The notes beneath the pieces were generated by a model. The model ran no database searches, was not told where the DNA came from, and was given only the letters and a program-made list of their open reading frames with translations. 64,000 bases of DNA, from NCBI GenBank assembly GCA_028867025.1, contig JAGWHC010000001.1, forward strand, positions 574,595-638,594, given 5' to 3'. This document shows positions 1-64,000 of the stretch, one piece after another. This DNA comes from Candidatus Micrarchaeota archaeon. Lineage in GTDB: Archaea > Micrarchaeota > Micrarchaeia > Micrarchaeales > CABMGC01. Each line of letters opens with the position of its first letter. Position 1 is the stretch's first letter. Position numbers and translations under genes: made by a program.

Positions 1-387
1 GAGCAGCGCGGAGAACAGCCCGGCCCTGCCGTTGTACAGCTCCCTGCCCATCAGATACACCGCGACCATGGTCACCAGGTAGGAAACCAGCGACCACGCA
101 CCTGCGCCAAGGTTAGTATAGCCGAAGATGCCTATGAAGATGGCCAGCGGGAAGTCAGCCATCAGCCTTATCGAGAATATGTTTATCGACTCGCCGAAGG
201 TTCCGCCGAGTATGCTGGGCACGTACTGCAAGTATGCCGCATCGTCGCCGTAGAAGCTCGGACCCTTGATCAGCAGCAGCGAGAGCACGAGCCCGAATGC
301 GAGTATGGCTATGAGGTACTGCGCTTCCCTCTCAGATAGGTAGCGCACCGCCCGTGTCCAGATCCCTTTTCCTATTCTCTCTCGCAT
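1..387 (-). CDS. GT-C fold membrane glycosyltransferase, PMT_2/ArnT-like (N-terminal 129 aa only; gene runs off the left edge)
   Basis: Not in the ORF track because it is truncated. Reverse complement from ATG at 387-385 reads MRERIGKGIWTRAVRYLSEREAQYLIAILAFGLVLSLLLIKGPSFYGDDAAYLQYV...MGRELYNGRAGLFSALL. TM1, a GDDAAY loop motif and LY-G..G..SALL follow the same layout as the paralogs at 4249, 11756 and 13461. Confidence 0.6.
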   Translation of the reverse strand, partial: MRERIGKGIWTRAVRYLSEREAQYLIAILAFGLVLSLLLIKGPSFYGDDAAYLQYVPSILGGTFGESINIFSIRLMADFPLAIFIGIFGYTNLGAGAWSLVSYLVTMVAVYLMGRELYNGRAGLFSALL

Positions 388-427
388 CGCATTTCCCGCA
401 GGTGTCACGTCACTTTTGGCCATTCAC

Positions 428-2254
428 CTATTTATACAACGGAGTGCCGTTCTTGTAGCTGAGGATTTTGTATATGCTGAAGGTATAGTTCCAGCCGAAA
501 GTGTCATAGGGCGCGCTGACCACGGGGCTCATCGTGAAGTTATCCAGTATCTTTGTGCAGCCCGGAGTCGTGTTGTCCAGTTTGTAGCCGCCCGTGTTGA
601 CGATGCAGTCCAGGCTGTATTCGAAGTACAGGCAGCCGTGCGAGAGGTTCAGCAGCTCGCTCCTGTAAAAAGGCGTGAATATCCAGTCTGCGTACATGTT
701 GCTCACGTTCAGCACGTTCCACAGCGGCGGCTCATAGCTGAGCACGAAGCAGCCGTTTGGTATGAGCGTGTAGTTGCCGAGTATTACATGCTCCTGGAAG
801 CGCTCCGCTGAGAACGGATATATGTCCTGCGGCTGTTTCGCGACGAAGGTCGAGAACTCGAACACCAGGTCGGAGACCATGATTATTATAAGCGCAACCG
901 CCACAGCAGCCGCAAATAGTTTCCTTGATTTCGCGGCCCGTTTTCTCCCCATCTTCCTTTTCCTTCTGGCCTTCGCCACTTTCCAGCGCGCAGCTGAGAC
1001 AAGGCCCGCTATGCCGCCCGCAGCCAGCATGGACACAGCGGGGAACGACACCATGAAATACCTTATGTCGTCCCCGGCTCCGTAGAGCGCCTCCCCGCCG
1101 TAGTAAGATGTGTAGAAGATGAAAACCAGAAAGAACCAGAAGAGGAGCAAGACCGCTTCCGTCCTGTGTTTGCCGCGAAACATGAAGATCGCGCCAAGCG
1201 CTGCGAAAAGCGTGTAGGTCAGCGGGAACTCCAGGTTGTAGCTCTGCCAGCCAGAGGGCGTGATTATGCTCCCGTATCCGCCGAGCCAGAAGACAACGTT
1301 CTCAGCCACGTTCATCCAAAAGTTGTATAGCGAAATCCTTGCTACCCACGGCGCCGCCCCGAAGGTATTCAGGCTCCAGCTGTTGTATATGAAGATCAGT
1401 TGCGGGATGATGAGGATGGCCAGGACAGCCGCGAGCAGCGCATGCATCTTCAGCTCCTTCTTCCCCTTGCCCGAGATGCTCTTCCAGTCGACAGCGACGA
1501 GCAGGGCGAGAGCCACAGGCAGTACAAGTATCGCATCAACCTTCATGGTCAGCGTGTATGCCAGCGCAAGGCACGCCGCCACTCCAGGCAACACCCGTCT
1601 CTCCTTCAGATACGTGAGTAAGAGCGCGATCGCGAGCAGGAACACTGTCAGCTCCGGGGTGTCGATTATCAGCGACCTGGAAAACGTGAGGAAGAGCGGG
1701 GTGAAGCCGAAGAGCGCGGTTGCAAGAAGCGCGACGTCTCCGTCCTTGAGCAGCATGAAGGCGATGTAGAACATAAGCAGTATCGAGATGGAGGACAGCA
1801 GCAGGACGAGATTGTAGCCCGGGGCGAAGCCCACGCCGAACGCGAGGAAGGCGGCGCTCAGCATGGTCGCCCATCCGGTCGGCTGCTGCAGCAGGCCCGC
1901 GGTGTTGCTGACGCAGTGCGGTCCAATGGAAAAGCTGCATATGCCTGCGTAGTGATCATAGACGATTGTCTTCGCAATGCTCATGTGTATGTACTCATCG
2001 TTGAACAGCTGCTGCGTCGGCTGCACGAATGCGAGCTCCAAAACGAGGAAGGCAACGACGATCAACGCCAGCATGGCCAGACGCTTCTTTCCTGCGTATG
2101 AGGCGTTCTTCGCCACGTACCTGAAGGCGAACACAGTACCAACGATCATCGCCGCGAGCAGCGCAATGTCGTAGTAGAAGTAAAAATACTCTCCGCTGGT
2201 CCACTCAAAGTAGCTGAGTATGCTGCCTATCGCTTGAAGCATTAAGTAGCTCAC
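428..2254 (-). CDS. Polytopic membrane protein, probable GT-C fold glycosyltransferase (more divergent PMT/ArnT-like)
   Basis: 608 aa with many TM segments. Has an acidic first-loop motif (FNDEYIH) and a C-terminal soluble domain with N-x-S/T sequons. Stop/start overlap with the upstream surface-protein gene. Confidence 0.5.
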   Translation of the reverse strand: MSYLMLQAIGSILSYFEWTSGEYFYFYYDIALLAAMIVGTVFAFRYVAKNASYAGKKRLAMLALIVVAFLVLELAFVQPTQQLFNDEYIHMSIAKTIVYDHYAGICSFSIGPHCVSNTAGLLQQPTGWATMLSAAFLAFGVGFAPGYNLVLLLSSISILLMFYIAFMLLKDGDVALLATALFGFTPLFLTFSRSLIIDTPELTVFLLAIALLLTYLKERRVLPGVAACLALAYTLTMKVDAILVLPVALALLVAVDWKSISGKGKKELKMHALLAAVLAILIIPQLIFIYNSWSLNTFGAAPWVARISLYNFWMNVAENVVFWLGGYGSIITPSGWQSYNLEFPLTYTLFAALGAIFMFRGKHRTEAVLLLFWFFLVFIFYTSYYGGEALYGAGDDIRYFMVSFPAVSMLAAGGIAGLVSAARWKVAKARRKRKMGRKRAAKSRKLFAAAVAVALIIIMVSDLVFEFSTFVAKQPQDIYPFSAERFQEHVILGNYTLIPNGCFVLSYEPPLWNVLNVSNMYADWIFTPFYRSELLNLSHGCLYFEYSLDCIVNTGGYKLDNTTPGCTKILDNFTMSPVVSAPYDTFGWNYTFSIYKILSYKNGTPLYK

Positions 2255-4170
2255 TTACTTCGCCCTCTACCGCGCAGGCGTGCACCGCGCGCCTCGTGCC
2301 CGCGCCCGAACCTCAGGAATATGTAGGCGTACACGGCAACAAGCGCAAGGCTCAGCGCCGCCAGCTCGTAGAGAGGGTTTATGCTGCCGCTCAACGCGCT
2401 GGAGACAAGCGAGGCGCAGGTGTCGCGCGAGCTGTATATGAATGCGAACTGCCTTATCGCGGTGATGTTGGCCTGACCGCACACCGAAACGTTGTAAACC
2501 TCTATGCCCTCTGAGAACGGTGTGCCTGATGAAGAGAAAACCGAGAAATCGCTGCTGTACCCATTCCCTATGTTGAGATTGTAGAAGCCGACTCCAGACG
2601 CATCGCTTATGTTCACCCCGAAATCCCTCACGCCCGAAGGCTGCAGTGTGAGATTTCTGAAGGTCACTCCCTGCGAGTTCTCTACACTTATCCCGTTTCC
2701 CTCAACCTTGCAATCGCTTATGCCTATGTTGCTCGAATTCATCACATCGATGCCCACCACGGTGTCGTTTATGGTCCCGCCGTTGCAGTTTATGTTTATG
2801 TTGCTGCCTCTCACCACGACCCCAACGCTGCACGGCCTTTGGACCAGCTGGGGAGTTGCGGGCGCGGCTATGGGCAGCAGCGTGCCGCCAGCCATGTCAT
2901 ATGTCCCGCTCCTGTACACCATGATGGCTGACATAGGTATGGAAAGGTTGTACGCCAGCGCGCAGTAACCGAGCCCGAAGCTGAACGACGGAGTCGTTGA
3001 GTCCTGTACGAACGAGCCGAGACCAGGGATGTAGCCCTGCGCGGTCATTATGGACGAGTTTATTCCAAGGGCTACCGAAGCGGTGTAATTGATGAAATAG
3101 AAGCCGGTGCCGTTCGCGGTGTAGTTCGGAGCGGTGCCCGGGTGCGCGAACGCCTTGTAAAGTATTGAATGGCTGCCCACGCCTCCCGATACTGGGTTTG
3201 TGCTGAATTCGGAGGGGTCGTACCTGTACAGGTAGTCGGTAAAGTTCCAGTTGCCGTCCTGCGGCGGCACAGCGACTACATATCTTATCTGTATGGCGCT
3301 GGTGAAGTTGTCCGGCAGTATCTGGAAGTTGAACGGCGGGTATATCGGCTGTATGTACATCGGCGTGAGGTTCACGTTCCTGGTTATGTTCAGCGTGTAC
3401 ATGACCAACTGATCGTAGGCAAGGAACGAGTAATCGATCTGGTACGGGTTGTATCGCACAACGCCGTTCTTGGAGAGCGTGTAATCGGAGACCGGGAAAA
3501 CCCTGTAGCCCTTTATCTGTCCGTAGCTTACGGCAGAGTAGTTGGTCTCTATGTCGCTCTGGGTGATGTTGTATGCGCCCATCGGCACGCTTTCGGCTAT
3601 GAATGAGAAATTGTTAGTGAAGCGGCTGTCGAAGAACTCGCTCATCTGCAGCTCCGTGTTGTTGTACCTGAAAGTGTGATTGAAAAGCGGGAATATGTAG
3701 GAGAAGCCAGCCGCCCTGGGCCCGAAGGCCGACGTGTTGTAGCCGAAAGGCATGAAGACGTTGACACGGAGATAATGCATGACAGTTACGTTGGAGGTGT
3801 TGTCTGCGAACGCTGGCGAGAACGCCGGATTGTCGTCCCCCATTATGTAGAGGCTGGAGTGCGGCGCAAGAGCTATGCTCGGATTGTTTACTGTGCAGTT
3901 GCGCAAGTACACTGACCTGTCGTTGGAGTTAACGGTGATTGATGACCCGCTGCCAATAGCTGCGCCTTTGCAGTTTACGCCGCTGTTGGACACGCTGGGC
4001 GAGAAAGCCACACTGACACTGCTGCAGGAATTGCCGGTCAGGTTGTAGGTCTGATTGCTTGCGCTCAACGTCACGGTGCAGGTCTGCGATGCAGATGCGG
4101 TACCCACTCTAAACATAATTGTCAGGAAAAAGAGCGACAGCACCAGAAGATGCATCTTTTGTAAATACAT
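2251..4170 (-). CDS. Secreted, heavily sequon-decorated beta-helix surface protein with C-terminal TM anchor (S-layer/surface glycoprotein candidate)
   Basis: ORF runs to 4245, but MYLQKMHLLVLSLFFLTIMFRVGTASA (Met at 4170 or 4155) looks like the signal peptide. Parallel beta-helix type repeats are present (NININCNGGTINDTVVGIDVMNSSNIGISDCKVEGNGISVENSQGVTFRNLTL). About two dozen N-x-S/T sites by hand count. C-terminal TM plus Arg-rich tail (LALVAVYAYIFLRFGRGHEARGARLRGRGRSK). Confidence 0.6.
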   Translation of the reverse strand: MYLQKMHLLVLSLFFLTIMFRVGTASASQTCTVTLSASNQTYNLTGNSCSSVSVAFSPSVSNSGVNCKGAAIGSGSSITVNSNDRSVYLRNCTVNNPSIALAPHSSLYIMGDDNPAFSPAFADNTSNVTVMHYLRVNVFMPFGYNTSAFGPRAAGFSYIFPLFNHTFRYNNTELQMSEFFDSRFTNNFSFIAESVPMGAYNITQSDIETNYSAVSYGQIKGYRVFPVSDYTLSKNGVVRYNPYQIDYSFLAYDQLVMYTLNITRNVNLTPMYIQPIYPPFNFQILPDNFTSAIQIRYVVAVPPQDGNWNFTDYLYRYDPSEFSTNPVSGGVGSHSILYKAFAHPGTAPNYTANGTGFYFINYTASVALGINSSIMTAQGYIPGLGSFVQDSTTPSFSFGLGYCALAYNLSIPMSAIMVYRSGTYDMAGGTLLPIAAPATPQLVQRPCSVGVVVRGSNININCNGGTINDTVVGIDVMNSSNIGISDCKVEGNGISVENSQGVTFRNLTLQPSGVRDFGVNISDASGVGFYNLNIGNGYSSDFSVFSSSGTPFSEGIEVYNVSVCGQANITAIRQFAFIYSSRDTCASLVSSALSGSINPLYELAALSLALVAVYAYIFLRFGRGHEARGARLRGRGRSK

Positions 4171-4248
4171 ACCGGAATTTAATCTGTTCTCATCTTTAAA
4201 TCTCTTTGCGCTCAAACTTGTTTTGTTTAAGGAAAGCGCGCGCAAGCG

Positions 4249-5862
4249 ATGCGAATGGCAGCCGCCAGAAAACCACCGGTCAAAAGAGTCAATGGCGTCC
4301 CTCCCAACAAGCGGACCGGAGGGCCGAGCGGCAGGAATAGGGTTTCAGGCAGGCCGGCCTTCGGGCCAGATGCCAAGAGAACCGTGTGCTACGCAGCGCT
4401 GCTTGCAGTGCTCCTCTTCGCTGCGTGGTACTCTCTAAGCCACATCAACGCCCCCTCAAACCTTGACGACGACACAGCCTACATGCAGTACGGCCTGGCT
4501 TTGGCACACGGCACATTCATGGAGAACGCAAATCCGACGCTTATCCTGAGGTCGCTGATGATTGCCCCGATAGGCGTGATCTACGCCCTGTTCGGATTCT
4601 CGCAGTTCACAAGCGCGCTTTGGAGCATACTGTGCTTTCTGGGCTCAATACTTCTAGCCTTCTTCATAGGCAAGCTGCTTTACGGCGAGTACGTGGGCGT
4701 CGTGTCTGCGCTGCTTCTGAGCTTCATGCCCACAGTCTCCGTGCTTGCGACCACTGTAGACGAGATGGTGCCTTTCGTTTTCGTGTCGTCGCTCTCCATG
4801 CTGTGCCTGATCCTTGGGATGAAAACCGGCAAGGCAAAATTCTATTTCTGCTCCGGGCTCGCTGCATTCGCCTCGTTCCTGGTCTCTCCTCTTGGCGCGA
4901 TAACAGCACTGCTTGTGCTTGTGTACTTGGCATTTAACCTGCTGAAGAAGAAAGAGCCTTCAAGAAGCGCGATGGCATTCACCGTTCTCGGGCTCGCATG
5001 TGGCGTACTGCTGGCCGCGGGCTTCAACGTCTACAGCCACGCAAGCCCGCTTATAGAGTTCACAAGCACGTACAGCTTCTACTCAAGCGAAAACGTCGCG
5101 GCGCTGGTCATACTTGACCCCATCTACTACCTTTCGAACATGTTCCCGCTGAACCTGCAGGCAAGCGCTTCTCCAGGGCCGCAGGTTCTCTACTACTATC
5201 TGCTGATACCTGCCGCCTTTTACCTGGTGATCAGGGAGAGGAAAAAGTCAGGAGTGTTGCTGTACTGGTTCGCATTCGCGCTCTCCTACTTGGCAATCGG
5301 GCCGATGCACCTGAGTTTCAACCCGTTCATGTATTACACAATACCAGAGCTGTGGAGATATCTGGACTCGGTGGCAATGCCGCTTGTGCTGATAGTCGCC
5401 GCTGGCATCGTCGGAATCGCCGGCGATGCGTACAGCCTGCTGGGCAGGCCTCTCTTCGCGGCTGTCGCTCTTGTGTCCATAGCGCTGGTGGGCTATGTCC
5501 TATCCCAATCATTCGCGTCGACAATCTGGCTCTACAACGCAAGCATGGCAGGCCTATCCGGGGACAGGCAGGTGGCTGCGTACCTGAGCACGCTTCCGTT
5601 TAGCGCAAACATCTATCTTCCGAGTTCGTCCCCATATGTGTTCACTTTCATACAGCTCTCTAACATGAGCAGAACTGATAACATAACGCTAATCGTTTCT
5701 CCGCCCAACTGCACGAGCGTGCCAAAGCGGGCATACGTGTACCTGCCATACGAGTGGTACAATTCATCCGCAACCGGGCAGCCAGCGCAACGTTACTGCG
5801 GTTGGGACCCAGCCATGTATCTTGAAAACTACGGGACTGTCTATTACACAGGCAGCACCTGA
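4249..5862 (+). CDS. GT-C fold membrane glycosyltransferase, PMT_2/ArnT-like
   Basis: 537 aa, polytopic. After TM1 the loop motif is LDDDTAYMQYG, then LLYGEYVGVVSALLLSFMP. Clear paralog of the genes at 1..387, 11756 and 13461. Confidence 0.65.
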   Translation: MRMAAARKPPVKRVNGVPPNKRTGGPSGRNRVSGRPAFGPDAKRTVCYAALLAVLLFAAWYSLSHINAPSNLDDDTAYMQYGLALAHGTFMENANPTLILRSLMIAPIGVIYALFGFSQFTSALWSILCFLGSILLAFFIGKLLYGEYVGVVSALLLSFMPTVSVLATTVDEMVPFVFVSSLSMLCLILGMKTGKAKFYFCSGLAAFASFLVSPLGAITALLVLVYLAFNLLKKKEPSRSAMAFTVLGLACGVLLAAGFNVYSHASPLIEFTSTYSFYSSENVAALVILDPIYYLSNMFPLNLQASASPGPQVLYYYLLIPAAFYLVIRERKKSGVLLYWFAFALSYLAIGPMHLSFNPFMYYTIPELWRYLDSVAMPLVLIVAAGIVGIAGDAYSLLGRPLFAAVALVSIALVGYVLSQSFASTIWLYNASMAGLSGDRQVAAYLSTLPFSANIYLPSSSPYVFTFIQLSNMSRTDNITLIVSPPNCTSVPKRAYVYLPYEWYNSSATGQPAQRYCGWDPAMYLENYGTVYYTGST

Positions 5863-5989
5863 TGGTGCGGCTCTCAGACCTACAAGTTTTCCGAATTCTT
5901 GAAATTTGACTATTGACGTAGCCGTATTTCACATGGTGTCAAAGTGTCGTCGGAAAGAACGCTTTCAAAACGCTCTAATTAATACATAT

Positions 5990-5999
5990 CTTTATATAC
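5990..5999 (+). promoter_or_regulatory. Archaeal TATA box (CTTTATATAC) for the 6036 gene
   Basis: TTTATATAC lies about 40 nt upstream of the ATG. The same 9-mer precedes the other pilin-signal gene, at 38375. Confidence 0.45.
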
Positions 6000-6035
6000 A
6001 TTCTTACAGCAACTCTACATTAGAGCTGTGCTTGA

Positions 6036-9000
6036 ATGCCGAATAGGGCGCGCAGAAGGAGAGCCGCGGGTGCACGGAGGGGAAGCAAGAAAGCTCAGTC
6101 TGCGCTTGAATATCTACTTACATACAGCTGGGCCATATTGCTTGTAGCAATAATAGTGGCCGTGCTCTACCTCTTCGTATTCGCGCCTTCGAACGTTACT
6201 CCGAGCAGCTGCATATTCACCGGCGGCACTTACTGCCAGGACGTCGTGTTCAGCTCGAACACAGCTGGAACGAGCGTCGCGCTCTTCCTGACCAACACAC
6301 AGTCATATGCGATAGCAAATCCTTCTGTCACGCTCAACTACAGCGGCACTTCAACCGCGGCATCATGCTCGCCAAGCCTCGTTCTTGAGGGCGGTGCTAT
6401 AATATGCAACGTGAACGTACCACTCAAGGCCATAGCGCTAGGTTCTCTGGCATCAGGAAAGGTGGTGCTCAGCGCGGTACCGTGCCCAAGCGCGAACCTG
6501 GCGCAGTGCTCCTCGGGCCAGGTAGTCGCATACACCGGATCTTTCAACACTCACGTCTCGCCCCTTCTCTCGTCCACACCCTCATCAATAACGATCAGCG
6601 TCCTCAACACCACGCAGGCGGCTAACGGCAACAGGGATCCTGTAACTGCCACAGTTCTGCTTCTAGGAAACCCGATCGGCGGCGCTTCTGTAAGCTTTTC
6701 GCAGGGCGTAGTGAGCGGCTCGGGCACACCTTCCTCGTCCTTCGGGCCAAGCGCCACTACCACCGGCAGCAACGGCCAGGCGCTCGCATACATTTCAAGC
6801 ACGCAGACAGGCACAACGAACGTCATCGCGACATTCGCGGGGCAGACTGTCAACGCGATAGTCAATTTCGTCACGCCGGCGATCACCACAGTTAGCCTCG
6901 GACAGGACGTGATAAACACAGTCTGCTCGGGCAATTCCGGAACATATGTTCTCACTATTGACGGCCAGAGCTACACCTGCTCGCAGCTGCCCATACAGTT
7001 CTCCTACAACCCGAACACGCAGCACAGCTACGCCTGCATCTCCCCCATCTCTGGCTCTTCAGGAACAAGATACGTATTCTCTTCAGTGAGCGGCTGCTCC
7101 GCGAGCGGCGGACAGTCAGGCACATTTACAGTAGGAGCCGCTGGCACAAGTTGCTCGCTCAACTGCGAGTACCAGACGCAGTACTCGTTCTCCGATTCCG
7201 CAAGCCCCAGCATAGGGGGCAGCGTCTCTCCTGCAAGCCAGTTCTATCCGGCCGGCAACGGCGTCAGCATAGTCGCAACCCCCAACAGCGGTTATGGGTT
7301 CGTCGACTGGGCGGGCACCGGCCCAGGCAGCTATAGCAGCGGAACATCACAGACGGGCACTGTCACTATGAATGGGCCGATAACAGAGGTAGCGACATTC
7401 ATGCTTCTCACTACAATCACCAACGCGGCAACCAACGCCGCCACCAACGCGGTGACCAACGCTGTCACAAACGCTGTCACAAATGCAGCAACAACGATCA
7501 CCAACGCGGTGACCAACGCAGTCACTAATGCCGCTACATCAATCACCAACGCTGTGACCAATGCTGTAACCAACGCCGCAACCTCCATCACCAACGCAGC
7601 TACATCCATCACCAACGCAGGAACCTCCATCACCAACGCCGCTACATCGATTACCAACGCAGCAACTTCAATCACCAACGCTGTCACCAACGCAGGAACC
7701 TCCATCACCAACGCCGCTACATCGATTACCAACGCAGGAACCTCCATCACCAACGCCGTGACCAACGCAGCCACCAACGCCGCTACATCCATCACCAACG
7801 CCGTGACCAACGCCGCCACCAATGCCGCGACCACGATCACCAATGCTGTGACCAACGCAGCCACCAACGCAGCGACATCCATCACCAACGCCGTGACCAA
7901 CGCTGTAACCAACGCCGTCACAAACGCAGCAACAACGATAACCAATGCCGCGACCACGATCACCAATGCTGTGACCAACGCAGCCACCAACGCCGCTACA
8001 TCGATCACCAACGCTGTTACCAACGCCGCGACGAACGCATGCAACACATGCTCGACCAACAACTACGGCTGCGGAAGCAGCTGCTCCGAACGAGTATGCT
8101 ACTCCTACGCAGGAAACTGCGTTCCTGGCACCCCAGAGGCCACGATAAGCTGCAGCCAGACTAACCCGCCTCCTGCAGCATGGCAGTGCCTGGTACCGAC
8201 CACAATCACCAACGCGGCCACCAACGCCGCCACCAACGCAGCAACAACGATCACCAACGCCGTCACTAATGCCGTCACCAACGCCGCGACCTCAATCACT
8301 AATGCAGTCACCAACGCAGCCACAATAGCATGTGATGTGTGCTACGCCTCCAGCAACCCCGGCTGCCCAGCAGGCTGCCCGACTGCGCTATATTTCAAGG
8401 ATAGCGCATGCAGTCAATCTGGAACGCCATACGCTAGTTTCACCTGCGTCCTCCTTACAACGATCACCAACGCGGCCACCAACGCCGTCACCAACGCAGG
8501 CACCAACGCAGCCACCACAGTCACCAACGCCGTCACCAACGCAGGCACCAACGCAGCAACTACAGTTACCCACTTCACCAACGCGGGCACCAACGCCGCG
8601 ACTACAATTACCCACTTCACCAACGCAGGCACCAACGCCGCTTCCGGTGCGTCCACCAACGCTCCTAGCGTCTGCAGCTTCAGGGGTGGCACTCCGATCT
8701 ACATGGCAAACGGCCAGATCAAGCCCATAGAGGAGCTACAGCCAGGAGAGGTTTACATGTCGTACGATCCGGCTACAAGAAGCCTGTATCCTGATGTGGT
8801 TGAGAAGCTTGTTACCGCAACAGTGCACGGCGAATACGTGATAAATGACGTTGGCACAGACGCGGTGGAAGAATTCTACACCAAGAGCGGCTGGAAGAGC
8901 GCTGATCAGATCAAGGTCGGCGATTCTATCCTGAACGCTATGTCAATGACATGGACGCCTGTTTACAGCGTTTCCTTCGTCAACACCACATTCACTGTTT

Positions 9001-9074
9001 ACGACTTCTTGGGAACCTCGGGCAACAGCGAACTTGTTGCAGGAGGGTATGTGGCAGACGGAACCATATGCTGA
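6036..9074 (+). CDS. Class III (type IV pilin-like) signal peptide surface protein: Ig-like modules, T-N-A-x repeat tracts, Cys knots, C-terminal Hint domain
   Basis: N-terminus MPNRARRRRAAGARRGSKKAQSALEYLLTYSWAILLVAIIVAVLYLF (DUF361-like Q-x-x-x-E-Y). Big_1-like segment (NGNRDPVTATVLLLGNPIGGASVSF...TGTTNVIATFAG). InlB-B-repeat-like segment (GGSVSPASQFYPAGNGVSIVATPNSGYGFVDWAGTG...VTMNGPITEVATF). Repeats and the Hint domain are listed separately. Confidence 0.85.
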   Translation: MPNRARRRRAAGARRGSKKAQSALEYLLTYSWAILLVAIIVAVLYLFVFAPSNVTPSSCIFTGGTYCQDVVFSSNTAGTSVALFLTNTQSYAIANPSVTLNYSGTSTAASCSPSLVLEGGAIICNVNVPLKAIALGSLASGKVVLSAVPCPSANLAQCSSGQVVAYTGSFNTHVSPLLSSTPSSITISVLNTTQAANGNRDPVTATVLLLGNPIGGASVSFSQGVVSGSGTPSSSFGPSATTTGSNGQALAYISSTQTGTTNVIATFAGQTVNAIVNFVTPAITTVSLGQDVINTVCSGNSGTYVLTIDGQSYTCSQLPIQFSYNPNTQHSYACISPISGSSGTRYVFSSVSGCSASGGQSGTFTVGAAGTSCSLNCEYQTQYSFSDSASPSIGGSVSPASQFYPAGNGVSIVATPNSGYGFVDWAGTGPGSYSSGTSQTGTVTMNGPITEVATFMLLTTITNAATNAATNAVTNAVTNAVTNAATTITNAVTNAVTNAATSITNAVTNAVTNAATSITNAATSITNAGTSITNAATSITNAATSITNAVTNAGTSITNAATSITNAGTSITNAVTNAATNAATSITNAVTNAATNAATTITNAVTNAATNAATSITNAVTNAVTNAVTNAATTITNAATTITNAVTNAATNAATSITNAVTNAATNACNTCSTNNYGCGSSCSERVCYSYAGNCVPGTPEATISCSQTNPPPAAWQCLVPTTITNAATNAATNAATTITNAVTNAVTNAATSITNAVTNAATIACDVCYASSNPGCPAGCPTALYFKDSACSQSGTPYASFTCVLLTTITNAATNAVTNAGTNAATTVTNAVTNAGTNAATTVTHFTNAGTNAATTITHFTNAGTNAASGASTNAPSVCSFRGGTPIYMANGQIKPIEELQPGEVYMSYDPATRSLYPDVVEKLVTATVHGEYVINDVGTDAVEEFYTKSGWKSADQIKVGDSILNAMSMTWTPVYSVSFVNTTFTVYDFLGTSGNSELVAGGYVADGTIC
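7410..8663 (+). repeat. In-frame coding tandem repeats: 12-nt ACC-AAC-GCN-NNN (T-N-A-[AVG]) units interspersed with 9-nt T-[ST]-I units
   Basis: Three tracts: 7410-8039 (40 TNA units + 17 T[ST]I units = 210 aa exactly), 8199-8330 (8 units) and 8457-8663 (12 units). Codons are synonymously scrambled. A 53-nt exact duplicate occurs at 7818-7870 and 7941-7993, giving a 123-nt higher-order period. Confidence 0.95.
8673..9071 (+). other. C-terminal Hint (Hedgehog/intein-like) domain, 133 aa, with no C-extein
   Basis: Starts at Cys880: CSFRGGTPIYMANGQIKPIEELQPGEVY (block A-like). Then KLVTATVHGEYVI (Thr/His block B-like), WKSADQIKVGDSIL and VYDFLGTSGNSELVAGGYVADGTIC-stop. There is no terminal His-Asn and no downstream residue. 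Confidence 0.7.
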
Positions 9075-9101
9075 CCGCGCAGCAAAGCAATAGAGGATTA
9101 T

Positions 9102-9770
9102 ATGCATACTAGAAAGAAGCATAAAGCATCTACGCTGCCGACACTGTCCGCGCTGATTGCTTTCGGCCTAATAGCGCTCTATTTCACATATTTTTCCAGT
9201 AATGTTTCAGCCGCATCCTATCTTCCCACACTTAACGAGCTCAACAGCGTTTTCGGAAGCGGTTCTTACGAAACGTACGTTGTGCCGCACTGCATGAATT
9301 CAACCTTATTGTACAACACCAGCAGGGTAAATGACGTATGCTCCGTCATCTTTATACAGAGCACTAACAACAGTCGGGTGCCATATGAGATATCAGGAGT
9401 CTCCTACTCCTTCGCCACTCCCTCTGCAGCTGACGCCTACATAGCCAACGTCATACCCCACTTCAATTCGTCCCCCTGGCCTGGCGGTTCAAATACATCT
9501 AGCGAAGCAATACCTAACTTCAACTCGACTCCATGGTCTCAGGGTCCAAAGACATTTGGCAACCTGACCCCCAGCAGCGCGACTCTCTACTACACTTCGG
9601 TGAACTACGGCCTCGGCACGTACTACAATACAGTAATCACAATGTACGTCCTTTCAGGATCAAGAGTTCTTTCAGTCTCAGGGATCATGAGCTATGCGCA
9701 GAACATGACCAGAGCGCGCGCCGCTGTAGCAGAGCTTCTCCACATCCAGTACCTTAAAGCAACGCAGTAG
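9102..9770 (+). CDS. Secreted/anchored sequon-rich protein of unknown function
   Basis: 222 aa. N-terminal basic region plus hydrophobic helix (TLPTLSALIAFGLIALYFTYF). Several N-x-S/T sites. C-terminal ...LHIQYLKATQ resembles the end of the next gene. Confidence 0.5.
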   Translation: MHTRKKHKASTLPTLSALIAFGLIALYFTYFSSNVSAASYLPTLNELNSVFGSGSYETYVVPHCMNSTLLYNTSRVNDVCSVIFIQSTNNSRVPYEISGVSYSFATPSAADAYIANVIPHFNSSPWPGGSNTSSEAIPNFNSTPWSQGPKTFGNLTPSSATLYYTSVNYGLGTYYNTVITMYVLSGSRVLSVSGIMSYAQNMTRARAAVAELLHIQYLKATQ

Positions 9771-9883
9771 CCGCGCGAAGCTTTAACAATGCTACACTCA
9801 TACCGATGCGGCGTGCACGTAGTAATGCTTTTTAAATGTAGCTGCATATTATTGGCGAGGCTTATCTTCAACACGCTGATTAA

Positions 9884-10618
9884 ATGGTCTCCAGTGTCTC
9901 TAATCCGGATGTTCGAGCTACTCCGACAGCCGGCAAGAAAGGCGGCGGAATACGCTATGTTATCAGTGGCCTGATTGTACTCCTAGTCATCGGCGTTATA
10001 AGCTTCTTTGCGATATCTTCCTATACTCCACCCCAACCTACGACAACAGCCTCAACTACCATCAAGGCTACCACAACGGCTCCGCCCCCACTTCCGTTCA
10101 CATTCAACAGTATACTGCTGGCGTCCAACGCGTTATATGGGTTTCCGCAGCAGCCGCAGTTCACTGACTATTACTTCAACTTCACCAATGCCGGCTGGGC
10201 CCATTCCCAGTACGCGGTGAATTTCACCTACCCGCTGTTTACCAACAACTTCACGCCTCCTGCAAACTATACTGTAAGCGTGCCCGCGCGGTACTCCAAC
10301 CTCACCTCTCCCTTCGCTTCAATAATTAGCGTGTGGGCTTATGCCACAGCAAGCTCTGCGGCGCAGAATTTCCCAGCTGTTGGTTCAACAATGTGTCGCA
10401 ACCTGAACGCTACCGGCTCGATGCGCACGGTCACTTCTGCAATAGGCTCGGTAACCACCTATTGCAGCGGTACTTTGTACGGCAGTAGCACCGAGGGCGT
10501 GCTCTTCAACCAAGGAAACGTTTCTGCTGAGGTCATCTTCTTCGGCGTGCTGCAGAAGCTCAACCCCTCATACCTGAATACCACAGCAAGGCACCTCTAT
10601 CTGAAGCTAACGCAGTAA
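9884..10618 (+). CDS. Membrane-anchored protein with Thr/Pro-rich stalk, unknown function (distant paralog of 9102)
   Basis: 244 aa. TM (YVISGLIVLLVIGVISFFAI) followed by PPQPTTTASTTIKATTTAPPP. Sequon-rich. Ends ...RHLYLKLTQ. Confidence 0.5.
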   Translation: MVSSVSNPDVRATPTAGKKGGGIRYVISGLIVLLVIGVISFFAISSYTPPQPTTTASTTIKATTTAPPPLPFTFNSILLASNALYGFPQQPQFTDYYFNFTNAGWAHSQYAVNFTYPLFTNNFTPPANYTVSVPARYSNLTSPFASIISVWAYATASSAAQNFPAVGSTMCRNLNATGSMRTVTSAIGSVTTYCSGTLYGSSTEGVLFNQGNVSAEVIFFGVLQKLNPSYLNTTARHLYLKLTQ

Positions 10619-10644
10619 AAGGCATCGGGCTGAAGGCCAGAGAA

Positions 10645-11706
10645 TCAAAACAATGCCGTTATCTCCCTGTATCTGAAATCCTTTGGCCTATTTCCTATGA
10701 TCAGTATCTCGCGCCCGCATTTTTTACAGGCAAGGTCCTCGCCCAAGTTCCATTTTCTTATGTAGAAACCGTCCCTCTCTATCACCAGCTCGCCGCAGTT
10801 CGGACAGTAGGTGTTCCCGTAGGGGTTCCCCGGCACATTGCCTATGTACACGTAATTTAGCCCATTCTTCCTGGCGATGTCGTAGTGCTTCTTCAGCGTC
10901 TCGTAAGGCGTTTCGGGGTAGTTGAGCATCTTGTAGTCAGGGTGGAAGCGAGTGAACTGGATAGGTGTCTCCGGACCAAGGCTGTCTGCGACCCATTTCG
11001 TAAGCTCGTTGCAGGCTTCAATCGAATCGCCAACCCCAGGTATTATGAGGTCGGTCAGCTCGAGATGTATACCAACTTTCTTCAGTTCGAGCATCGCCTC
11101 CTTTACTGGTTCATTAGAGACCACTGCCTCGTACTTGTTAACGAATTTCGTTTCTCCGCTGCCCTTGAAATCCACAACCACCGCGTCTATAAGGCCCTTC
11201 ATGGCCTGCACTGCCTCCTTGGTCATGTAGCCATTTGTCACCCAGACATTCTTCAGCCCATTTTCATGCGCCAACCTGGCCACATCGAGTGCGTACTCTA
11301 TGAATATGGTGGGCTCGTTGTACGTGTAGGCTATGCTCTGCGTATTGTTCTCCAGCGCCATCTCCACCGCCCTCTTTGGACTTATGTATACGCCCTTCAC
11401 CTCGCGCTCCTTGCTTATGTTGTGGTTCTGGCAGAAGAGGCAGCCCCAGTTGCAGGAGCTGGTCCCAATTCCAAAGACGTAGGTGCCTGGCATGAAATGA
11501 TTGAAAGGCTTCTTCTCTATCGGGTCTATTTGAATGGCCTCTACAAGGCCGTAGTTCATCAGATATAACTTGCCGCCTATGTTCTGCCTGACAAAACAGA
11601 ATCCATGGGATCCCTCTGGTATCTTGCAGAGCCTAGCGCAGGCGTGGCACTCAATCCTTCTGTCCCGCAACCGACTGTAGAGGCCAGCCTCGCTCTTCAT
11701 AAACAT
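10645..11706 (-). CDS. amrS: AmmeMemoRadiSam system radical SAM enzyme (PflA-like activase family)
   Basis: 353 aa. N-terminal Cys cluster (CHACARLCKIPEGSHGFCFVRQN) and radical SAM motif CNWGCLFCQN. C-terminal Cys pairs CPNCG...CKKCG. Confidence 0.8.
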   Translation of the reverse strand: MFMKSEAGLYSRLRDRRIECHACARLCKIPEGSHGFCFVRQNIGGKLYLMNYGLVEAIQIDPIEKKPFNHFMPGTYVFGIGTSSCNWGCLFCQNHNISKEREVKGVYISPKRAVEMALENNTQSIAYTYNEPTIFIEYALDVARLAHENGLKNVWVTNGYMTKEAVQAMKGLIDAVVVDFKGSGETKFVNKYEAVVSNEPVKEAMLELKKVGIHLELTDLIIPGVGDSIEACNELTKWVADSLGPETPIQFTRFHPDYKMLNYPETPYETLKKHYDIARKNGLNYVYIGNVPGNPYGNTYCPNCGELVIERDGFYIRKWNLGEDLACKKCGREILIIGNRPKDFRYREITALF

Positions 11707-11755
11707 ATATATGATTTCCAGCTATTTAACACTATTCCCATGTGACGGCGTAAAA

Positions 11756-13330
11756 ATGCCCCAAAACCGCACGAGCAAAGCAAATTCGGCAAAAGTGAAA
11801 TGCAGCTCTGCCCTCTACGCCGTAGCCCTCGTCCTTATCATCCTGCTCGGTGTCTTTCTAGCTTACCTTTTCTACTACGGGCCAAGCACCGCCAATGTGT
11901 CAGACAACTTCCTTTACGCCGACTACGCCCACCAGATATACGTGGGTCATGCCGGGTCGCTTCCCAGTAATGACGTGCTGGCGCAGCAGTACCTGCTTCT
12001 GGCCGGAATTGCCGCATTCTACGCTGCTTTCGGAGTCGCAAGCCCGTTCACAGCTTCCCTTTTCGGAGTGCTGTGCTTTGCGCTTACAATAGCCATCATA
12101 TACAAGATTGGCGCGCTACTCTACGGCAGAGGGGCCGGACTCGTCTCAGCGCTCGTGTACTCATTCAATCCCGTAGCGGTAATAAATGCCTCTTATGTAG
12201 GCGATAACGGTCCAATGGCGCTCTTTGCGTCCGCGTGCGTATTGTTCCTGATTCTCGGAATGCAGGAAAAACGTGTGGCGCGCTCAGGAACGTACTTCCT
12301 GCTTTCTGGATTTTCCGCAATGATAGGCGTTCTTGTTACAGTCCAGTCTGCAGAGATACTGGTGTTCGTAGCGCCATTCGCCCTCTTCTACGCGATTAGG
12401 GAAAAGAGCACCGCTTCGCTTCTTAACATAGGTCTGTTTGCTCTTGGAATTGCCATCGCGGTGGCGTGCACCGCGCTTGTCGAGTTTTCTATCGGCAACC
12501 CACCGCTTCTCGTGTTCAGCCTTAATTACAACGCCTATTCCGCCGGAGCAGGACACACGCCACAAATTGGGAACTATACGCGTTGGCTCTTTCCCGCCAA
12601 CCCAGCATCCCAGCTCAACCCCGCACAGGCTGCCTATAGCAGCGGCATGTCGAGCGGGCTTTACGGCTACGCCGCGCTGCTTGGCGCCGTATACCTATTA
12701 TTCCGCAGGAACTTCCGCTTTTTTGTCCCCGCCTTCTGGTCCGTCTCCACTCTCCTTTACATGGGTTACGGCTCGCTGAGCCTGCTTGACTATGTGCCGA
12801 TAAGCTATTCGCGCGTACGCTTTATGCTGATATTCATACCTGCGCTTGCTCTCATAATAGGGTTCTCGCTCCTGGACATGGCAGAAATCCTAAGGAAAAA
12901 CAGGCTCAAGATTTTAGGCCTTCTACTTCCTGGGCTTATTGTCATTGCGCTTTTCATAAACTCAGCCGGTATAATTCAGTTCGTCGGCCTGTCGCAGTAC
13001 AAACACACGTATCAGTTGTCACAGACAGGCAGCTTCCTGCTAGGTCTGCCTGCAGACGTGCCAGTTTACGGCAACATCGAGCCGCTTGACGTATACGCCC
13101 ACTACAAGCCCAATTTTGTAGAATCGGAATACGACTTCTTCCCGCCTTTTTACTTTGGGTCCAACTGCAGCATGCTTGCTGTCCCGAATGCAAGCGTTGC
13201 AAAAATATGCGGCCTCAGGGAGGCATTCGCCTCTTCCCAGCCTCCGGCCTATCTGGATGCGTACCGCCTGTTCGACAACGACAGCTTCAGGATTTATGAA
13301 AACATCACTGTCTACTACAAGGCCGCGTAA
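11756..13330 (+). CDS. GT-C fold membrane glycosyltransferase, PMT_2/ArnT-like
   Basis: ORF opens at 11711. Met at 11756 (MPQNRTSK) sits about 45 nt after an AACATATATATG TATA-like element. Loop motif VSDNFLYADYA, then LLYGRGAGLVSALVYSFNP. Confidence 0.65.
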   Translation: MPQNRTSKANSAKVKCSSALYAVALVLIILLGVFLAYLFYYGPSTANVSDNFLYADYAHQIYVGHAGSLPSNDVLAQQYLLLAGIAAFYAAFGVASPFTASLFGVLCFALTIAIIYKIGALLYGRGAGLVSALVYSFNPVAVINASYVGDNGPMALFASACVLFLILGMQEKRVARSGTYFLLSGFSAMIGVLVTVQSAEILVFVAPFALFYAIREKSTASLLNIGLFALGIAIAVACTALVEFSIGNPPLLVFSLNYNAYSAGAGHTPQIGNYTRWLFPANPASQLNPAQAAYSSGMSSGLYGYAALLGAVYLLFRRNFRFFVPAFWSVSTLLYMGYGSLSLLDYVPISYSRVRFMLIFIPALALIIGFSLLDMAEILRKNRLKILGLLLPGLIVIALFINSAGIIQFVGLSQYKHTYQLSQTGSFLLGLPADVPVYGNIEPLDVYAHYKPNFVESEYDFFPPFYFGSNCSMLAVPNASVAKICGLREAFASSQPPAYLDAYRLFDNDSFRIYENITVYYKAA

Positions 13331-13460
13331 CTCTACAGCAGAGATTCTACGCATCAAGTATCTTAAAGCCTCTTGTAGAGTGCCGCTTCTTTAATCACGT
13401 ATTTTATATAGATTTTGAGGCATTTAACGATATCCTGGGCTCGCTCTGCAAGATGCGCAC

Positions 13461-15074
13461 ATGAGCCCGGATATCGGGGTTCTGAAGCAGATGCTTGACC
13501 AAAAAACAGAGTATTTGGGCATCTTCCTTATACTGGTGCTTGGAGCTTACCTGAGCCTTGGCTTCTTTTACGGTCCGAGCTGGATAAACGGCTCGGACAA
13601 TTTCGTCTATACTTCAGAAGCGCATGCACTGGCCTACAATCCGCACACGGCCTATTTCGGGGACGAAGACAATGTTAAATTTCTTATATATGCCGGAATC
13701 ATCCCTTTTTACCTTCTGCTTGGCTATGGCCCTCTCTCATCTGCGCTGTTCGGAGTTACGTGTTTCCTTGGAAATGTGCTAACAGTTTACATTCTTGGCA
13801 AAAAACTTTACAGTCCGACTGCAGGAATGGTCGCCGCTTTTCTGTATGCGACCTTGCCATTAGTCATCGCCGAGAGCTCTAACGTCGGTGACGATGTGCC
13901 GGCTACGTTCTTCGTCTCCCTCGCAATACTTTTCGCTGTTCTGGCCATGGAAAACGGGAAACGGCGTAATCTCTATTATGCGCTTGCAGGTTTCCTGTCA
14001 GCCATAAGCTACCTTGCCGTACCCGAGGGCGCCATAGGCGCGCTTTTTGTGCTCTTACTTTTCGGAGTCATTGCAGTCATGACAAGAAAGAAAGAGGCGA
14101 TTAGCGGTCTCTTCTTCGGCACCCTCGGTTCCGTATGCGCATTCACTGTAGTAATACTGATCGGCATTGTGCTGCAGAACCCGCTGGCCGTGATAGTAGC
14201 AGAGAACGCCAACCTCAACGCCTACTCGACGGTTCCTGGCTTCCTTAGCTATCTTGGCTGGATGCTGCCAGTGCAGTTTGTCCAGGCATCTCTCCTGAGT
14301 GGCTACCTTCCGATACCAACGCCCCAAAGCTTCTCATTATTGCTTAACTATGTCAACCGCTATAGCCTGGAATCACTAATCTTTGGATACCTTGGCTTCG
14401 TCTTCTTCTTAAGCGCAATCTACCTTATTGCCAGCAACGAACGCAAATCGCTTGTGCCACTGTTCTGGTTTTCCTTTGTCTTTGCATATCTTGGGCTGGG
14501 CAGCCAAAGCTTAACAAGATACCTTCCTGTTCTGACGGTATCCAGATTCCTTATACTTCTCTGCCCCGCGATTGCGCTTGTCGTAGGCATTGCATTATCC
14601 AAAGCGCTGGAGTTTTCACGAAAAAAGAGACCGGTTGTAAGGTTTGCGATCACCTTCGCGATAATTTATTTCTTAGTTTTGACCCTTTTGAATTCCTACT
14701 TTTCAGTAATGTACATACAGTATTCCCAGTATAATGCCATGGTTCCGTTAATTGAGACGGGCAATTACATCAATTCGCTCAGTCCCAATGCAACAATCAC
14801 AGGCCCCGTAGACATTCCTTGGGACGTGTACACAAACTACACGCATGCGATGGTGCAGGTAGGCTATGCGCGGTTTGAGACGAACTGCAGTGTTGTGCAG
14901 CTATTCCAAATGCAGCCTGGTTATTATTTTGTTGGCATGAACAACAGTACACTTTTGTCCTGCGGCCTTGCTCCTGTATTCACACCTTATCCTGTCAGTT
15001 GGCTAAGAAACTACACTCTTTTCACTTATTGGGGAATGAATTTCTCCAATTTCGCTATTTATAGATACCAGTGA
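13461..15074 (+). CDS. GT-C fold membrane glycosyltransferase, PMT_2/ArnT-like
   Basis: 537 aa. GSDNFVYTSEA loop, then KLYSPTAGMVAAFLYATLP. Polytopic, with a sequon-bearing C-terminal domain. TTTTATATAG lies at about 13403. Confidence 0.65.
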   Translation: MSPDIGVLKQMLDQKTEYLGIFLILVLGAYLSLGFFYGPSWINGSDNFVYTSEAHALAYNPHTAYFGDEDNVKFLIYAGIIPFYLLLGYGPLSSALFGVTCFLGNVLTVYILGKKLYSPTAGMVAAFLYATLPLVIAESSNVGDDVPATFFVSLAILFAVLAMENGKRRNLYYALAGFLSAISYLAVPEGAIGALFVLLLFGVIAVMTRKKEAISGLFFGTLGSVCAFTVVILIGIVLQNPLAVIVAENANLNAYSTVPGFLSYLGWMLPVQFVQASLLSGYLPIPTPQSFSLLLNYVNRYSLESLIFGYLGFVFFLSAIYLIASNERKSLVPLFWFSFVFAYLGLGSQSLTRYLPVLTVSRFLILLCPAIALVVGIALSKALEFSRKKRPVVRFAITFAIIYFLVLTLLNSYFSVMYIQYSQYNAMVPLIETGNYINSLSPNATITGPVDIPWDVYTNYTHAMVQVGYARFETNCSVVQLFQMQPGYYFVGMNNSTLLSCGLAPVFTPYPVSWLRNYTLFTYWGMNFSNFAIYRYQ

Positions 15075-15100
15075 CAAGAGGCGGTTTCGGGACCAAGATT

Positions 15101-15382
15101 TCAGGCTTTGGTTCTGGGACTTGATCTTCCCTTCACCAAAAAGAGCACAACAGCAACGACCATCGCCCATATGATTATGTCTGCTATCAGACCGGCATAG
15201 TCTATAGCCCACGGGCTGTACTGCTGCGTGTTCACCACAAGATACCTTATCCATGTCAAAGGGAAACCGTACCATGTGGCACCAACCAGCCCTCCGCCCG
15301 GCGTGCTGTTGTAGAGGAAAGAAACCAATGTTATTACCACTCCGCCTATCACGGACTCCGCGATAAACTTCTTCTCCATCAT
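15101..15382 (-). CDS. Small membrane protein, unknown function
   Basis: 93 aa with two hydrophobic helices. No recognisable motif. Confidence 0.4.
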   Translation of the reverse strand: MMEKKFIAESVIGGVVITLVSFLYNSTPGGGLVGATWYGFPLTWIRYLVVNTQQYSPWAIDYAGLIADIIIWAMVVAVVLFLVKGRSSPRTKA

Positions 15383-15435
15383 GATCTAGAGTATGAAACG
15401 CTAATTTAAAAAGGTTGTTCGGGATGAGATACGCT

Positions 15436-16116
15436 ATGAAAGCAGTGATACTGGCCGGGGGCTACGGCAAGCGCTTGATGCCGCTTACCAATACGCTTCC
15501 GAAACCGCTTCTCGATGTGGCAGGCAAGCCAATAATAGACTGGCAGATGACCTGGCTCAGGCGTGCTGGGATAGCGTCGTTCGTGGTAGCTTGCGGCTAC
15601 CTGAAGGAGAAGATAATGGAGCACGTGACCGCGCTTGAAAGAGAGCTCGACGTTAGCGTTGAATACGCCATTGAAAAGATGCCGCTCGGAACCGGTGGGG
15701 CGCTGAAGAACGCTAGGAAACTTGTGGATGACGGGATATTCATGGCGCTTAACGGTGACGTGATAACGAACCTCGACGTCAAGAAGCTGAACCTCAGAGG
15801 GGCTGTGACTTCGATGGCACTTACGCAACTCAGGAGCCCCTTTGGAATAGTTAGGACAGAAGGCGCAACTATAAGACGGTTTGACGAGAAGCCGTTCATC
15901 AAGAGCTACTGGATAAACGCAGGAGTATACTTGGTTGATCCCAAGATATTCGGCTATCTGCCGAAGAAGGGCGATATAGAACGCACAGCATTCTCCACTC
16001 TTGCGAAACGCGGAATGCTCAGGGGAGTCAAGTATCGCGATGTCTACTGGCACTCCATAGATTCCCTCAAGGATCTGGAAGAAACCGGCAAGGACCTGCA
16101 AAACGGCGCGCTTTAG
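15436..16116 (+). CDS. Sugar-1-phosphate nucleotidyltransferase (NDP-sugar pyrophosphorylase)
   Basis: MKAVILAGGYGKRLMPLTNTLPKPLLDVAGKPII is the classic G-x-G-x-R-L signature. The ORF opens at 15415; Met at 15436 is preferred. Confidence 0.8.
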   Translation: MKAVILAGGYGKRLMPLTNTLPKPLLDVAGKPIIDWQMTWLRRAGIASFVVACGYLKEKIMEHVTALERELDVSVEYAIEKMPLGTGGALKNARKLVDDGIFMALNGDVITNLDVKKLNLRGAVTSMALTQLRSPFGIVRTEGATIRRFDEKPFIKSYWINAGVYLVDPKIFGYLPKKGDIERTAFSTLAKRGMLRGVKYRDVYWHSIDSLKDLEETGKDLQNGAL

Positions 16117-17186
16117 AGTTGTTTCTTTCCGACAGCGGAGCGCAGGGGCCTGAAGTCCTTGGCAATATCTATGTTTCTTATGGCCAACTGGCCCTTGATT
16201 ACGTTCTTTATTGCCGCGAAATGTATCGTCGGCTCGTCTTCATTGTAGATGTTCTTGTGCGCGACCACAACGTCCTTTATCGCCTCCTCCTCGTTCTCGA
16301 AACAGCCAAAGCCGAAAAGTATGTCGCTTCCGCTGACAAGCGAAAGGTACTGGAACTTGTTCACTATCGGCAGAGAGCCGTCAGCGCTTTCGTAATAGTG
16401 TTGCGCTTCAGCAGCCCTGCCCATTATCCCCGGAGAAAGCTTGTAGTTGACGAAGAATAGGACGAGATAGTCCTTCGGGGGTTTGATCATTACTGTGCTG
16501 TACCGCCTTATCAAGTCCATCTCCCCCAACCTTCTCATTCTGTACCTCACAGTTTCAACATGTTCCTTTAGTTCTCTGGCAATTTGCCTATAGCTTCGCC
16601 TTGAGTTTGCGTTCAGCAAGGTAAGTATGCGTATGTCAAGCGCGTCAAGCTTGCTCGTCTTGATGTTTATGTGCTCCAACACGTCGTTCGGCACTGGAAT
16701 AAAGCCGGTGTGGCTGAACGCAATCATCGACGGAAACAGTTCGGGCTTGAAGGGGAGTAGTTTGGCTGCAGTGCTCACGGCCCATTCGGCGTATGCGTCC
16801 CCCGACTCAACCACGATATCCAGGAACAGGTCGAAGTCACCTTCGGTAAGCGCAACGAACTGCACCATTTCGTCGTTCTTGAAGATGTCATTTATTTCCT
16901 GCAGCGTCGGCTTTTTTCCGAACTTCACCCTCCACATGTGCCTCTGCTCGAGTCCAAGCGCGCCCTTGTTGAATTCGACCGTGTATGAAAGCCCAAGCTC
17001 CTTTTCTAAAGACTTCAGGTTGCTTATCACCGTGCTGCGCGAGCATTTTAGCTTCTTGGCAAGGTTCGTAACTGAAACCCTCGAATTTTCCCCAAGCTCC
17101 CTGAGGAGCATCTTCTTTAGATAGCTGTACTCTTTCATAGCAATACACTGGGTTTCAACGTTTATGTTATCTTTTGTTTTGTTCAT
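16113..17186 (-). CDS. Tandem Lrp/AsnC-family transcriptional regulator (two HTH + two ligand domains)
   Basis: Two HTH_AsnC-like segments (ENSRVSVTNLAKKLKCSRSTVISNLKSLEKE and ANSRRSYRQIARELKEHVETVRYRMRRLGE). The ORF extends to 17270, but TTTATATAG (minus strand, about 17224-17236) fits the Met at 17186. Confidence 0.7.
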   Translation of the reverse strand: MNKTKDNINVETQCIAMKEYSYLKKMLLRELGENSRVSVTNLAKKLKCSRSTVISNLKSLEKELGLSYTVEFNKGALGLEQRHMWRVKFGKKPTLQEINDIFKNDEMVQFVALTEGDFDLFLDIVVESGDAYAEWAVSTAAKLLPFKPELFPSMIAFSHTGFIPVPNDVLEHINIKTSKLDALDIRILTLLNANSRRSYRQIARELKEHVETVRYRMRRLGEMDLIRRYSTVMIKPPKDYLVLFFVNYKLSPGIMGRAAEAQHYYESADGSLPIVNKFQYLSLVSGSDILFGFGCFENEEEAIKDVVVAHKNIYNEDEPTIHFAAIKNVIKGQLAIRNIDIAKDFRPLRSAVGKKQL

Positions 17187-17430
17187 AAGGCTTAAATAAA
17201 TTCCTACAAAAATGTAATTCCAATCTATATAAATCGTCTTAATGTCATATATATTAGTACGCGGAATCACAATACTATCTGCGTGGGTGGCCTGAACGTA
17301 AGTGGTGGATACGGCGACAGGTTGTTTTTCCGGTTCTCCGTCCAGGCTTCAAGTAGCCCGTTGCCTTTCGCCACCCATCTATGTTAACTCTGCGGCTCAC
17401 CTCAGGTTTTTGCTAGAGCTTTTTATCTAA

Positions 17431-17501
17431 TGGAGGCACAGGGAGTCGAACCCAGACCTTCACCGTGTAAGGGTGACGTCCTACCGTTAGACAATGCCTC
17501 C
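17431..17501 (-). tRNA. tRNA-Val (anticodon UAC)
   Basis: Hand fold: GGAGGCA/UGCCUCC acceptor; D arm GUCU-AACGGUA-GGAC; anticodon arm UCACC-CUUACAC-GGUGA; T arm CUGGG-UUCGACU-CCCUG (one U-U mismatch). Discriminator A. CCA is not encoded. Confidence 0.85.
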
Positions 17502-17504
17502 GCG

Positions 17505-18719
17505 CTATCTTTTTCTCCTGCAGAATTCATTAAGCCTTGTTATCGCTTCTCCAAGGATTTCCTTCGGAGGCAGCGAGACTATCCTTATATGGCCCGGCGT
17601 TCCGAATCCTGATCCCCTGGTGATCTGCACGTACTTGCTCTTGAGCAGTGAGTCTACGAACTCCTTGTCGCTCTTAAAGTGCAGTTGTTTAAGGTCGATC
17701 CTTGGGAAGATGTAGTATGCGCCCCTAGGTCTTACTGTGCTCAGGTGCTTGTTCTCATCAAGCAGCCTCACAGCAAAGTTCACCCTGTCCTCTATCTCAT
17801 TGACCATGTAGCGTATCGCCCTGCTGTGCTCAATTACGTTGTTCATGCCCTCCGCCAGCGCATATTGTGCCGGCGCATTCGCCGAAACTCTTACTGATGC
17901 GAAATCCGCAAGCTTAGCCTTCAGCTCCTTCGAGAGATTGTCTTCGCCCGGCACTATCGTGAATCCGATCCTGAACCCCGTTGCGTCGAAGTTTTTCGAG
18001 GCGCCATTGAGTATCACGTGGGGTATGCCCCTTGCCACCTGCGCTATGCTCGTGAATCTTGCTCCGTTGAAAACTATCTCATCGTAGATCTCGTCGCTGA
18101 CCAGCAGAAGATTATGCTCGTTCGCCAGGTCAACTATGCCCTCCAGCGTCTTTCTGCTAAGCACGGTGCCTGTGGGATTGTTCGGGTTTGTCAGGAGTAT
18201 GTACTTTATCCTGGCCTTGTGCTTCAGCTTCCTCACGTGCCTGTCAAGCTCGTCCACGTCTATGCTCCAGCCCTCGTTCTCCTTGTAATCAAGCAGATAC
18301 TCACTTCCTCCCGCGAGTCCTATGTACGGGATGTACTGCGTGTAGTAGGGCTTGAAGACAATCACCCTGTCCTTCCTATCTACAAGCGCAGAGCTCAGCA
18401 TATAGAGCGCCTCCGAAACTCCCGCCGTAACTACTATGTCTTCCTCTTCAAGCTCAAGGCCGTACATTCTCCTGTACCTGCCCATTATCGCGGCGACAAG
18501 CTCCCTAACCCCTCTGGTTTCGGTATAGTGCGTCTTGTTCTCAGATATCGCTTCGACGTACGCTTCTTTGATGTACTTCGGGGTTGGGAAATACACTGCG
18601 GGATCGCCCCTGTTTAACTTTATTATCTCCCCGCCCTTTCTCTCGATGGCCTCCGCTATGGCATCATCTTCCTCGAGCGGGTTAACCGCATACTTGCTCC
18701 TTTCCGAAAGAAACCCCAT
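17505..18719 (-). CDS. PLP-dependent aminotransferase class I/II (aspartate/alanine aminotransferase-like)
   Basis: 404 aa. Has NPNNPTG and the SKNFDATGFRIG Lys motif. Confidence 0.8.
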   Translation of the reverse strand: MGFLSERSKYAVNPLEEDDAIAEAIERKGGEIIKLNRGDPAVYFPTPKYIKEAYVEAISENKTHYTETRGVRELVAAIMGRYRRMYGLELEEEDIVVTAGVSEALYMLSSALVDRKDRVIVFKPYYTQYIPYIGLAGGSEYLLDYKENEGWSIDVDELDRHVRKLKHKARIKYILLTNPNNPTGTVLSRKTLEGIVDLANEHNLLLVSDEIYDEIVFNGARFTSIAQVARGIPHVILNGASKNFDATGFRIGFTIVPGEDNLSKELKAKLADFASVRVSANAPAQYALAEGMNNVIEHSRAIRYMVNEIEDRVNFAVRLLDENKHLSTVRPRGAYYIFPRIDLKQLHFKSDKEFVDSLLKSKYVQITRGSGFGTPGHIRIVSLPPKEILGEAITRLNEFCRRKR

Positions 18720-18747
18720 CGTTCCTACTTCTGTTGCAACGCTTAAA

Positions 18748-19416
18748 TTACTTAGCTGTGAGCGCGGCCTTCTCTATCAAGTACACCCCGTTTGCTCCGC
18801 TCTCCTCCACTCTCGCCTTCTCGACCGCTATCCTCTTTTTGAATAGAGGGGCGTCAAGCACGAACGTCTCCGCTTCCCCGCCCTCGAAGACAAGATTTAT
18901 GCCATGCTTCCTGTTCGCTTCCTTGAGCTCTTCTATCACCGTCTCGTCTATGCGCCTTCCGAGGAGCGAAGTACCAAGGCCCTCCGCAGATACGGAGGTG
19001 ATTATCACGTTATACTTTTCAGCCAGCTCGTTCAGCTCATCAAGAGGATCAGTGTGCCATAGCGGAGCAACGTGCTCTATGCCCAGCCTTTTTGCGATTG
19101 CGTTTATCCTGTCGGCCTGGTATCTGCTGAAGGTCGCGCCAGTGACAAGAAGCTTTACGTCGTTGGCCGTGAATGCGTTTTCAAGGTCCTTCAGCTCATC
19201 CTCTTTCCTTCCTTCAGTCTGCGCGAATACCTGCCTTATTCCGAGTGCCTCGGCCTGCAGCTTCGTCTGCTCCACGTTCGGGTAGTGGAACATGTAACTC
19301 TCCCTGTTGGCGCTCTTCATTGTAATCAGCAGATCTATTTTCGCGCCAAGCTCAATTGCCCTGTGCAGTGCAAGAGTCGAGTCCTTGCCGCCGCTAAACA
19401 GGCAGGCGTTGCTCAT
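18748..19416 (-). CDS. PP-loop ATPase, diphthine-ammonia ligase (Dph6/MJ0570)-like
   Basis: MSNACLFSGGKDSTLAL carries the SGGKDS PP-loop. 222 aa. Overlaps the end of atpD. Confidence 0.65.
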   Translation of the reverse strand: MSNACLFSGGKDSTLALHRAIELGAKIDLLITMKSANRESYMFHYPNVEQTKLQAEALGIRQVFAQTEGRKEDELKDLENAFTANDVKLLVTGATFSRYQADRINAIAKRLGIEHVAPLWHTDPLDELNELAEKYNVIITSVSAEGLGTSLLGRRIDETVIEELKEANRKHGINLVFEGGEAETFVLDAPLFKKRIAVEKARVEESGANGVYLIEKAALTAK

Positions 19417-20029
19417 TCTCTCCCTTTTCCAGCTTCTTCTTCACATGCTTGAGCGCGGAGAAAGTGTCCCTCTCCATCTCCTCCAGCCTGAAGGATATGT
19501 AGCTACCCTCCTTCTTCAGTTTAGGAATAAGTATGTATTCGAGGGCATTCACCCTCCTCTTTACCTTGTCTATTTCAAGTATCAGCCTTCTGAGGCTTTG
19601 CTCTCTCTTTGCCGTGTCTATTATCGTCTCCTTAACCCCGCTGAACGCGTCGCTCACATCGCTCACCGCAGTACTGCTCTGGAAAAACGTCTGCGGCTTC
19701 TGCTGCTTCTGTATGTCCTCTATTTCAGGTATCCTGACTCCCATGACGTTCTTGATCCCGACGCTCACTCCGGAGGCGTCGCTGACGTACAGGCTCGCCT
19801 GCTCCAGTTCGAAGTCGCCGGCGAAAGTCGACGCAAGCACAGTCGTCTTGTAGGCCGCCTGAAGCATCTGGTACAGTCGCTCCCTGTCGCTGCTCGACTG
19901 CTTGAGCATCTTGAAAAACTCTATGACCAAGGCCTCCCTCTTCTTCTTAAGCAGCGAGTAGCCCTTGCCTGCTAGCGCCATCCTCTTCCTGGTGTTGATG
20001 AGGTTCATCCTTGTGGGGTTTACCGCCAT
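19394..20029 (-). CDS. atpD: A-type ATP synthase subunit D
   Basis: [34 protein letters not shown]. Position is after atpB. Confidence 0.9.
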   Translation of the reverse strand: MAVNPTRMNLINTRKRMALAGKGYSLLKKKREALVIEFFKMLKQSSSDRERLYQMLQAAYKTTVLASTFAGDFELEQASLYVSDASGVSVGIKNVMGVRIPEIEDIQKQQKPQTFFQSSTAVSDVSDAFSGVKETIIDTAKREQSLRRLILEIDKVKRRVNALEYILIPKLKKEGSYISFRLEEMERDTFSALKHVKKKLEKGENEQRLPV

Positions 20030-21471
20030 TATTTCTCCTTCTTCTTTGCCTCCTTCTTTTCCTCCCGCTCTTTCTCGACCTTGGCCTTGCCCTTGTACTT
20101 GAGGTGGTGCTTCTCTATGTGTTCCCTCTTTATCCTCGTGAGCTCGTTCTCAGGAAGCTCCGAAAGGAGCTCCCAGCCGATGTCAAGGGTCTGCTCTATG
20201 CTTCTGTCCTCGTATTCGCCCTGGGCTATGAATCTCTTTTCGAAATCGTCACCGAACTTGAGGTAGAGCTTGTCGCTGTCGCTCAGCGCCTCAACGCCTA
20301 TTATCGCGCTAAGGCTCCTTGATTCCTGCGCCCTTGCATACGCGCCGTACAGCTGATCCGCCACACCCCTGTGGTCTTCCCTGGTCTTGCCTTCGCCTAT
20401 GCCGTTGTTCATCAGTCTCGAAAGCGAGCCCAGCGGGTTCACCGGCGGATAGAGGCCCTTGTTGCTCAGGTCCCTGCTCATGAATATCTGGCCTTCGGTG
20501 ATGTAACCCGTAAGGTCAGGAATCGGATGTGTGACGTCGTCGCCAGGCATAGTTACAATGTTGAGCTGAGTTATGCTGCCCTTCTTGCCCTCCGCTATGC
20601 CCGCCCTTTCATATATGCTCGCCAAATCAGTGTACATGTAGCCGGGATAGCCCCTCCTTCCAGGCACCTCCTCCCTCGCGCTGGCCATCTCCCTCAACGC
20701 CTCGCAGTAGTTGGTCATGTCCGTAAGTATTACAAGGACATGCATGCCCTTTTCATACGCCAAAAATTCAGCTGTTGTCAGTGCCAGCCTTGGGGTGAGT
20801 ATTCGCTCTATGCTAGGATCGTCTGCGAGGTTCATGAAAGCAACGGTCCTCTTCAGCGCACCGGTCTTCCTGAAGTTGTCTATGAAGAAAGAAGCATCGT
20901 CGTAGGTTATCCCTATGCCCGCGAACACCACGGCGAAGCTCTCGCTCTTTCCAAGTACCTTCGCCTGCCTGGCGATCTGCGCAGCAAGCCTGTTGTGTGG
21001 CAGCCCAGAGCTTGAGAATATAGGAAGCTTCTGGCCCCTCACAAGCGTCATCAGCCCGTCTATTGAGGACACGCCGGTCTGTATGAAGTCGCTGGGCATC
21101 TGTCTTGCCACAGGATTCATCGGTTCGCCGTTTATGTCCCTCGTTTTCTCGATGGCGTATGCAGCCTTGGTATCCTTGGGTCTGCCCTGGCCGTCGAAAA
21201 CTCTGCCGAGCATCTCCTCTCCGACTCCCAGCTTGAACGTGTCTCCGAGGAAGCTCACGCTCGTCGATTTTATGTTTATGCCGCTTGTCGGCCCGAATAC
21301 TTGCACCACAGCGAAGGTATCGGTACTCTCAATCACCTGGCCTAATCTTTCCTCCCCGCTCTCGAGCTTTATCCTGGTCATCTCTCCATATCCAGCGTTC
21401 TTTACCGAGTTCACCACCACCAGCGGGCCCGATACCTTGCCTATCGTCTTATATTCAGCTTCGAACTTCAT
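20029..21471 (-). CDS. atpB: A-type ATP synthase subunit B
   Basis: 480 aa. Typical non-catalytic B subunit sequence ([35 protein letters not shown]). Confidence 0.95.
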
Positions 21472-23252
21472 CAGCTATTCACCCTCTCCTCTTCGATTCC
21501 ATGCTCTGCCACAAGTTTCTTGAACTGCGAGTCTGTCTCCAAGAGTATCTTCTTTACCTCGCCCTCAACAGCGTCCTCTTTCAGCTCTTTCATCCTCGTT
21601 ATCTTTTTCACTACTTCCAGCTCCATTATGTTGTCTGTGCCTACTCCCTTCTCGGCGGCCTCCCCCGCCTTCTCCTCAAAATGAAGCATTGCGCTCATCA
21701 TCAAATCCTGCTTCTTCAGGCTTGTGAATGCGTCAACCTCATCATAGGCATTTTGCCTCAAGAAGTTCTCCCTGACGAGCCTTCCAACTTCTAGAAGCAC
21801 GCGCTCCGTATCAGGCAGAGCATCCTCTCCGACCAGCTGCACTATGTCCTTGAGCTCGGCCTCGCGCTGCAGCAGCCGCATCGCTTTGCCCCTGTTCTGA
21901 AGGAACCTCTCGCCAAGGTTGTCGTCATACCATTTCTGCAGCGCGCCTATGTAAAGCGAATAACTGCTGAGCCAGTTTATCGATGGGAAGTGCCTTGAGC
22001 TCGCGAGCGCGGCATCAAGGGACCAGAAGGTCTTCACAACCCTTAGCGTTCCCTGCGACACAGGCTCCGAAAGGTCGCCTCCTGGAGGCGATACAGCACC
22101 TATTATGCTTACCGAACCGATGGGGCCCCCCAACGTTTCGACCCTGCCGGCGCGCTCGTAGAAGTCAGCGATTCTCTTCGGCAGATACGCTGGATAGCCT
22201 TCCTCTCCAGGCATCTCCTCAAGTCTTGTAGATATCTCTCGCATCGCCTCCGCCCACCTTGATGTGGAATCCGCCATGAGTGCGACGTCGTATCCCATGT
22301 CCCTGAAGTACTCAGCTATTGTTATGCCCGTATAGATGCTCGCCTCCCTTGCCGCCACAGGCATGTTGCTCGTGTTTGCAATGAGCACCGTCCTTTCCAT
22401 CAGCGGCTTGCCTGTCTTCGGATCCTTGAGTTCAGGGAATTCGGTAAGGACCTCGGTCATTTCATTTCCTCGCTCGCCGCAGCCCACGTAAATGACTATG
22501 CTTGCGTTAGCGTACTTCGCGAGCTGGTGCAGTGTCACCGTTTTTCCCGCTCCAAACGGGCCAGGTATTCCAGCGGTTCCTCCCTTTGCTACGGGAAACA
22601 GCGTGTCTATTATCCTCTGTCCGGTGACCAATGGGACCTCCGCTGCTATCTTCGTCTTGAATCTCGCGCCTTGCCTGACCGGCCTTGTCTGCGTCATGCT
22701 TATCTTCACCGCCTTGCTGCCGCTCTTCACCACCGCAATCGTGTCGCTCACTGTGAACCTGCCGGATTTTATGCTCTGCACAGTGCCGTTAATCCCGGTC
22801 GGCACCATTATATAGTGTTTAATCAGCTCTGTTTCGTCAACATAGCCCAGTATCGCGCCCTCGCCAACGCGAGTCCCTTTCTTTATCTTCTTGTCAGCGT
22901 GGAACTGCCACTTCTTTCTCTTGTCCAGCGCCTCAACGTCGCTGCCCCTCCTTATGAAAGTGCCTGACTTTGCCTTTATGATAGTCAGCGGTCTTTGAAC
23001 ACCGTCGAATATCTGCGATAGGATTCCGGGTCCGAGCTCTACGGAAAGCGGCTTTCCTGTAGAGACGACCTTCTCGCCTGGCCTGACGCCGCTCGTGTCC
23101 TCGTAGACCTGGATGATCGCGCGCTCGCCCTCAAGCTTTATTATCTCACCGATGAGCTTGTCATTTCCGACCCTTACCACATCGTACATGCTTGAGCCCA
23201 GCATGTCCTTTGCAACAACGAGCGGACCTGAAATTCTCTCTATCGCTCCCAA
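21471..23252 (-). CDS. atpA: A-type ATP synthase catalytic subunit A (no intein)
   Basis: 593 aa. Walker A GPFGAGKT, and [11 protein letters not shown]. Confidence 0.95.
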
Positions 23253-23261
23253 CCAATCACC

Positions 23262-23615
23262 CTATTTTTTGCCACCGCCCGCCATTATATCTATCCCGAC
23301 CGCCCTGAGTATCAGCCGTCTCAGCGTATCCTCACTAGCGACCTTCTCTTTGTATCCGGCAACAGATATGATCAAGGGGTCTATCGAGTTTTCCATCCTA
23401 TATCTCACTCTTCTGTCCTTTATCGAGTTGGCAAGGCCCTCAGTGATGACTATTATGCCTACGTCAGCCCTGTCGAACAGCGTGTGAAGCAGGCGTTCGG
23501 CCTCTTCGGGTTCTCCCACAGTGTAGCTTTCCTTGACTCCAGCAAGTTTCATGCCCAGGGGTAGCACCTCGGTGCCTATGACCACTATCTTCTTGTGCTG
23601 CATCACTTGAGCCAT
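23262..23615 (-). CDS. atpF: A-type ATP synthase subunit F
   Basis: 117 aa. KIVVIGTEVLPLGMKLAGV. Operon position supports the call. Confidence 0.8.
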   Translation of the reverse strand: MAQVMQHKKIVVIGTEVLPLGMKLAGVKESYTVGEPEEAERLLHTLFDRADVGIIVITEGLANSIKDRRVRYRMENSIDPLIISVAGYKEKVASEDTLRRLILRAVGIDIMAGGGKK

Positions 23616-24667
23616 GATATCATGCCCTTTATCTCCTGGTCGCTGAGCCCGTAGCCCTTGCCCTTCATGATCACCCGCAGCGTGAACACCTCTATCTCTT
23701 TCAGGTAAAGGAACGCTATAAGCGCGCCAAAGGAGAGCACGCTGTGCCTGATTCCGCGCAGCGCGCCTGCGAATATCTCGTTAAGCATAGCTATCTCGAA
23801 TATCAGCACCGGCTTCGTCTTGCTTTCCGCATATTCCTTTGCCGCCTGCTTCAGGTTGAAAGCTTTGACGTTCTCCGCAAGTGCCTCCGGGCTTCTCGAC
23901 TCCCTGAAAAGCGACTCCAGTCTTTTTGAACCAAGGCTTCCATTCGGGAGCAGATATCCTGATATCTTCGCAAAATCGTTTCCGTGCTTCTTGGTCTCAA
24001 GAAGTGTCAGTATGTTCCTCATGTCTATCCTCTTCCTTATCAGATCAGCAGCGCCTGCATCTATCATTTCCAGTTTGCCTATCGTGGCTCCGAGCTGGAG
24101 GTAGTACGAGCGCTCCAGCGCCGCGCTTGCCTCTGCAGCGCTGCCTGTCTTCTTGTATGTATCAAGCGCGTTCTTGATCTGCTTGGCGTACGGTGTTTTC
24201 AGCATAAGCTTCTCCATCGCCCCCTCCACGCTCTTCGATGCCATGGCGTCCTTTATGGCCTCGGACCCCGCATATCTCGAATCTATGAGGTACCTCGAAA
24301 CGCTTTCGAAGCTCTTTCCCGAAGATACCGCCTCTATCGCCGTCTTGATGTTCCCGATGTCCCACACCCCTGCTATCGCTATGACCAGCGACCTTTGGTC
24401 CTTCGGAGCTATCGTGATGAGCTTGCTCGTTTCCCTGCCTTGGTTCTTGCTTAGTACAAAGTCGATCAGCGTGCTCATCGCCTTTACTCCTCCCAGTCTC
24501 TCCACATCCTGCCTGTAGTCTGTCTGGAGCAGCATGGCAGCGATGCTTCCCGGCTCTTTCGCCGCGAGCATCCTTTCAAACATTTCCTTTCGTATGAGCT
24601 TCGATTCCATGGCCTTCACCCTGGTGCTAGAGTACGCGTACTTCATCGCTGCTCTGAATCCCGGCAT
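23603..24667 (-). CDS. atpC: A-type ATP synthase subunit C
   Basis: 354 aa, helical. MKYAYSSTRVKAMESKLI. Operon position supports the call. Confidence 0.8.
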   Translation of the reverse strand: MPGFRAAMKYAYSSTRVKAMESKLIRKEMFERMLAAKEPGSIAAMLLQTDYRQDVERLGGVKAMSTLIDFVLSKNQGRETSKLITIAPKDQRSLVIAIAGVWDIGNIKTAIEAVSSGKSFESVSRYLIDSRYAGSEAIKDAMASKSVEGAMEKLMLKTPYAKQIKNALDTYKKTGSAAEASAALERSYYLQLGATIGKLEMIDAGAADLIRKRIDMRNILTLLETKKHGNDFAKISGYLLPNGSLGSKRLESLFRESRSPEALAENVKAFNLKQAAKEYAESKTKPVLIFEIAMLNEIFAGALRGIRHSVLSFGALIAFLYLKEIEVFTLRVIMKGKGYGLSDQEIKGMISWLK

Positions 24668-24668
24668 T

Positions 24669-25310
24669 CTATCTGCCTCTTTTCTTTCCGCGCGCCTTCT
24701 TTGTTACGCGCTTTTTCTCCGCAGTCTTAGCTGCAGGCGCGCTCCGCTTTCGCCCGAAGGCTTCGTTTATCAGCATAGTCTCTATCTCCGGCCTGTTTTC
24801 TTCGAATAGCCCTTCTATTGTCGCGGTAAGCCTCATTGTTCCGCTCCTGTTTGCGATGACTACACCATTCCCAACGCTTTCGTGCTTTATTCTGCCAGCG
24901 AACTCCTTCACCAGCTTCGCGTCGCTCTTGCTTATGCTCAACGTCAGCGTCTCCTGCGGGATAAGTCTGCTCGCCTCTTCTATCGCGCGATTTATCAGTT
25001 TGGCATAGCCGTCTTTCTTTACCCTCTTGACTGTGAGGCTTCTCAGCCTCGGAATGACTTTTTCGACAGCCTTGTTTCTTGCTTCAAGCATCAGGCTTCG
25101 CTCTTGGAGCTCAACATTCTCTCTCTCCTCTTGCTCCATCCTCTCCGCTTCCCGCGCTATCTCAGAGCTTGCGGCCTCCATTATGGCCGCGGCCCTTGCC
25201 TCGGCGGCACTTATTATCGCATCCGCTTGCTTCCTTCCCTCTCCCTCTGCCGCGCGTGCTTTACGCTCGCCCTCCTCAGTTATCTGTCTCTCCAGCTTCT
25301 CCAGAGGCAT
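24669..25310 (-). CDS. atpE: A-type ATP synthase subunit E
   Basis: 213 aa. Charged coiled-coil N-terminal half plus a globular C-terminal half. Operon position supports the call. Confidence 0.8.
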   Translation of the reverse strand: MPLEKLERQITEEGERKARAAEGEGRKQADAIISAAEARAAAIMEAASSEIAREAERMEQEERENVELQERSLMLEARNKAVEKVIPRLRSLTVKRVKKDGYAKLINRAIEEASRLIPQETLTLSISKSDAKLVKEFAGRIKHESVGNGVVIANRSGTMRLTATIEGLFEENRPEIETMLINEAFGRKRSAPAAKTAEKKRVTKKARGKKRGR

Positions 25311-25317
25311 GGAACAC

Positions 25318-25554
25318 CTATATGATGCCCGCTGAAAGCATTATCAGTATTGCTATGACGAAACCGAAGATCAGTATGGTCTCGGGCAGCACCAGGAAAA
25401 GCAAGGCTTTGCCCAGTTCCTCAGGTTTCTCAGCTATGAGTCCAAGTCCAGCTCCGCCGATTGCGGACTGTGCAATACCCGTCCCTATGGCACCGCCAAG
25501 TATCGCAATGCCAGCGCCAACTGCCGCAACAGCGGTCTCTATTCCTATCGCCAT
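25318..25554 (-). CDS. atpK: A-type ATP synthase proteolipid subunit K
   Basis: 78 aa. Two Gly/Ala-rich TM helices, with Glu in helix 2 (LVLPETILIFG). Confidence 0.85.
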   Translation of the reverse strand: MAIGIETAVAAVGAGIAILGGAIGTGIAQSAIGGAGLGLIAEKPEELGKALLFLVLPETILIFGFVIAILIMLSAGII

Positions 25555-25556
25555 GA

Positions 25557-27428
25557 TTAAACCTCTTTAGTGTAACGCCTTCTGTAAAAGAAGGGCTTGA
25601 ATTTCACGCCTCCGCCGGTGTAGAACTTGGAGAAGAACTCAACGAAGTTGAGCCTCGCACCTTGAACCAAACCCTCGAAGATTCCCAGGATCATATTCAC
25701 GAAATGCAGCAATATAAAGATTACCGAGGTGAGCAGGAAGGGAAGTATGCCCGCCGCAAGCGAAGGGGTGAACGTCTTGTCGATTAGGAGGGCGAGTATC
25801 ACGCTCGCTAGCCCGAAACCCATTATCCTCGCGTAGCTCAGTGGATGCGATATCAGGCTGACCACCTCTGTTGCCTCGATTCCGCTTAGGGCCACAGTGG
25901 CCACTACTGAAAGTATTCCGAGTCCCGCCGCAACGTCCGTTATGGCGGGGCTGAAAAGGCCGAACAGCGCTCCCCCCACCGCGACTGTGCCCGTAACTAC
26001 GGCTGCTATTGAAGTTAGCCTGGCAAAAGCGAGTTTCCTGTGCCCGTGGCTGTTGCTGTTTACGAACCCAAAAAGCAGGCCCACCACCACCTGGGCTATT
26101 CCGAATATGACAGTTGCGGCAAGTATTATTGGCGTGTTTTTGAGCCAGTCGAAGCCAGTGAAGCCAGGAACGAGGTACTGGTTGAGCCCGAAACCGAAGT
26201 ACTGGTTCGAAAGGAAGCCAAAGACGATGATCGCAACTGAAGATATCTGCCAGATCTTTGCCACGCTGTTCATCAGGCTGTCCGGCTCTGTTTTAGCGGC
26301 TATGAGCCACGCGAACACGAAAGATGCGATCCCGTAGCCTACATCAGACACCATAAGCCCGTAGAATATTGGGAAGGCGATTATGAAGATCCACGTAGGA
26401 TCAAGCTCGTCACTCCTCGGCAGAGAGAAGAACTCCATCAGGTTGTCAAACGGCCTGAAGAACCTGGGCCTCGAAACAAGCGTGGGTGCAAGCTCGCCGT
26501 CCTCAAGCTCTTCGATAACGAAATGATCTCCGGTCACCCGAGAAACCTGCGCCGAAACCTCCGGCAGCTTCTTTTTCTCGATCCAGCCCTCGGCAGCAAA
26601 TGTGGATTCTGTGCGCTTGAAGCTTATGCTCACGCTCGCCCTTTCCGCCTCAACGGAAAGCATCTCAAGTACACTTGCTATGTGATTATAATCCTTGGCC
26701 GCGTGCTCCTCAAGCTTTGCAACCGCGCTCTTCAACTCAAGCTCTTCTTCCTTTCTGGTTTTAGACAGTTCTGCAAGCACTTTTTCCGGAGTGGAATCGA
26801 ATCTTTCGCTAGATATGTCGATCTCTTTTACACCGTTCAGGTGCGCGAATTCATCAATGGTCGATACCTCATCCTTTTTGTAAGCCACAAATACGACCAA
26901 ACCCCCCTTGACCCTGTTCTCTATCACTTCGCAGTTGTGCCTCATGGCCGCAATGTGCTTTTGCGCTTTCCCGCGGGTTCCCCGGCTAAGCAGAAACGCC
27001 GCGAAATCCAGCGTCTCGCTTCTGAGCTGCGAGAAATCGATTCCAGAGTCAAGGAAAAGCGTTATTGTCTTGGTTTCGGTGTCGAGTCTTGAGATGTCTC
27101 CTTCCAGCGCCGTTTTCCTCTCGTCAAGCGCTATGGTATCATTGACTGCCTGCAGCCTCGAGGCCGTCTTCATCAGCGGTTCAAGTTGCGATTGCTTCTC
27201 CTTTGCGTGGTGCCCTGCCTGACTTCCCTTTTTCATATGCTTCGAGAGGATCGATATCGCAGAATTGTACCTTACCACAAGCTCAGAGACGCTTGGAAGG
27301 GATTCACCAGGTTTGTCGTCTTCTATCGACAGCGCGCTCTTCCTTATGTCTATGACGCCAAGCCTGTGGAGTTCAGCGATAATCCTGCCCTTCTGGCTCT
27401 GAAGCCCCACTATTCTGATTTTCTGCAT
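25557..27428 (-). CDS. atpI: A-type ATP synthase subunit I (stator a-subunit)
   Basis: The ORF opens at 27485 and would overlap atpH. Met at 27428 (MQKIRIVGL) is preferred. Soluble N-terminal half plus a polytopic C-terminal half. Confidence 0.85.
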   Translation of the reverse strand: MQKIRIVGLQSQKGRIIAELHRLGVIDIRKSALSIEDDKPGESLPSVSELVVRYNSAISILSKHMKKGSQAGHHAKEKQSQLEPLMKTASRLQAVNDTIALDERKTALEGDISRLDTETKTITLFLDSGIDFSQLRSETLDFAAFLLSRGTRGKAQKHIAAMRHNCEVIENRVKGGLVVFVAYKKDEVSTIDEFAHLNGVKEIDISSERFDSTPEKVLAELSKTRKEEELELKSAVAKLEEHAAKDYNHIASVLEMLSVEAERASVSISFKRTESTFAAEGWIEKKKLPEVSAQVSRVTGDHFVIEELEDGELAPTLVSRPRFFRPFDNLMEFFSLPRSDELDPTWIFIIAFPIFYGLMVSDVGYGIASFVFAWLIAAKTEPDSLMNSVAKIWQISSVAIIVFGFLSNQYFGFGLNQYLVPGFTGFDWLKNTPIILAATVIFGIAQVVVGLLFGFVNSNSHGHRKLAFARLTSIAAVVTGTVAVGGALFGLFSPAITDVAAGLGILSVVATVALSGIEATEVVSLISHPLSYARIMGFGLASVILALLIDKTFTPSLAAGILPFLLTSVIFILLHFVNMILGIFEGLVQGARLNFVEFFSKFYTGGGVKFKPFFYRRRYTKEV

Positions 27429-27447
27429 CCTTTCCGTGCGGAACAGT

Positions 27448-27774
27448 CTAATCACCAAGGATAAGTTCCACCGCCTTCTTCGCAACCGTCTCGATGGCGC
27501 GCCTGCTTATCTTGCTGTTTGCCATCTTCTGTGCAGTTTTCTGCGCTGCCTCTATGCTTTTCTGCCTCAATTCCTCAAGCCGTCTCCTTTGCTCCTCTAT
27601 TTTAGCTATTTTCGTCTGCTCCGCCTTTTCCTCAGCGTCCCTTACTATCTGCTGGGACCTCACGTTTGCATCCTCGACCAAAGCCTTAGCCTTTTCATTA
27701 GCCTTTTCTACGGCATTCTTCGCTGCCGTTTCAGCTTCCTCGACCTTCTTGATTGCACTCATTCCTTGCTTCAT
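27448..27774 (-). CDS. atpH: A-type ATP synthase subunit H
   Basis: 108 aa charged coiled coil. First gene of the operon. Confidence 0.7.
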   Translation of the reverse strand: MKQGMSAIKKVEEAETAAKNAVEKANEKAKALVEDANVRSQQIVRDAEEKAEQTKIAKIEEQRRRLEELRQKSIEAAQKTAQKMANSKISRRAIETVAKKAVELILGD

Positions 27775-27808
27775 TCTCTCCCAACAAATTGGCAGGATTA
27801 ATTCAAAC

Positions 27809-28480
27809 TTAATTCTTATTAGGCTTTACATCGCTGCTCGGACATATGTCCTTGAGCGCGCATCTATAGCATTCCTTGTTCCTCGCCTTGCAGGTGTCCC
27901 TGCCGAGCTCTATGAACGTGTTCGATACCCTTCCCCAGTCCTTCCTTGGATAGATGCGCAGGAGCGACATTTCCACCTTGTATGGATCCTTGCTGCGTGA
28001 AAAACCCAAGCGCCTTGCCACCCTGCCTGCATGCGTATCCACCGCTATGCCCTCGTCTATTCCATAGCCCTCGTTCAGCACCACGTTTGCCACCTTTCTT
28101 CCCACTCCCGGCAGCTCAATCAGTTCGCTCAACGTTTTCGGAACCCGTCCGTGGAACCTCCCAGCTATGATTCTCGCCGATTCCCTGAGGTGCCTGGCCT
28201 TGGTTTTGTAGTAGTTCATGCCACTAAGGCACCGCCTGAGCATCTTCGGGTCTGCGTTCGCATAATCCCTAAATGTTTTAAATCTCCTGAACAGTTTTTC
28301 TGTGGTTTTGTTTGTCTGCGCATCTGTGGACTGCGGCGAAAGCAGGACAGCGACAAACAGGTGCGTCATGTTCTGGTGCCTCAGCTGCGTGTGAATGTTG
28401 TATCCATATCTTTTCGACAGCCTGCTGAGGACGAGCCGCGCGTACCTATCGCTGGGCATAGTATGTAAAAAAGATTCCAT
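27809..28480 (-). CDS. nth: Endonuclease III (HhH-GPD DNA glycosylase with 4Fe-4S cluster)
   Basis: LPGVGRKVANVVL is the HhH motif. C-terminal CKARNKECYRCALKDIC is the Cys cluster. Confidence 0.85.
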   Translation of the reverse strand: MESFLHTMPSDRYARLVLSRLSKRYGYNIHTQLRHQNMTHLFVAVLLSPQSTDAQTNKTTEKLFRRFKTFRDYANADPKMLRRCLSGMNYYKTKARHLRESARIIAGRFHGRVPKTLSELIELPGVGRKVANVVLNEGYGIDEGIAVDTHAGRVARRLGFSRSKDPYKVEMSLLRIYPRKDWGRVSNTFIELGRDTCKARNKECYRCALKDICPSSDVKPNKN

Positions 28481-28501
28481 TCCAAGTAATAAAAGGGTTT
28501 C

Positions 28502-29323
28502 GTGATCAGAAGACCGGCAGTCGCAGGAACCTTCTATCCCGCGGATCCGAGGGAGCTAGAGGAGCTGATAGGCCGGCAGCTGGAGAAAACAGAATCTGCG
28601 GCACTTGCCGAAACAAAAGCTTTCGTGGCGCCGCATGCCGGATACAAGTACTCAGGCCAGGTGGCGGCATACACGTACTCCGCATTGCAGCAAGCCCATT
28701 CCAAGAAAAAGTTCGACACCATAATTATAATCGGACCTAACCACACCGGTTATGGCAGGCCGATAGCCGTGTCGCTCGACGATTGGCAGACGCCGCTGGG
28801 CGTGGTCAAGAACGACCGGGAACTTTCCGAAATGATCGCCGAGATGCCTGACATGTATGCGGATGAGATGGCACACGCGTTCGAGCATTCCGTGGAGGTG
28901 CAGCTTCCATTCATCCAGAAGGCGTTGGGTGAGGTAAACTGCGCGTTCATCTGCATGGGCGATCAGTCGTACGAGGCCAGCGTGGCGCTGAGCCAGGCGA
29001 TAATGTCTGCTTGCAAGAGGAAAAAGAGGAACACGGCCGTGCTCGCGAGCTCTGACTTCAACCACTATGAATCGGCTGTGATAGCAAAGAAGAAGGACGC
29101 GCCTGCGATAGACGCGGTACTGAAGCTTGATCCCGAGGGGTTTCACGATCTTATCAAGAAGAGCAACGACAGTGCTTGCGGCTACGGGCCGATAACAACA
29201 GCGGCGATAATCGCCAGGAGAAACGGCGCAAAATCAGGCATGCTGCTCAAGTACGCCACATCAGGTGACGTCACAAACGACTACGATTCTGTAGTCGCCT
29301 ATGCGAGCATTGTCTTTGCATGA
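28502..29323 (+). CDS. amrB: AmmeMemoRadiSam system protein B (Memo family)
   Basis: GTG start. IRRPAVAGTFYPADPRELEELI plus the conserved His/Asp/Cys pattern (APHAGYKYSG, GPNH, HSVEVQLPF). Confidence 0.85.
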   Translation: MIRRPAVAGTFYPADPRELEELIGRQLEKTESAALAETKAFVAPHAGYKYSGQVAAYTYSALQQAHSKKKFDTIIIIGPNHTGYGRPIAVSLDDWQTPLGVVKNDRELSEMIAEMPDMYADEMAHAFEHSVEVQLPFIQKALGEVNCAFICMGDQSYEASVALSQAIMSACKRKKRNTAVLASSDFNHYESAVIAKKKDAPAIDAVLKLDPEGFHDLIKKSNDSACGYGPITTAAIIARRNGAKSGMLLKYATSGDVTNDYDSVVAYASIVFA

Positions 29324-29364
29324 ATAGGCTTAAATAGAATCACGTCACATTAAATTCAAATTCT

Positions 29365-31092
29365 ATGTCAGTGCTAGGTATTCATGACGCGCACGATGCT
29401 GGGGCCGCGATTGCGCAGAACGGCGAAGTCGCGGGTGCAGTCAATGAGGAAAGATTCACAAAAAAGAAGAACGACGTCGGCTTCCCTGTAAACGCCATAA
29501 ACTACATGCTGAAGAACTCGGACGACGACATCACAAAAATAGCGATTCCCTGGATAGGGGGCAGCGCGCTGTTCGCGCGCCTTTATCCGGACCTGGAGGT
29601 AAGGCGCAGGCTCCTCTGGAGAAGGCAGGCACCCAAGCCCAGCGGGTTCAAGATGAAGGTCACGGACATGATCTTCAAGGTCGTGCAGGACCAGCAGCCG
29701 AAGTGGTTCTGGAACGCGACCGGAAAAGGCATAGGAGGCAGCATCCTGAGAGGCAAGCTAAGAAACCTCGGAATAAACAAGGAGCTTGTTTTTGTTGAGC
29801 ACCACCTTGCGCACGCGGCTACTGCATACTATGCGTCGGGCTTCAAGGAGGCTCTCGTTATAACCCTTGATGGCGCAGGAGACGGACTCAGCGGCACAGT
29901 CAGCATAGGCGAAAACGGCAAGCTGAAAAGAATCAACGAATTCAAGGCGAGCGCAAGCCTTGGTCTGCTCTACGGTGCGGCGACGCTGGCATGCGATTTG
30001 AGGTTCAGCGAGGACGAGGGCAAGCTCATGAGCCTGGCAGCGTATTCCTACCCCTCGGAGATGAAGGAGCTGGACAGTTTCGTGAGATACGATGAAAGGA
30101 AGAAGCAGCTTGTAAGCGACATGGGCATAAAGTATGAGTTCCTGCTTGCCGAGTACATAAAGAACACCCTTCTCTGGAAGTACAACAGGGAAGCACTCGC
30201 CTATGCGGTCCAGAAGCACGTGCAGAACCAGGTAATGAAGATAGTCGAAAGCTACATCAGGGAGACGAAGATAAGGAACGTTGCAGTCTCGGGCGGCTAT
30301 TTCTCAAACATAATCACCAACATGGCGATAAACGAGCACCCCGAAGTGAAGAACTTCTTCGTGTTTCCGCAGATGGGCGATGGGGGCCTGGCTTTGGGAG
30401 CAGCCTACTACGTTGACTTCCAGGAAAGCGGCAGGTTCAACCCGAAGCAGATAGACAACCTCTACTATGGACCCGAGTATTCAGATTCGGAGATCGAGGA
30501 GGCGCTCAAGAAGCAGAAGAAGGCCAAGAAGATACAGTACCACGAGGTCAGGGACATAGCCAAGTATGCCGCCGAGAAGGTGGCGGAGGAGAACAAGATA
30601 GTTCTTTGGTTCCAGGGAAGGATGGAGTTCGGCCCTAGGGCACTCGGCAACAGGAGCGTCGTGGCGCTGGCCAACCACAAGGAGAACAGGAACGAGATCA
30701 ACATAATAATAAAGCGCAGGCCCTACTACCAGCCTTTCGCAAGCACGATACTCGAGGAGGACGCGAAATCGCTGCTTGACCCTTATCCGAGGGGCACAAA
30801 ATTCATGACAGTGGGCTACAAGGTCAAGCCTGACAAATTCCCCGAGCTCGAGGCGGCATCGCACATAGACATGACCACCAGGCCGCAGACTCTCGGGAAG
30901 GAGAACAAGCTGTACAGGGAGCTGATATCCCACATAAAGAAGAAGGTGGGCTACGGCGCCGTGCTGAACACAAGCTTCAACAAGCATGGCATGCCAATAG
31001 TAATGACTCCCGAGGACGCGCTCTGGACGCTTGAGAATACGGGCGCCAAATATATGGCAATAGGCAACTTCTTCGTGGAGAAAGCAAAGTGA
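29365..31092 (+). CDS. Carbamoyltransferase, NodU/CmcH family
   Basis: 575 aa. MSVLGIHDAHDAGAAIAQNGEVAGAVNEERFTKKKND, and C-terminal NTSFNKHGMPIV. Confidence 0.8.
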   Translation: MSVLGIHDAHDAGAAIAQNGEVAGAVNEERFTKKKNDVGFPVNAINYMLKNSDDDITKIAIPWIGGSALFARLYPDLEVRRRLLWRRQAPKPSGFKMKVTDMIFKVVQDQQPKWFWNATGKGIGGSILRGKLRNLGINKELVFVEHHLAHAATAYYASGFKEALVITLDGAGDGLSGTVSIGENGKLKRINEFKASASLGLLYGAATLACDLRFSEDEGKLMSLAAYSYPSEMKELDSFVRYDERKKQLVSDMGIKYEFLLAEYIKNTLLWKYNREALAYAVQKHVQNQVMKIVESYIRETKIRNVAVSGGYFSNIITNMAINEHPEVKNFFVFPQMGDGGLALGAAYYVDFQESGRFNPKQIDNLYYGPEYSDSEIEEALKKQKKAKKIQYHEVRDIAKYAAEKVAEENKIVLWFQGRMEFGPRALGNRSVVALANHKENRNEINIIIKRRPYYQPFASTILEEDAKSLLDPYPRGTKFMTVGYKVKPDKFPELEAASHIDMTTRPQTLGKENKLYRELISHIKKKVGYGAVLNTSFNKHGMPIVMTPEDALWTLENTGAKYMAIGNFFVEKAK

Positions 31093-31096
31093 GCCG

Positions 31097-32302
31097 ATGG
31101 GGAAGCCGAACATAACAATAATAGTGCTAGACACACTCAGGCTCGACGCGTTCATGAAGCTGAAGGACACAAGAGGGCGCAGGCTTTCCGACCTTGGCGA
31201 CTTTCACGTGTTCGGGAACTGCATAGCCCCGGCTTCGTGGACCCTTCCCTCGCACGCATCGCTCTTCACTGGCATGTACCCTAGCGAGCACGGCGCGCAC
31301 GAGACCAAGAGGGTCAAGGCGCTGGACATAGCCGAGATAAAGCTAAGGAAGAGGACATTTGTCAGCGACCTGAAGGAGTTGGGATACGAGACCTACGCGA
31401 TATCCGCAAACCCGTACGTGCATCCTGTCTACGGATTCGACGAGTTCGACAGCTTCAGGGAGGAGTCGTATTTCGTCGACATATGGGGCAGCGTCTTCGA
31501 AGTCGCGAGCAAGCTCAAGCCGCTCATAGCCAAATACAGGAACGAGTACGGCAGCGACATCTTCAAGATATCGGCATCGATGCTGAGGCAGGATCCCAAC
31601 CTGTTTCTCGAGGCTGCGGCAAGCGGCATGATTCTCACCCCCATAGCTGCGCTGAAGAAACTCAGGGCAAAGTTCGTGGAGGGCTGGCCGATAGAGAAGG
31701 GAGGGAAGAACATAGTCAAGACGGTGAAGGGCATGAAGCTTGGAAAGCCGTTCTTCATGTTCATCAACATCATGGAGGCCCACGACCCATACACGGACTC
31801 GAAGAAGACAGCGATGAGCTGGGTCACCCCTTTCCTGAAGAAGCGCCCGGATGCCGGGACCATCAGCCTTTGGAAGAGGCTCTATGGAAAGGCATCACAA
31901 AGGGCGTACGAGTACGCATACAGGATAGTGCAGGATCTCATCGGAAGGTTCGGGGAGAACCAGATAATCATACTGACGAGCGACCACGGGCAAGAATTCA
32001 ACGAACATGGATTCATCGGCCACGGCGCGGTGTTGCACGACGAGGTAGTGAAGGTGCCAATCGCCGTCCTGCTCCCCAAAGGCTTCAGAACACCGAAGGC
32101 CAAGGGCTACTCATCGCTGGTCAGCATCAGGGACTTCCTGCTCGCTGCGCTCGATGGAGATAAGAACGCCGCCGAACGAATCTTCCGCAGCCATGTCATC
32201 GCAGAAAGCTTCGGGGTGCCGGCGCAGATATCGCAGGTCAAGGGGATAGACTCAAAGAAGCTGCGTTCGTACGAGAAGACCACAAGAAGGAAGTTTGGCT
32301 AG
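31097..32302 (+). CDS. Alkaline-phosphatase-superfamily (sulfatase-fold) enzyme with Thr nucleophile motif
   Basis: NITIIVLDTLRLD is the metal-binding Asp region. SWTLPSHASLFTG stands in place of the sulfatase C/S-x-P-x-R...TG signature. LTSDHGQEFNEHG is also present. No TM segments. Confidence 0.65.
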   Translation: MGKPNITIIVLDTLRLDAFMKLKDTRGRRLSDLGDFHVFGNCIAPASWTLPSHASLFTGMYPSEHGAHETKRVKALDIAEIKLRKRTFVSDLKELGYETYAISANPYVHPVYGFDEFDSFREESYFVDIWGSVFEVASKLKPLIAKYRNEYGSDIFKISASMLRQDPNLFLEAAASGMILTPIAALKKLRAKFVEGWPIEKGGKNIVKTVKGMKLGKPFFMFINIMEAHDPYTDSKKTAMSWVTPFLKKRPDAGTISLWKRLYGKASQRAYEYAYRIVQDLIGRFGENQIIILTSDHGQEFNEHGFIGHGAVLHDEVVKVPIAVLLPKGFRTPKAKGYSSLVSIRDFLLAALDGDKNAAERIFRSHVIAESFGVPAQISQVKGIDSKKLRSYEKTTRRKFG

Positions 32303-33519
32303 TCAAACGTGCCTATTCCGGCGAACTTACCTTCACTATAAAGGACGAACCTTCCCAGCTCTCTCGTTATGCCGTAGCGCTCCACTGGCACCTTCCTCGC
32401 AAGCTGCACCTCCGCCTCCGCCGCTTCCAGCACTTTCGCCTTCTTGGTGCTGTGGGACTCGCCCGTAGTGGTATCGATGTCGTGCAGTATCCTCACGCTC
32501 CTGCACGCTATGTCTACGCCGTTGAACTTCACAAATGTCTTCTTGCCAAACTTCCCTGTGACGAATATCTTGAGCCTTACCTTGTCTTTCAGTTCTGGCT
32601 TATGGTTGCTGCCAGCTATGACCGAGCCGCGCAGCTCTCTGCCAAAGTTTCCGTCAAGTTTAAGGGCGACATTCTCTCCAACTATTCCATTCCTGACCTT
32701 CTTGCCTTTAACCGCAATCTCCCTGACTGTCGCATTGCCTCCTGACGGCAGCACGCTGACCCTTTCCCCGACCTTAACACTGCCGCTCACAACTCGTCCA
32801 ACAACAAACTCGTCATTCTCCCCAGGTATCGCACCCTGAGCTATTATCCTGAGCGCGCCTTCCTGCTTCCCGCCCTCGTTCTTCGCCTCGTCGTAGAGCA
32901 CGTCTATGAGCGGCTTTCCCCTATACCACTTCAGCCTAGAGCTCTTTTTCACTAGGTTCTCGCCCTTGTATGCAGACACAGGCACGAAATGGACCTTCTC
33001 TCGCGCAAAGCCGATCTTGAATATGAATGTCTTCAGCTCGCGTTCCACCTCTTCGAACCTTTCCTGAGAGTAGCCAACAGTGTCCATCTTGTTTACCGCT
33101 ACTATGAGCCTGTCTAGGCCAAGCATCCTCGATATGAACAGGTGCCTTTTCGTCTGGTCCCTTATCCCTTCGTCCTGCTTTGCAGAGACCAGAAGCAGCG
33201 CTATCTCCCCGTACGAAGCACCGCTGATCATGTTCTTTATGAGTTCCTCGTGGCCCGGCACGTCTATCAGGGCAAATGCGAGTCCCTTGTGCTTTATCTC
33301 GGCCCGCGTGGTGTCGAAGGTCATCTCTCCGAGCCGCTCCTCTGCGAAGCTGTCAAGGATGAAGGCTGGCTCAAAATCCTTATGTAGTCTTCTACTGTAT
33401 TCTTCTGCTTCTCTTATTCTCGCCTGTGTTGCAGCGCCGGTCTGCATCAAAAGGCTGCCTATGAGTGTCGACTTACCGTGGTCCTTGTGACCAAGAAGCG
33501 CTATGTTAGTTACTCTCAT
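32299..33519 (-). CDS. cysN: EF-1alpha/CysN-family GTPase (sulfate adenylyltransferase subunit 1-like; no APS kinase domain)
   Basis: G1 GHKDHGKS, G3 DVPGH, G4 NKMD. 406 aa. Downstream partner of the CysD-like gene. Confidence 0.65.
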   Translation of the reverse strand: MRVTNIALLGHKDHGKSTLIGSLLMQTGAATQARIREAEEYSRRLHKDFEPAFILDSFAEERLGEMTFDTTRAEIKHKGLAFALIDVPGHEELIKNMISGASYGEIALLLVSAKQDEGIRDQTKRHLFISRMLGLDRLIVAVNKMDTVGYSQERFEEVERELKTFIFKIGFAREKVHFVPVSAYKGENLVKKSSRLKWYRGKPLIDVLYDEAKNEGGKQEGALRIIAQGAIPGENDEFVVGRVVSGSVKVGERVSVLPSGGNATVREIAVKGKKVRNGIVGENVALKLDGNFGRELRGSVIAGSNHKPELKDKVRLKIFVTGKFGKKTFVKFNGVDIACRSVRILHDIDTTTGESHSTKKAKVLEAAEAEVQLARKVPVERYGITRELGRFVLYSEGKFAGIGTFD

Positions 33520-33523
33520 AAAT

Positions 33524-34231
33524 TCACGCCAAAATTGATGGAGTACTGCCGGATCTATTAGCGATGAGACCCTGCAGTTTAAGATAGTTCGAATGTTTTC
33601 TTTCTAAATAAACGTGTGCATCATGATAAATCCAGTCGAGGATTTTTGGTATCTGAAAAGTTCCAGTAATGTGAAAAAACCAAGAGTTTTCGCTCGCTCT
33701 TAATATATGATTCGCTTTTGATCTGCATACTGCTTTAAGTATTTCAAGAACTGCGTTCACCATCCCATAGTCTCCATCTACAAAACCGAGATAAGGATTA
33801 CGATTTTTATAGTTAAATCCGAATGAACCGTCACCATCGATTAAGCCTCTTATAAAATGATGTACCAAAGAAGATGGCACAAAATCAAACTGCTTTGAAG
33901 TTTTAACTCCCAAGCCATTCAAATCATTATACAGTTCTACTGATGTTATTTTCAACTCTGCAGATTCGTAATGTTTTCCTGTTCTCGCATCATTGTGATA
34001 TCTAAAATATATGTGATGCTCCGACTTAATTGCTCTTTTAAACTTCTCAAGATGTTTTGCATCGTCTCTTGTCACTTCCAATCGCAATAGACGACCATTT
34101 TCTTTAGTTCTGAAAACTGTACCATCGGCTGATATAAAACCAAGCCAGTACGCCTTTTCTTCAGTATCTATCCTTTTGAAAAAATTGTGGTCAAATTGAT
34201 ATTTTCTTGCGTGATCAGGCAGGCTAGACAC
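33524..34231 (-). mobile_element. Free-standing double-motif LAGLIDADG homing endonuclease gene
   Basis: 235 aa. Motifs YWLGFISADGTVF and FIRGLIDGDGSFGF. No Hint blocks; has its own start and stop. Sits 8 nt after the cysD stop and 4 nt before the cysN start. Strongly AT-rich relative to the flanks. Confidence 0.85.
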
Positions 34232-34239
34232 AAAATCAC

Positions 34240-35028
34240 CTACATATATCCGAGTGCCCTCAATTTTTGCATCGTATACTCCCGTTCCTTGTCCATACTC
34301 CTTCCTGACCTCTCTTCTTGCGTTGTGCTTTCTAATTCTCTTATTATGTCATCTACATTCTTCGCGTTAGATTTCAGCGGAATCGTGCAATGTGTACATC
34401 CAAGACTTCTATATCTATAACCGTTTCTTGAGAAGTACAATGGATTAACTGGTATGTGCTCTTGCTTTACGTACTGCCAAATGTCTATCTCATTGAAATC
34501 TAGTAGGGGATGAACTCTTATGTGTCCTTTAACATCGAGCTTCGACGCATAGTCATCCCAAAGCTCAGCAGGCTGGTCCTTGTAGTTCCATTTGAAGTTC
34601 TGATCACGTGGGCTCATGTATCTCTCCTTGGCCCTTATGCCGTGCTCGTCCCTTCTTATTGATACGATAAGCGCGTCAAATCCATACTCTTTCATTATCT
34701 TCTTCAATGTCTCTGGTTTGTTCTTGCCGCAGCACGCCGAGCCCACGAGATCCGGCTTAATCTCGCTCTGACCCACGATGACCTTGAAGTTCCATTTCTT
34801 TGCTAGGTACTCTCTGAAAGCATAAGTCTCTGGAAAATCGATAGAATTGTCAATATGAATGACTGGGAAAGGTATCTTGCCAAGGAACGCCTTCCTTGTG
34901 AGCGCGAGCATCGTGGTTGAGTCCTTGCCCATGCTCCACAGCGCAGCCACATTCTTGAACTTCAGCTTCGTCTCTCGTATTATGTATATGCTCTTCTCTT
35001 CCAAGGTTTTGAGGTCTTGTTTTATCAT
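34240..35028 (-). CDS. cysD: Sulfate adenylyltransferase subunit 2-like (CysD, PAPS-reductase/PP-loop family)
   Basis: 262 aa. ALWSMGKDSTTMLALTRKAF, RRDEHGIRAKERYMSPRD, IRVHPLLDFNEIDIWQY and RYRSLGCTHCT run collinear with CysD as I recall it. Confidence 0.75.
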   Translation of the reverse strand: MIKQDLKTLEEKSIYIIRETKLKFKNVAALWSMGKDSTTMLALTRKAFLGKIPFPVIHIDNSIDFPETYAFREYLAKKWNFKVIVGQSEIKPDLVGSACCGKNKPETLKKIMKEYGFDALIVSIRRDEHGIRAKERYMSPRDQNFKWNYKDQPAELWDDYASKLDVKGHIRVHPLLDFNEIDIWQYVKQEHIPVNPLYFSRNGYRYRSLGCTHCTIPLKSNAKNVDDIIRELESTTQEERSGRSMDKEREYTMQKLRALGYM

Positions 35029-35337
35029 CTAATCCACCAGGTTCGAAACCTTCAACCCTTCCAGGTATATCGTGGCACCGCGCAACCTCTTGCCCTCCTT
35101 CTTGAATATGGGCACCGAGGTGACTGGCCTGAACCTAGAGTCGTAAAGTTCAACCGAGGACTTCGCAAGGTCCTGCATCTTGCTCAGCTTCCCTTCGTTA
35201 GCGAACATGGCCTTGTAGTACACTATGCCGCTGCCCTTCAGTGCCTTCGAGAACTCCTCCCAGTTCTGATCCGTTGGCGCCTTCCAGAGCATGCTGGCTA
35301 TCTCCTTTATGTTTGCCTTTGCCATGAACATCTCCAC
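35029..35337 (-). CDS. Hypothetical protein, translationally coupled between the RHH gene and cysD
   Basis: 102 aa with no Cys and no motif recognised. Its start overlaps the RHH stop by 1 nt; its stop abuts the cysD start. Confidence 0.45.
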   Translation of the reverse strand: MEMFMAKANIKEIASMLWKAPTDQNWEEFSKALKGSGIVYYKAMFANEGKLSKMQDLAKSSVELYDSRFRPVTSVPIFKKEGKRLRGATIYLEGLKVSNLVD

Positions 35338-35558
35338 TAAGCGTAACCGAGGGCCCTGAGCTTGTTGAGCACGCCCTCCTTCTCGCTCTTCGACCCCTTC
35401 ATCGCCATCTCAGACATGGTCTCCCTGAGCACGTACGTGGCGTAGTCCGATACAGATGAGAAGCCCGTCGTCTTTATCATCGCCTGTATCTTCTGGAAGA
35501 GCGGAGCAGGTATCGTTATCGTCGTATACTTCCTCTTCGTCCCCATCGTCTTTGCCAT
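35337..35558 (-). CDS. Ribbon-helix-helix (CopG/Arc-like) DNA-binding protein with CysD-like C-terminal tail
   Basis: 73 aa. KYTTITIPAPLFQKIQAMI (beta strand + helix), then SSVSDYATYVLRETMSE. Ends EKEGVLNKLRALGYA. Confidence 0.65.
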   Translation of the reverse strand: MAKTMGTKRKYTTITIPAPLFQKIQAMIKTTGFSSVSDYATYVLRETMSEMAMKGSKSEKEGVLNKLRALGYA

Positions 35559-35579
35559 ATAATCTATAATGTTACTGCA

Positions 35580-35900
35580 TTATGAAGTATATAAAGGTTT
35601 GCTTCCGTTGCGTGCGAGCCTCTGGCGAGATTCCGATTTCCTGATCTTGTAGCCCCTGTGAACCCGTGACGCAATCCTCTCATAGCCTATGTAGTAAAGG
35701 GTGTTGAACACAAGGTTCGCGACTCCTGTGGCTGCTATGAATGCCGCGGCGACGTTCAGACTTATCGTGCCTGTGGTCTGCCACTCGACGAAGATTGCCG
35801 TCAGCGGGGTCACCGTCAACAGCGACCCGATCCTGTAAACCGCGGCCTTCGAAACACTCCTGAACAGAGTCTCGAAAGGCGTCCATCTTTTGTTCTTCAT
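35580..35900 (-). CDS. Small membrane protein (DUF2061-like), first gene of the cysDN operon
   Basis: 106 aa. Two TM helices, then YYIGYERIASRV and a basic tail. The family assignment is from memory only. Confidence 0.4.
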   Translation of the reverse strand: MKNKRWTPFETLFRSVSKAAVYRIGSLLTVTPLTAIFVEWQTTGTISLNVAAAFIAATGVANLVFNTLYYIGYERIASRVHRGYKIRKSESRQRLARNGSKPLYTS

Positions 35901-35909
35901 ATCACCATC

Positions 35910-35937
35910 TTAATGTATTTCAATTATAATACATTAA
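35910..35937. promoter_or_regulatory. Perfect 10-bp inverted repeat TTAATGTATT-N8-AATACATTAA in the operon promoter (candidate RHH operator)
   Basis: Arms at 35910-35919 and 35928-35937. Located 10 nt upstream of the ATG at 35900. The AT-rich spacer looks like a TATA box. Confidence 0.5.
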
Positions 35938-36086
35938 AATATAAACGTTTCGTTGCATATATCATCAGCGGGCCTGGAGGGCGGGAACTCTTTTAGAAAA
36001 TTCCCCACCCATATCTCCCCGAAAGCCAGGCCCGCCCGAATTCTGTACAAAACGATTAAGAAGCATCCAGACTCAAGCATCATCGT

Positions 36087-36560
36087 ATGCTGACTTTAGG
36101 GAGGAAGGACTCGCTGAGGAAGACAGAGGCTGCCCTATCTGACATAGTGTCCAGCGTCTTCAGCGACGAGCACTGCTACGGCGTCGTATCGAACAGCATA
36201 TCGCTCATGGGAAGCATTCTGTACGAATTCAGGTCCTCTGAAGGAGGCGACAGGTTCTTTATGTACGTGAGCTCCGGCAAGGCGGAATTTGCGCACGGTG
36301 CCCTCCCCGAAGCGCACAAATTCTTCAAGCATCTCGTCAGATACAGCAATACGAGCAAGGAGTACAAGAAGTGGTTCGAGGGCAAGCTCCACGCCAGTAA
36401 GGTCAGATTCGAGGGATATGAGTCTGCCCACGCGACCCTCAATACAATACTGGGCACCTTCAGGACCAACATAGTGCCCGAAAGGGAAAGACACTTCATG
36501 GAGGTTGTCAAAGCAGCCAGGAGGCATTACGGCAGCATGGGTATCGGCGTCCAGATGTAG
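36087..36560 (+). CDS. Hypothetical protein
   Basis: 157 aa with balanced, protein-like composition. The overlapping minus-strand ORF is Arg/Ala/Leu-rich, which is shadow-like. Confidence 0.45.
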   Translation: MLTLGRKDSLRKTEAALSDIVSSVFSDEHCYGVVSNSISLMGSILYEFRSSEGGDRFFMYVSSGKAEFAHGALPEAHKFFKHLVRYSNTSKEYKKWFEGKLHASKVRFEGYESAHATLNTILGTFRTNIVPERERHFMEVVKAARRHYGSMGIGVQM

Positions 36561-36599
36561 GCGAGATGATGGCGAAAGGTGTATCCTTCCAAACAGCAT

Positions 36600-36640
36600 G
36601 CTCCTAGCAGGAGCCCTGGCAGTTGCCTCTCTTTTTATTC
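36600..36640 (+). terminator. Hairpin GCTCCT-AGC-AGGAGC followed by a T-run
   Basis: Perfect 6-bp stem at 36600-14, then CTCTCTTTTTATT at about 36628-40. Lies 40 nt after the stop of the 36087 ORF. Confidence 0.3.
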
Positions 36641-36671
36641 GTTCTGTTTCCAATAGTAGCGAGGTTTCTCA

Positions 36672-38366
36672 ATGAAGATACTCCAGCTTGACGTAGAGAA
36701 GCTCGCATACGATGTGCTAAAGCCAGAGGCGAGCGTCTACGAGGAGACGAAGGAGAAGCACGCTGAGTTCGATGATGCCCTGGTAATGTGGGTGTGCGTC
36801 GAAAAGGGCGATACCAACGAAACCGCCGATGCTGCGCTTAAGGACGCTCTTGCTTTCATGGATCAGATTGGCAGGAAGAAGCTCGTCGTATATCCGTTCG
36901 CCCATCTGAGCAGCAACCTTGCAGAGCCCAAGGAGGCGATGAGCATACTTGACCACATGTACAAGAGCGTGCCGAAGGGCATAAAGGCGTCGAAGGCGCC
37001 GTTCGGCTGGACGAAGAAGTTCACGATAGAGATGAAGGGCCATCCGCTTGCGGAGCAGGCGAAGAGCTACGACAGCGCTGGCAAGGGCAAGAAGACGTAC
37101 AAGAAGACAAAGCCGGCGAGCGTGAACACCGCGATAGTCAAGAAAAGCGATTGGGCGGGGCTCCCGGAGAACGACCACAGGACCATAGGCGAGAGGCTCG
37201 ACCTCTACAGCTTTCAGGAGGTCTCACCAGGCATGACTTATTGGCACCCCAATGGTTACATAATCTACAAGGAGCTTTTCAAGTACATAAGGGAGAAGCT
37301 GGACGAGTACGGCTATCAGGAGATAGCCACACCTGCCTTTGCGAACATAGCGCTGTGGCAAGTTAGCGGTCACTACGACCACTACAAAGACAACATGTTC
37401 ATTCTCGAGTCTGACGGACAGGAGTTTGGTCTCAAACCGATGAACTGCCCTTCAACGATAATGATATTCAAGTCAAGGAGATGGAGCTACAGGGATCTGC
37501 CTGTGAGGTTCGCAGACTTCGACAAGCTATACAGGAACGAGATAAGCGGAGCACTGACAGGGCTTCTTAGGGTTAGGGAACTTACCCAGGACGACGCGCA
37601 TCTCTTCGTAAGAGAGGATCAGGTCGAACACGAGCTTGTGTCTGTACTGAAGATGGTAGATGAACTCTACAAGATATTCGGGCTCAAATATATTGCAAAG
37701 CTTTCCACCATGCCGGATGACCACATGGGTGACGCGAAGCTCTGGGATAAGGCGACTTCCGCGCTTGAGAACGCCCTTAAGGCAAACAAGATGAAATACG
37801 AGACAAAGGAGAAGGAGGGAGCATTCTACGGGCCAAAGATAGATTTCGATGTTCAAGACTCACAGGGAAGGCTGTGGCAGTGCGCAACCGTGCAGCTCGA
37901 CTATCAGCTGCCCCAGAGGTTCAAGCTTGAATACACCGGCGAAGATGGCAGGCAGCACACGCCGGTGATAATACACAGGGTCATATACGGTTCGCTCGAG
38001 AGATTCATAGCCATACTGGTCGAGCACTACCAGGGCAAGTTCCCGACCTGGCTGGCTCCGGTGCAGGTAAAGGTAATCTCCATATCAGACCAGTCAAATG
38101 AGTACGCGCACAAGGTCTACGAGCAGCTTAGAAAGGCGAGGATCAGGGCAGAAGAAGATCTCGGCGACCGCACCATGGAGTACAAGCTGAGGGAGGCGAT
38201 AGAGCAGAAGGTGCCTTATATGCTAGTGGTGGGCAAGAAGGAGGTCGACGCCAACATCGTGGCAGTGAGGACGAGGAGCGGAGGCCAGAAGTTCGGGGTC
38301 AAACTTGATGACTTCATAGAAAAGGTAAAGGCAGAGACAGAGAAACGGCTCTCAAGCCCGAACTAG
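36672..38366 (+). CDS. thrS: Threonyl-tRNA synthetase, archaeal type with N-terminal editing domain
   Basis: 564 aa. Class II motifs (FRNEISGALTGLLRVRELTQDDAH, GAFYGPKIDF). The N-terminal ~140 aa are unlike the bacterial N1/N2 domains. C-terminal anticodon-binding domain. Confidence 0.9.
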   Translation: MKILQLDVEKLAYDVLKPEASVYEETKEKHAEFDDALVMWVCVEKGDTNETADAALKDALAFMDQIGRKKLVVYPFAHLSSNLAEPKEAMSILDHMYKSVPKGIKASKAPFGWTKKFTIEMKGHPLAEQAKSYDSAGKGKKTYKKTKPASVNTAIVKKSDWAGLPENDHRTIGERLDLYSFQEVSPGMTYWHPNGYIIYKELFKYIREKLDEYGYQEIATPAFANIALWQVSGHYDHYKDNMFILESDGQEFGLKPMNCPSTIMIFKSRRWSYRDLPVRFADFDKLYRNEISGALTGLLRVRELTQDDAHLFVREDQVEHELVSVLKMVDELYKIFGLKYIAKLSTMPDDHMGDAKLWDKATSALENALKANKMKYETKEKEGAFYGPKIDFDVQDSQGRLWQCATVQLDYQLPQRFKLEYTGEDGRQHTPVIIHRVIYGSLERFIAILVEHYQGKFPTWLAPVQVKVISISDQSNEYAHKVYEQLRKARIRAEEDLGDRTMEYKLREAIEQKVPYMLVVGKKEVDANIVAVRTRSGGQKFGVKLDDFIEKVKAETEKRLSSPN

Positions 38367-38374
38367 CGCAAGCA

Positions 38375-38384
38375 ATTTATATAC
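38375..38384 (+). promoter_or_regulatory. Archaeal TATA box (ATTTATATAC) for the 38412 gene
   Basis: Lies about 30 nt upstream of the ATG. Shares the 9-mer TTTATATAC with the promoter at 5990. Confidence 0.45.
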
Positions 38385-38411
38385 TTATTAACCCATAAAA
38401 TAGAGAGCTGG

Positions 38412-39392
38412 ATGTTCAAGGATATGCGTCTTTACCTGGCAGCGATGGCCGGTGGGAAGAGGAAAGGCAAGGGCAAGCCATTCGGCAAAAAGGCCCGGGA
38501 GCAGGCCGCAATCGAATATATCATGACCTACGGCCTGACCCTCATTGTTGTAGCACTGGTGCTTGGGGCGCTGTACCAGCTAGGGGTCTTCAATTCGCTT
38601 ATTCTCGGCCCAAGGGCTCTGCCTGGCTCATGCTCAGTTGTCAGAACCGCAGCCGGAGAGTCGCTTGTAGGGTTTTGCAGCGGAATACTGCCGGAGTTTG
38701 TCGCGGTTCTTTCAGGCCAAACAACAGGCTCGGGCGGAGGTGGAGGCGGCGGGGGTGGCGGTGGAGGCGGTGGAGGCGGCGGAGGCCAGGCATGCGTGAA
38801 CATGACTGCGCCAAGCATTAACATAAACACACATGGATACAACACAGTGGTGCTTTGGATGTACTGGAATGGCACGCTGAACGAGAGCCCGGTTGGATTC
38901 CCCGGATACTTCGTCTGGCTGTCTACAAACAGTTGCATAGGCTTCTCCACGGGCAACAGCGACGACTATGGGGTCAGCGCAAACAACCTAGTGGATAGGT
39001 GGACCATGGTGGCAGTGAACTTTTACAACGGACCGTACACGCTGAACAACACCCTGTACCTCAACGCAGTGAACGAGACGCCATACCAGTGTCTGCCAAC
39101 TGCGCATACCGGAATAGCGAAGAACGTTCTGCTGATAGGAAGCTCCACAGGCTCGAAATACAGATTCACGGGCGCAATAGCTGACGTTCAGATCTACAAC
39201 ACCTCTCTAGGCGACGCCGAGATACAAGGTCTCTATAATGAGGGGCTCGGAGGCGCGCCGATAGATCTGCGAAACCTTGTGGCGTGGTTCCCGCTCAATG
39301 CCAACGCCAACGACTACGGCGGCACCAACCAGAATCTCGTGTTCGCAAAGTGCGCCTACGGCTACCTCAGCTCTTATACTCCGCCTCCGTAG
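38412..39392 (+). CDS. Class III (pilin-like) signal peptide protein with Gly18 linker and LamG/concanavalin-like lectin domain
   Basis: KKAREQAAIEYIMTYGLTLIVVALVLGALY parallels the 6036 N-terminus. 18 consecutive Gly codons at 38733-38786. C-terminal W.MVAVNF...LYLNAV...FTGAIADVQIYNTSLGDAEIQGLYNEG is LamG-like. Confidence 0.75.
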   Translation: MFKDMRLYLAAMAGGKRKGKGKPFGKKAREQAAIEYIMTYGLTLIVVALVLGALYQLGVFNSLILGPRALPGSCSVVRTAAGESLVGFCSGILPEFVAVLSGQTTGSGGGGGGGGGGGGGGGGGGQACVNMTAPSININTHGYNTVVLWMYWNGTLNESPVGFPGYFVWLSTNSCIGFSTGNSDDYGVSANNLVDRWTMVAVNFYNGPYTLNNTLYLNAVNETPYQCLPTAHTGIAKNVLLIGSSTGSKYRFTGAIADVQIYNTSLGDAEIQGLYNEGLGGAPIDLRNLVAWFPLNANANDYGGTNQNLVFAKCAYGYLSSYTPPP

Positions 39393-39423
39393 AAGCCGGA
39401 GTTAGTTGATCTTTATACGTGGC

Positions 39424-39969
39424 CTAATCGTGATATTTTTTCTCCCCGGCCTTTATCTCTACAGAAAGCCAATTCTCTTTTGGCGCAAAAGGGCACACAT
39501 AATCGTTGCTATACGCACAATATGGATTGTAGGCAGCGTTGAAATCTAGCACATAATTGTCACTGTCTTTCTTCATATCAAGATCCAGGTACCTGCTTGA
39601 GCCGTAGCTCTCTTTTCCCGAGGTCTTGTCCCTGAACGGGACAAACAGGCTATCATCCTCTCTCTCGGCGGACCTGTAGGCCTGAAGCACTACCTTCGTT
39701 TTGCTTATTTCAAACTCGAAATACCCCATCCTGTAGAATTTCTGCACTGTCCCTTTGCTTGTGGTCATCGTCACTATGTTCGGCTTTTCATACCTTTTTA
39801 GCTTCGCATTTATCACATAGTGCTTGTCAGGAGAAAAATACTTGAGCCCTTCAAAACTTGCGCGTTCATTTTCAGGTATTGGTGACTCATGTCCCGTCTT
39901 ATAGAACTGGTCCTTTTCCCTTCTGAACTCATTTACCGTTGTATCCCAGTCTTCTGCCATCAGGCACAC
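39424..39969 (-). CDS. DUF1684 family protein
   Basis: 181 aa. FRREKDQFYKTGHESPIPENERASFEGLKYFSPDKHY is typical of this family as I recall it. Confidence 0.6.
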   Translation of the reverse strand: MCLMAEDWDTTVNEFRREKDQFYKTGHESPIPENERASFEGLKYFSPDKHYVINAKLKRYEKPNIVTMTTSKGTVQKFYRMGYFEFEISKTKVVLQAYRSAEREDDSLFVPFRDKTSGKESYGSSRYLDLDMKKDSDNYVLDFNAAYNPYCAYSNDYVCPFAPKENWLSVEIKAGEKKYHD

Positions 39970-40024
39970 CCTGTTTTAGAAACATGCGTTCTCTCATTTA
40001 TAAATTAGCGCGCTAACGAACAGG

Positions 40025-40057
40025 AAAAAAGAAAATAAAAAAAAAGAAAAGAAAAAA
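40025..40057 (-). terminator. Oligo-T tract (minus strand) after the small ORF at 40073
   Basis: The plus strand reads AAAAAAGAAAATAAAAAAAAAGAAAAGAAAAAA, i.e. long T-runs on the minus strand. This is the usual archaeal termination signal. Confidence 0.4.
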
Positions 40058-40072
40058 GGGCAGGGAGGAGAA

Positions 40073-40240
40073 TCAGTTTTTCTTCTGCAGTTCCTTTATC
40101 CTCTCTTCGACTCCCTTCGCTTCCTCCTCAAGGTTCTTCTTGTACTCCTTCAGGATCTCTAACTTCTCATCCGTGGTCAGGAAGCTCCTCATGCCGTTGC
40201 CGTAGCCGTATCCGCCTCCGCAGTTGCAATCTCCGTGCAT
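40073..40240 (-). CDS. Small Gly/Tyr-head coiled-coil protein (DUF5320-like), 55 aa
   Basis: Below the ORF-track cutoff. Hand translation: MHGDCNCGGGYGYGNGMRSFLTTDEKLEILKEYKKNLEEEAKGVEERIKELQKKN. Divergent from the PadR gene. Confidence 0.55.
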   Translation of the reverse strand: MHGDCNCGGGYGYGNGMRSFLTTDEKLEILKEYKKNLEEEAKGVEERIKELQKKN

Positions 40241-40336
40241 TTTGTTTCACCAAATTGTCCTACGTATAGGACATCATATATTATGCTTGCGCATATATTT
40301 AAATATATCGGATATCCTATACTGCCTATAGGTAAA

Positions 40337-40669
40337 ATGCACGGTCATCACGGCTCGCGTGGCGGTTATTGCTGCGACATGCGGGGCATGCTATCATTCC
40401 AGATACTCTGGCTACTTTCTAGAAAGCCGATGCACGGCGAGGAAATAGCCGAGGAGATAGAAAAGCGCAGAGGCAGCAAGCCCAAGGCAGGTACCATCTA
40501 CCCGGCGCTCAAGGAGCTGAGTGAAAACGGCCTGATTGAAGGTTCAAGGGAGGGCAAGAAAGTAGTATATTCAATAACTCCCACGGGCAGGTACGGAGTC
40601 AAGCGGGCAGCGATGCATTTCTACCGCTCTTTTGGCGACATATTCGAAAGCGAACGCGTTCAATCCTGA
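40337..40669 (+). CDS. padR: PadR-family transcriptional regulator
   Basis: LSFQILWLLSRKPMHGEEIAEEIEKRRGSKPKAGTIYPALKELSENGLIEG. The ORF opens at 40235; Met at 40337 is preferred. Confidence 0.8.
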   Translation: MHGHHGSRGGYCCDMRGMLSFQILWLLSRKPMHGEEIAEEIEKRRGSKPKAGTIYPALKELSENGLIEGSREGKKVVYSITPTGRYGVKRAAMHFYRSFGDIFESERVQS

Positions 40670-41754
40670 GGCCCACCGCCACCAGTCCACCCGCCGCCGC
40701 TGCCTGGAATCTCGCAATAGGAATCGCCATACACAGGTATGGGGAAAGGAGTAGTTTTGCTCCAGTTTCCTACTCCGTCGCCTGAAACCTTCGCATACCA
40801 CGATTGGTGACCTGCGCTGGAGGAATCGCGGCTGCCAACACAGTATACGTATCCATTATGTATTGCGCAACCGGTCTGTACTAAGGGTATCGGCGCATCT
40901 GTTGTGCGCATCCACTGCCCTATGCCCCCGCTCGAGACGTGGGCGAAGTACGTCAGATTGTTTCCTCCTCCCTCGCCTCCGAAACAGTAAATATAGCTGT
41001 TGTATATTGAGCAGCCGTCAAGGGTGAACGGCTCCGGATACGGGGTGGTTTGCTTCCACTTGCCTATCCCCCTCCCCGATACGTTTGCAAAGAAAGTCAG
41101 GCTGCTGCTCCTATTTCCTATTATGGAGAAGACGTCGTCGTCCTCTGCACCTACCTGGTGCAGCACCTGCGCGCCGCCCACGCAGTATATGTAGCCGTTG
41201 CTTATGGCGCAACTGCCCCAGTAAAATGGAATCGGATAGGGTGTCGAATCCATCCACTGCCCTATGCCCGAGCCGGACAGCGGCGCATACTCGGTAGCGT
41301 TCTGCTTCGGATACCACCAATCTCCCACGCAGTAGATGTATCCTCTGTAAGCGGAGCAGCTCTGATACGAGGCACGGAACGGATAGGGAGTGGTGGCGAT
41401 CCAGTTTCCTATGCCGTTGGGAGACAGTCCGGCATAGTACGATTCGTTCTCCGAGGAGGTGGCGTTCGTGCCGGTGCAGTAAACGACATTGTGGTATATG
41501 TCACAGCCAACGTCGTCCACGCCCACGGGGTAGGGGGTCGTGTTGTGCCATTGCCCAATGCCGTTCGTCGTGATCGGCGCATAAAAGGTGAGATTCTGGG
41601 ACCCATGGCCAGAGTCGCCCACGCAATATATGTAAGTGGAGTTGCTCGTGACGTTTTGGGGTGCAAGATATGCATGCACGCTCATCGTGGTCGCGAACGC
41701 CACGAATGCCACAGAAGCCAGCGCAAAAAGAAGTTCCGCGAATCCAAGCTTCAT
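40660..41754 (-). CDS. Secreted six-bladed Kelch-like beta-propeller protein
   Basis: Signal peptide MKLGFAELLFALASVAFVAFA. Six repeats of [YV]-[IV]-Y-C-[VFT]-G ... G-[IV]-G-x-W-x-x-T-T-P-[YF]-P ... G-C. Gly-rich C-terminus. Confidence 0.7.
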   Translation of the reverse strand: MKLGFAELLFALASVAFVAFATTMSVHAYLAPQNVTSNSTYIYCVGDSGHGSQNLTFYAPITTNGIGQWHNTTPYPVGVDDVGCDIYHNVVYCTGTNATSSENESYYAGLSPNGIGNWIATTPYPFRASYQSCSAYRGYIYCVGDWWYPKQNATEYAPLSGSGIGQWMDSTPYPIPFYWGSCAISNGYIYCVGGAQVLHQVGAEDDDVFSIIGNRSSSLTFFANVSGRGIGKWKQTTPYPEPFTLDGCSIYNSYIYCFGGEGGGNNLTYFAHVSSGGIGQWMRTTDAPIPLVQTGCAIHNGYVYCVGSRDSSSAGHQSWYAKVSGDGVGNWSKTTPFPIPVYGDSYCEIPGSGGGWTGGGGPQD

Positions 41755-41854
41755 CAGGTCACGCTGTTCGCAGTATATGATTTTCTACAGGCTTTTAATA
41801 CCAGCATGACGCGATCCTGCCAATGTATTTAAAGGCAGGAAACGATATCGATGC

Positions 41855-42436
41855 ATGACAGAATACAACACGCTTCCGGTCTCCAGGGCGTTCATGGCCA
41901 AGAAGGAAGACGTGCTTGCGCAGGGACTTGTGTCGCTGAGAAGGACAAGCGATCAGTCAAGGAACGTCTACATTGTTCCTGTGCCGAAAGAGGCGATAAT
42001 CGTTGCAGGTTCCAGGGGCATATCGCCCGCACACGAGGGGCAGCTGTGCAACGCCATAGATTTTTACGTGCCCGAGGCCACTCCCGTGCTTGCGGCAGAG
42101 AATGGCACTGTCATAAGCGTCTTTGATCAGTCCAACGAGCACGGAATAACGGTGGATTTCTGGGACAGGGGGAACTACATAGAGATAAAGCACAGGCATG
42201 GAGAGACAACGTGGTACGAGCATCTGGCGTTTCAGGGCGCGAAGGTCAAGGTGGGAGACAGAGTGAAGAAGGGCCAGGTGATAGCGCTGAGCGGCAACAC
42301 AGGATTCAGCGAGAACCCTCACCTTCATTTCCAGGTCAACAGGCACTACGGCCCTGGAACCGAGGACTACGAGACCCTCATGGCAAGGCTTTCTAACCTT
42401 GTCGATGTATACAGCTCTGTCAAGAGGTTCAAGTAG
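41855..42436 (+). CDS. M23/LytM-like metallopeptidase-fold protein, cytoplasmic, variant first motif
   Basis: GNTGFSENPHLHFQV is the HxH motif. The upstream motif reads CNAID where HxxxD is expected. No signal peptide. Confidence 0.65.
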   Translation: MTEYNTLPVSRAFMAKKEDVLAQGLVSLRRTSDQSRNVYIVPVPKEAIIVAGSRGISPAHEGQLCNAIDFYVPEATPVLAAENGTVISVFDQSNEHGITVDFWDRGNYIEIKHRHGETTWYEHLAFQGAKVKVGDRVKKGQVIALSGNTGFSENPHLHFQVNRHYGPGTEDYETLMARLSNLVDVYSSVKRFK

Positions 42437-42442
42437 CCGCAT

Positions 42443-42856
42443 GTGATTGGTATGAAGAGCTGCATTTTCTGCAAGATGCCCGAAAGCGAGATTGCAAGGA
42501 GAATATACCAAGACAGGGTCTGCAACGTGATACTAAACAGGTATCCTGTAGAAAAGGGGCACATTCTTGTCATCTCGAAGAAGCACTATCTAGATATGCT
42601 CTCCACTCCGGACAGCGTCATATCGCACATGTTCAAGGTCGCCAAGAGGTTCGGGAAAATCGACAAGAGGAAGATGAAGAGCATGGGGATGGACATCGGA
42701 GTCAACGTGGGCGGGGCCGGCTCGATACGCCACTTCCACATACACATACTGCCGAGATACAGCAACCGCATGCTTCACTTTGCGTCAGTTAAAACCAGGA
42801 GGAACGAGATACGCAAGGACGAGGTGAAGGAACTCACGCGCCTTCTCAAGCTCTAG
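42443..42856 (+). CDS. HIT (histidine triad) family nucleotide hydrolase/transferase
   Basis: CIFC near the N-terminus and HFHIHILPR. Confidence 0.85.
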   Translation: MIGMKSCIFCKMPESEIARRIYQDRVCNVILNRYPVEKGHILVISKKHYLDMLSTPDSVISHMFKVAKRFGKIDKRKMKSMGMDIGVNVGGAGSIRHFHIHILPRYSNRMLHFASVKTRRNEIRKDEVKELTRLLKL

Positions 42857-43157
42857 CCAAAGCGCCTTCCTGCCTCAGCATCCTTTCCTTGGTCTTCGTG
42901 CCGCCCCTGCCTGAGTAGTCGCCAAGGCTTCCATCGCTTTTTACCACCCTGTGGCAGGGTATCGTTGGCGCGAGCGGATTGATTCTCATCACGCTGCCTA
43001 CGGCGCGGTAGGCATGCGGCCTGTGCACCGCAGCGGCTATCTGCTTGTAGGTGCGCGTCTCGCCCTTCGGAATTGCGGCAGTCGCAATCAGGACCTCCTT
43101 CTGGAAGGAAGTCAGATCGTATTTCCCAAGAAGTTCCTTTGCTTTTGCAGCCTTCAT
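42846..43157 (-). CDS. ogt: Methylated-DNA--protein-cysteine methyltransferase
   Basis: IPCHRVV active site. The ORF opens at 43277; Met at 43157 (MKAAKAKELL) gives the usual short form. Confidence 0.8.
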   Translation of the reverse strand: MKAAKAKELLGKYDLTSFQKEVLIATAAIPKGETRTYKQIAAAVHRPHAYRAVGSVMRINPLAPTIPCHRVVKSDGSLGDYSGRGGTKTKERMLRQEGALARA

Positions 43158-43237
43158 GCCTGATTGTAGGCGCAATCTAATTAATAACTTTTCAAGTCGT
43201 GAGCAAGACATATATGTGTTGATGGTGTTAGCCAAGT

Positions 43238-43507
43238 GTGATAAGCATGGACAAACTGAGCGTGAAAGGTCTGGCACTGGGGATTGGCGTACCCTGGGCG
43301 TTGTGCGTCCTCGTGGGCGGATGGACGTCTCCTATCTGGGCATCGGGCTTCGTGCAGGTGTTTTCTACTGTCTACCCGGGCTACGGCGCCGGGTTTGTGG
43401 GCGGCATAATAGGAGGTATTGAGGCTTTCTTTGATGGCGCGATAGCCGGGGCAATAATAGCCCTGATATACAACTGGACAATTGCGCCAAGCAAAAGGCG
43501 CAGGTAA
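43238..43507 (+). CDS. Small Gly-rich membrane protein, unknown function
   Basis: 89 aa with two or three hydrophobic Gly-rich helices. Confidence 0.4.
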   Translation: MISMDKLSVKGLALGIGVPWALCVLVGGWTSPIWASGFVQVFSTVYPGYGAGFVGGIIGGIEAFFDGAIAGAIIALIYNWTIAPSKRRR

Positions 43508-43545
43508 GGCAGCAAGCATAAAAAATGTTCACCTAGTGAGCTGGA

Positions 43546-43617
43546 AGCCTCAGGAGGGGATTGAACCCTCGACTTCCAGTTTACAAAACTGGCGCTCTAC
43601 CACTGAGCTACTGAGGC
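43546..43617 (-). tRNA. tRNA-Thr (anticodon UGU)
   Basis: Hand fold: GCCUCAG/CUGAGGC acceptor; D arm GCUC-AGUGGUA-GAGC; anticodon arm CCAGU-UUUGUAA-ACUGG; T arm GAGGG-UUCAAUC-CCCUC. Discriminator U. Confidence 0.9.
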
Positions 43618-43685
43618 ATGCTAATAGCTATGGTTTAAACCTTTTAAGCGCTTGCGCTGAGACTTAGAGCAATCGCATAGCCAGG

Positions 43686-44036
43686 TCACTTTCTTATCGG
43701 CGGGTACTCAAAATCCGTGTGCTGCGGCCCCATGTGGTCGAAGCTCGTGCCCGCGATCTCCTCAAGATTCTCCCTCAGTACGCCAGGCTGCTTCTTTCCC
43801 CACTCCGCGCCTTCGTTAGATCTGGCATCAAGCAGTTTTCTCCTCGCACCCTCTATGTGCACAGACGGCATTCCCGACACTACTTTCTCTGCGCATCTCT
43901 CGATGCCATCCAGCAATATGGGGTTGACACTGCCTCTGCTCCTTGCTATCTGGTTTACTTCTGACACGGCTATCCAGATTACTCCACCACGTATCTTTAA
44001 AAATGCCCTTTCGGAGTGCGTCACGAAACGTAGCAT
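43686..44036 (-). CDS. Hypothetical protein
   Basis: 116 aa, soluble. No motif recognised. Confidence 0.35.
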   Translation of the reverse strand: MLRFVTHSERAFLKIRGGVIWIAVSEVNQIARSRGSVNPILLDGIERCAEKVVSGMPSVHIEGARRKLLDARSNEGAEWGKKQPGVLRENLEEIAGTSFDHMGPQHTDFEYPPIRK

Positions 44037-44096
44037 TTCGGCGTTCGTCGAGAGATAAGGTAAAAAAGGTTAATCGTCGACTATCTACAGAATTGC

Positions 44097-45149
44097 ATGC
44101 GGGTTCTGCTTGTCGGCAGGGATTTCGACTTCAGCGGAGGCGACGGCATAAGCAGGTACTCTGCGGAGATGTACAAGGGTCTGTCCAGGCGCGTGCAGCT
44201 CAGGATCATAGCGACGCAGAAGCTGCCCAGGACAATGCGCGTCTTCTATCCGGTCAGCGCGAAGAGCGAGGACATAGTGCACCTGATGTATCCTGACGTG
44301 CTCAAGGTGAGCAAGGGCGACGCCAGTATGCTCACGATGTGGCACGACATGAGAGTGTTCACGAAATACTCTGAGGGAAGCCAGCAGCGCTACAAACCCA
44401 AGCTGGTAGAGAGGTTCAACATCGCAAGCTCGATAATCAAGAGCTGGGCCGTGGGAAACTACCACCAGAGCGACGCGCTACTGTACAACAGCAGCCAGAC
44501 GCTGAAGGAGCTCAGTGCGTACATGAGGAAGCACGGGTTCTACGAGCGCGGCAAGTCGCATGCGGTGATACCTCTAGGGGTCGATCCCGCTTTCCTTCGC
44601 TCCAGGGTCTGGGACGGTGAGCGAAAGGATTTCGCGTACATAGGTTCCATACATCTGAAGCACAAGAACCTCACCGGAATGCTGCGCGTTTTCGAGAGGA
44701 TAGCCGCAAGGAGCGATTCCAGGCTGCACGTATTCACCTCCAGCATTGACGCGCAAATGATACTGAAAGAGCACATGAAGCATTTCAAGGGACTCTCTGA
44801 CAGCAACGTGATACTGCACTTCAGGGCCTCAGACGCTGTGGTGGCTCGGTACCTGCAGACGCTCGCCGGATACCTGCACCTCTCCAAGTACGAGGGCCAG
44901 GGCATACCGATACTCGAAGCGATCGCCGCAGGCACAAACGCACTGACGCTCAAGGGCAGCACGATACCTCCGGAGACCACCCGGTACGCATTCAGGGGCA
45001 CCGAGGCTGAGATAGTGGAAAAGGCGATAAGCCTGGCGCAGGATTCAAGGTCCGCATCAAAGCAGGCGGTAAAGTACGCGCGCAGCTTCACATGGGAGCG
45101 CACGGTCAAGGAAACTATGGATGTTTATAGGAGACTGCTCGGAAGATAA
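44097..45149 (+). CDS. GT-B glycosyltransferase (GT4/Glycos_transf_1-like)
   Basis: 350 aa. MRVLLVGRDF...GGDGISRY, and C-terminal LSKYEGQGIPILEAIAAGT (E-x7-E region). Confidence 0.7.
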   Translation: MRVLLVGRDFDFSGGDGISRYSAEMYKGLSRRVQLRIIATQKLPRTMRVFYPVSAKSEDIVHLMYPDVLKVSKGDASMLTMWHDMRVFTKYSEGSQQRYKPKLVERFNIASSIIKSWAVGNYHQSDALLYNSSQTLKELSAYMRKHGFYERGKSHAVIPLGVDPAFLRSRVWDGERKDFAYIGSIHLKHKNLTGMLRVFERIAARSDSRLHVFTSSIDAQMILKEHMKHFKGLSDSNVILHFRASDAVVARYLQTLAGYLHLSKYEGQGIPILEAIAAGTNALTLKGSTIPPETTRYAFRGTEAEIVEKAISLAQDSRSASKQAVKYARSFTWERTVKETMDVYRRLLGR

Positions 45150-45154
45150 CCGCG

Positions 45155-45400
45155 CTAATAGATCCTACGCTTCCTTGCCCATCTGTCGAAGAGGATTATG
45201 ACCTTAGAGGTGACGTATGCAAGCGCCAAGTCATAAGGTATTGAGAAGATAAAGTACTCTTCCCATTGAGTAAGGTTATAGCTGAGGATCAGTCCGAATG
45301 GTGACCAGAAAACCATCCACACCACCTCTGTGAATAGCGTCAGTATTATGACCTCTCTTGAAAATCTCCCGACATTGAATTTCGGCTTTTTGGCAGCCAT
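45155..45400 (-). CDS. Small membrane protein, unknown function
   Basis: 81 aa with two TM helices. Confidence 0.35.
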   Translation of the reverse strand: MAAKKPKFNVGRFSREVIILTLFTEVVWMVFWSPFGLILSYNLTQWEEYFIFSIPYDLALAYVTSKVIILFDRWARKRRIY

Positions 45401-45459
45401 CTTATCGGATCATAGTTGCGCAGCAACCTTATTATATTTCTCTCGACAAAAACAGAACC

Positions 45460-48400
45460 ATGATGCAGGCGAGCGAACTCAAGGGCGCTGTTCCCAACGA
45501 GATGTTCGAGACTCTCGAGCAGCGCGGCATAAAGAGCCTCACCCCGCCGCAGGAGATGGCACTTAAGCGCGGCCTGCTCAACGGAGGCAGCATGGTAGTG
45601 GCTTCTCCCACCGCGAGCGGAAAGACGTTCATAGCCGAAATGGCAATGATCAACAGCGTGATCAGGAACAGGAAGAAGGCCGTTTACGTTGCGCCAATGC
45701 GAGCCCTCGTGAGCGAGAAGTACGAGGAGCTCAAGTCAGCTTATCCTTTCCTGAAGATAGCCATGTCAATAGGCGATCTTGATTCCCTTGACCCGTGGCT
45801 CTCCGGCTATGACATAATATTCGCCTCGACCGAGAAGCTGGACAGCCTGATAAGGCACGGGCTCAACTGGCTCGACGACGTGGGCTGCGTTGTGATAGAC
45901 GAGGTGCACATGCTCGACGACGCAAGCCGCGGACCTACCCTTGAGATACTCATGACCAAGCTGCGCAGGCTGTGCAAGAGCGCCCAGATACTTGCGCTCA
46001 GCGCCACGATAGGGAACGCTAAGGAGATAGCCGAATGGCTCGGCGCAGAGCTTGTCGAGAGCGACTACAGACCGGTGAGGCTGGAGAAGGGCGTGACGTT
46101 CAGCGGCAAAGCCTACTATCTTGACAGAGAGGAGGAGCTCGAAGGTGCTAGCTCCATACCCGAGATAAGGATAGTGCAAGATACGCTGGAAAGGGGCAAG
46201 CAGATACTTGTGTTCTATGGGACAAAACGCAACGCTGAGGCAAGTGCGGAAAGGCTGTCGCAGGTAGTCAGCGAAAAGCTCTCGCCAACTGAGCGCGCAA
46301 AGCTCGCAGAACTAAGCGACGACATTCTGCATGCGCTCGGCAAGCCCACAGCGCAGTGCGAGAAGGAGGCGAAGTTGGTTGCGAAGGGCGTGGCATTCCA
46401 CCACAGCGGGCTTGTCAACGCGCAGAGGCATGCTATAGAGGACGCGTTCAAGAGCAACGCACTCAAAGTAATTTGTGCTACACCTACTTTGTGTTTGCCT
46501 GCAGATCAAGATATTCTCTGCTTCAATCCTGGCCCTAACCCCATAAGTAATATTAAAACCGGCGATAAAGTTTTATCAAAAAACGGGAGCTTCGAACAAG
46601 TCATAATTCCCACAAAACGCCAATTTGATGGAAACCTTATCAACGTAATTCCATATGGGCAATTTGGAATGAAAATGACTCCGGAACATAGGGTTTTATC
46701 ATGCAGGAGAAAAATGCATTCTATCCACTCAAAAACAATCAATAAGAAATGGCGGACCTATTCTGCTCCAGAGTGGATTGAGGCTGGAAATCTTAAAGCA
46801 AGCGATATGGTTCTCTTCCCTAGAATAAAAGAAGCTAGAAGCCTAAAGAAACTAAAATTGCCAGAAAGAGGGCCTACTGCCAACCAAACCGGAGTCGTTG
46901 GTACGCATTGGACACAGCTTTTGGTTGGTGCGCTTAAATTGGACAGTAAAACCCTAGAGGCGATGGGGTTGTTTATAGCCGAAGGTTCAACGGGCAGAAA
47001 TGGAGTGATAAACTTCGATATCAATACAAAGGAAGAGGACCTTACAAAGATAATTGTAGAATGGTTCGCAGGCATCGGTCTAAAATACACTGTTAAAGAC
47101 CAAGAGAGGCATAGAAGACGCGTTCGGGCCTGTTCGAAGCAGATAGCAGCTAAATTCAGAGAGCTATTTGGAACCAACGCTCACAATAAGCACATACCTT
47201 CAGAATTTATGTTTTTACCCAAAGGCAGCCTTTTGCACCTCGTAAGAGGAATGTGGTTGGGTGACGGAAGCCTTTCAGTGAAAATTGGTGGTAACGAATC
47301 AAGGTATTCAACAGTTTCTAAGGTATTGGCGCATCAGTTGTTTGCAATTTTAGTTAAACTGGGATACATGCCGCGCATCTCGAAGAAAAAGAACACAGGA
47401 TTTGGAAATTTGGGTCTCCCAAAGGACGTTTTTGTTCTAGGAATCTCTGGAAGACAGTTGAAGAAATTTACAAACGATGTGCTCAATAAGAAAGTAAATT
47501 TTCTAGGAAATAGGGATTACAACTTAGGCCATATCGACAAGAACTATTACTACATGCCTATCAGAAAAATAGAAACATTATCCTATTCGGGTACCGTTTA
47601 TAATCTCGAAGTTGAAAAAGAGTCGAGTTATGTCGGTTCATTCATAGTTCATAATTCATTAGGCGTCAACCTCCCCGCTCACACCGTACTGGTTAGGGAC
47701 ACAAGCAGATACAGCGAGGGCATGGGCTCGGAGAAGCTGAGCGTCAACGAAGTGACGCAACTGTTCGGAAGGGCAGGTAGGCCGAAGTACGACAAGGAAG
47801 GCAGGGGCCTGCTCATAGCAAAGGCACACGCGGAGATAATGGACCTGTACGAGAGGTACATAAACGCCAAGCTTGAGCCGATAAGTTCCAAGCTCGGGAT
47901 GCAGCCGATCCTTCGGATGCACGTGCTCGCTTTCATAGCCACGCGCATGCTGAAGACAAAGGAGGGCATACACGCTTTCCTGCGCGAAACGCTCTACGGC
48001 TATCAGTTCGCCAACACGCACGAGCTTGATGTGATACTCACCAATGTGCTCAGCGAACTCGAGGCATGGAGATTCATAGAAAGAAAGGGCAGTGTATACG
48101 AACCCACGCGCATAGGTCAGAGGGTGAGCGAGCTCTACATAGACCCGCTCTCTGCGAAGTGGCTGATAGACACGCTGCCCAAGGTCACGGACGATGTAGG
48201 CTACCTGTTCACCATCTGCAACACGCTCGAGATGAGGCCGCATGTCAAGGCGACTGAGGAGGCGTTCGAGCTGCTTCCAGGCTACGACCTTCTACTCGAG
48301 GGCTCTGTCATCAACTATGAGGTGGACGAGCCCGAAAAATCGCTCGGCACTGCGCTCGCCCTCCGCGACTGGGCCAACGAGACCCCGGAGAGGGACATAG

Positions 48401-48723
48401 TGAAGAGCTACAACACAACTCCCGGAACGCTGTTCGTGAAGCTGAACAACGCAGACTGGATGCTGTACGCGAGTACAGAGCTCGCAAAGCTGCTGCATCT
48501 CGGGGTCGCGCGCATGCTTGAGCTAAGGGTCAGGACAAAGTACGGAGTGAGGAAGGAGCTGCTCGATCTCATACGCCTCGAGCAGGTCGGAAGGGTGAGG
48601 GCCAGGCTGATGTACAACAATGGCATAAAACGGGTGGCAGACCTCAGGCTTCCGGGTTCAGCGGAAAAAGTGCAGAGGCTCTTCGGCAAGGAAGTGGCAA
48701 AGAAGATACTGGAGCAACTGTAA
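45460..48723 (+). CDS. hel308: Hel308/Hjm (Ski2-like) DNA helicase interrupted by an intein
   Basis: Walker A SPTASGKT and a DEVH box (VVIDEVHMLDD). Motif V is split as ATPTL | intein | SLGVNLPA. The C-terminal ratchet/HhH region ends GIKRVADLRLPGS. Confidence 0.9.
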   Translation: MMQASELKGAVPNEMFETLEQRGIKSLTPPQEMALKRGLLNGGSMVVASPTASGKTFIAEMAMINSVIRNRKKAVYVAPMRALVSEKYEELKSAYPFLKIAMSIGDLDSLDPWLSGYDIIFASTEKLDSLIRHGLNWLDDVGCVVIDEVHMLDDASRGPTLEILMTKLRRLCKSAQILALSATIGNAKEIAEWLGAELVESDYRPVRLEKGVTFSGKAYYLDREEELEGASSIPEIRIVQDTLERGKQILVFYGTKRNAEASAERLSQVVSEKLSPTERAKLAELSDDILHALGKPTAQCEKEAKLVAKGVAFHHSGLVNAQRHAIEDAFKSNALKVICATPTLCLPADQDILCFNPGPNPISNIKTGDKVLSKNGSFEQVIIPTKRQFDGNLINVIPYGQFGMKMTPEHRVLSCRRKMHSIHSKTINKKWRTYSAPEWIEAGNLKASDMVLFPRIKEARSLKKLKLPERGPTANQTGVVGTHWTQLLVGALKLDSKTLEAMGLFIAEGSTGRNGVINFDINTKEEDLTKIIVEWFAGIGLKYTVKDQERHRRRVRACSKQIAAKFRELFGTNAHNKHIPSEFMFLPKGSLLHLVRGMWLGDGSLSVKIGGNESRYSTVSKVLAHQLFAILVKLGYMPRISKKKNTGFGNLGLPKDVFVLGISGRQLKKFTNDVLNKKVNFLGNRDYNLGHIDKNYYYMPIRKIETLSYSGTVYNLEVEKESSYVGSFIVHNSLGVNLPAHTVLVRDTSRYSEGMGSEKLSVNEVTQLFGRAGRPKYDKEGRGLLIAKAHAEIMDLYERYINAKLEPISSKLGMQPILRMHVLAFIATRMLKTKEGIHAFLRETLYGYQFANTHELDVILTNVLSELEAWRFIERKGSVYEPTRIGQRVSELYIDPLSAKWLIDTLPKVTDDVGYLFTICNTLEMRPHVKATEEAFELLPGYDLLLEGSVINYEVDEPEKSLGTALALRDWANETPERDIVKSYNTTPGTLFVKLNNADWMLYASTELAKLLHLGVARMLELRVRTKYGVRKELLDLIRLEQVGRVRARLMYNNGIKRVADLRLPGSAEKVQRLFGKEVAKKILEQL
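46492..47655 (+). mobile_element. Intein (388 aa) with LAGLIDADG homing endonuclease domain
   Basis: Starts at Cys345 (CLPADQDILCF...GDKVLS). Block B is MKMTPEHRVLS. LAGLIDADG motifs are GLFIAEGS and GMWLGDGSLS. Ends VYNLEVEKESSYVGSFIVHN, followed by Ser +1. AT-rich island. Confidence 0.9.
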
Positions 48724-48827
48724 TCAGCAATCTCATGAAACACTAGCAACAAGTCCGCAAACTCCAAATAGGCTCAGAGCGACTTTACCAGTAAATCGAG
48801 AACAAGGAAAAGGTTAAAAAGCTGATG

Positions 48828-48837
48828 CATTATATAG
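48828..48837 (+). promoter_or_regulatory. TATA box (CATTATATAG) for sepF
   Basis: Centred about 26 nt before the ATG at 48859, implying a leaderless or near-leaderless transcript. Confidence 0.4.
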
Positions 48838-48858
48838 TTGATTGCGACCGGTGAAAAA

Positions 48859-49239
48859 ATGGGAGTTTTCGACAAACTAGGACAAGCCTTTGGCGTTGCT
48901 TCTTCCAAGGAGCTGAACATAGAAGAGTACATGAACTCAGCTGAGATGGACGAAGTGGACGTGATGCATGAGCCAGCGGACATGTATGTGAAGCCCGTGT
49001 CTATATCCAGCGAGGACGAGCTGAAGCTGATAGAGGACGAGCTTGCAAAGAAGAACATACTGCTGCTTAGCATTGAGGAACTGCAGAAGAGGCCCACGAC
49101 GAGGAACAACGTTATTGCGAACCTCAAGGCCTACGTCACAAAGATAAACGGCGACATAGCGCAGATTGACGACACGCGCATACTCCTCACGCCTGCGAAG
49201 GTAAAGATAATAAAAAGGAAGAAGCCAGCGCAGCAGTAG
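48859..49239 (+). CDS. sepF: SepF-like cell division protein (FtsZ membrane anchor)
   Basis: MGVFDKLGQAFG amphipathic N-terminus. DUF552-like core (DMYVKPVSISSEDELKLIEDELAKKNILLLSIEEL...GDIAQIDDTRILLTP). The ORF opens at 48838. Confidence 0.7.
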   Translation: MGVFDKLGQAFGVASSKELNIEEYMNSAEMDEVDVMHEPADMYVKPVSISSEDELKLIEDELAKKNILLLSIEELQKRPTTRNNVIANLKAYVTKINGDIAQIDDTRILLTPAKVKIIKRKKPAQQ

Positions 49240-49243
49240 GCGG

Positions 49244-49933
49244 CTATTTTAGCGCTGTTATCAGTGCATGCAGCTCCGGCTCTGTCGGCTGCGATTTCCT
49301 TACCATACGCCTGAACGCCCCGAGAACAGCCTTCCTGTTCCTCATGCTTTTCCTGCTTATCATGCTCTCGAACAGCGAGAGCAGCTTTCGCACCTCCCTC
49401 GCATCAGGCTTCTTCTCCCTCATGCCCTCCTCATTGTGCGTGCGCAGCTCTCCGCGCCTTAGCAGATACAAGAACACGGCTATGGCGTGCGAGATGTTCA
49501 TCACCGGATATTCAGGACTGGTTCCTATGTAGGCGAGCATGTCGCATTTCTCGATCTCCTCGCCGCGCAGTCCGGTGTCGTCCCTCCCCATCAGCAGTCC
49601 GACAGTCGCATTGCTTTTCATCTTCCTTATCCTTGCGACAGCGTCCTCTGCGAAATAGATGCGCCTGAAACTCGCCTTCGCCTTCTGCCTTATGCCGGTT
49701 GTTCCAAGCAGCAGGTCGCAATCGCGCGATGCCTCGTCAAGTGTTTTGCAGATCTTCGCCCCCTCAAGCAGCCTGTATGCGTGCTTCGCGTACATCCTTG
49801 CCTGCTTGCCGTCAGGTCTCGCCCTCGGGTTTATCAGATAGAGCTTTCCCACCCCGAAGTTCATCGCTGTCCTGGCTATATAGCCGAGGTTGACCTGATA
49901 CTTGGGTTCCATCAGTATTAGCTTGATGTGCAT
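49244..49933 (-). CDS. SpoU/TrmH-family RNA 2'-O-methyltransferase
   Basis: LMEPKYQVNLGYIARTAMNFGVGKLYLINPRA and C-terminal MNISHAIAVFLY, consistent with the SPOUT knot region. Confidence 0.7.
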   Translation of the reverse strand: MHIKLILMEPKYQVNLGYIARTAMNFGVGKLYLINPRARPDGKQARMYAKHAYRLLEGAKICKTLDEASRDCDLLLGTTGIRQKAKASFRRIYFAEDAVARIRKMKSNATVGLLMGRDDTGLRGEEIEKCDMLAYIGTSPEYPVMNISHAIAVFLYLLRRGELRTHNEEGMREKKPDAREVRKLLSLFESMISRKSMRNRKAVLGAFRRMVRKSQPTEPELHALITALK

Positions 49934-49948
49934 GCCAGCGCCAGATGC

Positions 49949-50584
49949 TCAGAATGTTGTGACAAGCGTCAACAGGTTGACAAGCATGTGCGCCACTATC
50001 GACGGATACAGCGAGCCTGTTTTCTTGTACACATAACCTGCAAGCAGCCCGAAGATGAAAGCGGCGATGAACTCTATCGCGAAGGTGGAATCGTAGCTGA
50101 GGTGCGGTATGGCGAAGAATATGGCGCTGAGGAAGATGCCGAGCCGCGGCACAAGCAGCCCGCGGAAGAGCACCTCCTCGTTTACCGGTGCAACTATCGA
50201 GGCGAAAATGATGAACCATGTAGGTGCGCCAGCGAAGAGAAGCGCCACGTTTGTGTTTATCTGCACGCCGGTGACGCTGCTCGCGATACCTATGGCAATC
50301 TCGAGCATGAAGATTATGAAGAAAAGAAGCAGGCCCAGGCCGATGTTGCCGAGGGTCAGCCTGCTGCCTCCGAGTCCCAGCCTAGCAGCTATCCCCTTCC
50401 TGCTCTTGTCTACGGCGTAGAGGTAGAAGAGGGTGCTCGCGGTGAACGAGAGGGATACCGCTGCAGTGGAGAGGAAGTTGAGCGTGCCATAGTCTATGTA
50501 CGAGAGGGTGTAGAGCAGAACCGGAATGGCGTTGAATGCCAGCAGGAAGACTATGAGTATTATTATGAAGTATACGGCGCGCAT
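49949..50584 (-). CDS. CPBP-family intramembrane glutamic endopeptidase (CAAX protease-like)
   Basis: EEVLFRGLL, FAIPHL and HMLVNL motifs. The ORF-track entry extends to 50902 through an Arg-rich stretch that overlaps rps27ae out of frame. Met at 50584 is preferred. Confidence 0.7.
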   Translation of the reverse strand: MRAVYFIIILIVFLLAFNAIPVLLYTLSYIDYGTLNFLSTAAVSLSFTASTLFYLYAVDKSRKGIAARLGLGGSRLTLGNIGLGLLLFFIIFMLEIAIGIASSVTGVQINTNVALLFAGAPTWFIIFASIVAPVNEEVLFRGLLVPRLGIFLSAIFFAIPHLSYDSTFAIEFIAAFIFGLLAGYVYKKTGSLYPSIVAHMLVNLLTLVTTF

Positions 50585-50622
50585 TATCGCAGTAGTGGGG
50601 TCCTTTTTCGCTTGCAAGAGCT

Positions 50623-50790
50623 CTACCTGCCCTTCTCCTTCCATTCGGTGAAGCCGCACTTCCCGCACGCGTATCTGTCCTTGTGGTCGGCCATCCTCGA
50701 GCCGCACTTCGGGCAGAATTTTGCCGCAGGCTTGTACGGCTTTATGACCTTCTTCTTCGCCTCCTTCTTTACAGCTTTTTCCTCTGCCAT
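50623..50790 (-). CDS. rps27ae: Ribosomal protein S27ae (eS31), 55 aa zinc ribbon
   Basis: Below the ORF-track cutoff. Hand translation: [55 protein letters not shown]. Canonical position after S24e. Confidence 0.85.
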
Positions 50791-50798
50791 AAGCCCGC

Positions 50799-51158
50799 CT
50801 ACTTGGCCTCGCCCTCCTTGGCCTGCGCGGCCTGCGGCGCTGCCGCTGCGGTCTGCTGCGCAGGCGCCTTCTCCTTCTTCTTGTTGGGCCTTGAGACCGC
50901 ATGCTTCTGCGCTATGCGCATCGCCTCCTTGTCCTTGTACTCGTGCACGAGCACGCTGCCTTCCATGGTGCCGTAGTCCTGCTGCGTCCTCACAACCACA
51001 AGATTCTCCTGCTTGAGGTTCAGCTTGTCAGCCAGCACCCTCTTTATCTCCTCGCGCGAAGGCGTCGGGCCCTCGAACTCGAGCGAGACCAGCAGCTCCC
51101 TGCGCTTCAGCAGCTTGTTGTCGAAATCCTTCTCTATGTTTGCTCTTTTTATTCCCAT
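50799..51158 (-). CDS. rps24e: Ribosomal protein S24e (eS24)
   Basis: [44 protein letters not shown] matches the archaeal S24e pattern. Confidence 0.85.
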
Positions 51159-51598
51159 CAGCCACCACCTACCATTCTAGTTATCGCCTTCCTTCCCATC
51201 GTCTCCAGGACCTCGACCTCCGCTCCCGCCTTGATCGAACCCTTCAGCTCCGCGGGTATCACAGAATCGAATATCTCATAGCTCTCAAGATCCATAAGCT
51301 GCGCGGTGTTCTCGCTTATCGAGACCACCTGCGCCCTCTTCTTCAGTATCTCAGGCACAGGTACCTCCCCGTGTCCCGACAGCAGAAGCGTCTTCTTAGC
51401 TCCGTCGAAGATGCCCACTGCGGTAATCCTGGACTTCGCCGCTCCGTGCTTGCCCGGCGCAGAAGTCTCTATCTCGACTATCCTGCAGGGTATGCCGTCT
51501 ATTATGATGAAGCTGCCCTTGCCTATCTCCTTCGCAGACTTAAGGTTGTAGTTCGTTTCCTCTGCCAAATGACCACTAACAAAATCCAGACTAGACAA
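51158..51598 (-). CDS. eif5a: Translation initiation factor 5A (aIF5A)
   Basis: Hypusine loop TSAPGKHGAAK. 146 aa. Confidence 0.9.
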   Translation of the reverse strand: MSSLDFVSGHLAEETNYNLKSAKEIGKGSFIIIDGIPCRIVEIETSAPGKHGAAKSRITAVGIFDGAKKTLLLSGHGEVPVPEILKKRAQVVSISENTAQLMDLESYEIFDSVIPAELKGSIKAGAEVEVLETMGRKAITRMVGGG

Positions 51599-51630
51599 GA
51601 TAAGGAAAGAAAGTTAAAATACCTTGCCGC

Positions 51631-52653
51631 CTACCAGATTTGGTCAACAGCTTCAAGCCTGAGTCTCTCCGCGCCCTCGATCTTCGTCTTGAGCCCGAAC
51701 TTGGCCTTCACTCCAGTGACTATGGACATCACCCTTATCTGGTCCCTTAGCTCCGGTATCAGCCTGGCTCCGAAGATCACGTTCGCGTCCGGCGCAAGCC
51801 CTTCTGTGACTCCCGCTCCTATCCTCGTGGCCTCCTCTATCGTGAGGTCCGCTCCTCCTGAGACGTGGACCATGGCGCCCTTCGCGCCTTCGTAGTCTAC
51901 GCTTAGTAGAGGATGAGTGCGTGTTGATCTGACCACCTGTTCTGCGCGGTCAGTTCCCGTTCCAGTGCCAATGCTGATTACAGCTGTGCCTGTGTCGTGC
52001 ACTACCGTCCTGAGGTCTGCGAAGTCAAGATTGATCAGGCTGGGCAGCATTATCGTGTCAGCTATGCCCTTGACTGCGTTGCCAGTGATGTTGTCCGAAA
52101 GCTCGAACGCCTTCTCCATCGGCAGGTTCGGCACGTAGTCGAGAAGCTTCTGGTTCTCCACCACTATGACGGCGTCAGCCTCCTTGCTCAGCTGCTGTAC
52201 GCCCCACTCGGCCTTCAGCTTCCTGCTCCTCTCGAGCTCGAACGGGAAGGTGACTGTAGCTATGACAGTTGCGCCCATCTCCTTCGCGACCCTCGCGACA
52301 GTTGGTGCGGCTCCAGTGCCGGTTCCTCCTCCCATTCCCGCTGCAACGAACACAAGGTTGTAGCCCTCGAGCACCTTCTCGAGGTCGCCCTTGCTCATGT
52401 CTGCGCACTTCGCGGCCACTTCAGGGAACCCGCCGGCCCCTAGGCCCTGGGTTATCTCCCTGCCTATCAGCACCTTCTTGTGCGCCTTTATCACGTTCAG
52501 GTGCGCAAGGTCGGTGTTGATCGCTATCGTTGCGGCGCTCTTTATGCCGTTGACGAACAGCCTGTTCACCAGGTTGCTTCCCTGTCCTCCGACGCCCGCA
52601 ATCGCAACGCGGGGCGTGAAGGAGTCATAGTCGAACTCGTCTCCCATTCCCAT
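51631..52653 (-). CDS. ftsZ: Cell division GTPase FtsZ (paralog 2)
   Basis: GVGGQGSN and AGMGGGTGTGAAP tubulin signature. The ORF opens at 52713 inside the upstream gene; Met at 52653 (MGMGDEFDY) is preferred. Confidence 0.9.
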   Translation of the reverse strand: MGMGDEFDYDSFTPRVAIAGVGGQGSNLVNRLFVNGIKSAATIAINTDLAHLNVIKAHKKVLIGREITQGLGAGGFPEVAAKCADMSKGDLEKVLEGYNLVFVAAGMGGGTGTGAAPTVARVAKEMGATVIATVTFPFELERSRKLKAEWGVQQLSKEADAVIVVENQKLLDYVPNLPMEKAFELSDNITGNAVKGIADTIMLPSLINLDFADLRTVVHDTGTAVISIGTGTGTDRAEQVVRSTRTHPLLSVDYEGAKGAMVHVSGGADLTIEEATRIGAGVTEGLAPDANVIFGARLIPELRDQIRVMSIVTGVKAKFGLKTKIEGAERLRLEAVDQIW

Positions 52654-52657
52654 CGCC

Positions 52658-53716
52658 CTATATCGAGTCAATGCCCGCGTAGTTTGTCTCTTTCTTCTCC
52701 GCGAACTTGCCAAGTATGCTCTCGCCCTTGACTCCGGTCACTATCGCGACGATCTCGAGCTGGCCCTCGTAGCCGGGCACTATCCTGGCGCCCCACTTCA
52801 CAGTGGCCTTGGGGTCCATGCGCTCCGTGATTATCTCTCCGGCCTTTATCGCGTCGCCCAGCGTTAGGTCGCTCGCGCCCGATATGTGTATCAGCGCGCC
52901 CTTCGCGTTCTCGAAGTCAACGTCAAGCAGCTTGTTCTTCAGCACGGACTCGCTGGCGCTGGTCACCTTGTCGGTGCCCTTGCCCGTGCCCACGGATATG
53001 AAGCCCACGTCTCCGCTTCCCATTATCGCGCGCACGTCCGCGAAGTCTATGTTGATCAGGCTCGGCTGTGTGATCGTCCACACCAGTCCGCCGATCGCCT
53101 TTGCAAGCACGTCATCAGCAACAGCGAACGCCTCATTCATAGGCAGGTTAGGCACAAGCCTGACCAGCCTGTTGTTGTCCACTATGACTACGCTGTCGCA
53201 GTACTTCCTGAGCTGCTGGATGCCCTCCTCGGCCTTAACCTTCCTCACTCGCTCGAGGTCGAACGGATACGTGACCATCGCCACTACTATCGCTCCGGCC
53301 TCCTTTGCTATCTGCGCTATCACTGGCGCAGCGCCAGTGCCGGTTCCTCCTCCCATTCCTGCGCACAGGAAGACCAGCTGCGAGTTTGCAAGCACTTCCT
53401 CAAGCACCTGCCTGTCCACTTCTGCGGCCTTCAGCCCAATCGACGGGTCTCCACCCGCTCCCAGTCCTTTCGTTATTGTTTTTCCAATAAGCACTTTCTT
53501 GATTCGGTCGTCAACTATCTTGAAGTGTGTTACGTCAGTGTTGACCGCAACCAACTCCGTTCCCTTGACACCTACCTTCAAGAGCCTGTTGACAGTGTTG
53601 TTTCCAGCCCCGCCAACTCCGATAGTTACTATCTTTATCTGTGGTGTAGAAGCACCATTGCCTCCGGTACCCAAGAACTCTGTTCCAAAGTCGCCCATCT
53701 GATCGCCAATTAACAT
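52658..53716 (-). CDS. ftsZ: Cell division GTPase FtsZ (paralog 1)
   Basis: GVGGAGNNTVNRL and AGMGGGTGTGAAPVIAQIAKE. 352 aa. Confidence 0.9.
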   Translation of the reverse strand: MLIGDQMGDFGTEFLGTGGNGASTPQIKIVTIGVGGAGNNTVNRLLKVGVKGTELVAVNTDVTHFKIVDDRIKKVLIGKTITKGLGAGGDPSIGLKAAEVDRQVLEEVLANSQLVFLCAGMGGGTGTGAAPVIAQIAKEAGAIVVAMVTYPFDLERVRKVKAEEGIQQLRKYCDSVVIVDNNRLVRLVPNLPMNEAFAVADDVLAKAIGGLVWTITQPSLINIDFADVRAIMGSGDVGFISVGTGKGTDKVTSASESVLKNKLLDVDFENAKGALIHISGASDLTLGDAIKAGEIITERMDPKATVKWGARIVPGYEGQLEIVAIVTGVKGESILGKFAEKKETNYAGIDSI

Positions 53717-53896
53717 CTTGCAATTAAGTTTAAATATCTTGTGTAAATCGTGTAGGTAGAGTAAGGGTAGAACTTTCCCTATATTATATGTTATCTATAA
53801 GGCGGGTCTTTTATTCCAGTATCCGCGCGTGTATGCCCATCGCATGCGATTTTTACTATTTTTTGCGGAAAATTTGTTAAAATTTGCTTTGGAATT

Positions 53897-54535
53897 TCAC
53901 GCTCTCCCCGCCCTTCCCATTTCCGCAATCACTTTCCCAACTATGTGCTGCGCGATGCTTTGCTTGTCACCGCGAGCATCCAGTTCGATGAACCTGCCGT
54001 CGCCCACGTAGTCGCGCAGCGCCTTCTTAAGCTCGGAATCATCATGGAATATCTGCCTTTTATGCATCGCGTCCCTGTGATCGTCCCTATGCTCGAACCT
54101 GCTCAGGAGGACACCGTCGTCTGCAGAGAGATAGACTATAATGTTTGCGTTGAAAAGCCTTGCCACGGGCCTCACGAGCTTGTAGGCACTGTGATGCGAG
54201 TCCTTGTCAGCTGATTCGACGCTGTATCCGTACGTGTATGGGGTGCTCTCCATCACAAGCACGTCGACATTCTTCCTGATGTTGGAAAGATAAGATGCGG
54301 ATATCGCGAAGAAGGACAGCGCATCTGATATCGCGAGTTCAAGCGAGCTCTTTCCAGACCTCTGCCTGGTAAGTTCCGCAGCATCCACTATGCCGCGGAG
54401 CAGGGCATTAGCGCGTGAATACTCCTTTATGTTAACTGCGTTCACACCCCTGTCTCTGAGTTCCTGCGCCACCAGGCTCGCCTGAGTCGTCTTTCCCGCG
54501 CAAGGTTTGCCGTCTATTACGACAGTGAATGACAT
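53897..54535 (-). CDS. P-loop nucleotide kinase (thymidylate kinase-like)
   Basis: VVIDGKPCAGKTTQASLVAQEL P-loop. 212 aa. Substrate not determinable. Confidence 0.45.
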   Translation of the reverse strand: MSFTVVIDGKPCAGKTTQASLVAQELRDRGVNAVNIKEYSRANALLRGIVDAAELTRQRSGKSSLELAISDALSFFAISASYLSNIRKNVDVLVMESTPYTYGYSVESADKDSHHSAYKLVRPVARLFNANIIVYLSADDGVLLSRFEHRDDHRDAMHKRQIFHDDSELKKALRDYVGDGRFIELDARGDKQSIAQHIVGKVIAEMGRAGRA

Positions 54536-54566
54536 TCCCCGATCATCTTCGTATGCTTTGGGCGCG

Positions 54567-55178
54567 TCACGTCCCCGCAGCCGCCCTGACTGCCTTGTCC
54601 ATCGATTTCGCGTCCGCGACGCTCGCTATGCGAAGCGAACCCATCAAGTATGAGGAAACTGAATTGTGGGCGCCGCTGAAAAGCACTGACTTTCTGCGCA
54701 GCCCTTTGACCACGGCCTGCGCTGTCTCCAGCATGCTGTCGTTTACAGAGACCACGCGCTTGTCCGGGTTGCCGGCAACCACGGCCCTGACGAAATCCGC
54801 CTTCTTGCTTGGATTGCAGTGAAACGCAGTGACTTCTACGCTATTCTCCGACATTATGCCTCTTATCTCATTCGCGTGACCGTTTGACGTGAGCATTATT
54901 ATCTCGGCCCCCTCCTCCCTGTGCGCCCTAAGCATCTCGATCATGTAAGGATTCAGGCTTGCTTTTCCGGTTCTTGCAATGCCCATTACCTCCTTCTTTC
55001 CGGTGCCCGTGAGTTCTCCGAATACGAAGAGCGTGTTGGCCGCGACCTTTCTCAGTTTTTCGTGCTTTCTCACGAACTCAGGCAGATACCTGTTTATAGT
55101 AGGCTCGACGGTATTCGCCACGCTGCCGTCGAAATCGTGTATCTCTATCACGCCCCTGAGCCTGTTGCCCTGCGCCAT
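54567..55178 (-). CDS. HAD-superfamily hydrolase
   Basis: Motif I IHDFDGSV. 203 aa. Confidence 0.5.
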   Translation of the reverse strand: MAQGNRLRGVIEIHDFDGSVANTVEPTINRYLPEFVRKHEKLRKVAANTLFVFGELTGTGKKEVMGIARTGKASLNPYMIEMLRAHREEGAEIIMLTSNGHANEIRGIMSENSVEVTAFHCNPSKKADFVRAVVAGNPDKRVVSVNDSMLETAQAVVKGLRRKSVLFSGAHNSVSSYLMGSLRIASVADAKSMDKAVRAAAGT

Positions 55179-55250
55179 GGCTTTCCTTCTTTTCCTGCAT
55201 TTTTAATGCTTCGTTCCCTATTCGTTTGAAGTCTAATTCCGCGTGAAGAG

Positions 55251-57029
55251 TCAGGCTTCTTCCCCCACCTTTGTCTTGCGCTGCTGCTTGAACATCTCGA
55301 GTATCTCCTTCGTTGTCGTCGCCTCCTCAGGGCTCTTGTCCTCGCGTATGCCGTTGCTCACGATTCTTGGGAAACGGAGCGCGTACCCTATCTCCTCCTC
55401 GCCCTCCTTGTGCCTGCCTGCCGTATGCATCGGCGATTTCGTTATCTCATCGGCCCTGACAGTGACCACGTACTTCGGCTCCACCCAGTAGTCGGGCTCG
55501 ACGAGCGAGCTCACCCTCGCAGGCTTCTTTGCAACCTTTATGTCTCCGAATAGCTTCTTGAACGTGCGCATGTTCTCCTCGCTGAATCCGGTGCCAATCC
55601 TAGTTATCGTCTCGAACATATCCGTCTTGTCATTGTATACCGCCGCAAGCATTCCCCCGAACCCGAATTCGGTGCGTATGCCCTTGCCCACATAGTAGCC
55701 AACAACAACGAGGTCAACTGTGTCTGAGAGTTCGCCCTTGTAGCTCCTCTTCATCTTTATCCAGCTGAACTTCCTGGCGCCGGCAATGTACGGTGCGTCG
55801 AGGTCCTTTGCGACTATCCCCTCAAGCCCATCAGAGATCATTTCCTCAAAGTATTTCTCTATCTCCCTCGGTTTTGTAGCAATTATCCTGCCGGAGAGCC
55901 TGAACATCCCATTTCCCTTAACGATCTTCTCCAGCCTGGCCCGCCTGTCGCTGTATTTCTTATTAAGGTAGCTTTCGCCGTCGAGAGACAGAAGGTCGAA
56001 GGAAAACACGCGCAGCGGCAGTTCCAGGCTCTTCTCCTCTATCCCGTGCTTTCTCTTCCTCTGCATCGTCTCTTGGAAGGCGTGGAACTGGTCTGTTGTC
56101 TCGTCGTAGGCGATGGCCTCGCCCTCGAGTATGACCTTCTCTGCATTCACTTCTTTCAGCGCCGCGCTTGTTATGTCAGGGAACATCTCTGTCATGCGCT
56201 CCAGCCTGCGCGAGAAGATTTCCACCCTCCTGTTTTTCTTATCCATGTGCACCTGTACTCGCAAGCCATCGTACTTGCTCTCTACCGCGCACTTGCCGTG
56301 CATCCTCTCCAGTATCTCCTCCGCTGTAGGCAGCCTCTCTGCGAGCGCGGGTCTTATCGGATTGAATAATGTGACCTTGAAGTCCTCTATTCCTCTCTTC
56401 CCTTCCTTCATCAGCGTCTCGCCCACGAGTCCGAGGTCACTGCATATGTTGAAAGCTTCCTCGAGCTTGGGCTTGAACTCCCTGTTTCCCGTGGCCGCTT
56501 TCGAAAGCGCCTCGAGTATTGTGGCGTCTCCGGCCCCGAGCCTCAGTTGTCCCAGCGCGAACCTCACGATGTACCTTGCCTCGAGAGGAGTGCTCGCGGC
56601 CAGAAGATTTGCGAGCATCTTTATCTTCGCATCCTTGCTTCCTGCGCCGTTTGTCTTCGCGATCTTCAGCATCGTTTCGAAGACTTCGTTTATCTCGAAC
56701 TTCTCCCTGCTCATGCGCCTAAGCTTGCTGGCAGAGATGAACTGCTCTGCGCTGAGTCCCAGGTCTCCAGTTTTCTTGAAGCTCGCCTCCACCTTCTGCT
56801 TCTCTGCTCCTGTAGCTGTCGCGATTGCCTCCTCCGCGAGTTTCTCAGCAATGCCAAGGTCGACCCCCTGGAACGGCGGGGCCGGCGAGCCCACGGTCAT
56901 GTATATTATGTCCTTTATCTCGTTCTTCTTCGCCTTCGAGAACATCTCTGTGAGTATGTCAATCATTCCCAGCCTTGAGCTAGTCCCCTCTAGCTTGCTG
57001 TAGTAATTGGCTACCTCCTCAAACAGCAT
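55251..57029 (-). CDS. lig: ATP-dependent DNA ligase
   Basis: Adenylation motif AVESKYDGLRVQVH, plus EGIVAK and the conserved C-terminal OB region. 592 aa. Confidence 0.9.
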   Translation of the reverse strand: MLFEEVANYYSKLEGTSSRLGMIDILTEMFSKAKKNEIKDIIYMTVGSPAPPFQGVDLGIAEKLAEEAIATATGAEKQKVEASFKKTGDLGLSAEQFISASKLRRMSREKFEINEVFETMLKIAKTNGAGSKDAKIKMLANLLAASTPLEARYIVRFALGQLRLGAGDATILEALSKAATGNREFKPKLEEAFNICSDLGLVGETLMKEGKRGIEDFKVTLFNPIRPALAERLPTAEEILERMHGKCAVESKYDGLRVQVHMDKKNRRVEIFSRRLERMTEMFPDITSAALKEVNAEKVILEGEAIAYDETTDQFHAFQETMQRKRKHGIEEKSLELPLRVFSFDLLSLDGESYLNKKYSDRRARLEKIVKGNGMFRLSGRIIATKPREIEKYFEEMISDGLEGIVAKDLDAPYIAGARKFSWIKMKRSYKGELSDTVDLVVVGYYVGKGIRTEFGFGGMLAAVYNDKTDMFETITRIGTGFSEENMRTFKKLFGDIKVAKKPARVSSLVEPDYWVEPKYVVTVRADEITKSPMHTAGRHKEGEEEIGYALRFPRIVSNGIREDKSPEEATTTKEILEMFKQQRKTKVGEEA

Positions 57030-57159
57030 CCAATCAATTAGAAAACCCTCTCAAAGCTTTTATCCCTGCTGGCTATTGAAAAAAATTCGCTAGGCACAGG
57101 TAGAAGCCGCGCTCTCCCAAAGCATTTAAAATGTTGAACCCCCAAAAGCTCTTGACCGA

Positions 57160-57846
57160 ATGACCTTCGTTGATATAATTGCGCTACAGCTCTTTACCCT
57201 TGCATTCATCGCGATCCTTCTTTTCTATGCAGGGATAAGCGCCTACTGGGCTTACCTCAAGCGCGGATTCCGCGAGGCATACAGGCAAATGCGGGCTTCG
57301 GCTGTTGTGCTCGCTATGCTGGGCGTTGCGGTGCTTGTCATCGGCTTTTGGGGAGACCTCACGTGGCCCATATCAACGATAGTGAACGGCGCCAACGTTC
57401 TTGGCGCATACGACATCCTGTTCTACGATCCATATCTTATGCTTGGCGTGGTTCTGCTGGGCTTCTCTACCAGCGTCCTTCTTCGCCTCAACACCAGGTA
57501 CGCGGGGCTGCTCGCCCTGATGATAGGCGCGCTTAGCATCTATTACGGAGTCAACGCTTATGGTCTTGGGCTTACCAAAGAGCCAATGGTGATGCTGCTG
57601 CTTTACGTGGCTTTCGGGATCACTGGAATCTTCTCCTTCCCGTTCACGCTGCTGATAGACAGAATAATAATGGAGCCGCTGCAGGGCGGAACCGCAAGCA
57701 AGCTTACCCAGAAGCTTGTAACTCTGCCGTGGAAGTTTGCCCTGGCCAGCTTCGTGATATTCCTCCTTTTCTCTGCGATTTCCGCCATATTGGCTATTGC
57801 CATTGGGGGAGGCGCGCTGGCGCCGCACCTGGCCAACCCGCCATAG
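57160..57846 (+). CDS. Integral membrane protein, unknown function
   Basis: 228 aa, about 7 TM helices. Confidence 0.5.
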   Translation: MTFVDIIALQLFTLAFIAILLFYAGISAYWAYLKRGFREAYRQMRASAVVLAMLGVAVLVIGFWGDLTWPISTIVNGANVLGAYDILFYDPYLMLGVVLLGFSTSVLLRLNTRYAGLLALMIGALSIYYGVNAYGLGLTKEPMVMLLLYVAFGITGIFSFPFTLLIDRIIMEPLQGGTASKLTQKLVTLPWKFALASFVIFLLFSAISAILAIAIGGGALAPHLANPP

Positions 57847-57875
57847 GCATGGCCCTGACACTCTGAGTTAGAAGA

Positions 57876-58523
57876 CTAACGGCGTTTCAGCATGCTAAAG
57901 TCGAAGAAGCCCAGCCAAAGCATCACCAAGCCCGCGAACTCAGTGTAGTATATGGAGGCGGGAAAGGAGGCGACATACAGTATGCCCCCGAATGCGAATG
58001 TGAGCATGCCGAGTATTATCCATATTACTTTCTTTCTCTTTGTCCTCATGTAGCTTAGCGCGGCTATGGCTACTATTATGATCAGAGCCGGGAAGGTTAT
58101 GAACGAAGAGAGGATTATGACATTCACCGGCGCGTTCCCGTTCACCACCGAGTCCGTGACAAAATTGCTCACCTGGCTTGTGAAGGTCACATAGGCAAGT
58201 GCGGCCGCTGCCACCAAAGAGTAGCCCAGATACGCGTTCTTCGCCAGCCGAGACTTGATAAGTTCTAGTGATCCCATCGCGAGAGGTATGACAAGCAGGG
58301 CGGTGACGAAGAGGTAGAACTGCGCCATAGCCTGGCTGTACACTCCAAAAGCGAACAGCACCTCGAGTAGGTCCGAAAGCGCGAATATCCACATGCCCGC
58401 GCTCCAGTAGAGGTAGTTCCTTTTCCTCTCAGCCAAGTAGTTCCTGGTCAGATAAAATGCCAGGACCGAGCTCAGTACAAGAAACACTATGGTAGATGCC
58501 TCTACCGACACGTCCGCTGCCAC
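57876..58523 (-). CDS. Integral membrane protein, unknown function
   Basis: 215 aa, about 7 TM helices. Confidence 0.5.
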   Translation of the reverse strand: MAADVSVEASTIVFLVLSSVLAFYLTRNYLAERKRNYLYWSAGMWIFALSDLLEVLFAFGVYSQAMAQFYLFVTALLVIPLAMGSLELIKSRLAKNAYLGYSLVAAAALAYVTFTSQVSNFVTDSVVNGNAPVNVIILSSFITFPALIIIVAIAALSYMRTKRKKVIWIILGMLTFAFGGILYVASFPASIYYTEFAGLVMLWLGFFDFSMLKRR

Positions 58524-58589
58524 GCAATCATTTAGCTCATAAGGCTAAAACTTATACGCTTTTCTTTCAGTGTAAGTATAGGAGAGCCG

Positions 58590-60053
58590 ATGGCGACCAT
58601 ACGCGAGGTTTCGGCAGCTTCGCATACCCATACGTATCACATATCGCTCAAGGAGGCGACTTGGGCCACCGCGCTCATTATACTCGTAATGACGCTGCTC
58701 TTCCCGATACTCCAGTTTCCGCCCAAGTTCGGCACAGCGTCTTCAGACAACTACTTCCATTCGATCGGCCTGAGCATGGTCGCGCTCGTCACATGCCTCA
58801 CTCTACTCTTCTTCGACATTCCCAGGCACGAGCCCGTGATAGACTTCCCGCTGCATTACCGCGCTCTGCTCACGTCGATCCTTGCCGCTCTCTCAGGAAT
58901 CTTCTATCTTACCCCCGCGCTCAGTTCCATACCCCAGATACCCACGATTCTTTTCGTGCTCGCTGTGCTTTTCACGATAGACATCACCGGGGCTCTCTTC
59001 ATCGAGCTGCTCTTCCTTCCGCGCAAGCTTGCAGGATCGTACGCCACTGAGCGCGTGTCGCATCTCCGCTTCCCCTATAGGTATCTCAAGATGTTCGCGT
59101 ACAGCAAAGACGATTTCAGGTCGTACTCGAAAACGAATGCGGCATATTGGCTAGTGCTCGCCGGCGACGGCTGCCTGTTCGTCGGCGAGATAATGGGCCT
59201 GGTCCTGCTTTGGCTGACCATCTTCGGAACCAGCTTCCTCGGCTTCTACGTGGGCTCGCTCGGCGGTTTGCAGAGCACGCTTGGCAGCATACTCGATCCG
59301 CACTCCCACGGGGTTGCGGTCTCGCTCATGGCCATGGTGATAGGCCTCGCTGTGCAGCGCTTCGGAGTCCTTGAAAGGAAGGGCTGGAAGATGCAGCTTA
59401 CTCGCATTGGAATATGGATCTCCATCCTGAGCATTATTGCGTTGACGCTTGTATATGTCGCCGGAGCTGCGGTCAATTACTCTCCTCCGACGCTTTTCTC
59501 AAGCGGACCGAACGGAATAAACGGCATGGCCGGAGACGATGCGCTGATAACGCTGGTGTTCATCGGCGGGCTGCTCGCGCTGTTGCCCATGGCACTGACG
59601 CAGTTCCATGGTAAGAGGTCGTGGCACGACACGATACGCTGCGCGCTGCTGTTCACGCTTTTCATGTGGGTGTTCGCGAACTCGCTGGCTGGCTTCCTCA
59701 TAGAGTTCAACGAGACCTCGTTCCAGAACGCGCTTCTTTCCAACGATGAAGCGTTTGCACAGTTTCAGCCAATGTTCGGCATATTCTTCCTTACAATAGC
59801 GGCGATGGTGCTGCTCGCTGCAGATTACTATGGCACAGGCAGCACTGAGAGGAGGAACATCGGCGTCTCCGCTGGAGTTGGAGTGCTCATTGCCGCTGCC
59901 GGAGGCCTGGCCTGGGTATTCATAGACCCGTCAACGAGCGGCTACTACTTCTGGGCGTACATATTCGGCATACTGCTCGTGTGTGCCTCGATCCTCCTGT
60001 CGGTTGTGGCGATCTACAGGGCAAAGACGACAGGCATCAAGGTAATGAAGTAA
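58590..60053 (+). CDS. Large polytopic membrane protein, unknown function
   Basis: 487 aa with at least 12 hydrophobic helices. Conserved-looking DPHSHG loop. Confidence 0.5.
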   Translation: MATIREVSAASHTHTYHISLKEATWATALIILVMTLLFPILQFPPKFGTASSDNYFHSIGLSMVALVTCLTLLFFDIPRHEPVIDFPLHYRALLTSILAALSGIFYLTPALSSIPQIPTILFVLAVLFTIDITGALFIELLFLPRKLAGSYATERVSHLRFPYRYLKMFAYSKDDFRSYSKTNAAYWLVLAGDGCLFVGEIMGLVLLWLTIFGTSFLGFYVGSLGGLQSTLGSILDPHSHGVAVSLMAMVIGLAVQRFGVLERKGWKMQLTRIGIWISILSIIALTLVYVAGAAVNYSPPTLFSSGPNGINGMAGDDALITLVFIGGLLALLPMALTQFHGKRSWHDTIRCALLFTLFMWVFANSLAGFLIEFNETSFQNALLSNDEAFAQFQPMFGIFFLTIAAMVLLAADYYGTGSTERRNIGVSAGVGVLIAAAGGLAWVFIDPSTSGYYFWAYIFGILLVCASILLSVVAIYRAKTTGIKVMK

Positions 60054-60062
60054 CAAGTAGTT

Positions 60063-61304
60063 CTAGGCGCCTATCTTCAGAACTTCCCTGACCTTGCCCA
60101 GCGCCGCGACCGCTGTGTCAATCTCCGCCTGCGTATTGTAAATGTAGAAGCTCATCCTTGGCACCGCGGGCTCCCCAAGCACCTTCGTCACCAGCGGCAT
60201 CGCGCAGTGATGGCCAGACCTTATCGCCACGCCCTCGCTGTCTAGCACCTGGGCTATGTCGTGCGCGTGAGCGCCCTTCATGGAAAACGATATCACGCCA
60301 GCCCTCCTTTCGATGTCTTCTATTCCCGGGCCGTAGGTCGTGACCCCCGCCTGTCCCAGCTTCTCCAAAGCGTATCTTGTCAGCGCTTTTTCATGCTCCC
60401 TCACATTCTCCATTCCCAGCTTCTTGAGGTACTTCACCGCAGCCGCAAGTCCGATAGCGCCCTCTATGTTCTGCGTGCCCGCCTCGAACTTCCAGGGCAG
60501 CTCGTTCCATGTCGACTCCTGGAAATCTACGCTGCGTATCATGTCCCCGCCTCCGTGGAACGGCTCCATTCCTTCAAGCACCTCCTCCTGTCCGTAAAGC
60601 ACCCCTATGCCGCTTGGGCCGAGCATCTTGTGGCCCGAGAAAGCGAAAAAGTCAGCGTCTATGTCCCTAACATCTACAGGCATGTGCGGCACCGACTGCG
60701 CCGCATCAATCAGCACAGCTGCTCCCGCCTCATGAGCGAGCTTTGTCATCTCCTTCGCCATGTTTATGGTGCCGAGAACGTTCGAGACGTGGGTGAACGC
60801 CACCATCTTGGGCTTGAGCGCGAGTTTCGAGATGAAATCCTGGTGGTCGATAAACTTCCCTTCTGAAAGTTTGGCATAGTCGAGTATCGCGCCCTTCCTC
60901 TTCGCAAGCATCTGCCACGGAACTATGTTGCTGTGGTGCTCCATCTCAGTGATGAGTATGTGGTCGCCCTTTCCCACATTGACGTCGCCCCACGCCCTAG
61001 CAACAGCGTTTATGGCCTCTGTGGTGCTTCTGAAATAGATTATGCTCCTGTAGCCCTCGGTCCCGATAAACTTCGCGACGATCTCCTTGGACTTTATGTA
61101 CTGAGCCGTCGCCTCTTCGGCGAGCTTGTATATGCCCCTATGTATATTCGCGTTGTTCTTCCTGTAGTGCTTCGATACCGCGTTGATTACCTGCCTCGGT
61201 TTCTGCGACGTGGCCGCGCTGTCAAGATAGACGAGCGGCTTGCCATTTGTCACAGTGTTCAGTATGGGGAAATCCCTCCTTACCTTCTCGACGTCTAGCG
61301 GCAT
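60063..61304 (-). CDS. sufS: Cysteine desulfurase SufS (class V aminotransferase)
   Basis: FPILNTVTNGKPLVYLDSAATSQKP, SGHKMLGPSG (PLP Lys) and RSGHHCA (catalytic Cys). The ORF opens at 61379 and would overlap sufC; Met at 61304 is preferred. Confidence 0.9.
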   Translation of the reverse strand: MPLDVEKVRRDFPILNTVTNGKPLVYLDSAATSQKPRQVINAVSKHYRKNNANIHRGIYKLAEEATAQYIKSKEIVAKFIGTEGYRSIIYFRSTTEAINAVARAWGDVNVGKGDHILITEMEHHSNIVPWQMLAKRKGAILDYAKLSEGKFIDHQDFISKLALKPKMVAFTHVSNVLGTINMAKEMTKLAHEAGAAVLIDAAQSVPHMPVDVRDIDADFFAFSGHKMLGPSGIGVLYGQEEVLEGMEPFHGGGDMIRSVDFQESTWNELPWKFEAGTQNIEGAIGLAAAVKYLKKLGMENVREHEKALTRYALEKLGQAGVTTYGPGIEDIERRAGVISFSMKGAHAHDIAQVLDSEGVAIRSGHHCAMPLVTKVLGEPAVPRMSFYIYNTQAEIDTAVAALGKVREVLKIGA

Positions 61305-61308
61305 TAAA

Positions 61309-62031
61309 TCAGAACTTGTATCCTTCCTTCTCGATCCTGTCAGCGAGATCTCTTCCGCCTTCCTTAACGATTTTTCCATCCACCATCACATGTACGAACT
61401 CGGGCTTCATATAATTTAGTATTCGGCTGTAGTGGGTTATGAGCAGCAGGCCCGCCTTGCTCTTCTGCTGGTAGTCGTTCACGTTTTCTGCAACCACCCT
61501 GACAGCGTCCACATCAAGCCCCGAATCAGGCTCGTCAAGTATGGCGATCTTGGGCTTGAGCAGCTGCATCTGCAGCACCTCTATCTTCTTCTTCTCCCCA
61601 CCTGAGAAGCCGTAGTTGAGCGAGCGGCCGATTATGTCTTCCTTTACGTGTAGGTTCTTCGCCGTGCCCTTTACCTCCTCCATGAAATCCTTGAACGGCG
61701 TGTTGCCTTGGAGTGATGCTTTTGCAGTATTTAGGAAGTTCAGAAGGCCGAGGCCCTCGACCTCTATCGGGCTCTGGAAGAGCAGGAAGAGCCCGAGCTT
61801 TGCCCGCTTGTCTGTGCTCATCTTCAGTATGCTCTCTCCGTCCACTAGTATGTCGCCCTTCGTGACCTTCATCTTCGTATGCCCCAGTATTGTTCGCGAC
61901 AGCGTTGTCTTTCCAGAACCATTCGGACCCATCAATACGTGGAACTCGCCCTCGTTGATCGTGAGGCTTATCCCTTTTATGACTTCCTTGTCCTCCACTT
62001 CCACATGTAGGTCCTTTATCTCAAGCTTCAT
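61309..62031 (-). CDS. sufC: Fe-S cluster assembly ATPase SufC
   Basis: Walker A GPNGSGKTT, signature FSGGEKKK, Walker B ILDEPDSGLD. Confidence 0.9.
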   Translation of the reverse strand: MKLEIKDLHVEVEDKEVIKGISLTINEGEFHVLMGPNGSGKTTLSRTILGHTKMKVTKGDILVDGESILKMSTDKRAKLGLFLLFQSPIEVEGLGLLNFLNTAKASLQGNTPFKDFMEEVKGTAKNLHVKEDIIGRSLNYGFSGGEKKKIEVLQMQLLKPKIAILDEPDSGLDVDAVRVVAENVNDYQQKSKAGLLLITHYSRILNYMKPEFVHVMVDGKIVKEGGRDLADRIEKEGYKF

Positions 62032-62035
62032 AGAT

Positions 62036-63262
62036 TCACCTTTTCTTCGGCACTATCCACAGGTTCTGCATGCTTATCTTCGGAACCGCAGAGTGCCTGC
62101 CGTTGTCCAGCTTGTCGAGCAGTATCGATATGGCGATTTCCTTCACTATATCATTCTCTATGTCTGCAAGGTATTTAGATAGGAAGCTCGCCACGAAGAT
62201 GCGTTTCGCCTTCGCCTCGTCTATTCCCCTCGACATAAGGTAGAAGAGCGCCTCCTTATCAAGGGGTGCTGTTGCTGCGCTGTGCGACGCAAAGGCGACG
62301 TCCTTGCAGTCTATCGACATGTCGGGCAGCGGCTGTATCCTGGCATCGGGATCGAGCACGAGGCCCTTCTCCTCCACGTTCGAGTAGGAGCCGTTTGTGC
62401 CTTTGGACACCTTGGCATAGCCCTTGAGTATGCAGAACGACTTTCCTTTGAGCACAGCCCCGGTTTTCAGCATCGCCTTTGTCAGCTGGTTGGAATTAAG
62501 TATGAAGGTGTTGATGTCGAATTTCTGTTCAGCATTTCCGAGCACTATCTCGTTGACTAGCAGATCGCTTCCCCTGCCCGCGGCCTCAGCGAAAGTCGAC
62601 GACCTGGTTATCTTTCCGCCATTGTAGACGCAATTCAACCTTACCTTAGAGTCCTCCCCCGCGGAGACCCTGTTCAATGCGCCAACGCTTGTTTCCAGGC
62701 CCTCGTTGTGAAGCATATTAATCTCGACATTCGATTTTTCCCCCGCATTTACAACATGAAGCGGGGCGCTCATGCACACGGACTCCGAAGAGGAGCCAAA
62801 CCACTCGAAGAGGCTGAGTCGCGATCCGGGACCCGTGTTTACGACCACTTCTACCGGCGTGTTGGAGCTGTCGCACAGGAAGAGGAAGTTGAGCTTGGCT
62901 TCTTTCCCTTCAGGGACGTTCACTTCAACAATGGCCCCTGATCTTTTCGATATGTATCCGCCGAGCCTCTCCTCGAAGCCCGCCTTCGCATTCTCCTTGT
63001 ACTCCGCAGAGCTCTTGCTCGAAATCTTGACGAATTCGCTGTTTGACACAAGGCCGTCTTTTCCATTGTAGAGATCAAACCTCAGCCGGGACTCATCTGT
63101 TATCTCCTTTCTGAGTTCCTCTGATTCCGCACCATCTTTCTTTTCTGCACTCGAGAGTAGCGGGAAGGCCACCACGTACTTCTTGTAAAGCTCGGCTGTC
63201 TCGAAAGGCATCTGCTTGAAGCTCGCAATAGCTTGCTCTACAATGTTCTCCGCGTTCTCCAC
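62036..63262 (-). CDS. sufD: Fe-S cluster assembly protein SufD
   Basis: 408 aa beta-helix type sequence with C-terminal LDKEALFYLMSRGIDEAKAK. Confidence 0.8.
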   Translation of the reverse strand: MENAENIVEQAIASFKQMPFETAELYKKYVVAFPLLSSAEKKDGAESEELRKEITDESRLRFDLYNGKDGLVSNSEFVKISSKSSAEYKENAKAGFEERLGGYISKRSGAIVEVNVPEGKEAKLNFLFLCDSSNTPVEVVVNTGPGSRLSLFEWFGSSSESVCMSAPLHVVNAGEKSNVEINMLHNEGLETSVGALNRVSAGEDSKVRLNCVYNGGKITRSSTFAEAAGRGSDLLVNEIVLGNAEQKFDINTFILNSNQLTKAMLKTGAVLKGKSFCILKGYAKVSKGTNGSYSNVEEKGLVLDPDARIQPLPDMSIDCKDVAFASHSAATAPLDKEALFYLMSRGIDEAKAKRIFVASFLSKYLADIENDIVKEIAISILLDKLDNGRHSAVPKISMQNLWIVPKKR

Positions 63263-63280
63263 AGTTGTTACCTCTTGTTG

Positions 63281-64000
63281 CTAGCCTACAGAACCCGCCA
63301 TGTCCAGTTTGATCAATCGCTTAAGCTCAAGCGAGTACTCCATCGGAAGCACCTTTGTGAGGTCGTTGAGGAATCCAAGTATTATCATCGCAATCGCATC
63401 GCTTTCCGGTATGCCCCTGGACATGAGGTAGAACACCTCGTCCTCGCTTATCTTCCCGACCTTAGCCTCGTGGCTTATCATCGCGTCGTTTCTCTGTATG
63501 TCGACGTATGGGAAAGTATTTGTCTTCGCGTTCTCGTCCATCAGCAGCGCATCGCAGGTCGTGTTGACCTTGGCGTTCTCCGCCTCCTTGCTTACGTACA
63601 CAAGCCCGCGGAAGGTGGTGAGTCCGCTCCCTTTCGAGATGCTTTTAGAGACCATCCTTGAGGTGGTGTTTGGCGCGAGGTGATAAACTTTTCCGCCAGA
63701 ATCTTGTGTCTGCCCTTCTGCTGCAAGCGCGATGGACAGGATCTCGCCCTGAGCGTTCTTTTCCCTCAGATATATTGACGGATATTTCATGTTGATTTTA
63801 CTGCCTATATTCGCGTCAATCCAGGACATGTAACCGTTCTCATAAGTGTATGCTCTTTGAGTAACAAGATTGTAAACGTTTTTTGCCCAGTTCTGGATTG
63901 TTACATATTTGACCTTGGCGTTCTTGTGAACCACAATTTCTACAACCGCGGCATGCAGAGCATTAGCGGCATAAACAGGTGCGGTGCAGCCCTCTATGTA
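63281..64000 (-). CDS. sufB: Fe-S cluster assembly protein SufB (C-terminal part; gene continues past the right edge)
   Basis: ISHEAKVGKISEDEVFYLMSRGIPESDAIAMIILGF...LDMAGSVG. The reading frame stays open from 63934 to 64000. Confidence 0.85.
   Translation of the reverse strand, partial: YIEGCTAPVYAANALHAAVVEIVVHKNAKVKYVTIQNWAKNVYNLVTQRAYTYENGYMSWIDANIGSKINMKYPSIYLREKNAQGEILSIALAAEGQTQDSGGKVYHLAPNTTSRMVSKSISKGSGLTTFRGLVYVSKEAENAKVNTTCDALLMDENAKTNTFPYVDIQRNDAMISHEAKVGKISEDEVFYLMSRGIPESDAIAMIILGFLNDLTKVLPMEYSLELKRLIKLDMAGSVG

What the first reader, a model, noticed from the sequence alone, without database searches (positions are those of the whole stretch)
33524..34500. Free-standing LAGLIDADG homing endonuclease wedged between cysD and cysN, with an AT-rich tract extending into the cysD 3' end
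Seen in sequence:
- A 235-aa double-motif LAGLIDADG ORF (LGFISADGTV, RGLIDGDGSF) has its own start and stop and no Hint blocks.
- It sits 8 nt after the cysD stop and 4 nt before the cysN start, on the same strand.
- Hand G+C counts per 60-nt line inside the tract: 33601-33660 = 20/60, 34381-34440 = 21/60, 34441-34500 = 23/60.
- Outside the tract: 33301-33360 = 38/60, 33461-33520 = 31/60, 34621-34680 = 30/60.
- The low-GC tract therefore covers the endonuclease and roughly the last 260 nt of cysD, and stops sharply at the cysN start.

Established knowledge: archaeal LAGLIDADG enzymes are normally found inside inteins or rRNA/tRNA introns. Free-standing intergenic homing endonucleases that spread by 'intronless homing' with co-conversion of flanking sequence are best known from phages.

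Inference: this is an operon-embedded selfish endonuclease that arrived together with a co-converted cysD 3' segment from a lower-GC donor.
Basis: partly seen in the sequence, partly recalled or inferred. Interest (0 to 1): 0.65.

Follow-up and report, generated by a model that had tools for sequence, protein, structure and literature searches.

The report
Selfish endonuclease gene between cysD and cysN
A free-standing LAGLIDADG homing endonuclease gene sits exactly at the junction of two sulfate-activation genes in a Micrarchaeota (DPANN archaeon) genome. Close relatives have the same junction empty or occupied by an unrelated endonuclease, so it is a real but mechanistically ordinary mobile selfish gene.

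Summary
On the minus strand, a 235-aa double-motif LAGLIDADG ORF (33524-34231) lies 8 nt after cysD and 4 nt before cysN. It lies in the lowest-GC stretch of the window (GC 0.375 against 0.53).

It is a free-standing homing endonuclease gene:
- It passes the Pfam LAGLIDADG_3 cutoff, and the AlphaFold model (pLDDT 92.8) matches monomeric LAGLIDADG enzymes.
- Both catalytic Asp residues are kept, and no intron or intein is present.
- Most of 18 relatives have an empty junction (cysD TGA, 4-5 nt, cysN ATG), including the two closest, L105 and L007.
- Two other lineages carry a 65-67% identical orthologue at this site.
- Three lineages carry an unrelated LAGLIDADG family there. A 44% homologue sits between dnaK and dnaJ.

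- Against HEG-free L105, WIN (the window's allele) has a discrete divergent, AT-shifted block. It comprises the 716-nt insert, about 65 nt of cysD and about 150 nt of cysN.
- The larger AT-rich cysD block (34309-34578) is 96% identical in HEG-free L105, so it predates this event.
- AT-rich cysD 3' ends accompany endonuclease presence across six lineages (p = 0.0004).

Verdict: a new member of a known kind (intronless homing). Interest is moderate.

The parts
33524..34231 (-). Free-standing double-motif LAGLIDADG homing endonuclease gene ('HEG-A'), 235 aa, GTG start, TGA stop
   Evidence: ORF. Pfam LAGLIDADG_3 scores 2.9e-8, above cutoff. PHROG phrog_4645 'endonuclease' scores 4.1e-45. [quoted passage not shown] Top Foldseek hits are the bI3 maturase, I-AniI, I-OnuI and I-Tsp061I. 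GC is 0.367 and GC3 0.30.
34121..34147 (-). LAGLIDADG motif 1 (WLGFISADG); catalytic Asp36 at 34124-34126
   Evidence: Translation. D36 is invariant in a 37-sequence family alignment.
33827..33853 (-). LAGLIDADG motif 2 (IRGLIDGDG); catalytic Asp134 at 33830-33832
   Evidence: Translation. D132, G133 and G135 are invariant and D134 is at least 90% conserved.
33527..34242 (-). Inferred inserted segment (716 nt): a new cysD stop TAG, an 8-nt spacer and the endonuclease ORF without its stop codon
   Evidence: Empty junctions read ...GGnTAyATG TGA (4-5 nt) ATG (L105). The window reads ...GGATATATG TAG gtgatttt GTG...GCG TGA attt ATG. The endonuclease ORF therefore appears to end on the original cysD stop and to leave the cysN initiation region intact. 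This is inferred from the alignment.
34235..34241 (-). Shine-Dalgarno-like AGGTGAT, 3 nt upstream of the endonuclease GTG, overlapping the cysD stop codon
   Evidence: The sequence is shown. Its function as a ribosome-binding site is inferred from the archaeal anti-SD consensus (own knowledge) and was not tested.
33517..33526 (-). Retained junction TGA-attt-ATG (endonuclease stop, 4-nt spacer, cysN start), which mimics the empty-site junction
34243..34308 (-). Inner left flank: the last ~65 nt of cysD, divergent from HEG-free L105 and AT-shifted (candidate co-conversion tract)
   Evidence: There are 18 mismatches in 69 nt against 10 in 270 nt in the adjacent block (Fisher p = 1.3e-7). At almost every mismatch L105 carries the L007 'empty-type' base. 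GC is 0.45 in WIN against 0.57 in L105.
33370..33519 (-). Inner right flank: the first ~150 nt of cysN, divergent from L105 and AT-shifted (candidate co-conversion tract)
   Evidence: There are 41 mismatches in 150 nt against 30 in the next 300 nt (Fisher p = 4e-6). GC is 0.46 against 0.53, and GC3 of codons 1-40 is 0.47 against 0.68.
34309..34578 (-). Outer AT-rich block of cysD (codons ~151-240), shared with HEG-free allele L105
   Evidence: The block is 96% identical to L105 and both are AT-rich (GC 0.41 and 0.40; GC3 about 0.38-0.45). It is only 73-75% identical to L007. The W-to-F change at CysD residue 178 (34492-34494) is shared by WIN, both other HEG-A lineages and L105.
34240..35028 (-). 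cysD (sulfate adenylyltransferase small subunit), upstream host gene
   Evidence: NCBIfam PRK05253 CysD scores 291.8 bits against a cutoff of 195, and Pfam PAPS_reduct is hit.
32299..33519 (-). cysN-like GTPase (large subunit), downstream host gene
   Evidence: Pfam GTP_EFTU domains are hit. NCBIfam CysN TIGR02034 scores 225.7 bits, below its 336 cutoff, and an EF-1alpha subfamily model scores 277.5 bits, also below cutoff. The gene is called cysN from its conserved adjacency to cysD in all relatives.
35029..35558 (-). Upstream operon genes orf102 (35029-35337) and orf73 (35337-35558), abutting cysD with 0-1 nt spacing
   Evidence: The same gene order is conserved in 16 relatives.

Best explanation
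The ORF is a free-standing, monomeric (two-domain) LAGLIDADG homing endonuclease gene. It has inserted precisely at the stop codon of cysD, inside the orf73-orf102-cysD-cysN operon of a Candidatus Micrarchaeota genome.

Proposed mechanism:
1. The gene is transcribed with the operon and translated from its own GTG behind an SD-like AGGTGAT.
2. The enzyme recognises a long site at or next to the uninterrupted cysD-TGA-(4-5 nt)-ATG-cysN junction of endonuclease-free chromosomes and cuts it.
3. Recombinational repair from an endonuclease-bearing allele copies in the 716-nt insert together with variable lengths of flanking cysD and cysN sequence (co-conversion).
4. The insert supplies a new cysD stop codon and ends on the old one, so both host genes and the cysN initiation region stay intact and the cost to the host is small.

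Shown here: the protein family, fold and catalytic residues; the exact empty sites; the patchy distribution; a second endonuclease family at the same site; and the mosaic, AT-shifted flanks.

Inferred: nuclease activity, the position of the target site, expression by translational coupling, and whether the window's lineage gained the gene or L105 lost it.
For: - **Protein.** It passes the Pfam cutoff. The AF2 model is confident (pLDDT 92.8) and Foldseek matches monomeric LAGLIDADG enzymes at E = 1e-10 to 1e-8. D36 and D134 are conserved across 37 homologues.
- **Not in an intron or intein.** It has its own start and stop. No Rfam family is found in 33000-35200 even at E <= 1. No Hint or intein domain is hit.
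- **Presence/absence polymorphism.** The source is a Micrarchaeota MAG. Of 16 GTDB relatives with 82-95% identical CysD, 11 have cysD and cysN 4-23 nt apart with nothing between them. The nearest allele, L105 (CysD 98.9%), is also empty.
- **Orthologues.** Copies 65-67% identical sit at the same junction in two other lineages (L001-L005). A 44% homologue sits between dnaK and dnaJ.
- **Patchy distribution.** In the cysN tree the window is sister to empty L007, and HEG-bearing L001 is far away next to empty L022.
- **Selection.** pN is 0.17-0.24 against pS of 0.73-0.90 among orthologues.
- **Flank mosaic.** The block from about 34305 to about 33370 is 73-74% identical to L105. Adjacent sequence is 96% identical on the cysD side and about 90% on the cysN side.
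- **AT halo.** An AT-shifted cysD 3' end accompanies endonuclease presence in six lineages from two unrelated endonuclease families. Mann-Whitney gives p = 0.0004, with the two AT-rich empties counted against the hypothesis.
Against: - Nuclease activity and the target site are untested.
- The three HEG-A copies are as diverged from one another (dN about 0.29) as the neighbouring cysN (dN about 0.34). Long vertical residence with many precise losses cannot be excluded.
- The cysD 3' segments of HEG-A alleles do not cluster in trees (0% bootstrap). No donor allele was found.
- Two endonuclease-free alleles, L105 and L022, also have an AT-rich cysD 3' part.
- How DNA passes between Micrarchaeota cells is not known.
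Confidence: 0.8

Rival explanations
1. Old resident, no longer mobile. The endonuclease gene entered the junction in an ancestor of this Micrarchaeota clade and has been inherited vertically. The patchy distribution then reflects many independent precise deletions, and the gene is now an inactive or barely active passenger.
For: HEG-A divergence between lineages (65-67% aa, dN about 0.29) parallels that of the neighbouring cysN (61% aa, dN about 0.34). Only one sequence exists in its 90% cluster, so there is no sign of very recent spread. Possible leftovers of decay exist in relatives: a 102-aa single-motif ORF in L011 and anonymous 60-114-nt spacers in L019 and L013.
Against: An immobile selfish gene should decay. 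Instead the ORFs are intact in all three lineages with pN much lower than pS, and the catalytic Asp residues are kept. GC3 has stayed at 0.30 in hosts with GC3 about 0.67, which argues against long amelioration in place. Roughly eight or more exact deletions restoring TGA-4 nt-ATG would be needed on the cysN tree. The sharp divergent block against L105 shows a recent recombination event centred on the insert.
Confidence: 0.15
2. The AT-rich flanks are not imported donor DNA. They arise in place, for example from AT-biased mutation or relaxed codon selection next to the insert. Alternatively they are selected because the cysD 3' end carries expression signals for the endonuclease.
For: The cysD-side halo recurs with two unrelated endonuclease families. 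No sampled HEG-A allele is a closer match to the window's cysD 3' end than empty alleles are. The AT-rich block 34309-34578 also exists in HEG-free L105.
Against: Against L105 the change is a block with sharp edges (74% inside, 96% just outside) rather than a gradient of point changes. Inside it L105 carries the common 'empty-type' bases. The block also includes amino-acid changes and 150 nt of cysN. The window's last 69 nt of cysD are most like those of L013 (0.83) and HEG-A allele L001 (0.77), whereas L105's are most like clean empties (0.77-0.87).
Confidence: 0.2
3. Domesticated LAGLIDADG protein. The gene has been co-opted by the host, for example as a DNA-binding regulator of the sulfate-activation operon, and is kept for that reason.
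For: It is under purifying selection. It is tightly coupled within the operon with an SD-like site. Precedents for co-opted LAGLIDADG folds exist, such as WhiA, HO and maturases (PMC3384342).
Against: It is absent from the closest relatives, which keep the same operon. Its composition is foreign. The metal-binding Asp residues that co-opted relatives such as WhiA have lost are retained here. An unrelated LAGLIDADG family occupies the same spot in other lineages, and a homologue sits in an unrelated operon, dnaK-dnaJ.
Confidence: 0.05
4. The ORF belongs to a self-splicing element, either a group I intron or an intein, as its phage homologues often do.
For: Phage homologues at 30-34% identity are frequently annotated as intron-encoded or 'mobile intron protein'.
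Against: Only 8 nt and 4 nt of non-coding sequence flank the ORF, and it lies between two complete genes. No Rfam intron model matches even at E <= 1. No Hint or intein domain is found, unlike the true intein in the helicase gene of the same window.
Confidence: 0.01

Closest known systems
Phage T4 free-standing homing endonucleases (intronless homing), especially mobE between nrdA and nrdB (PMC2988022, PMC2790892)
   Same: Both are free-standing endonuclease genes lodged in the short spacer between two conserved genes that encode subunits of one enzyme. Both appear to be expressed from the upstream host promoter. Both show presence/absence polymorphism among relatives and co-conversion of flanking host sequence.
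   Different: mobE and the seg genes are HNH or GIY-YIG enzymes in a phage genome. They cut at a distance from their insertion site, and spread occurs in mixed infections. Here the enzyme is a LAGLIDADG protein in a cellular archaeal chromosome. Its cleavage site and the route of DNA exchange are unknown.
Phage LAGLIDADG endonucleases of PHROG phrog_4645 (e.g. Bacillus phage 0305phi8-36 ORF036, Staphylococcus Twort-like phage intron ORFs)
   Same: This is the same sequence family (4.1e-45 to the PHROG profile, 30-34% identity, conserved motifs).
   Different: The profile match starts at position 90 of 308, and most homologues carry an extra N-terminal region of about 40-90 aa that the Micrarchaeota copies lack. 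Pfam helix-turn-helix families are recorded for a few of them. Many phage copies sit in group I introns.
Free-standing LAGLIDADG gene in Haloferax glycosylation islands (PMC5867893)
   Same: Both are free-standing LAGLIDADG genes in an archaeal chromosome, proposed to drive gene conversion of neighbouring DNA.
   Different: The Haloferax gene belongs to a different Pfam family (LAGLIDADG_2). It lies in a variable island rather than at a precise junction inside a conserved operon, and no empty-site or flank-mosaic evidence was given there.
Monomeric LAGLIDADG enzymes with solved structures (I-AniI, bI3 maturase, I-OnuI family, I-DmoI/E-DreI, I-Tsp061I)
   Same: They share the two-domain fold. 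Foldseek gives probability 1.0 with TM 0.5-0.7.
   Different: Sequence identity is only 11-18%, and a PDB sequence search finds nothing at E <= 1. Those enzymes are intron-encoded.
[quoted passage not shown]
   Same: The same conserved host site is occupied in different lineages by unrelated endonuclease lineages (listing; here HEG-A against HEG-B).
   Different: Here both invaders have the LAGLIDADG fold but are unrelated in sequence. The site is an intergenic operon junction, not an rRNA gene.

Membership tests
LAGLIDADG homing endonuclease, monomeric two-domain type | Two LAGLIDADG motifs, each with an acidic metal-binding residue at the penultimate position | tested here: met
   WLGFISAD36G and IRGLIDGD134G. 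D36 is invariant and D134 is at least 90% conserved in 37 homologues. The criterion is taken from PMC3384342.
LAGLIDADG homing endonuclease, monomeric two-domain type | Sequence-profile membership above the curated threshold | tested here: met
   Pfam PF14528 LAGLIDADG_3 scores 34.3 bits against a cutoff of 22.5. PF00961 scores 21.6 bits, just under its 23.1 cutoff.
LAGLIDADG homing endonuclease, monomeric two-domain type | [quoted passage not shown] | tested here: met
   The AF2 model has pLDDT 92.8 and shows the expected order of helices and strands twice. The top 50 Foldseek PDB hits are all LAGLIDADG enzymes or maturases.
LAGLIDADG homing endonuclease, monomeric two-domain type | Site-specific cleavage of a long (about 20 bp) target, leaving 4-nt 3' overhangs | not testable with these tools
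   This needs the purified protein and substrates carrying the L105/L007 junction.
Free-standing homing endonuclease gene (intronless homing) | Own start and stop codons, located between genes, not inside an intron or intein | tested here: met
   There are no Rfam hits and no Hint or intein domain.
Free-standing homing endonuclease gene (intronless homing) | Presence/absence polymorphism at one homologous site, with intact empty sites in close relatives | tested here: met
   Eleven of 16 GTDB relatives plus L105 have only a 4-23-nt spacer. Orthologues lie at the same site in L001-L005. The distribution on the cysN tree is patchy.
Free-standing homing endonuclease gene (intronless homing) | Co-conversion of flanking host sequence with the endonuclease gene | tested here: inconclusive
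   Against L105 there is a sharp divergent, AT-shifted block: the insert plus about 65 nt and about 150 nt of flank (p = 1e-7 and 4e-6). This fits co-conversion. No donor allele was found, and whether the gene was gained by the window's lineage or lost by L105 is unresolved.
Free-standing homing endonuclease gene (intronless homing) | Super-Mendelian inheritance into endonuclease-free genomes | not testable with these tools
   Micrarchaeota have no genetic system. Population-level metagenomic read data would be needed.
PHROG phrog_4645 phage endonucleases | Full-length architecture, including the N-terminal region of about 90 aa | tested here: not met
   The match covers only profile positions 90-302 of 308. 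The alignment shows the N-terminal extension missing from the window protein and from P0002-P0004.
Group I intron-encoded endonuclease | ORF embedded in a group I ribozyme that interrupts a host gene | tested here: not met
   No Rfam match even at E <= 1. The flanking non-coding DNA is 8 nt and 4 nt, and both neighbours are complete genes.
Intein-borne endonuclease | In-frame fusion to Hint splicing blocks within a host protein | tested here: not met
   No Intein_splicing or Hint hit. By contrast, the helicase ORF 45460-48723 hits both Intein_splicing and LAGLIDADG_3.

The most novel reading that the evidence does not exclude
The cysD-cysN junction of Micrarchaeota is a recurrent homing hot spot that at least two unrelated LAGLIDADG lineages compete for. 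Their repeated gain and loss drives exchange of the sulfate-activation operon between lineages whose genomes are otherwise about 25% diverged. This would explain the 86-98% identical orf102-cysD-cysN core shared by the window and L105 inside 60-80% identical surroundings. It would be direct sequence evidence for frequent homologous DNA exchange among DPANN archaea, with 'healed' alleles such as L105 and L022 keeping AT-rich scars of past occupancy.
Probability: 0.35. Interest if true: 0.65.

Novelty: new member of a known kind. Interest (0 to 1): 0.5.

Why it matters
Free-standing homing endonucleases are textbook features of phages and organelles and are rarely documented in cellular archaeal chromosomes. 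This locus offers an unusually complete natural series in uncultivated DPANN archaea:
- empty sites;
- two unrelated endonuclease families at one junction;
- a truncated copy;
- anonymous remnants;
- a mosaic allele with sharp recombination edges.

Three things follow.
1. The empty junction of L105/L007 gives a concrete, testable target for a new LAGLIDADG specificity.
2. The locus is a marker for homologous DNA exchange between Micrarchaeota lineages.
3. It shows how a selfish gene can sit inside an operon at almost no cost, because it supplies a new stop codon upstream and reuses the old stop and spacer downstream.

The mechanism itself is not new.

Tried and rejected
- **Single-protein scan of JGI metagenome contigs** with the endonuclease found no relative. 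The alignment-based scan returned only 30-39% identical, phage-like relatives and no further close alleles.
- **PDB sequence search** found nothing at E <= 1. Fold comparison was needed instead.
- **Donor test.** I asked whether the cysD 3' ends of HEG-A alleles share a donor haplotype.
  - NJ trees of codons 171-262 gave 0% bootstrap for a WIN+L002+L004 clade.
  - HEG-A alleles and clean empties share the window's residues at variable sites to the same extent (0.31 against 0.30).
  - The exception is the Phe for Trp change at CysD residue 178.
  - I therefore do not claim a common co-converted haplotype.
- **Remnant search.** I looked for recognisable endonuclease remnants in the 114-nt (L013), 60-nt (L019) and 15-23-nt spacers (L022, L017) by blastn and tblastx. 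Nothing significant appeared.
- **L015 ORF.** The ORF after cysD in L015 ends in a CxxCG...DHI motif. It gave no Pfam or PHROG hit, so it stays unassigned.
- **dN/dS ratios** could not be computed for most pairs because synonymous sites are saturated. Only pN against pS is reported.
- **L007 comparison.** L007 alone suggested a smooth divergence gradient toward the insert. The closer allele L105 showed this is really a mosaic of blocks.
- **Bacterial promoter/terminator scan.** I did not use it, because it does not cover archaeal promoters.
Full report
**1. What is in the sequence**

All relevant genes are on the minus strand.
- cysD is 34240-35028 (262 aa).
- An 8-nt spacer follows.
- A 235-aa ORF, 33524-34231, starts with GTG.
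- A 4-nt spacer follows.
- A cysN-like GTPase gene is 32299-33519 (406 aa).
- Upstream, orf102 and orf73 abut cysD with 0-1 nt spacing, so the five genes form one operon-like block.
- A convergent sulfatase gene overlaps the end of cysN by 4 nt.

cysD is a clear CysD: NCBIfam PRK05253 scores 292 bits against a cutoff of 195. The 'cysN' scores below the curated cutoffs of both the CysN and the EF-1alpha models. It is named here from its conserved adjacency to cysD.

The central ORF passes the Pfam LAGLIDADG_3 threshold and has no intein domain. Its motifs are WLGFISADG and IRGLIDGDG.

The tract 33524-34500 has GC 0.375 and is the lowest-GC 977-nt window of the 64 kb, whose mean is 0.527 with sd 0.034. 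GC3 is 0.30 in the ORF and about 0.40 in cysD codons 151-240. It is 0.64 in cysD codons 1-150 and 0.65 in cysN. Of 46 long ORFs in the window, only this ORF, an intein-bearing helicase gene and cysD contain a 90-codon stretch with GC3 <= 0.40.

**2. The protein**

- A 37-sequence alignment of homologues shows D36 invariant and D134 at least 90% conserved. These are the penultimate acidic residues of the two motifs, which bind the catalytic metals (PMC3384342).
- Foldseek against the PDB returns only LAGLIDADG enzymes and maturases, including bI3, I-AniI, the I-OnuI family, E-DreI and I-Tsp061I. E-values are 1e-10 to 1e-8 at 11-18% identity. A plain sequence search of the PDB finds nothing.
- The protein belongs to PHROG phrog_4645 (4e-45), matching profile positions 90-302 of 308.
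- Phage homologues are 30-34% identical, and many are annotated as intron-encoded.
- The Micrarchaeota copies lack the N-terminal extension that most homologues carry.
- No group I intron or any other Rfam family is detectable around the ORF, even at E <= 1. With 8 and 4 nt of flanking spacer there is no room for one.

**3. Relatives: empty sites, orthologues and a second family**

The exact protein is annotated in a Candidatus Micrarchaeota MAG on a 658-kb contig.

*Orthologues of this endonuclease ('HEG-A').* Its two nearest homologues are 65-67% identical and also lie between cysD and cysN, on contigs from other samples (L001-L005). The next homologue, at 44%, lies between dnaK and dnaJ, with its stop overlapping the dnaJ start.

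*Empty sites.* A scan of one genome per GTDB species with CysD gave 16 loci with 82-95% identical CysD. In 11 of them cysD and cysN are separated only by a stop codon and 4-23 nt. Eight of these read ...GGnTAyATG TGA, 4-5 nt, then the start codon of cysN.

*A second family ('HEG-B').* Some junctions are occupied by something else.
- L018 carries a double-motif LAGLIDADG ORF of about 300 aa.
- L106 carries a 308-aa orthologue of it, 62% identical.
- L011 carries a 102-aa single-motif ORF that overlaps both the cysD stop and the cysN start.
- L018 and L011 both match PHROG phrog_5046. The L018 protein is unrelated to HEG-A by BLASTP (E = 0.13).

*Other junction states.*
- L013 has an anonymous spacer of 114 nt and L019 one of 60 nt.
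- L015 has an unassigned ORF that runs off the contig end.

*Distribution and selection.* On a cysN tree the window is sister to empty L007, while HEG-A-bearing L001 is far away beside empty L022. The distribution is patchy. Among HEG-A orthologues pN is 0.17-0.24 and pS is 0.73-0.90, so the ORF has been under purifying selection.

**4. The insertion point**

The window reads ...GGATATATG TAG gtgatttt GTG[ORF]...GCG TGA attt ATG-cysN. The closest empty allele, L105, reads ...GGCTACATG TGA tttc ATG-cysN.

The simplest reading is a 716-nt insert (33527-34242) placed between the last sense codon of cysD and its TGA.
- The insert brings a new stop codon (TAG) for cysD.
- It brings an SD-like AGGTGAT 3 nt upstream of its own GTG.
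- Its ORF ends on the old cysD stop, so the old TGA-spacer-ATG initiation region of cysN is preserved.

All three HEG-A alleles have TAG as the cysD stop, whereas all 12 junctions with spacers of 4-23 nt, L105 included, have TGA. This reconstruction is inferred from the alignment.

**5.

*Across alleles.* The last ~60 codons of cysD have GC3 0.25-0.46 in every endonuclease-bearing lineage: the window, L001/2, L004/5, L011, L018 and L106. In clean empty alleles the figure is 0.49-0.86. I expressed this as a difference from each locus's own cysN GC3. The six occupied lineages then differ from 12 empty ones with Mann-Whitney p = 0.0004, with the two AT-rich empties (L105, L022) counted against the hypothesis.

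*Against L007.* Third-position identity falls from 0.55-0.57 (background) in cysD codons 41-160 to 0.47, 0.38 and 0.32 toward the insert.

*Against L105, the decisive comparison.* L105 comes from the same 90% CysD cluster as the window; its CysD is 98.9% identical and its junction is empty. Nucleotide identity to the window runs in blocks:

| Segment | Window coordinates | Identity to L105 | Note |
|---|---|---|---|
| cysD nt 1-120 | 35028-34909 | about 98% | |
| cysD nt 121-450 | 34908-34579 | about 85% | |
| cysD nt 451-720 | 34578-34309 | 96% | AT-rich in both (GC 0.41 and 0.40) |
| cysD last 69 nt | 34308-34240 | 74% | 18 mismatches; L105 carries the common empty-type bases; GC 0.57 against 0.45 |
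| cysN nt 1-150 | 33519-33370 | 73% | 41 mismatches; GC 0.53 against 0.46 |
| cysN beyond nt 150 | below 33370 | about 90% | |

The excess of mismatches in the two inner flanks gives Fisher p = 1e-7 and 4e-6. The window's last 69 nt of cysD are most like those of L013 (0.83) and HEG-A allele L001 (0.77). L105's are most like clean empties (0.77-0.87).

Relative to its nearest endonuclease-free allele, the window therefore differs by one discrete, AT-shifted block from about 34305 to about 33370. The block is the insert plus about 65 nt of cysD and about 150 nt of cysN. This is what a homing event with short co-conversion tracts leaves. The reverse event, conversion of an occupied allele to empty, leaves the same pattern.

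The larger AT-rich cysD block (34309-34578) is shared with the empty L105 allele. It was not brought in by the event that separates the two alleles.

Because AT-rich cysD 3' ends otherwise track endonuclease occupancy, I think L105 is most likely a 'healed' ex-occupied allele that keeps the outer part of an older halo. That is inference. The alternative is that the window gained the gene with short tracts into an allele that was already AT-rich there.

I could not identify a donor. HEG-A alleles do not cluster in trees of the cysD 3' segment (0% bootstrap). The window-L007 pairing that has 94% support in the 5' segment falls to 0-20% in the 3' segment. One two-nucleotide change, Trp to Phe at CysD residue 178 (34492-34494), is shared by the window, both other HEG-A lineages and L105.

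**6. Mechanism and rivals**

*Best explanation (confidence about 0.8).* This is a free-standing LAGLIDADG homing endonuclease gene that spreads, or spread until recently, by intronless homing into the cysD-cysN junction. It is co-transcribed with the operon and carries flanking sequence with it.

Whether the enzyme cuts at the junction itself or in the conserved cysN 5' coding sequence is unknown. T4 free-standing enzymes cut at a distance from their insertion site (PMC2988022).

*Rivals.*
- An old, vertically inherited and now immobile resident (0.15). Divergence parallel to cysN favours it. Intact ORFs, pN much lower than pS, unameliorated composition and the sharp L105 mosaic count against it.
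- AT-rich flanks arising in place or selected as expression signals, rather than imported (0.2). This concerns the flanks only.
- Domestication for a host function (0.05).
- An intron- or intein-borne gene (0.01).

**7. Comparison with what is known**

- The closest functional analogue is T4 mobE, a free-standing endonuclease gene between the nrdA and nrdB subunit genes that is expressed from the nrdA promoters (PMC2988022). mobE is an HNH enzyme in a phage.
- Free-standing LAGLIDADG genes in an archaeal chromosome have been noted in Haloferax (PMC5867893).
- Micrarchaeota are known to carry LAGLIDADG genes in rRNA group I introns (PMC6125680).
- I found no report of an operon-junction endonuclease gene in DPANN archaea, but the paper library is limited.

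I classify this as a new member of a known kind.

**8. Verdict**

The co-conversion geometry needs correction: the tract reaches about 150 nt into cysN. Only about 65 nt of cysD belong to the block that separates the window's allele from L105, and the rest of the AT-rich cysD segment is older. Interest is 0.5. It is a clean, well-documented natural example with an immediately testable target site and some bearing on DNA exchange in DPANN archaea, but it is mechanistically expected.

Noticed in passing
window 45460-48723 (+), low-GC part about 46450-47650: A Hel308/Ski2-like helicase ORF (1087 aa) carries an in-frame intein with a LAGLIDADG_3 domain. Pfam hits are DEAD, Helicase_dom4_arc, Intein_splicing and LAGLIDADG_3. 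Its GC is 0.35-0.46 against about 0.55 around it. This is a second, canonical (intein-borne) homing endonuclease in the same window.
   Followed up: partly
L018 4792-5700; L106 3001-3927; L011 4786-5094: An unrelated LAGLIDADG family (PHROG phrog_5046) occupies the same cysD-cysN junction in other Micrarchaeota. L106 has a full 308-aa ORF with an ATG start. In L018 the first motif (WLSSVIEGDG) lies upstream of the first canonical start codon (GTG at 4897), so that copy may be decaying or may use an unusual start. L011 has only a 102-aa single-motif ORF that overlaps both neighbours' stop and start codons.
   Followed up: partly
L015 about 4807-5261 (contig end): Downstream of cysD, whose C-terminal residue here is Leu with a TAA stop, lies a different ORF of more than 150 aa that runs off the contig. 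It ends in ...RCAGCGETRISLLTLDHI, which resembles the start of an HNH motif. It has no Pfam or PHROG hit. It may be a third kind of endonuclease at this junction.
   Followed up: partly
L006 6001-6729: The 44% identical homologue P0004 sits between dnaK and dnaJ (grpE-dnaK-HEG-dnaJ). It lies 28 nt after the dnaK stop, and its own stop overlaps the dnaJ ATG. Its GC is 0.30-0.39 within sharp edges. The subfamily therefore seems to specialise in junctions between conserved operon partners.
   Followed up: partly
window about 35380-32420 against L105 about 4650-6900: The orf102-cysD-cysN core is 86-98% identical between the window and L105, and orf102 with cysD codons 1-40 is also unusually close to L007. 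The surrounding genes (thrS side, sulfatase) are only 60-80% identical. The operon core looks recently exchanged between otherwise diverged lineages.
   Followed up: partly
L022 (15-nt spacer), L013 (114-nt spacer), L019 (60-nt spacer): These endonuclease-free alleles have unusual spacers. L013 and L019 have TAG stops, as the HEG-A alleles do. L022 and L013 have AT-shifted cysD 3' ends (GC3 0.43). They may be scars of past occupancy, but no endonuclease remnant could be recognised.
   Followed up: partly
window 32299-33519 (-): The 'cysN' scores below the NCBIfam cutoffs for both CysN (225.7 against 336) and EF-1alpha (277.5 against 502). It is a divergent CysN/EF-1alpha-like GTPase whose assignment rests on its adjacency to cysD. 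Next to it are a sulfatase gene and, in relatives, a glycosyltransferase gene, which hints at a sulfation pathway rather than assimilation.
   Followed up: no
L007 and L011, locus coordinates about 2400-3400: Another low-GC stretch (0.31-0.41 against about 0.5) lies roughly 600-1600 nt upstream of cysD in two relatives. It was not examined.
   Followed up: no
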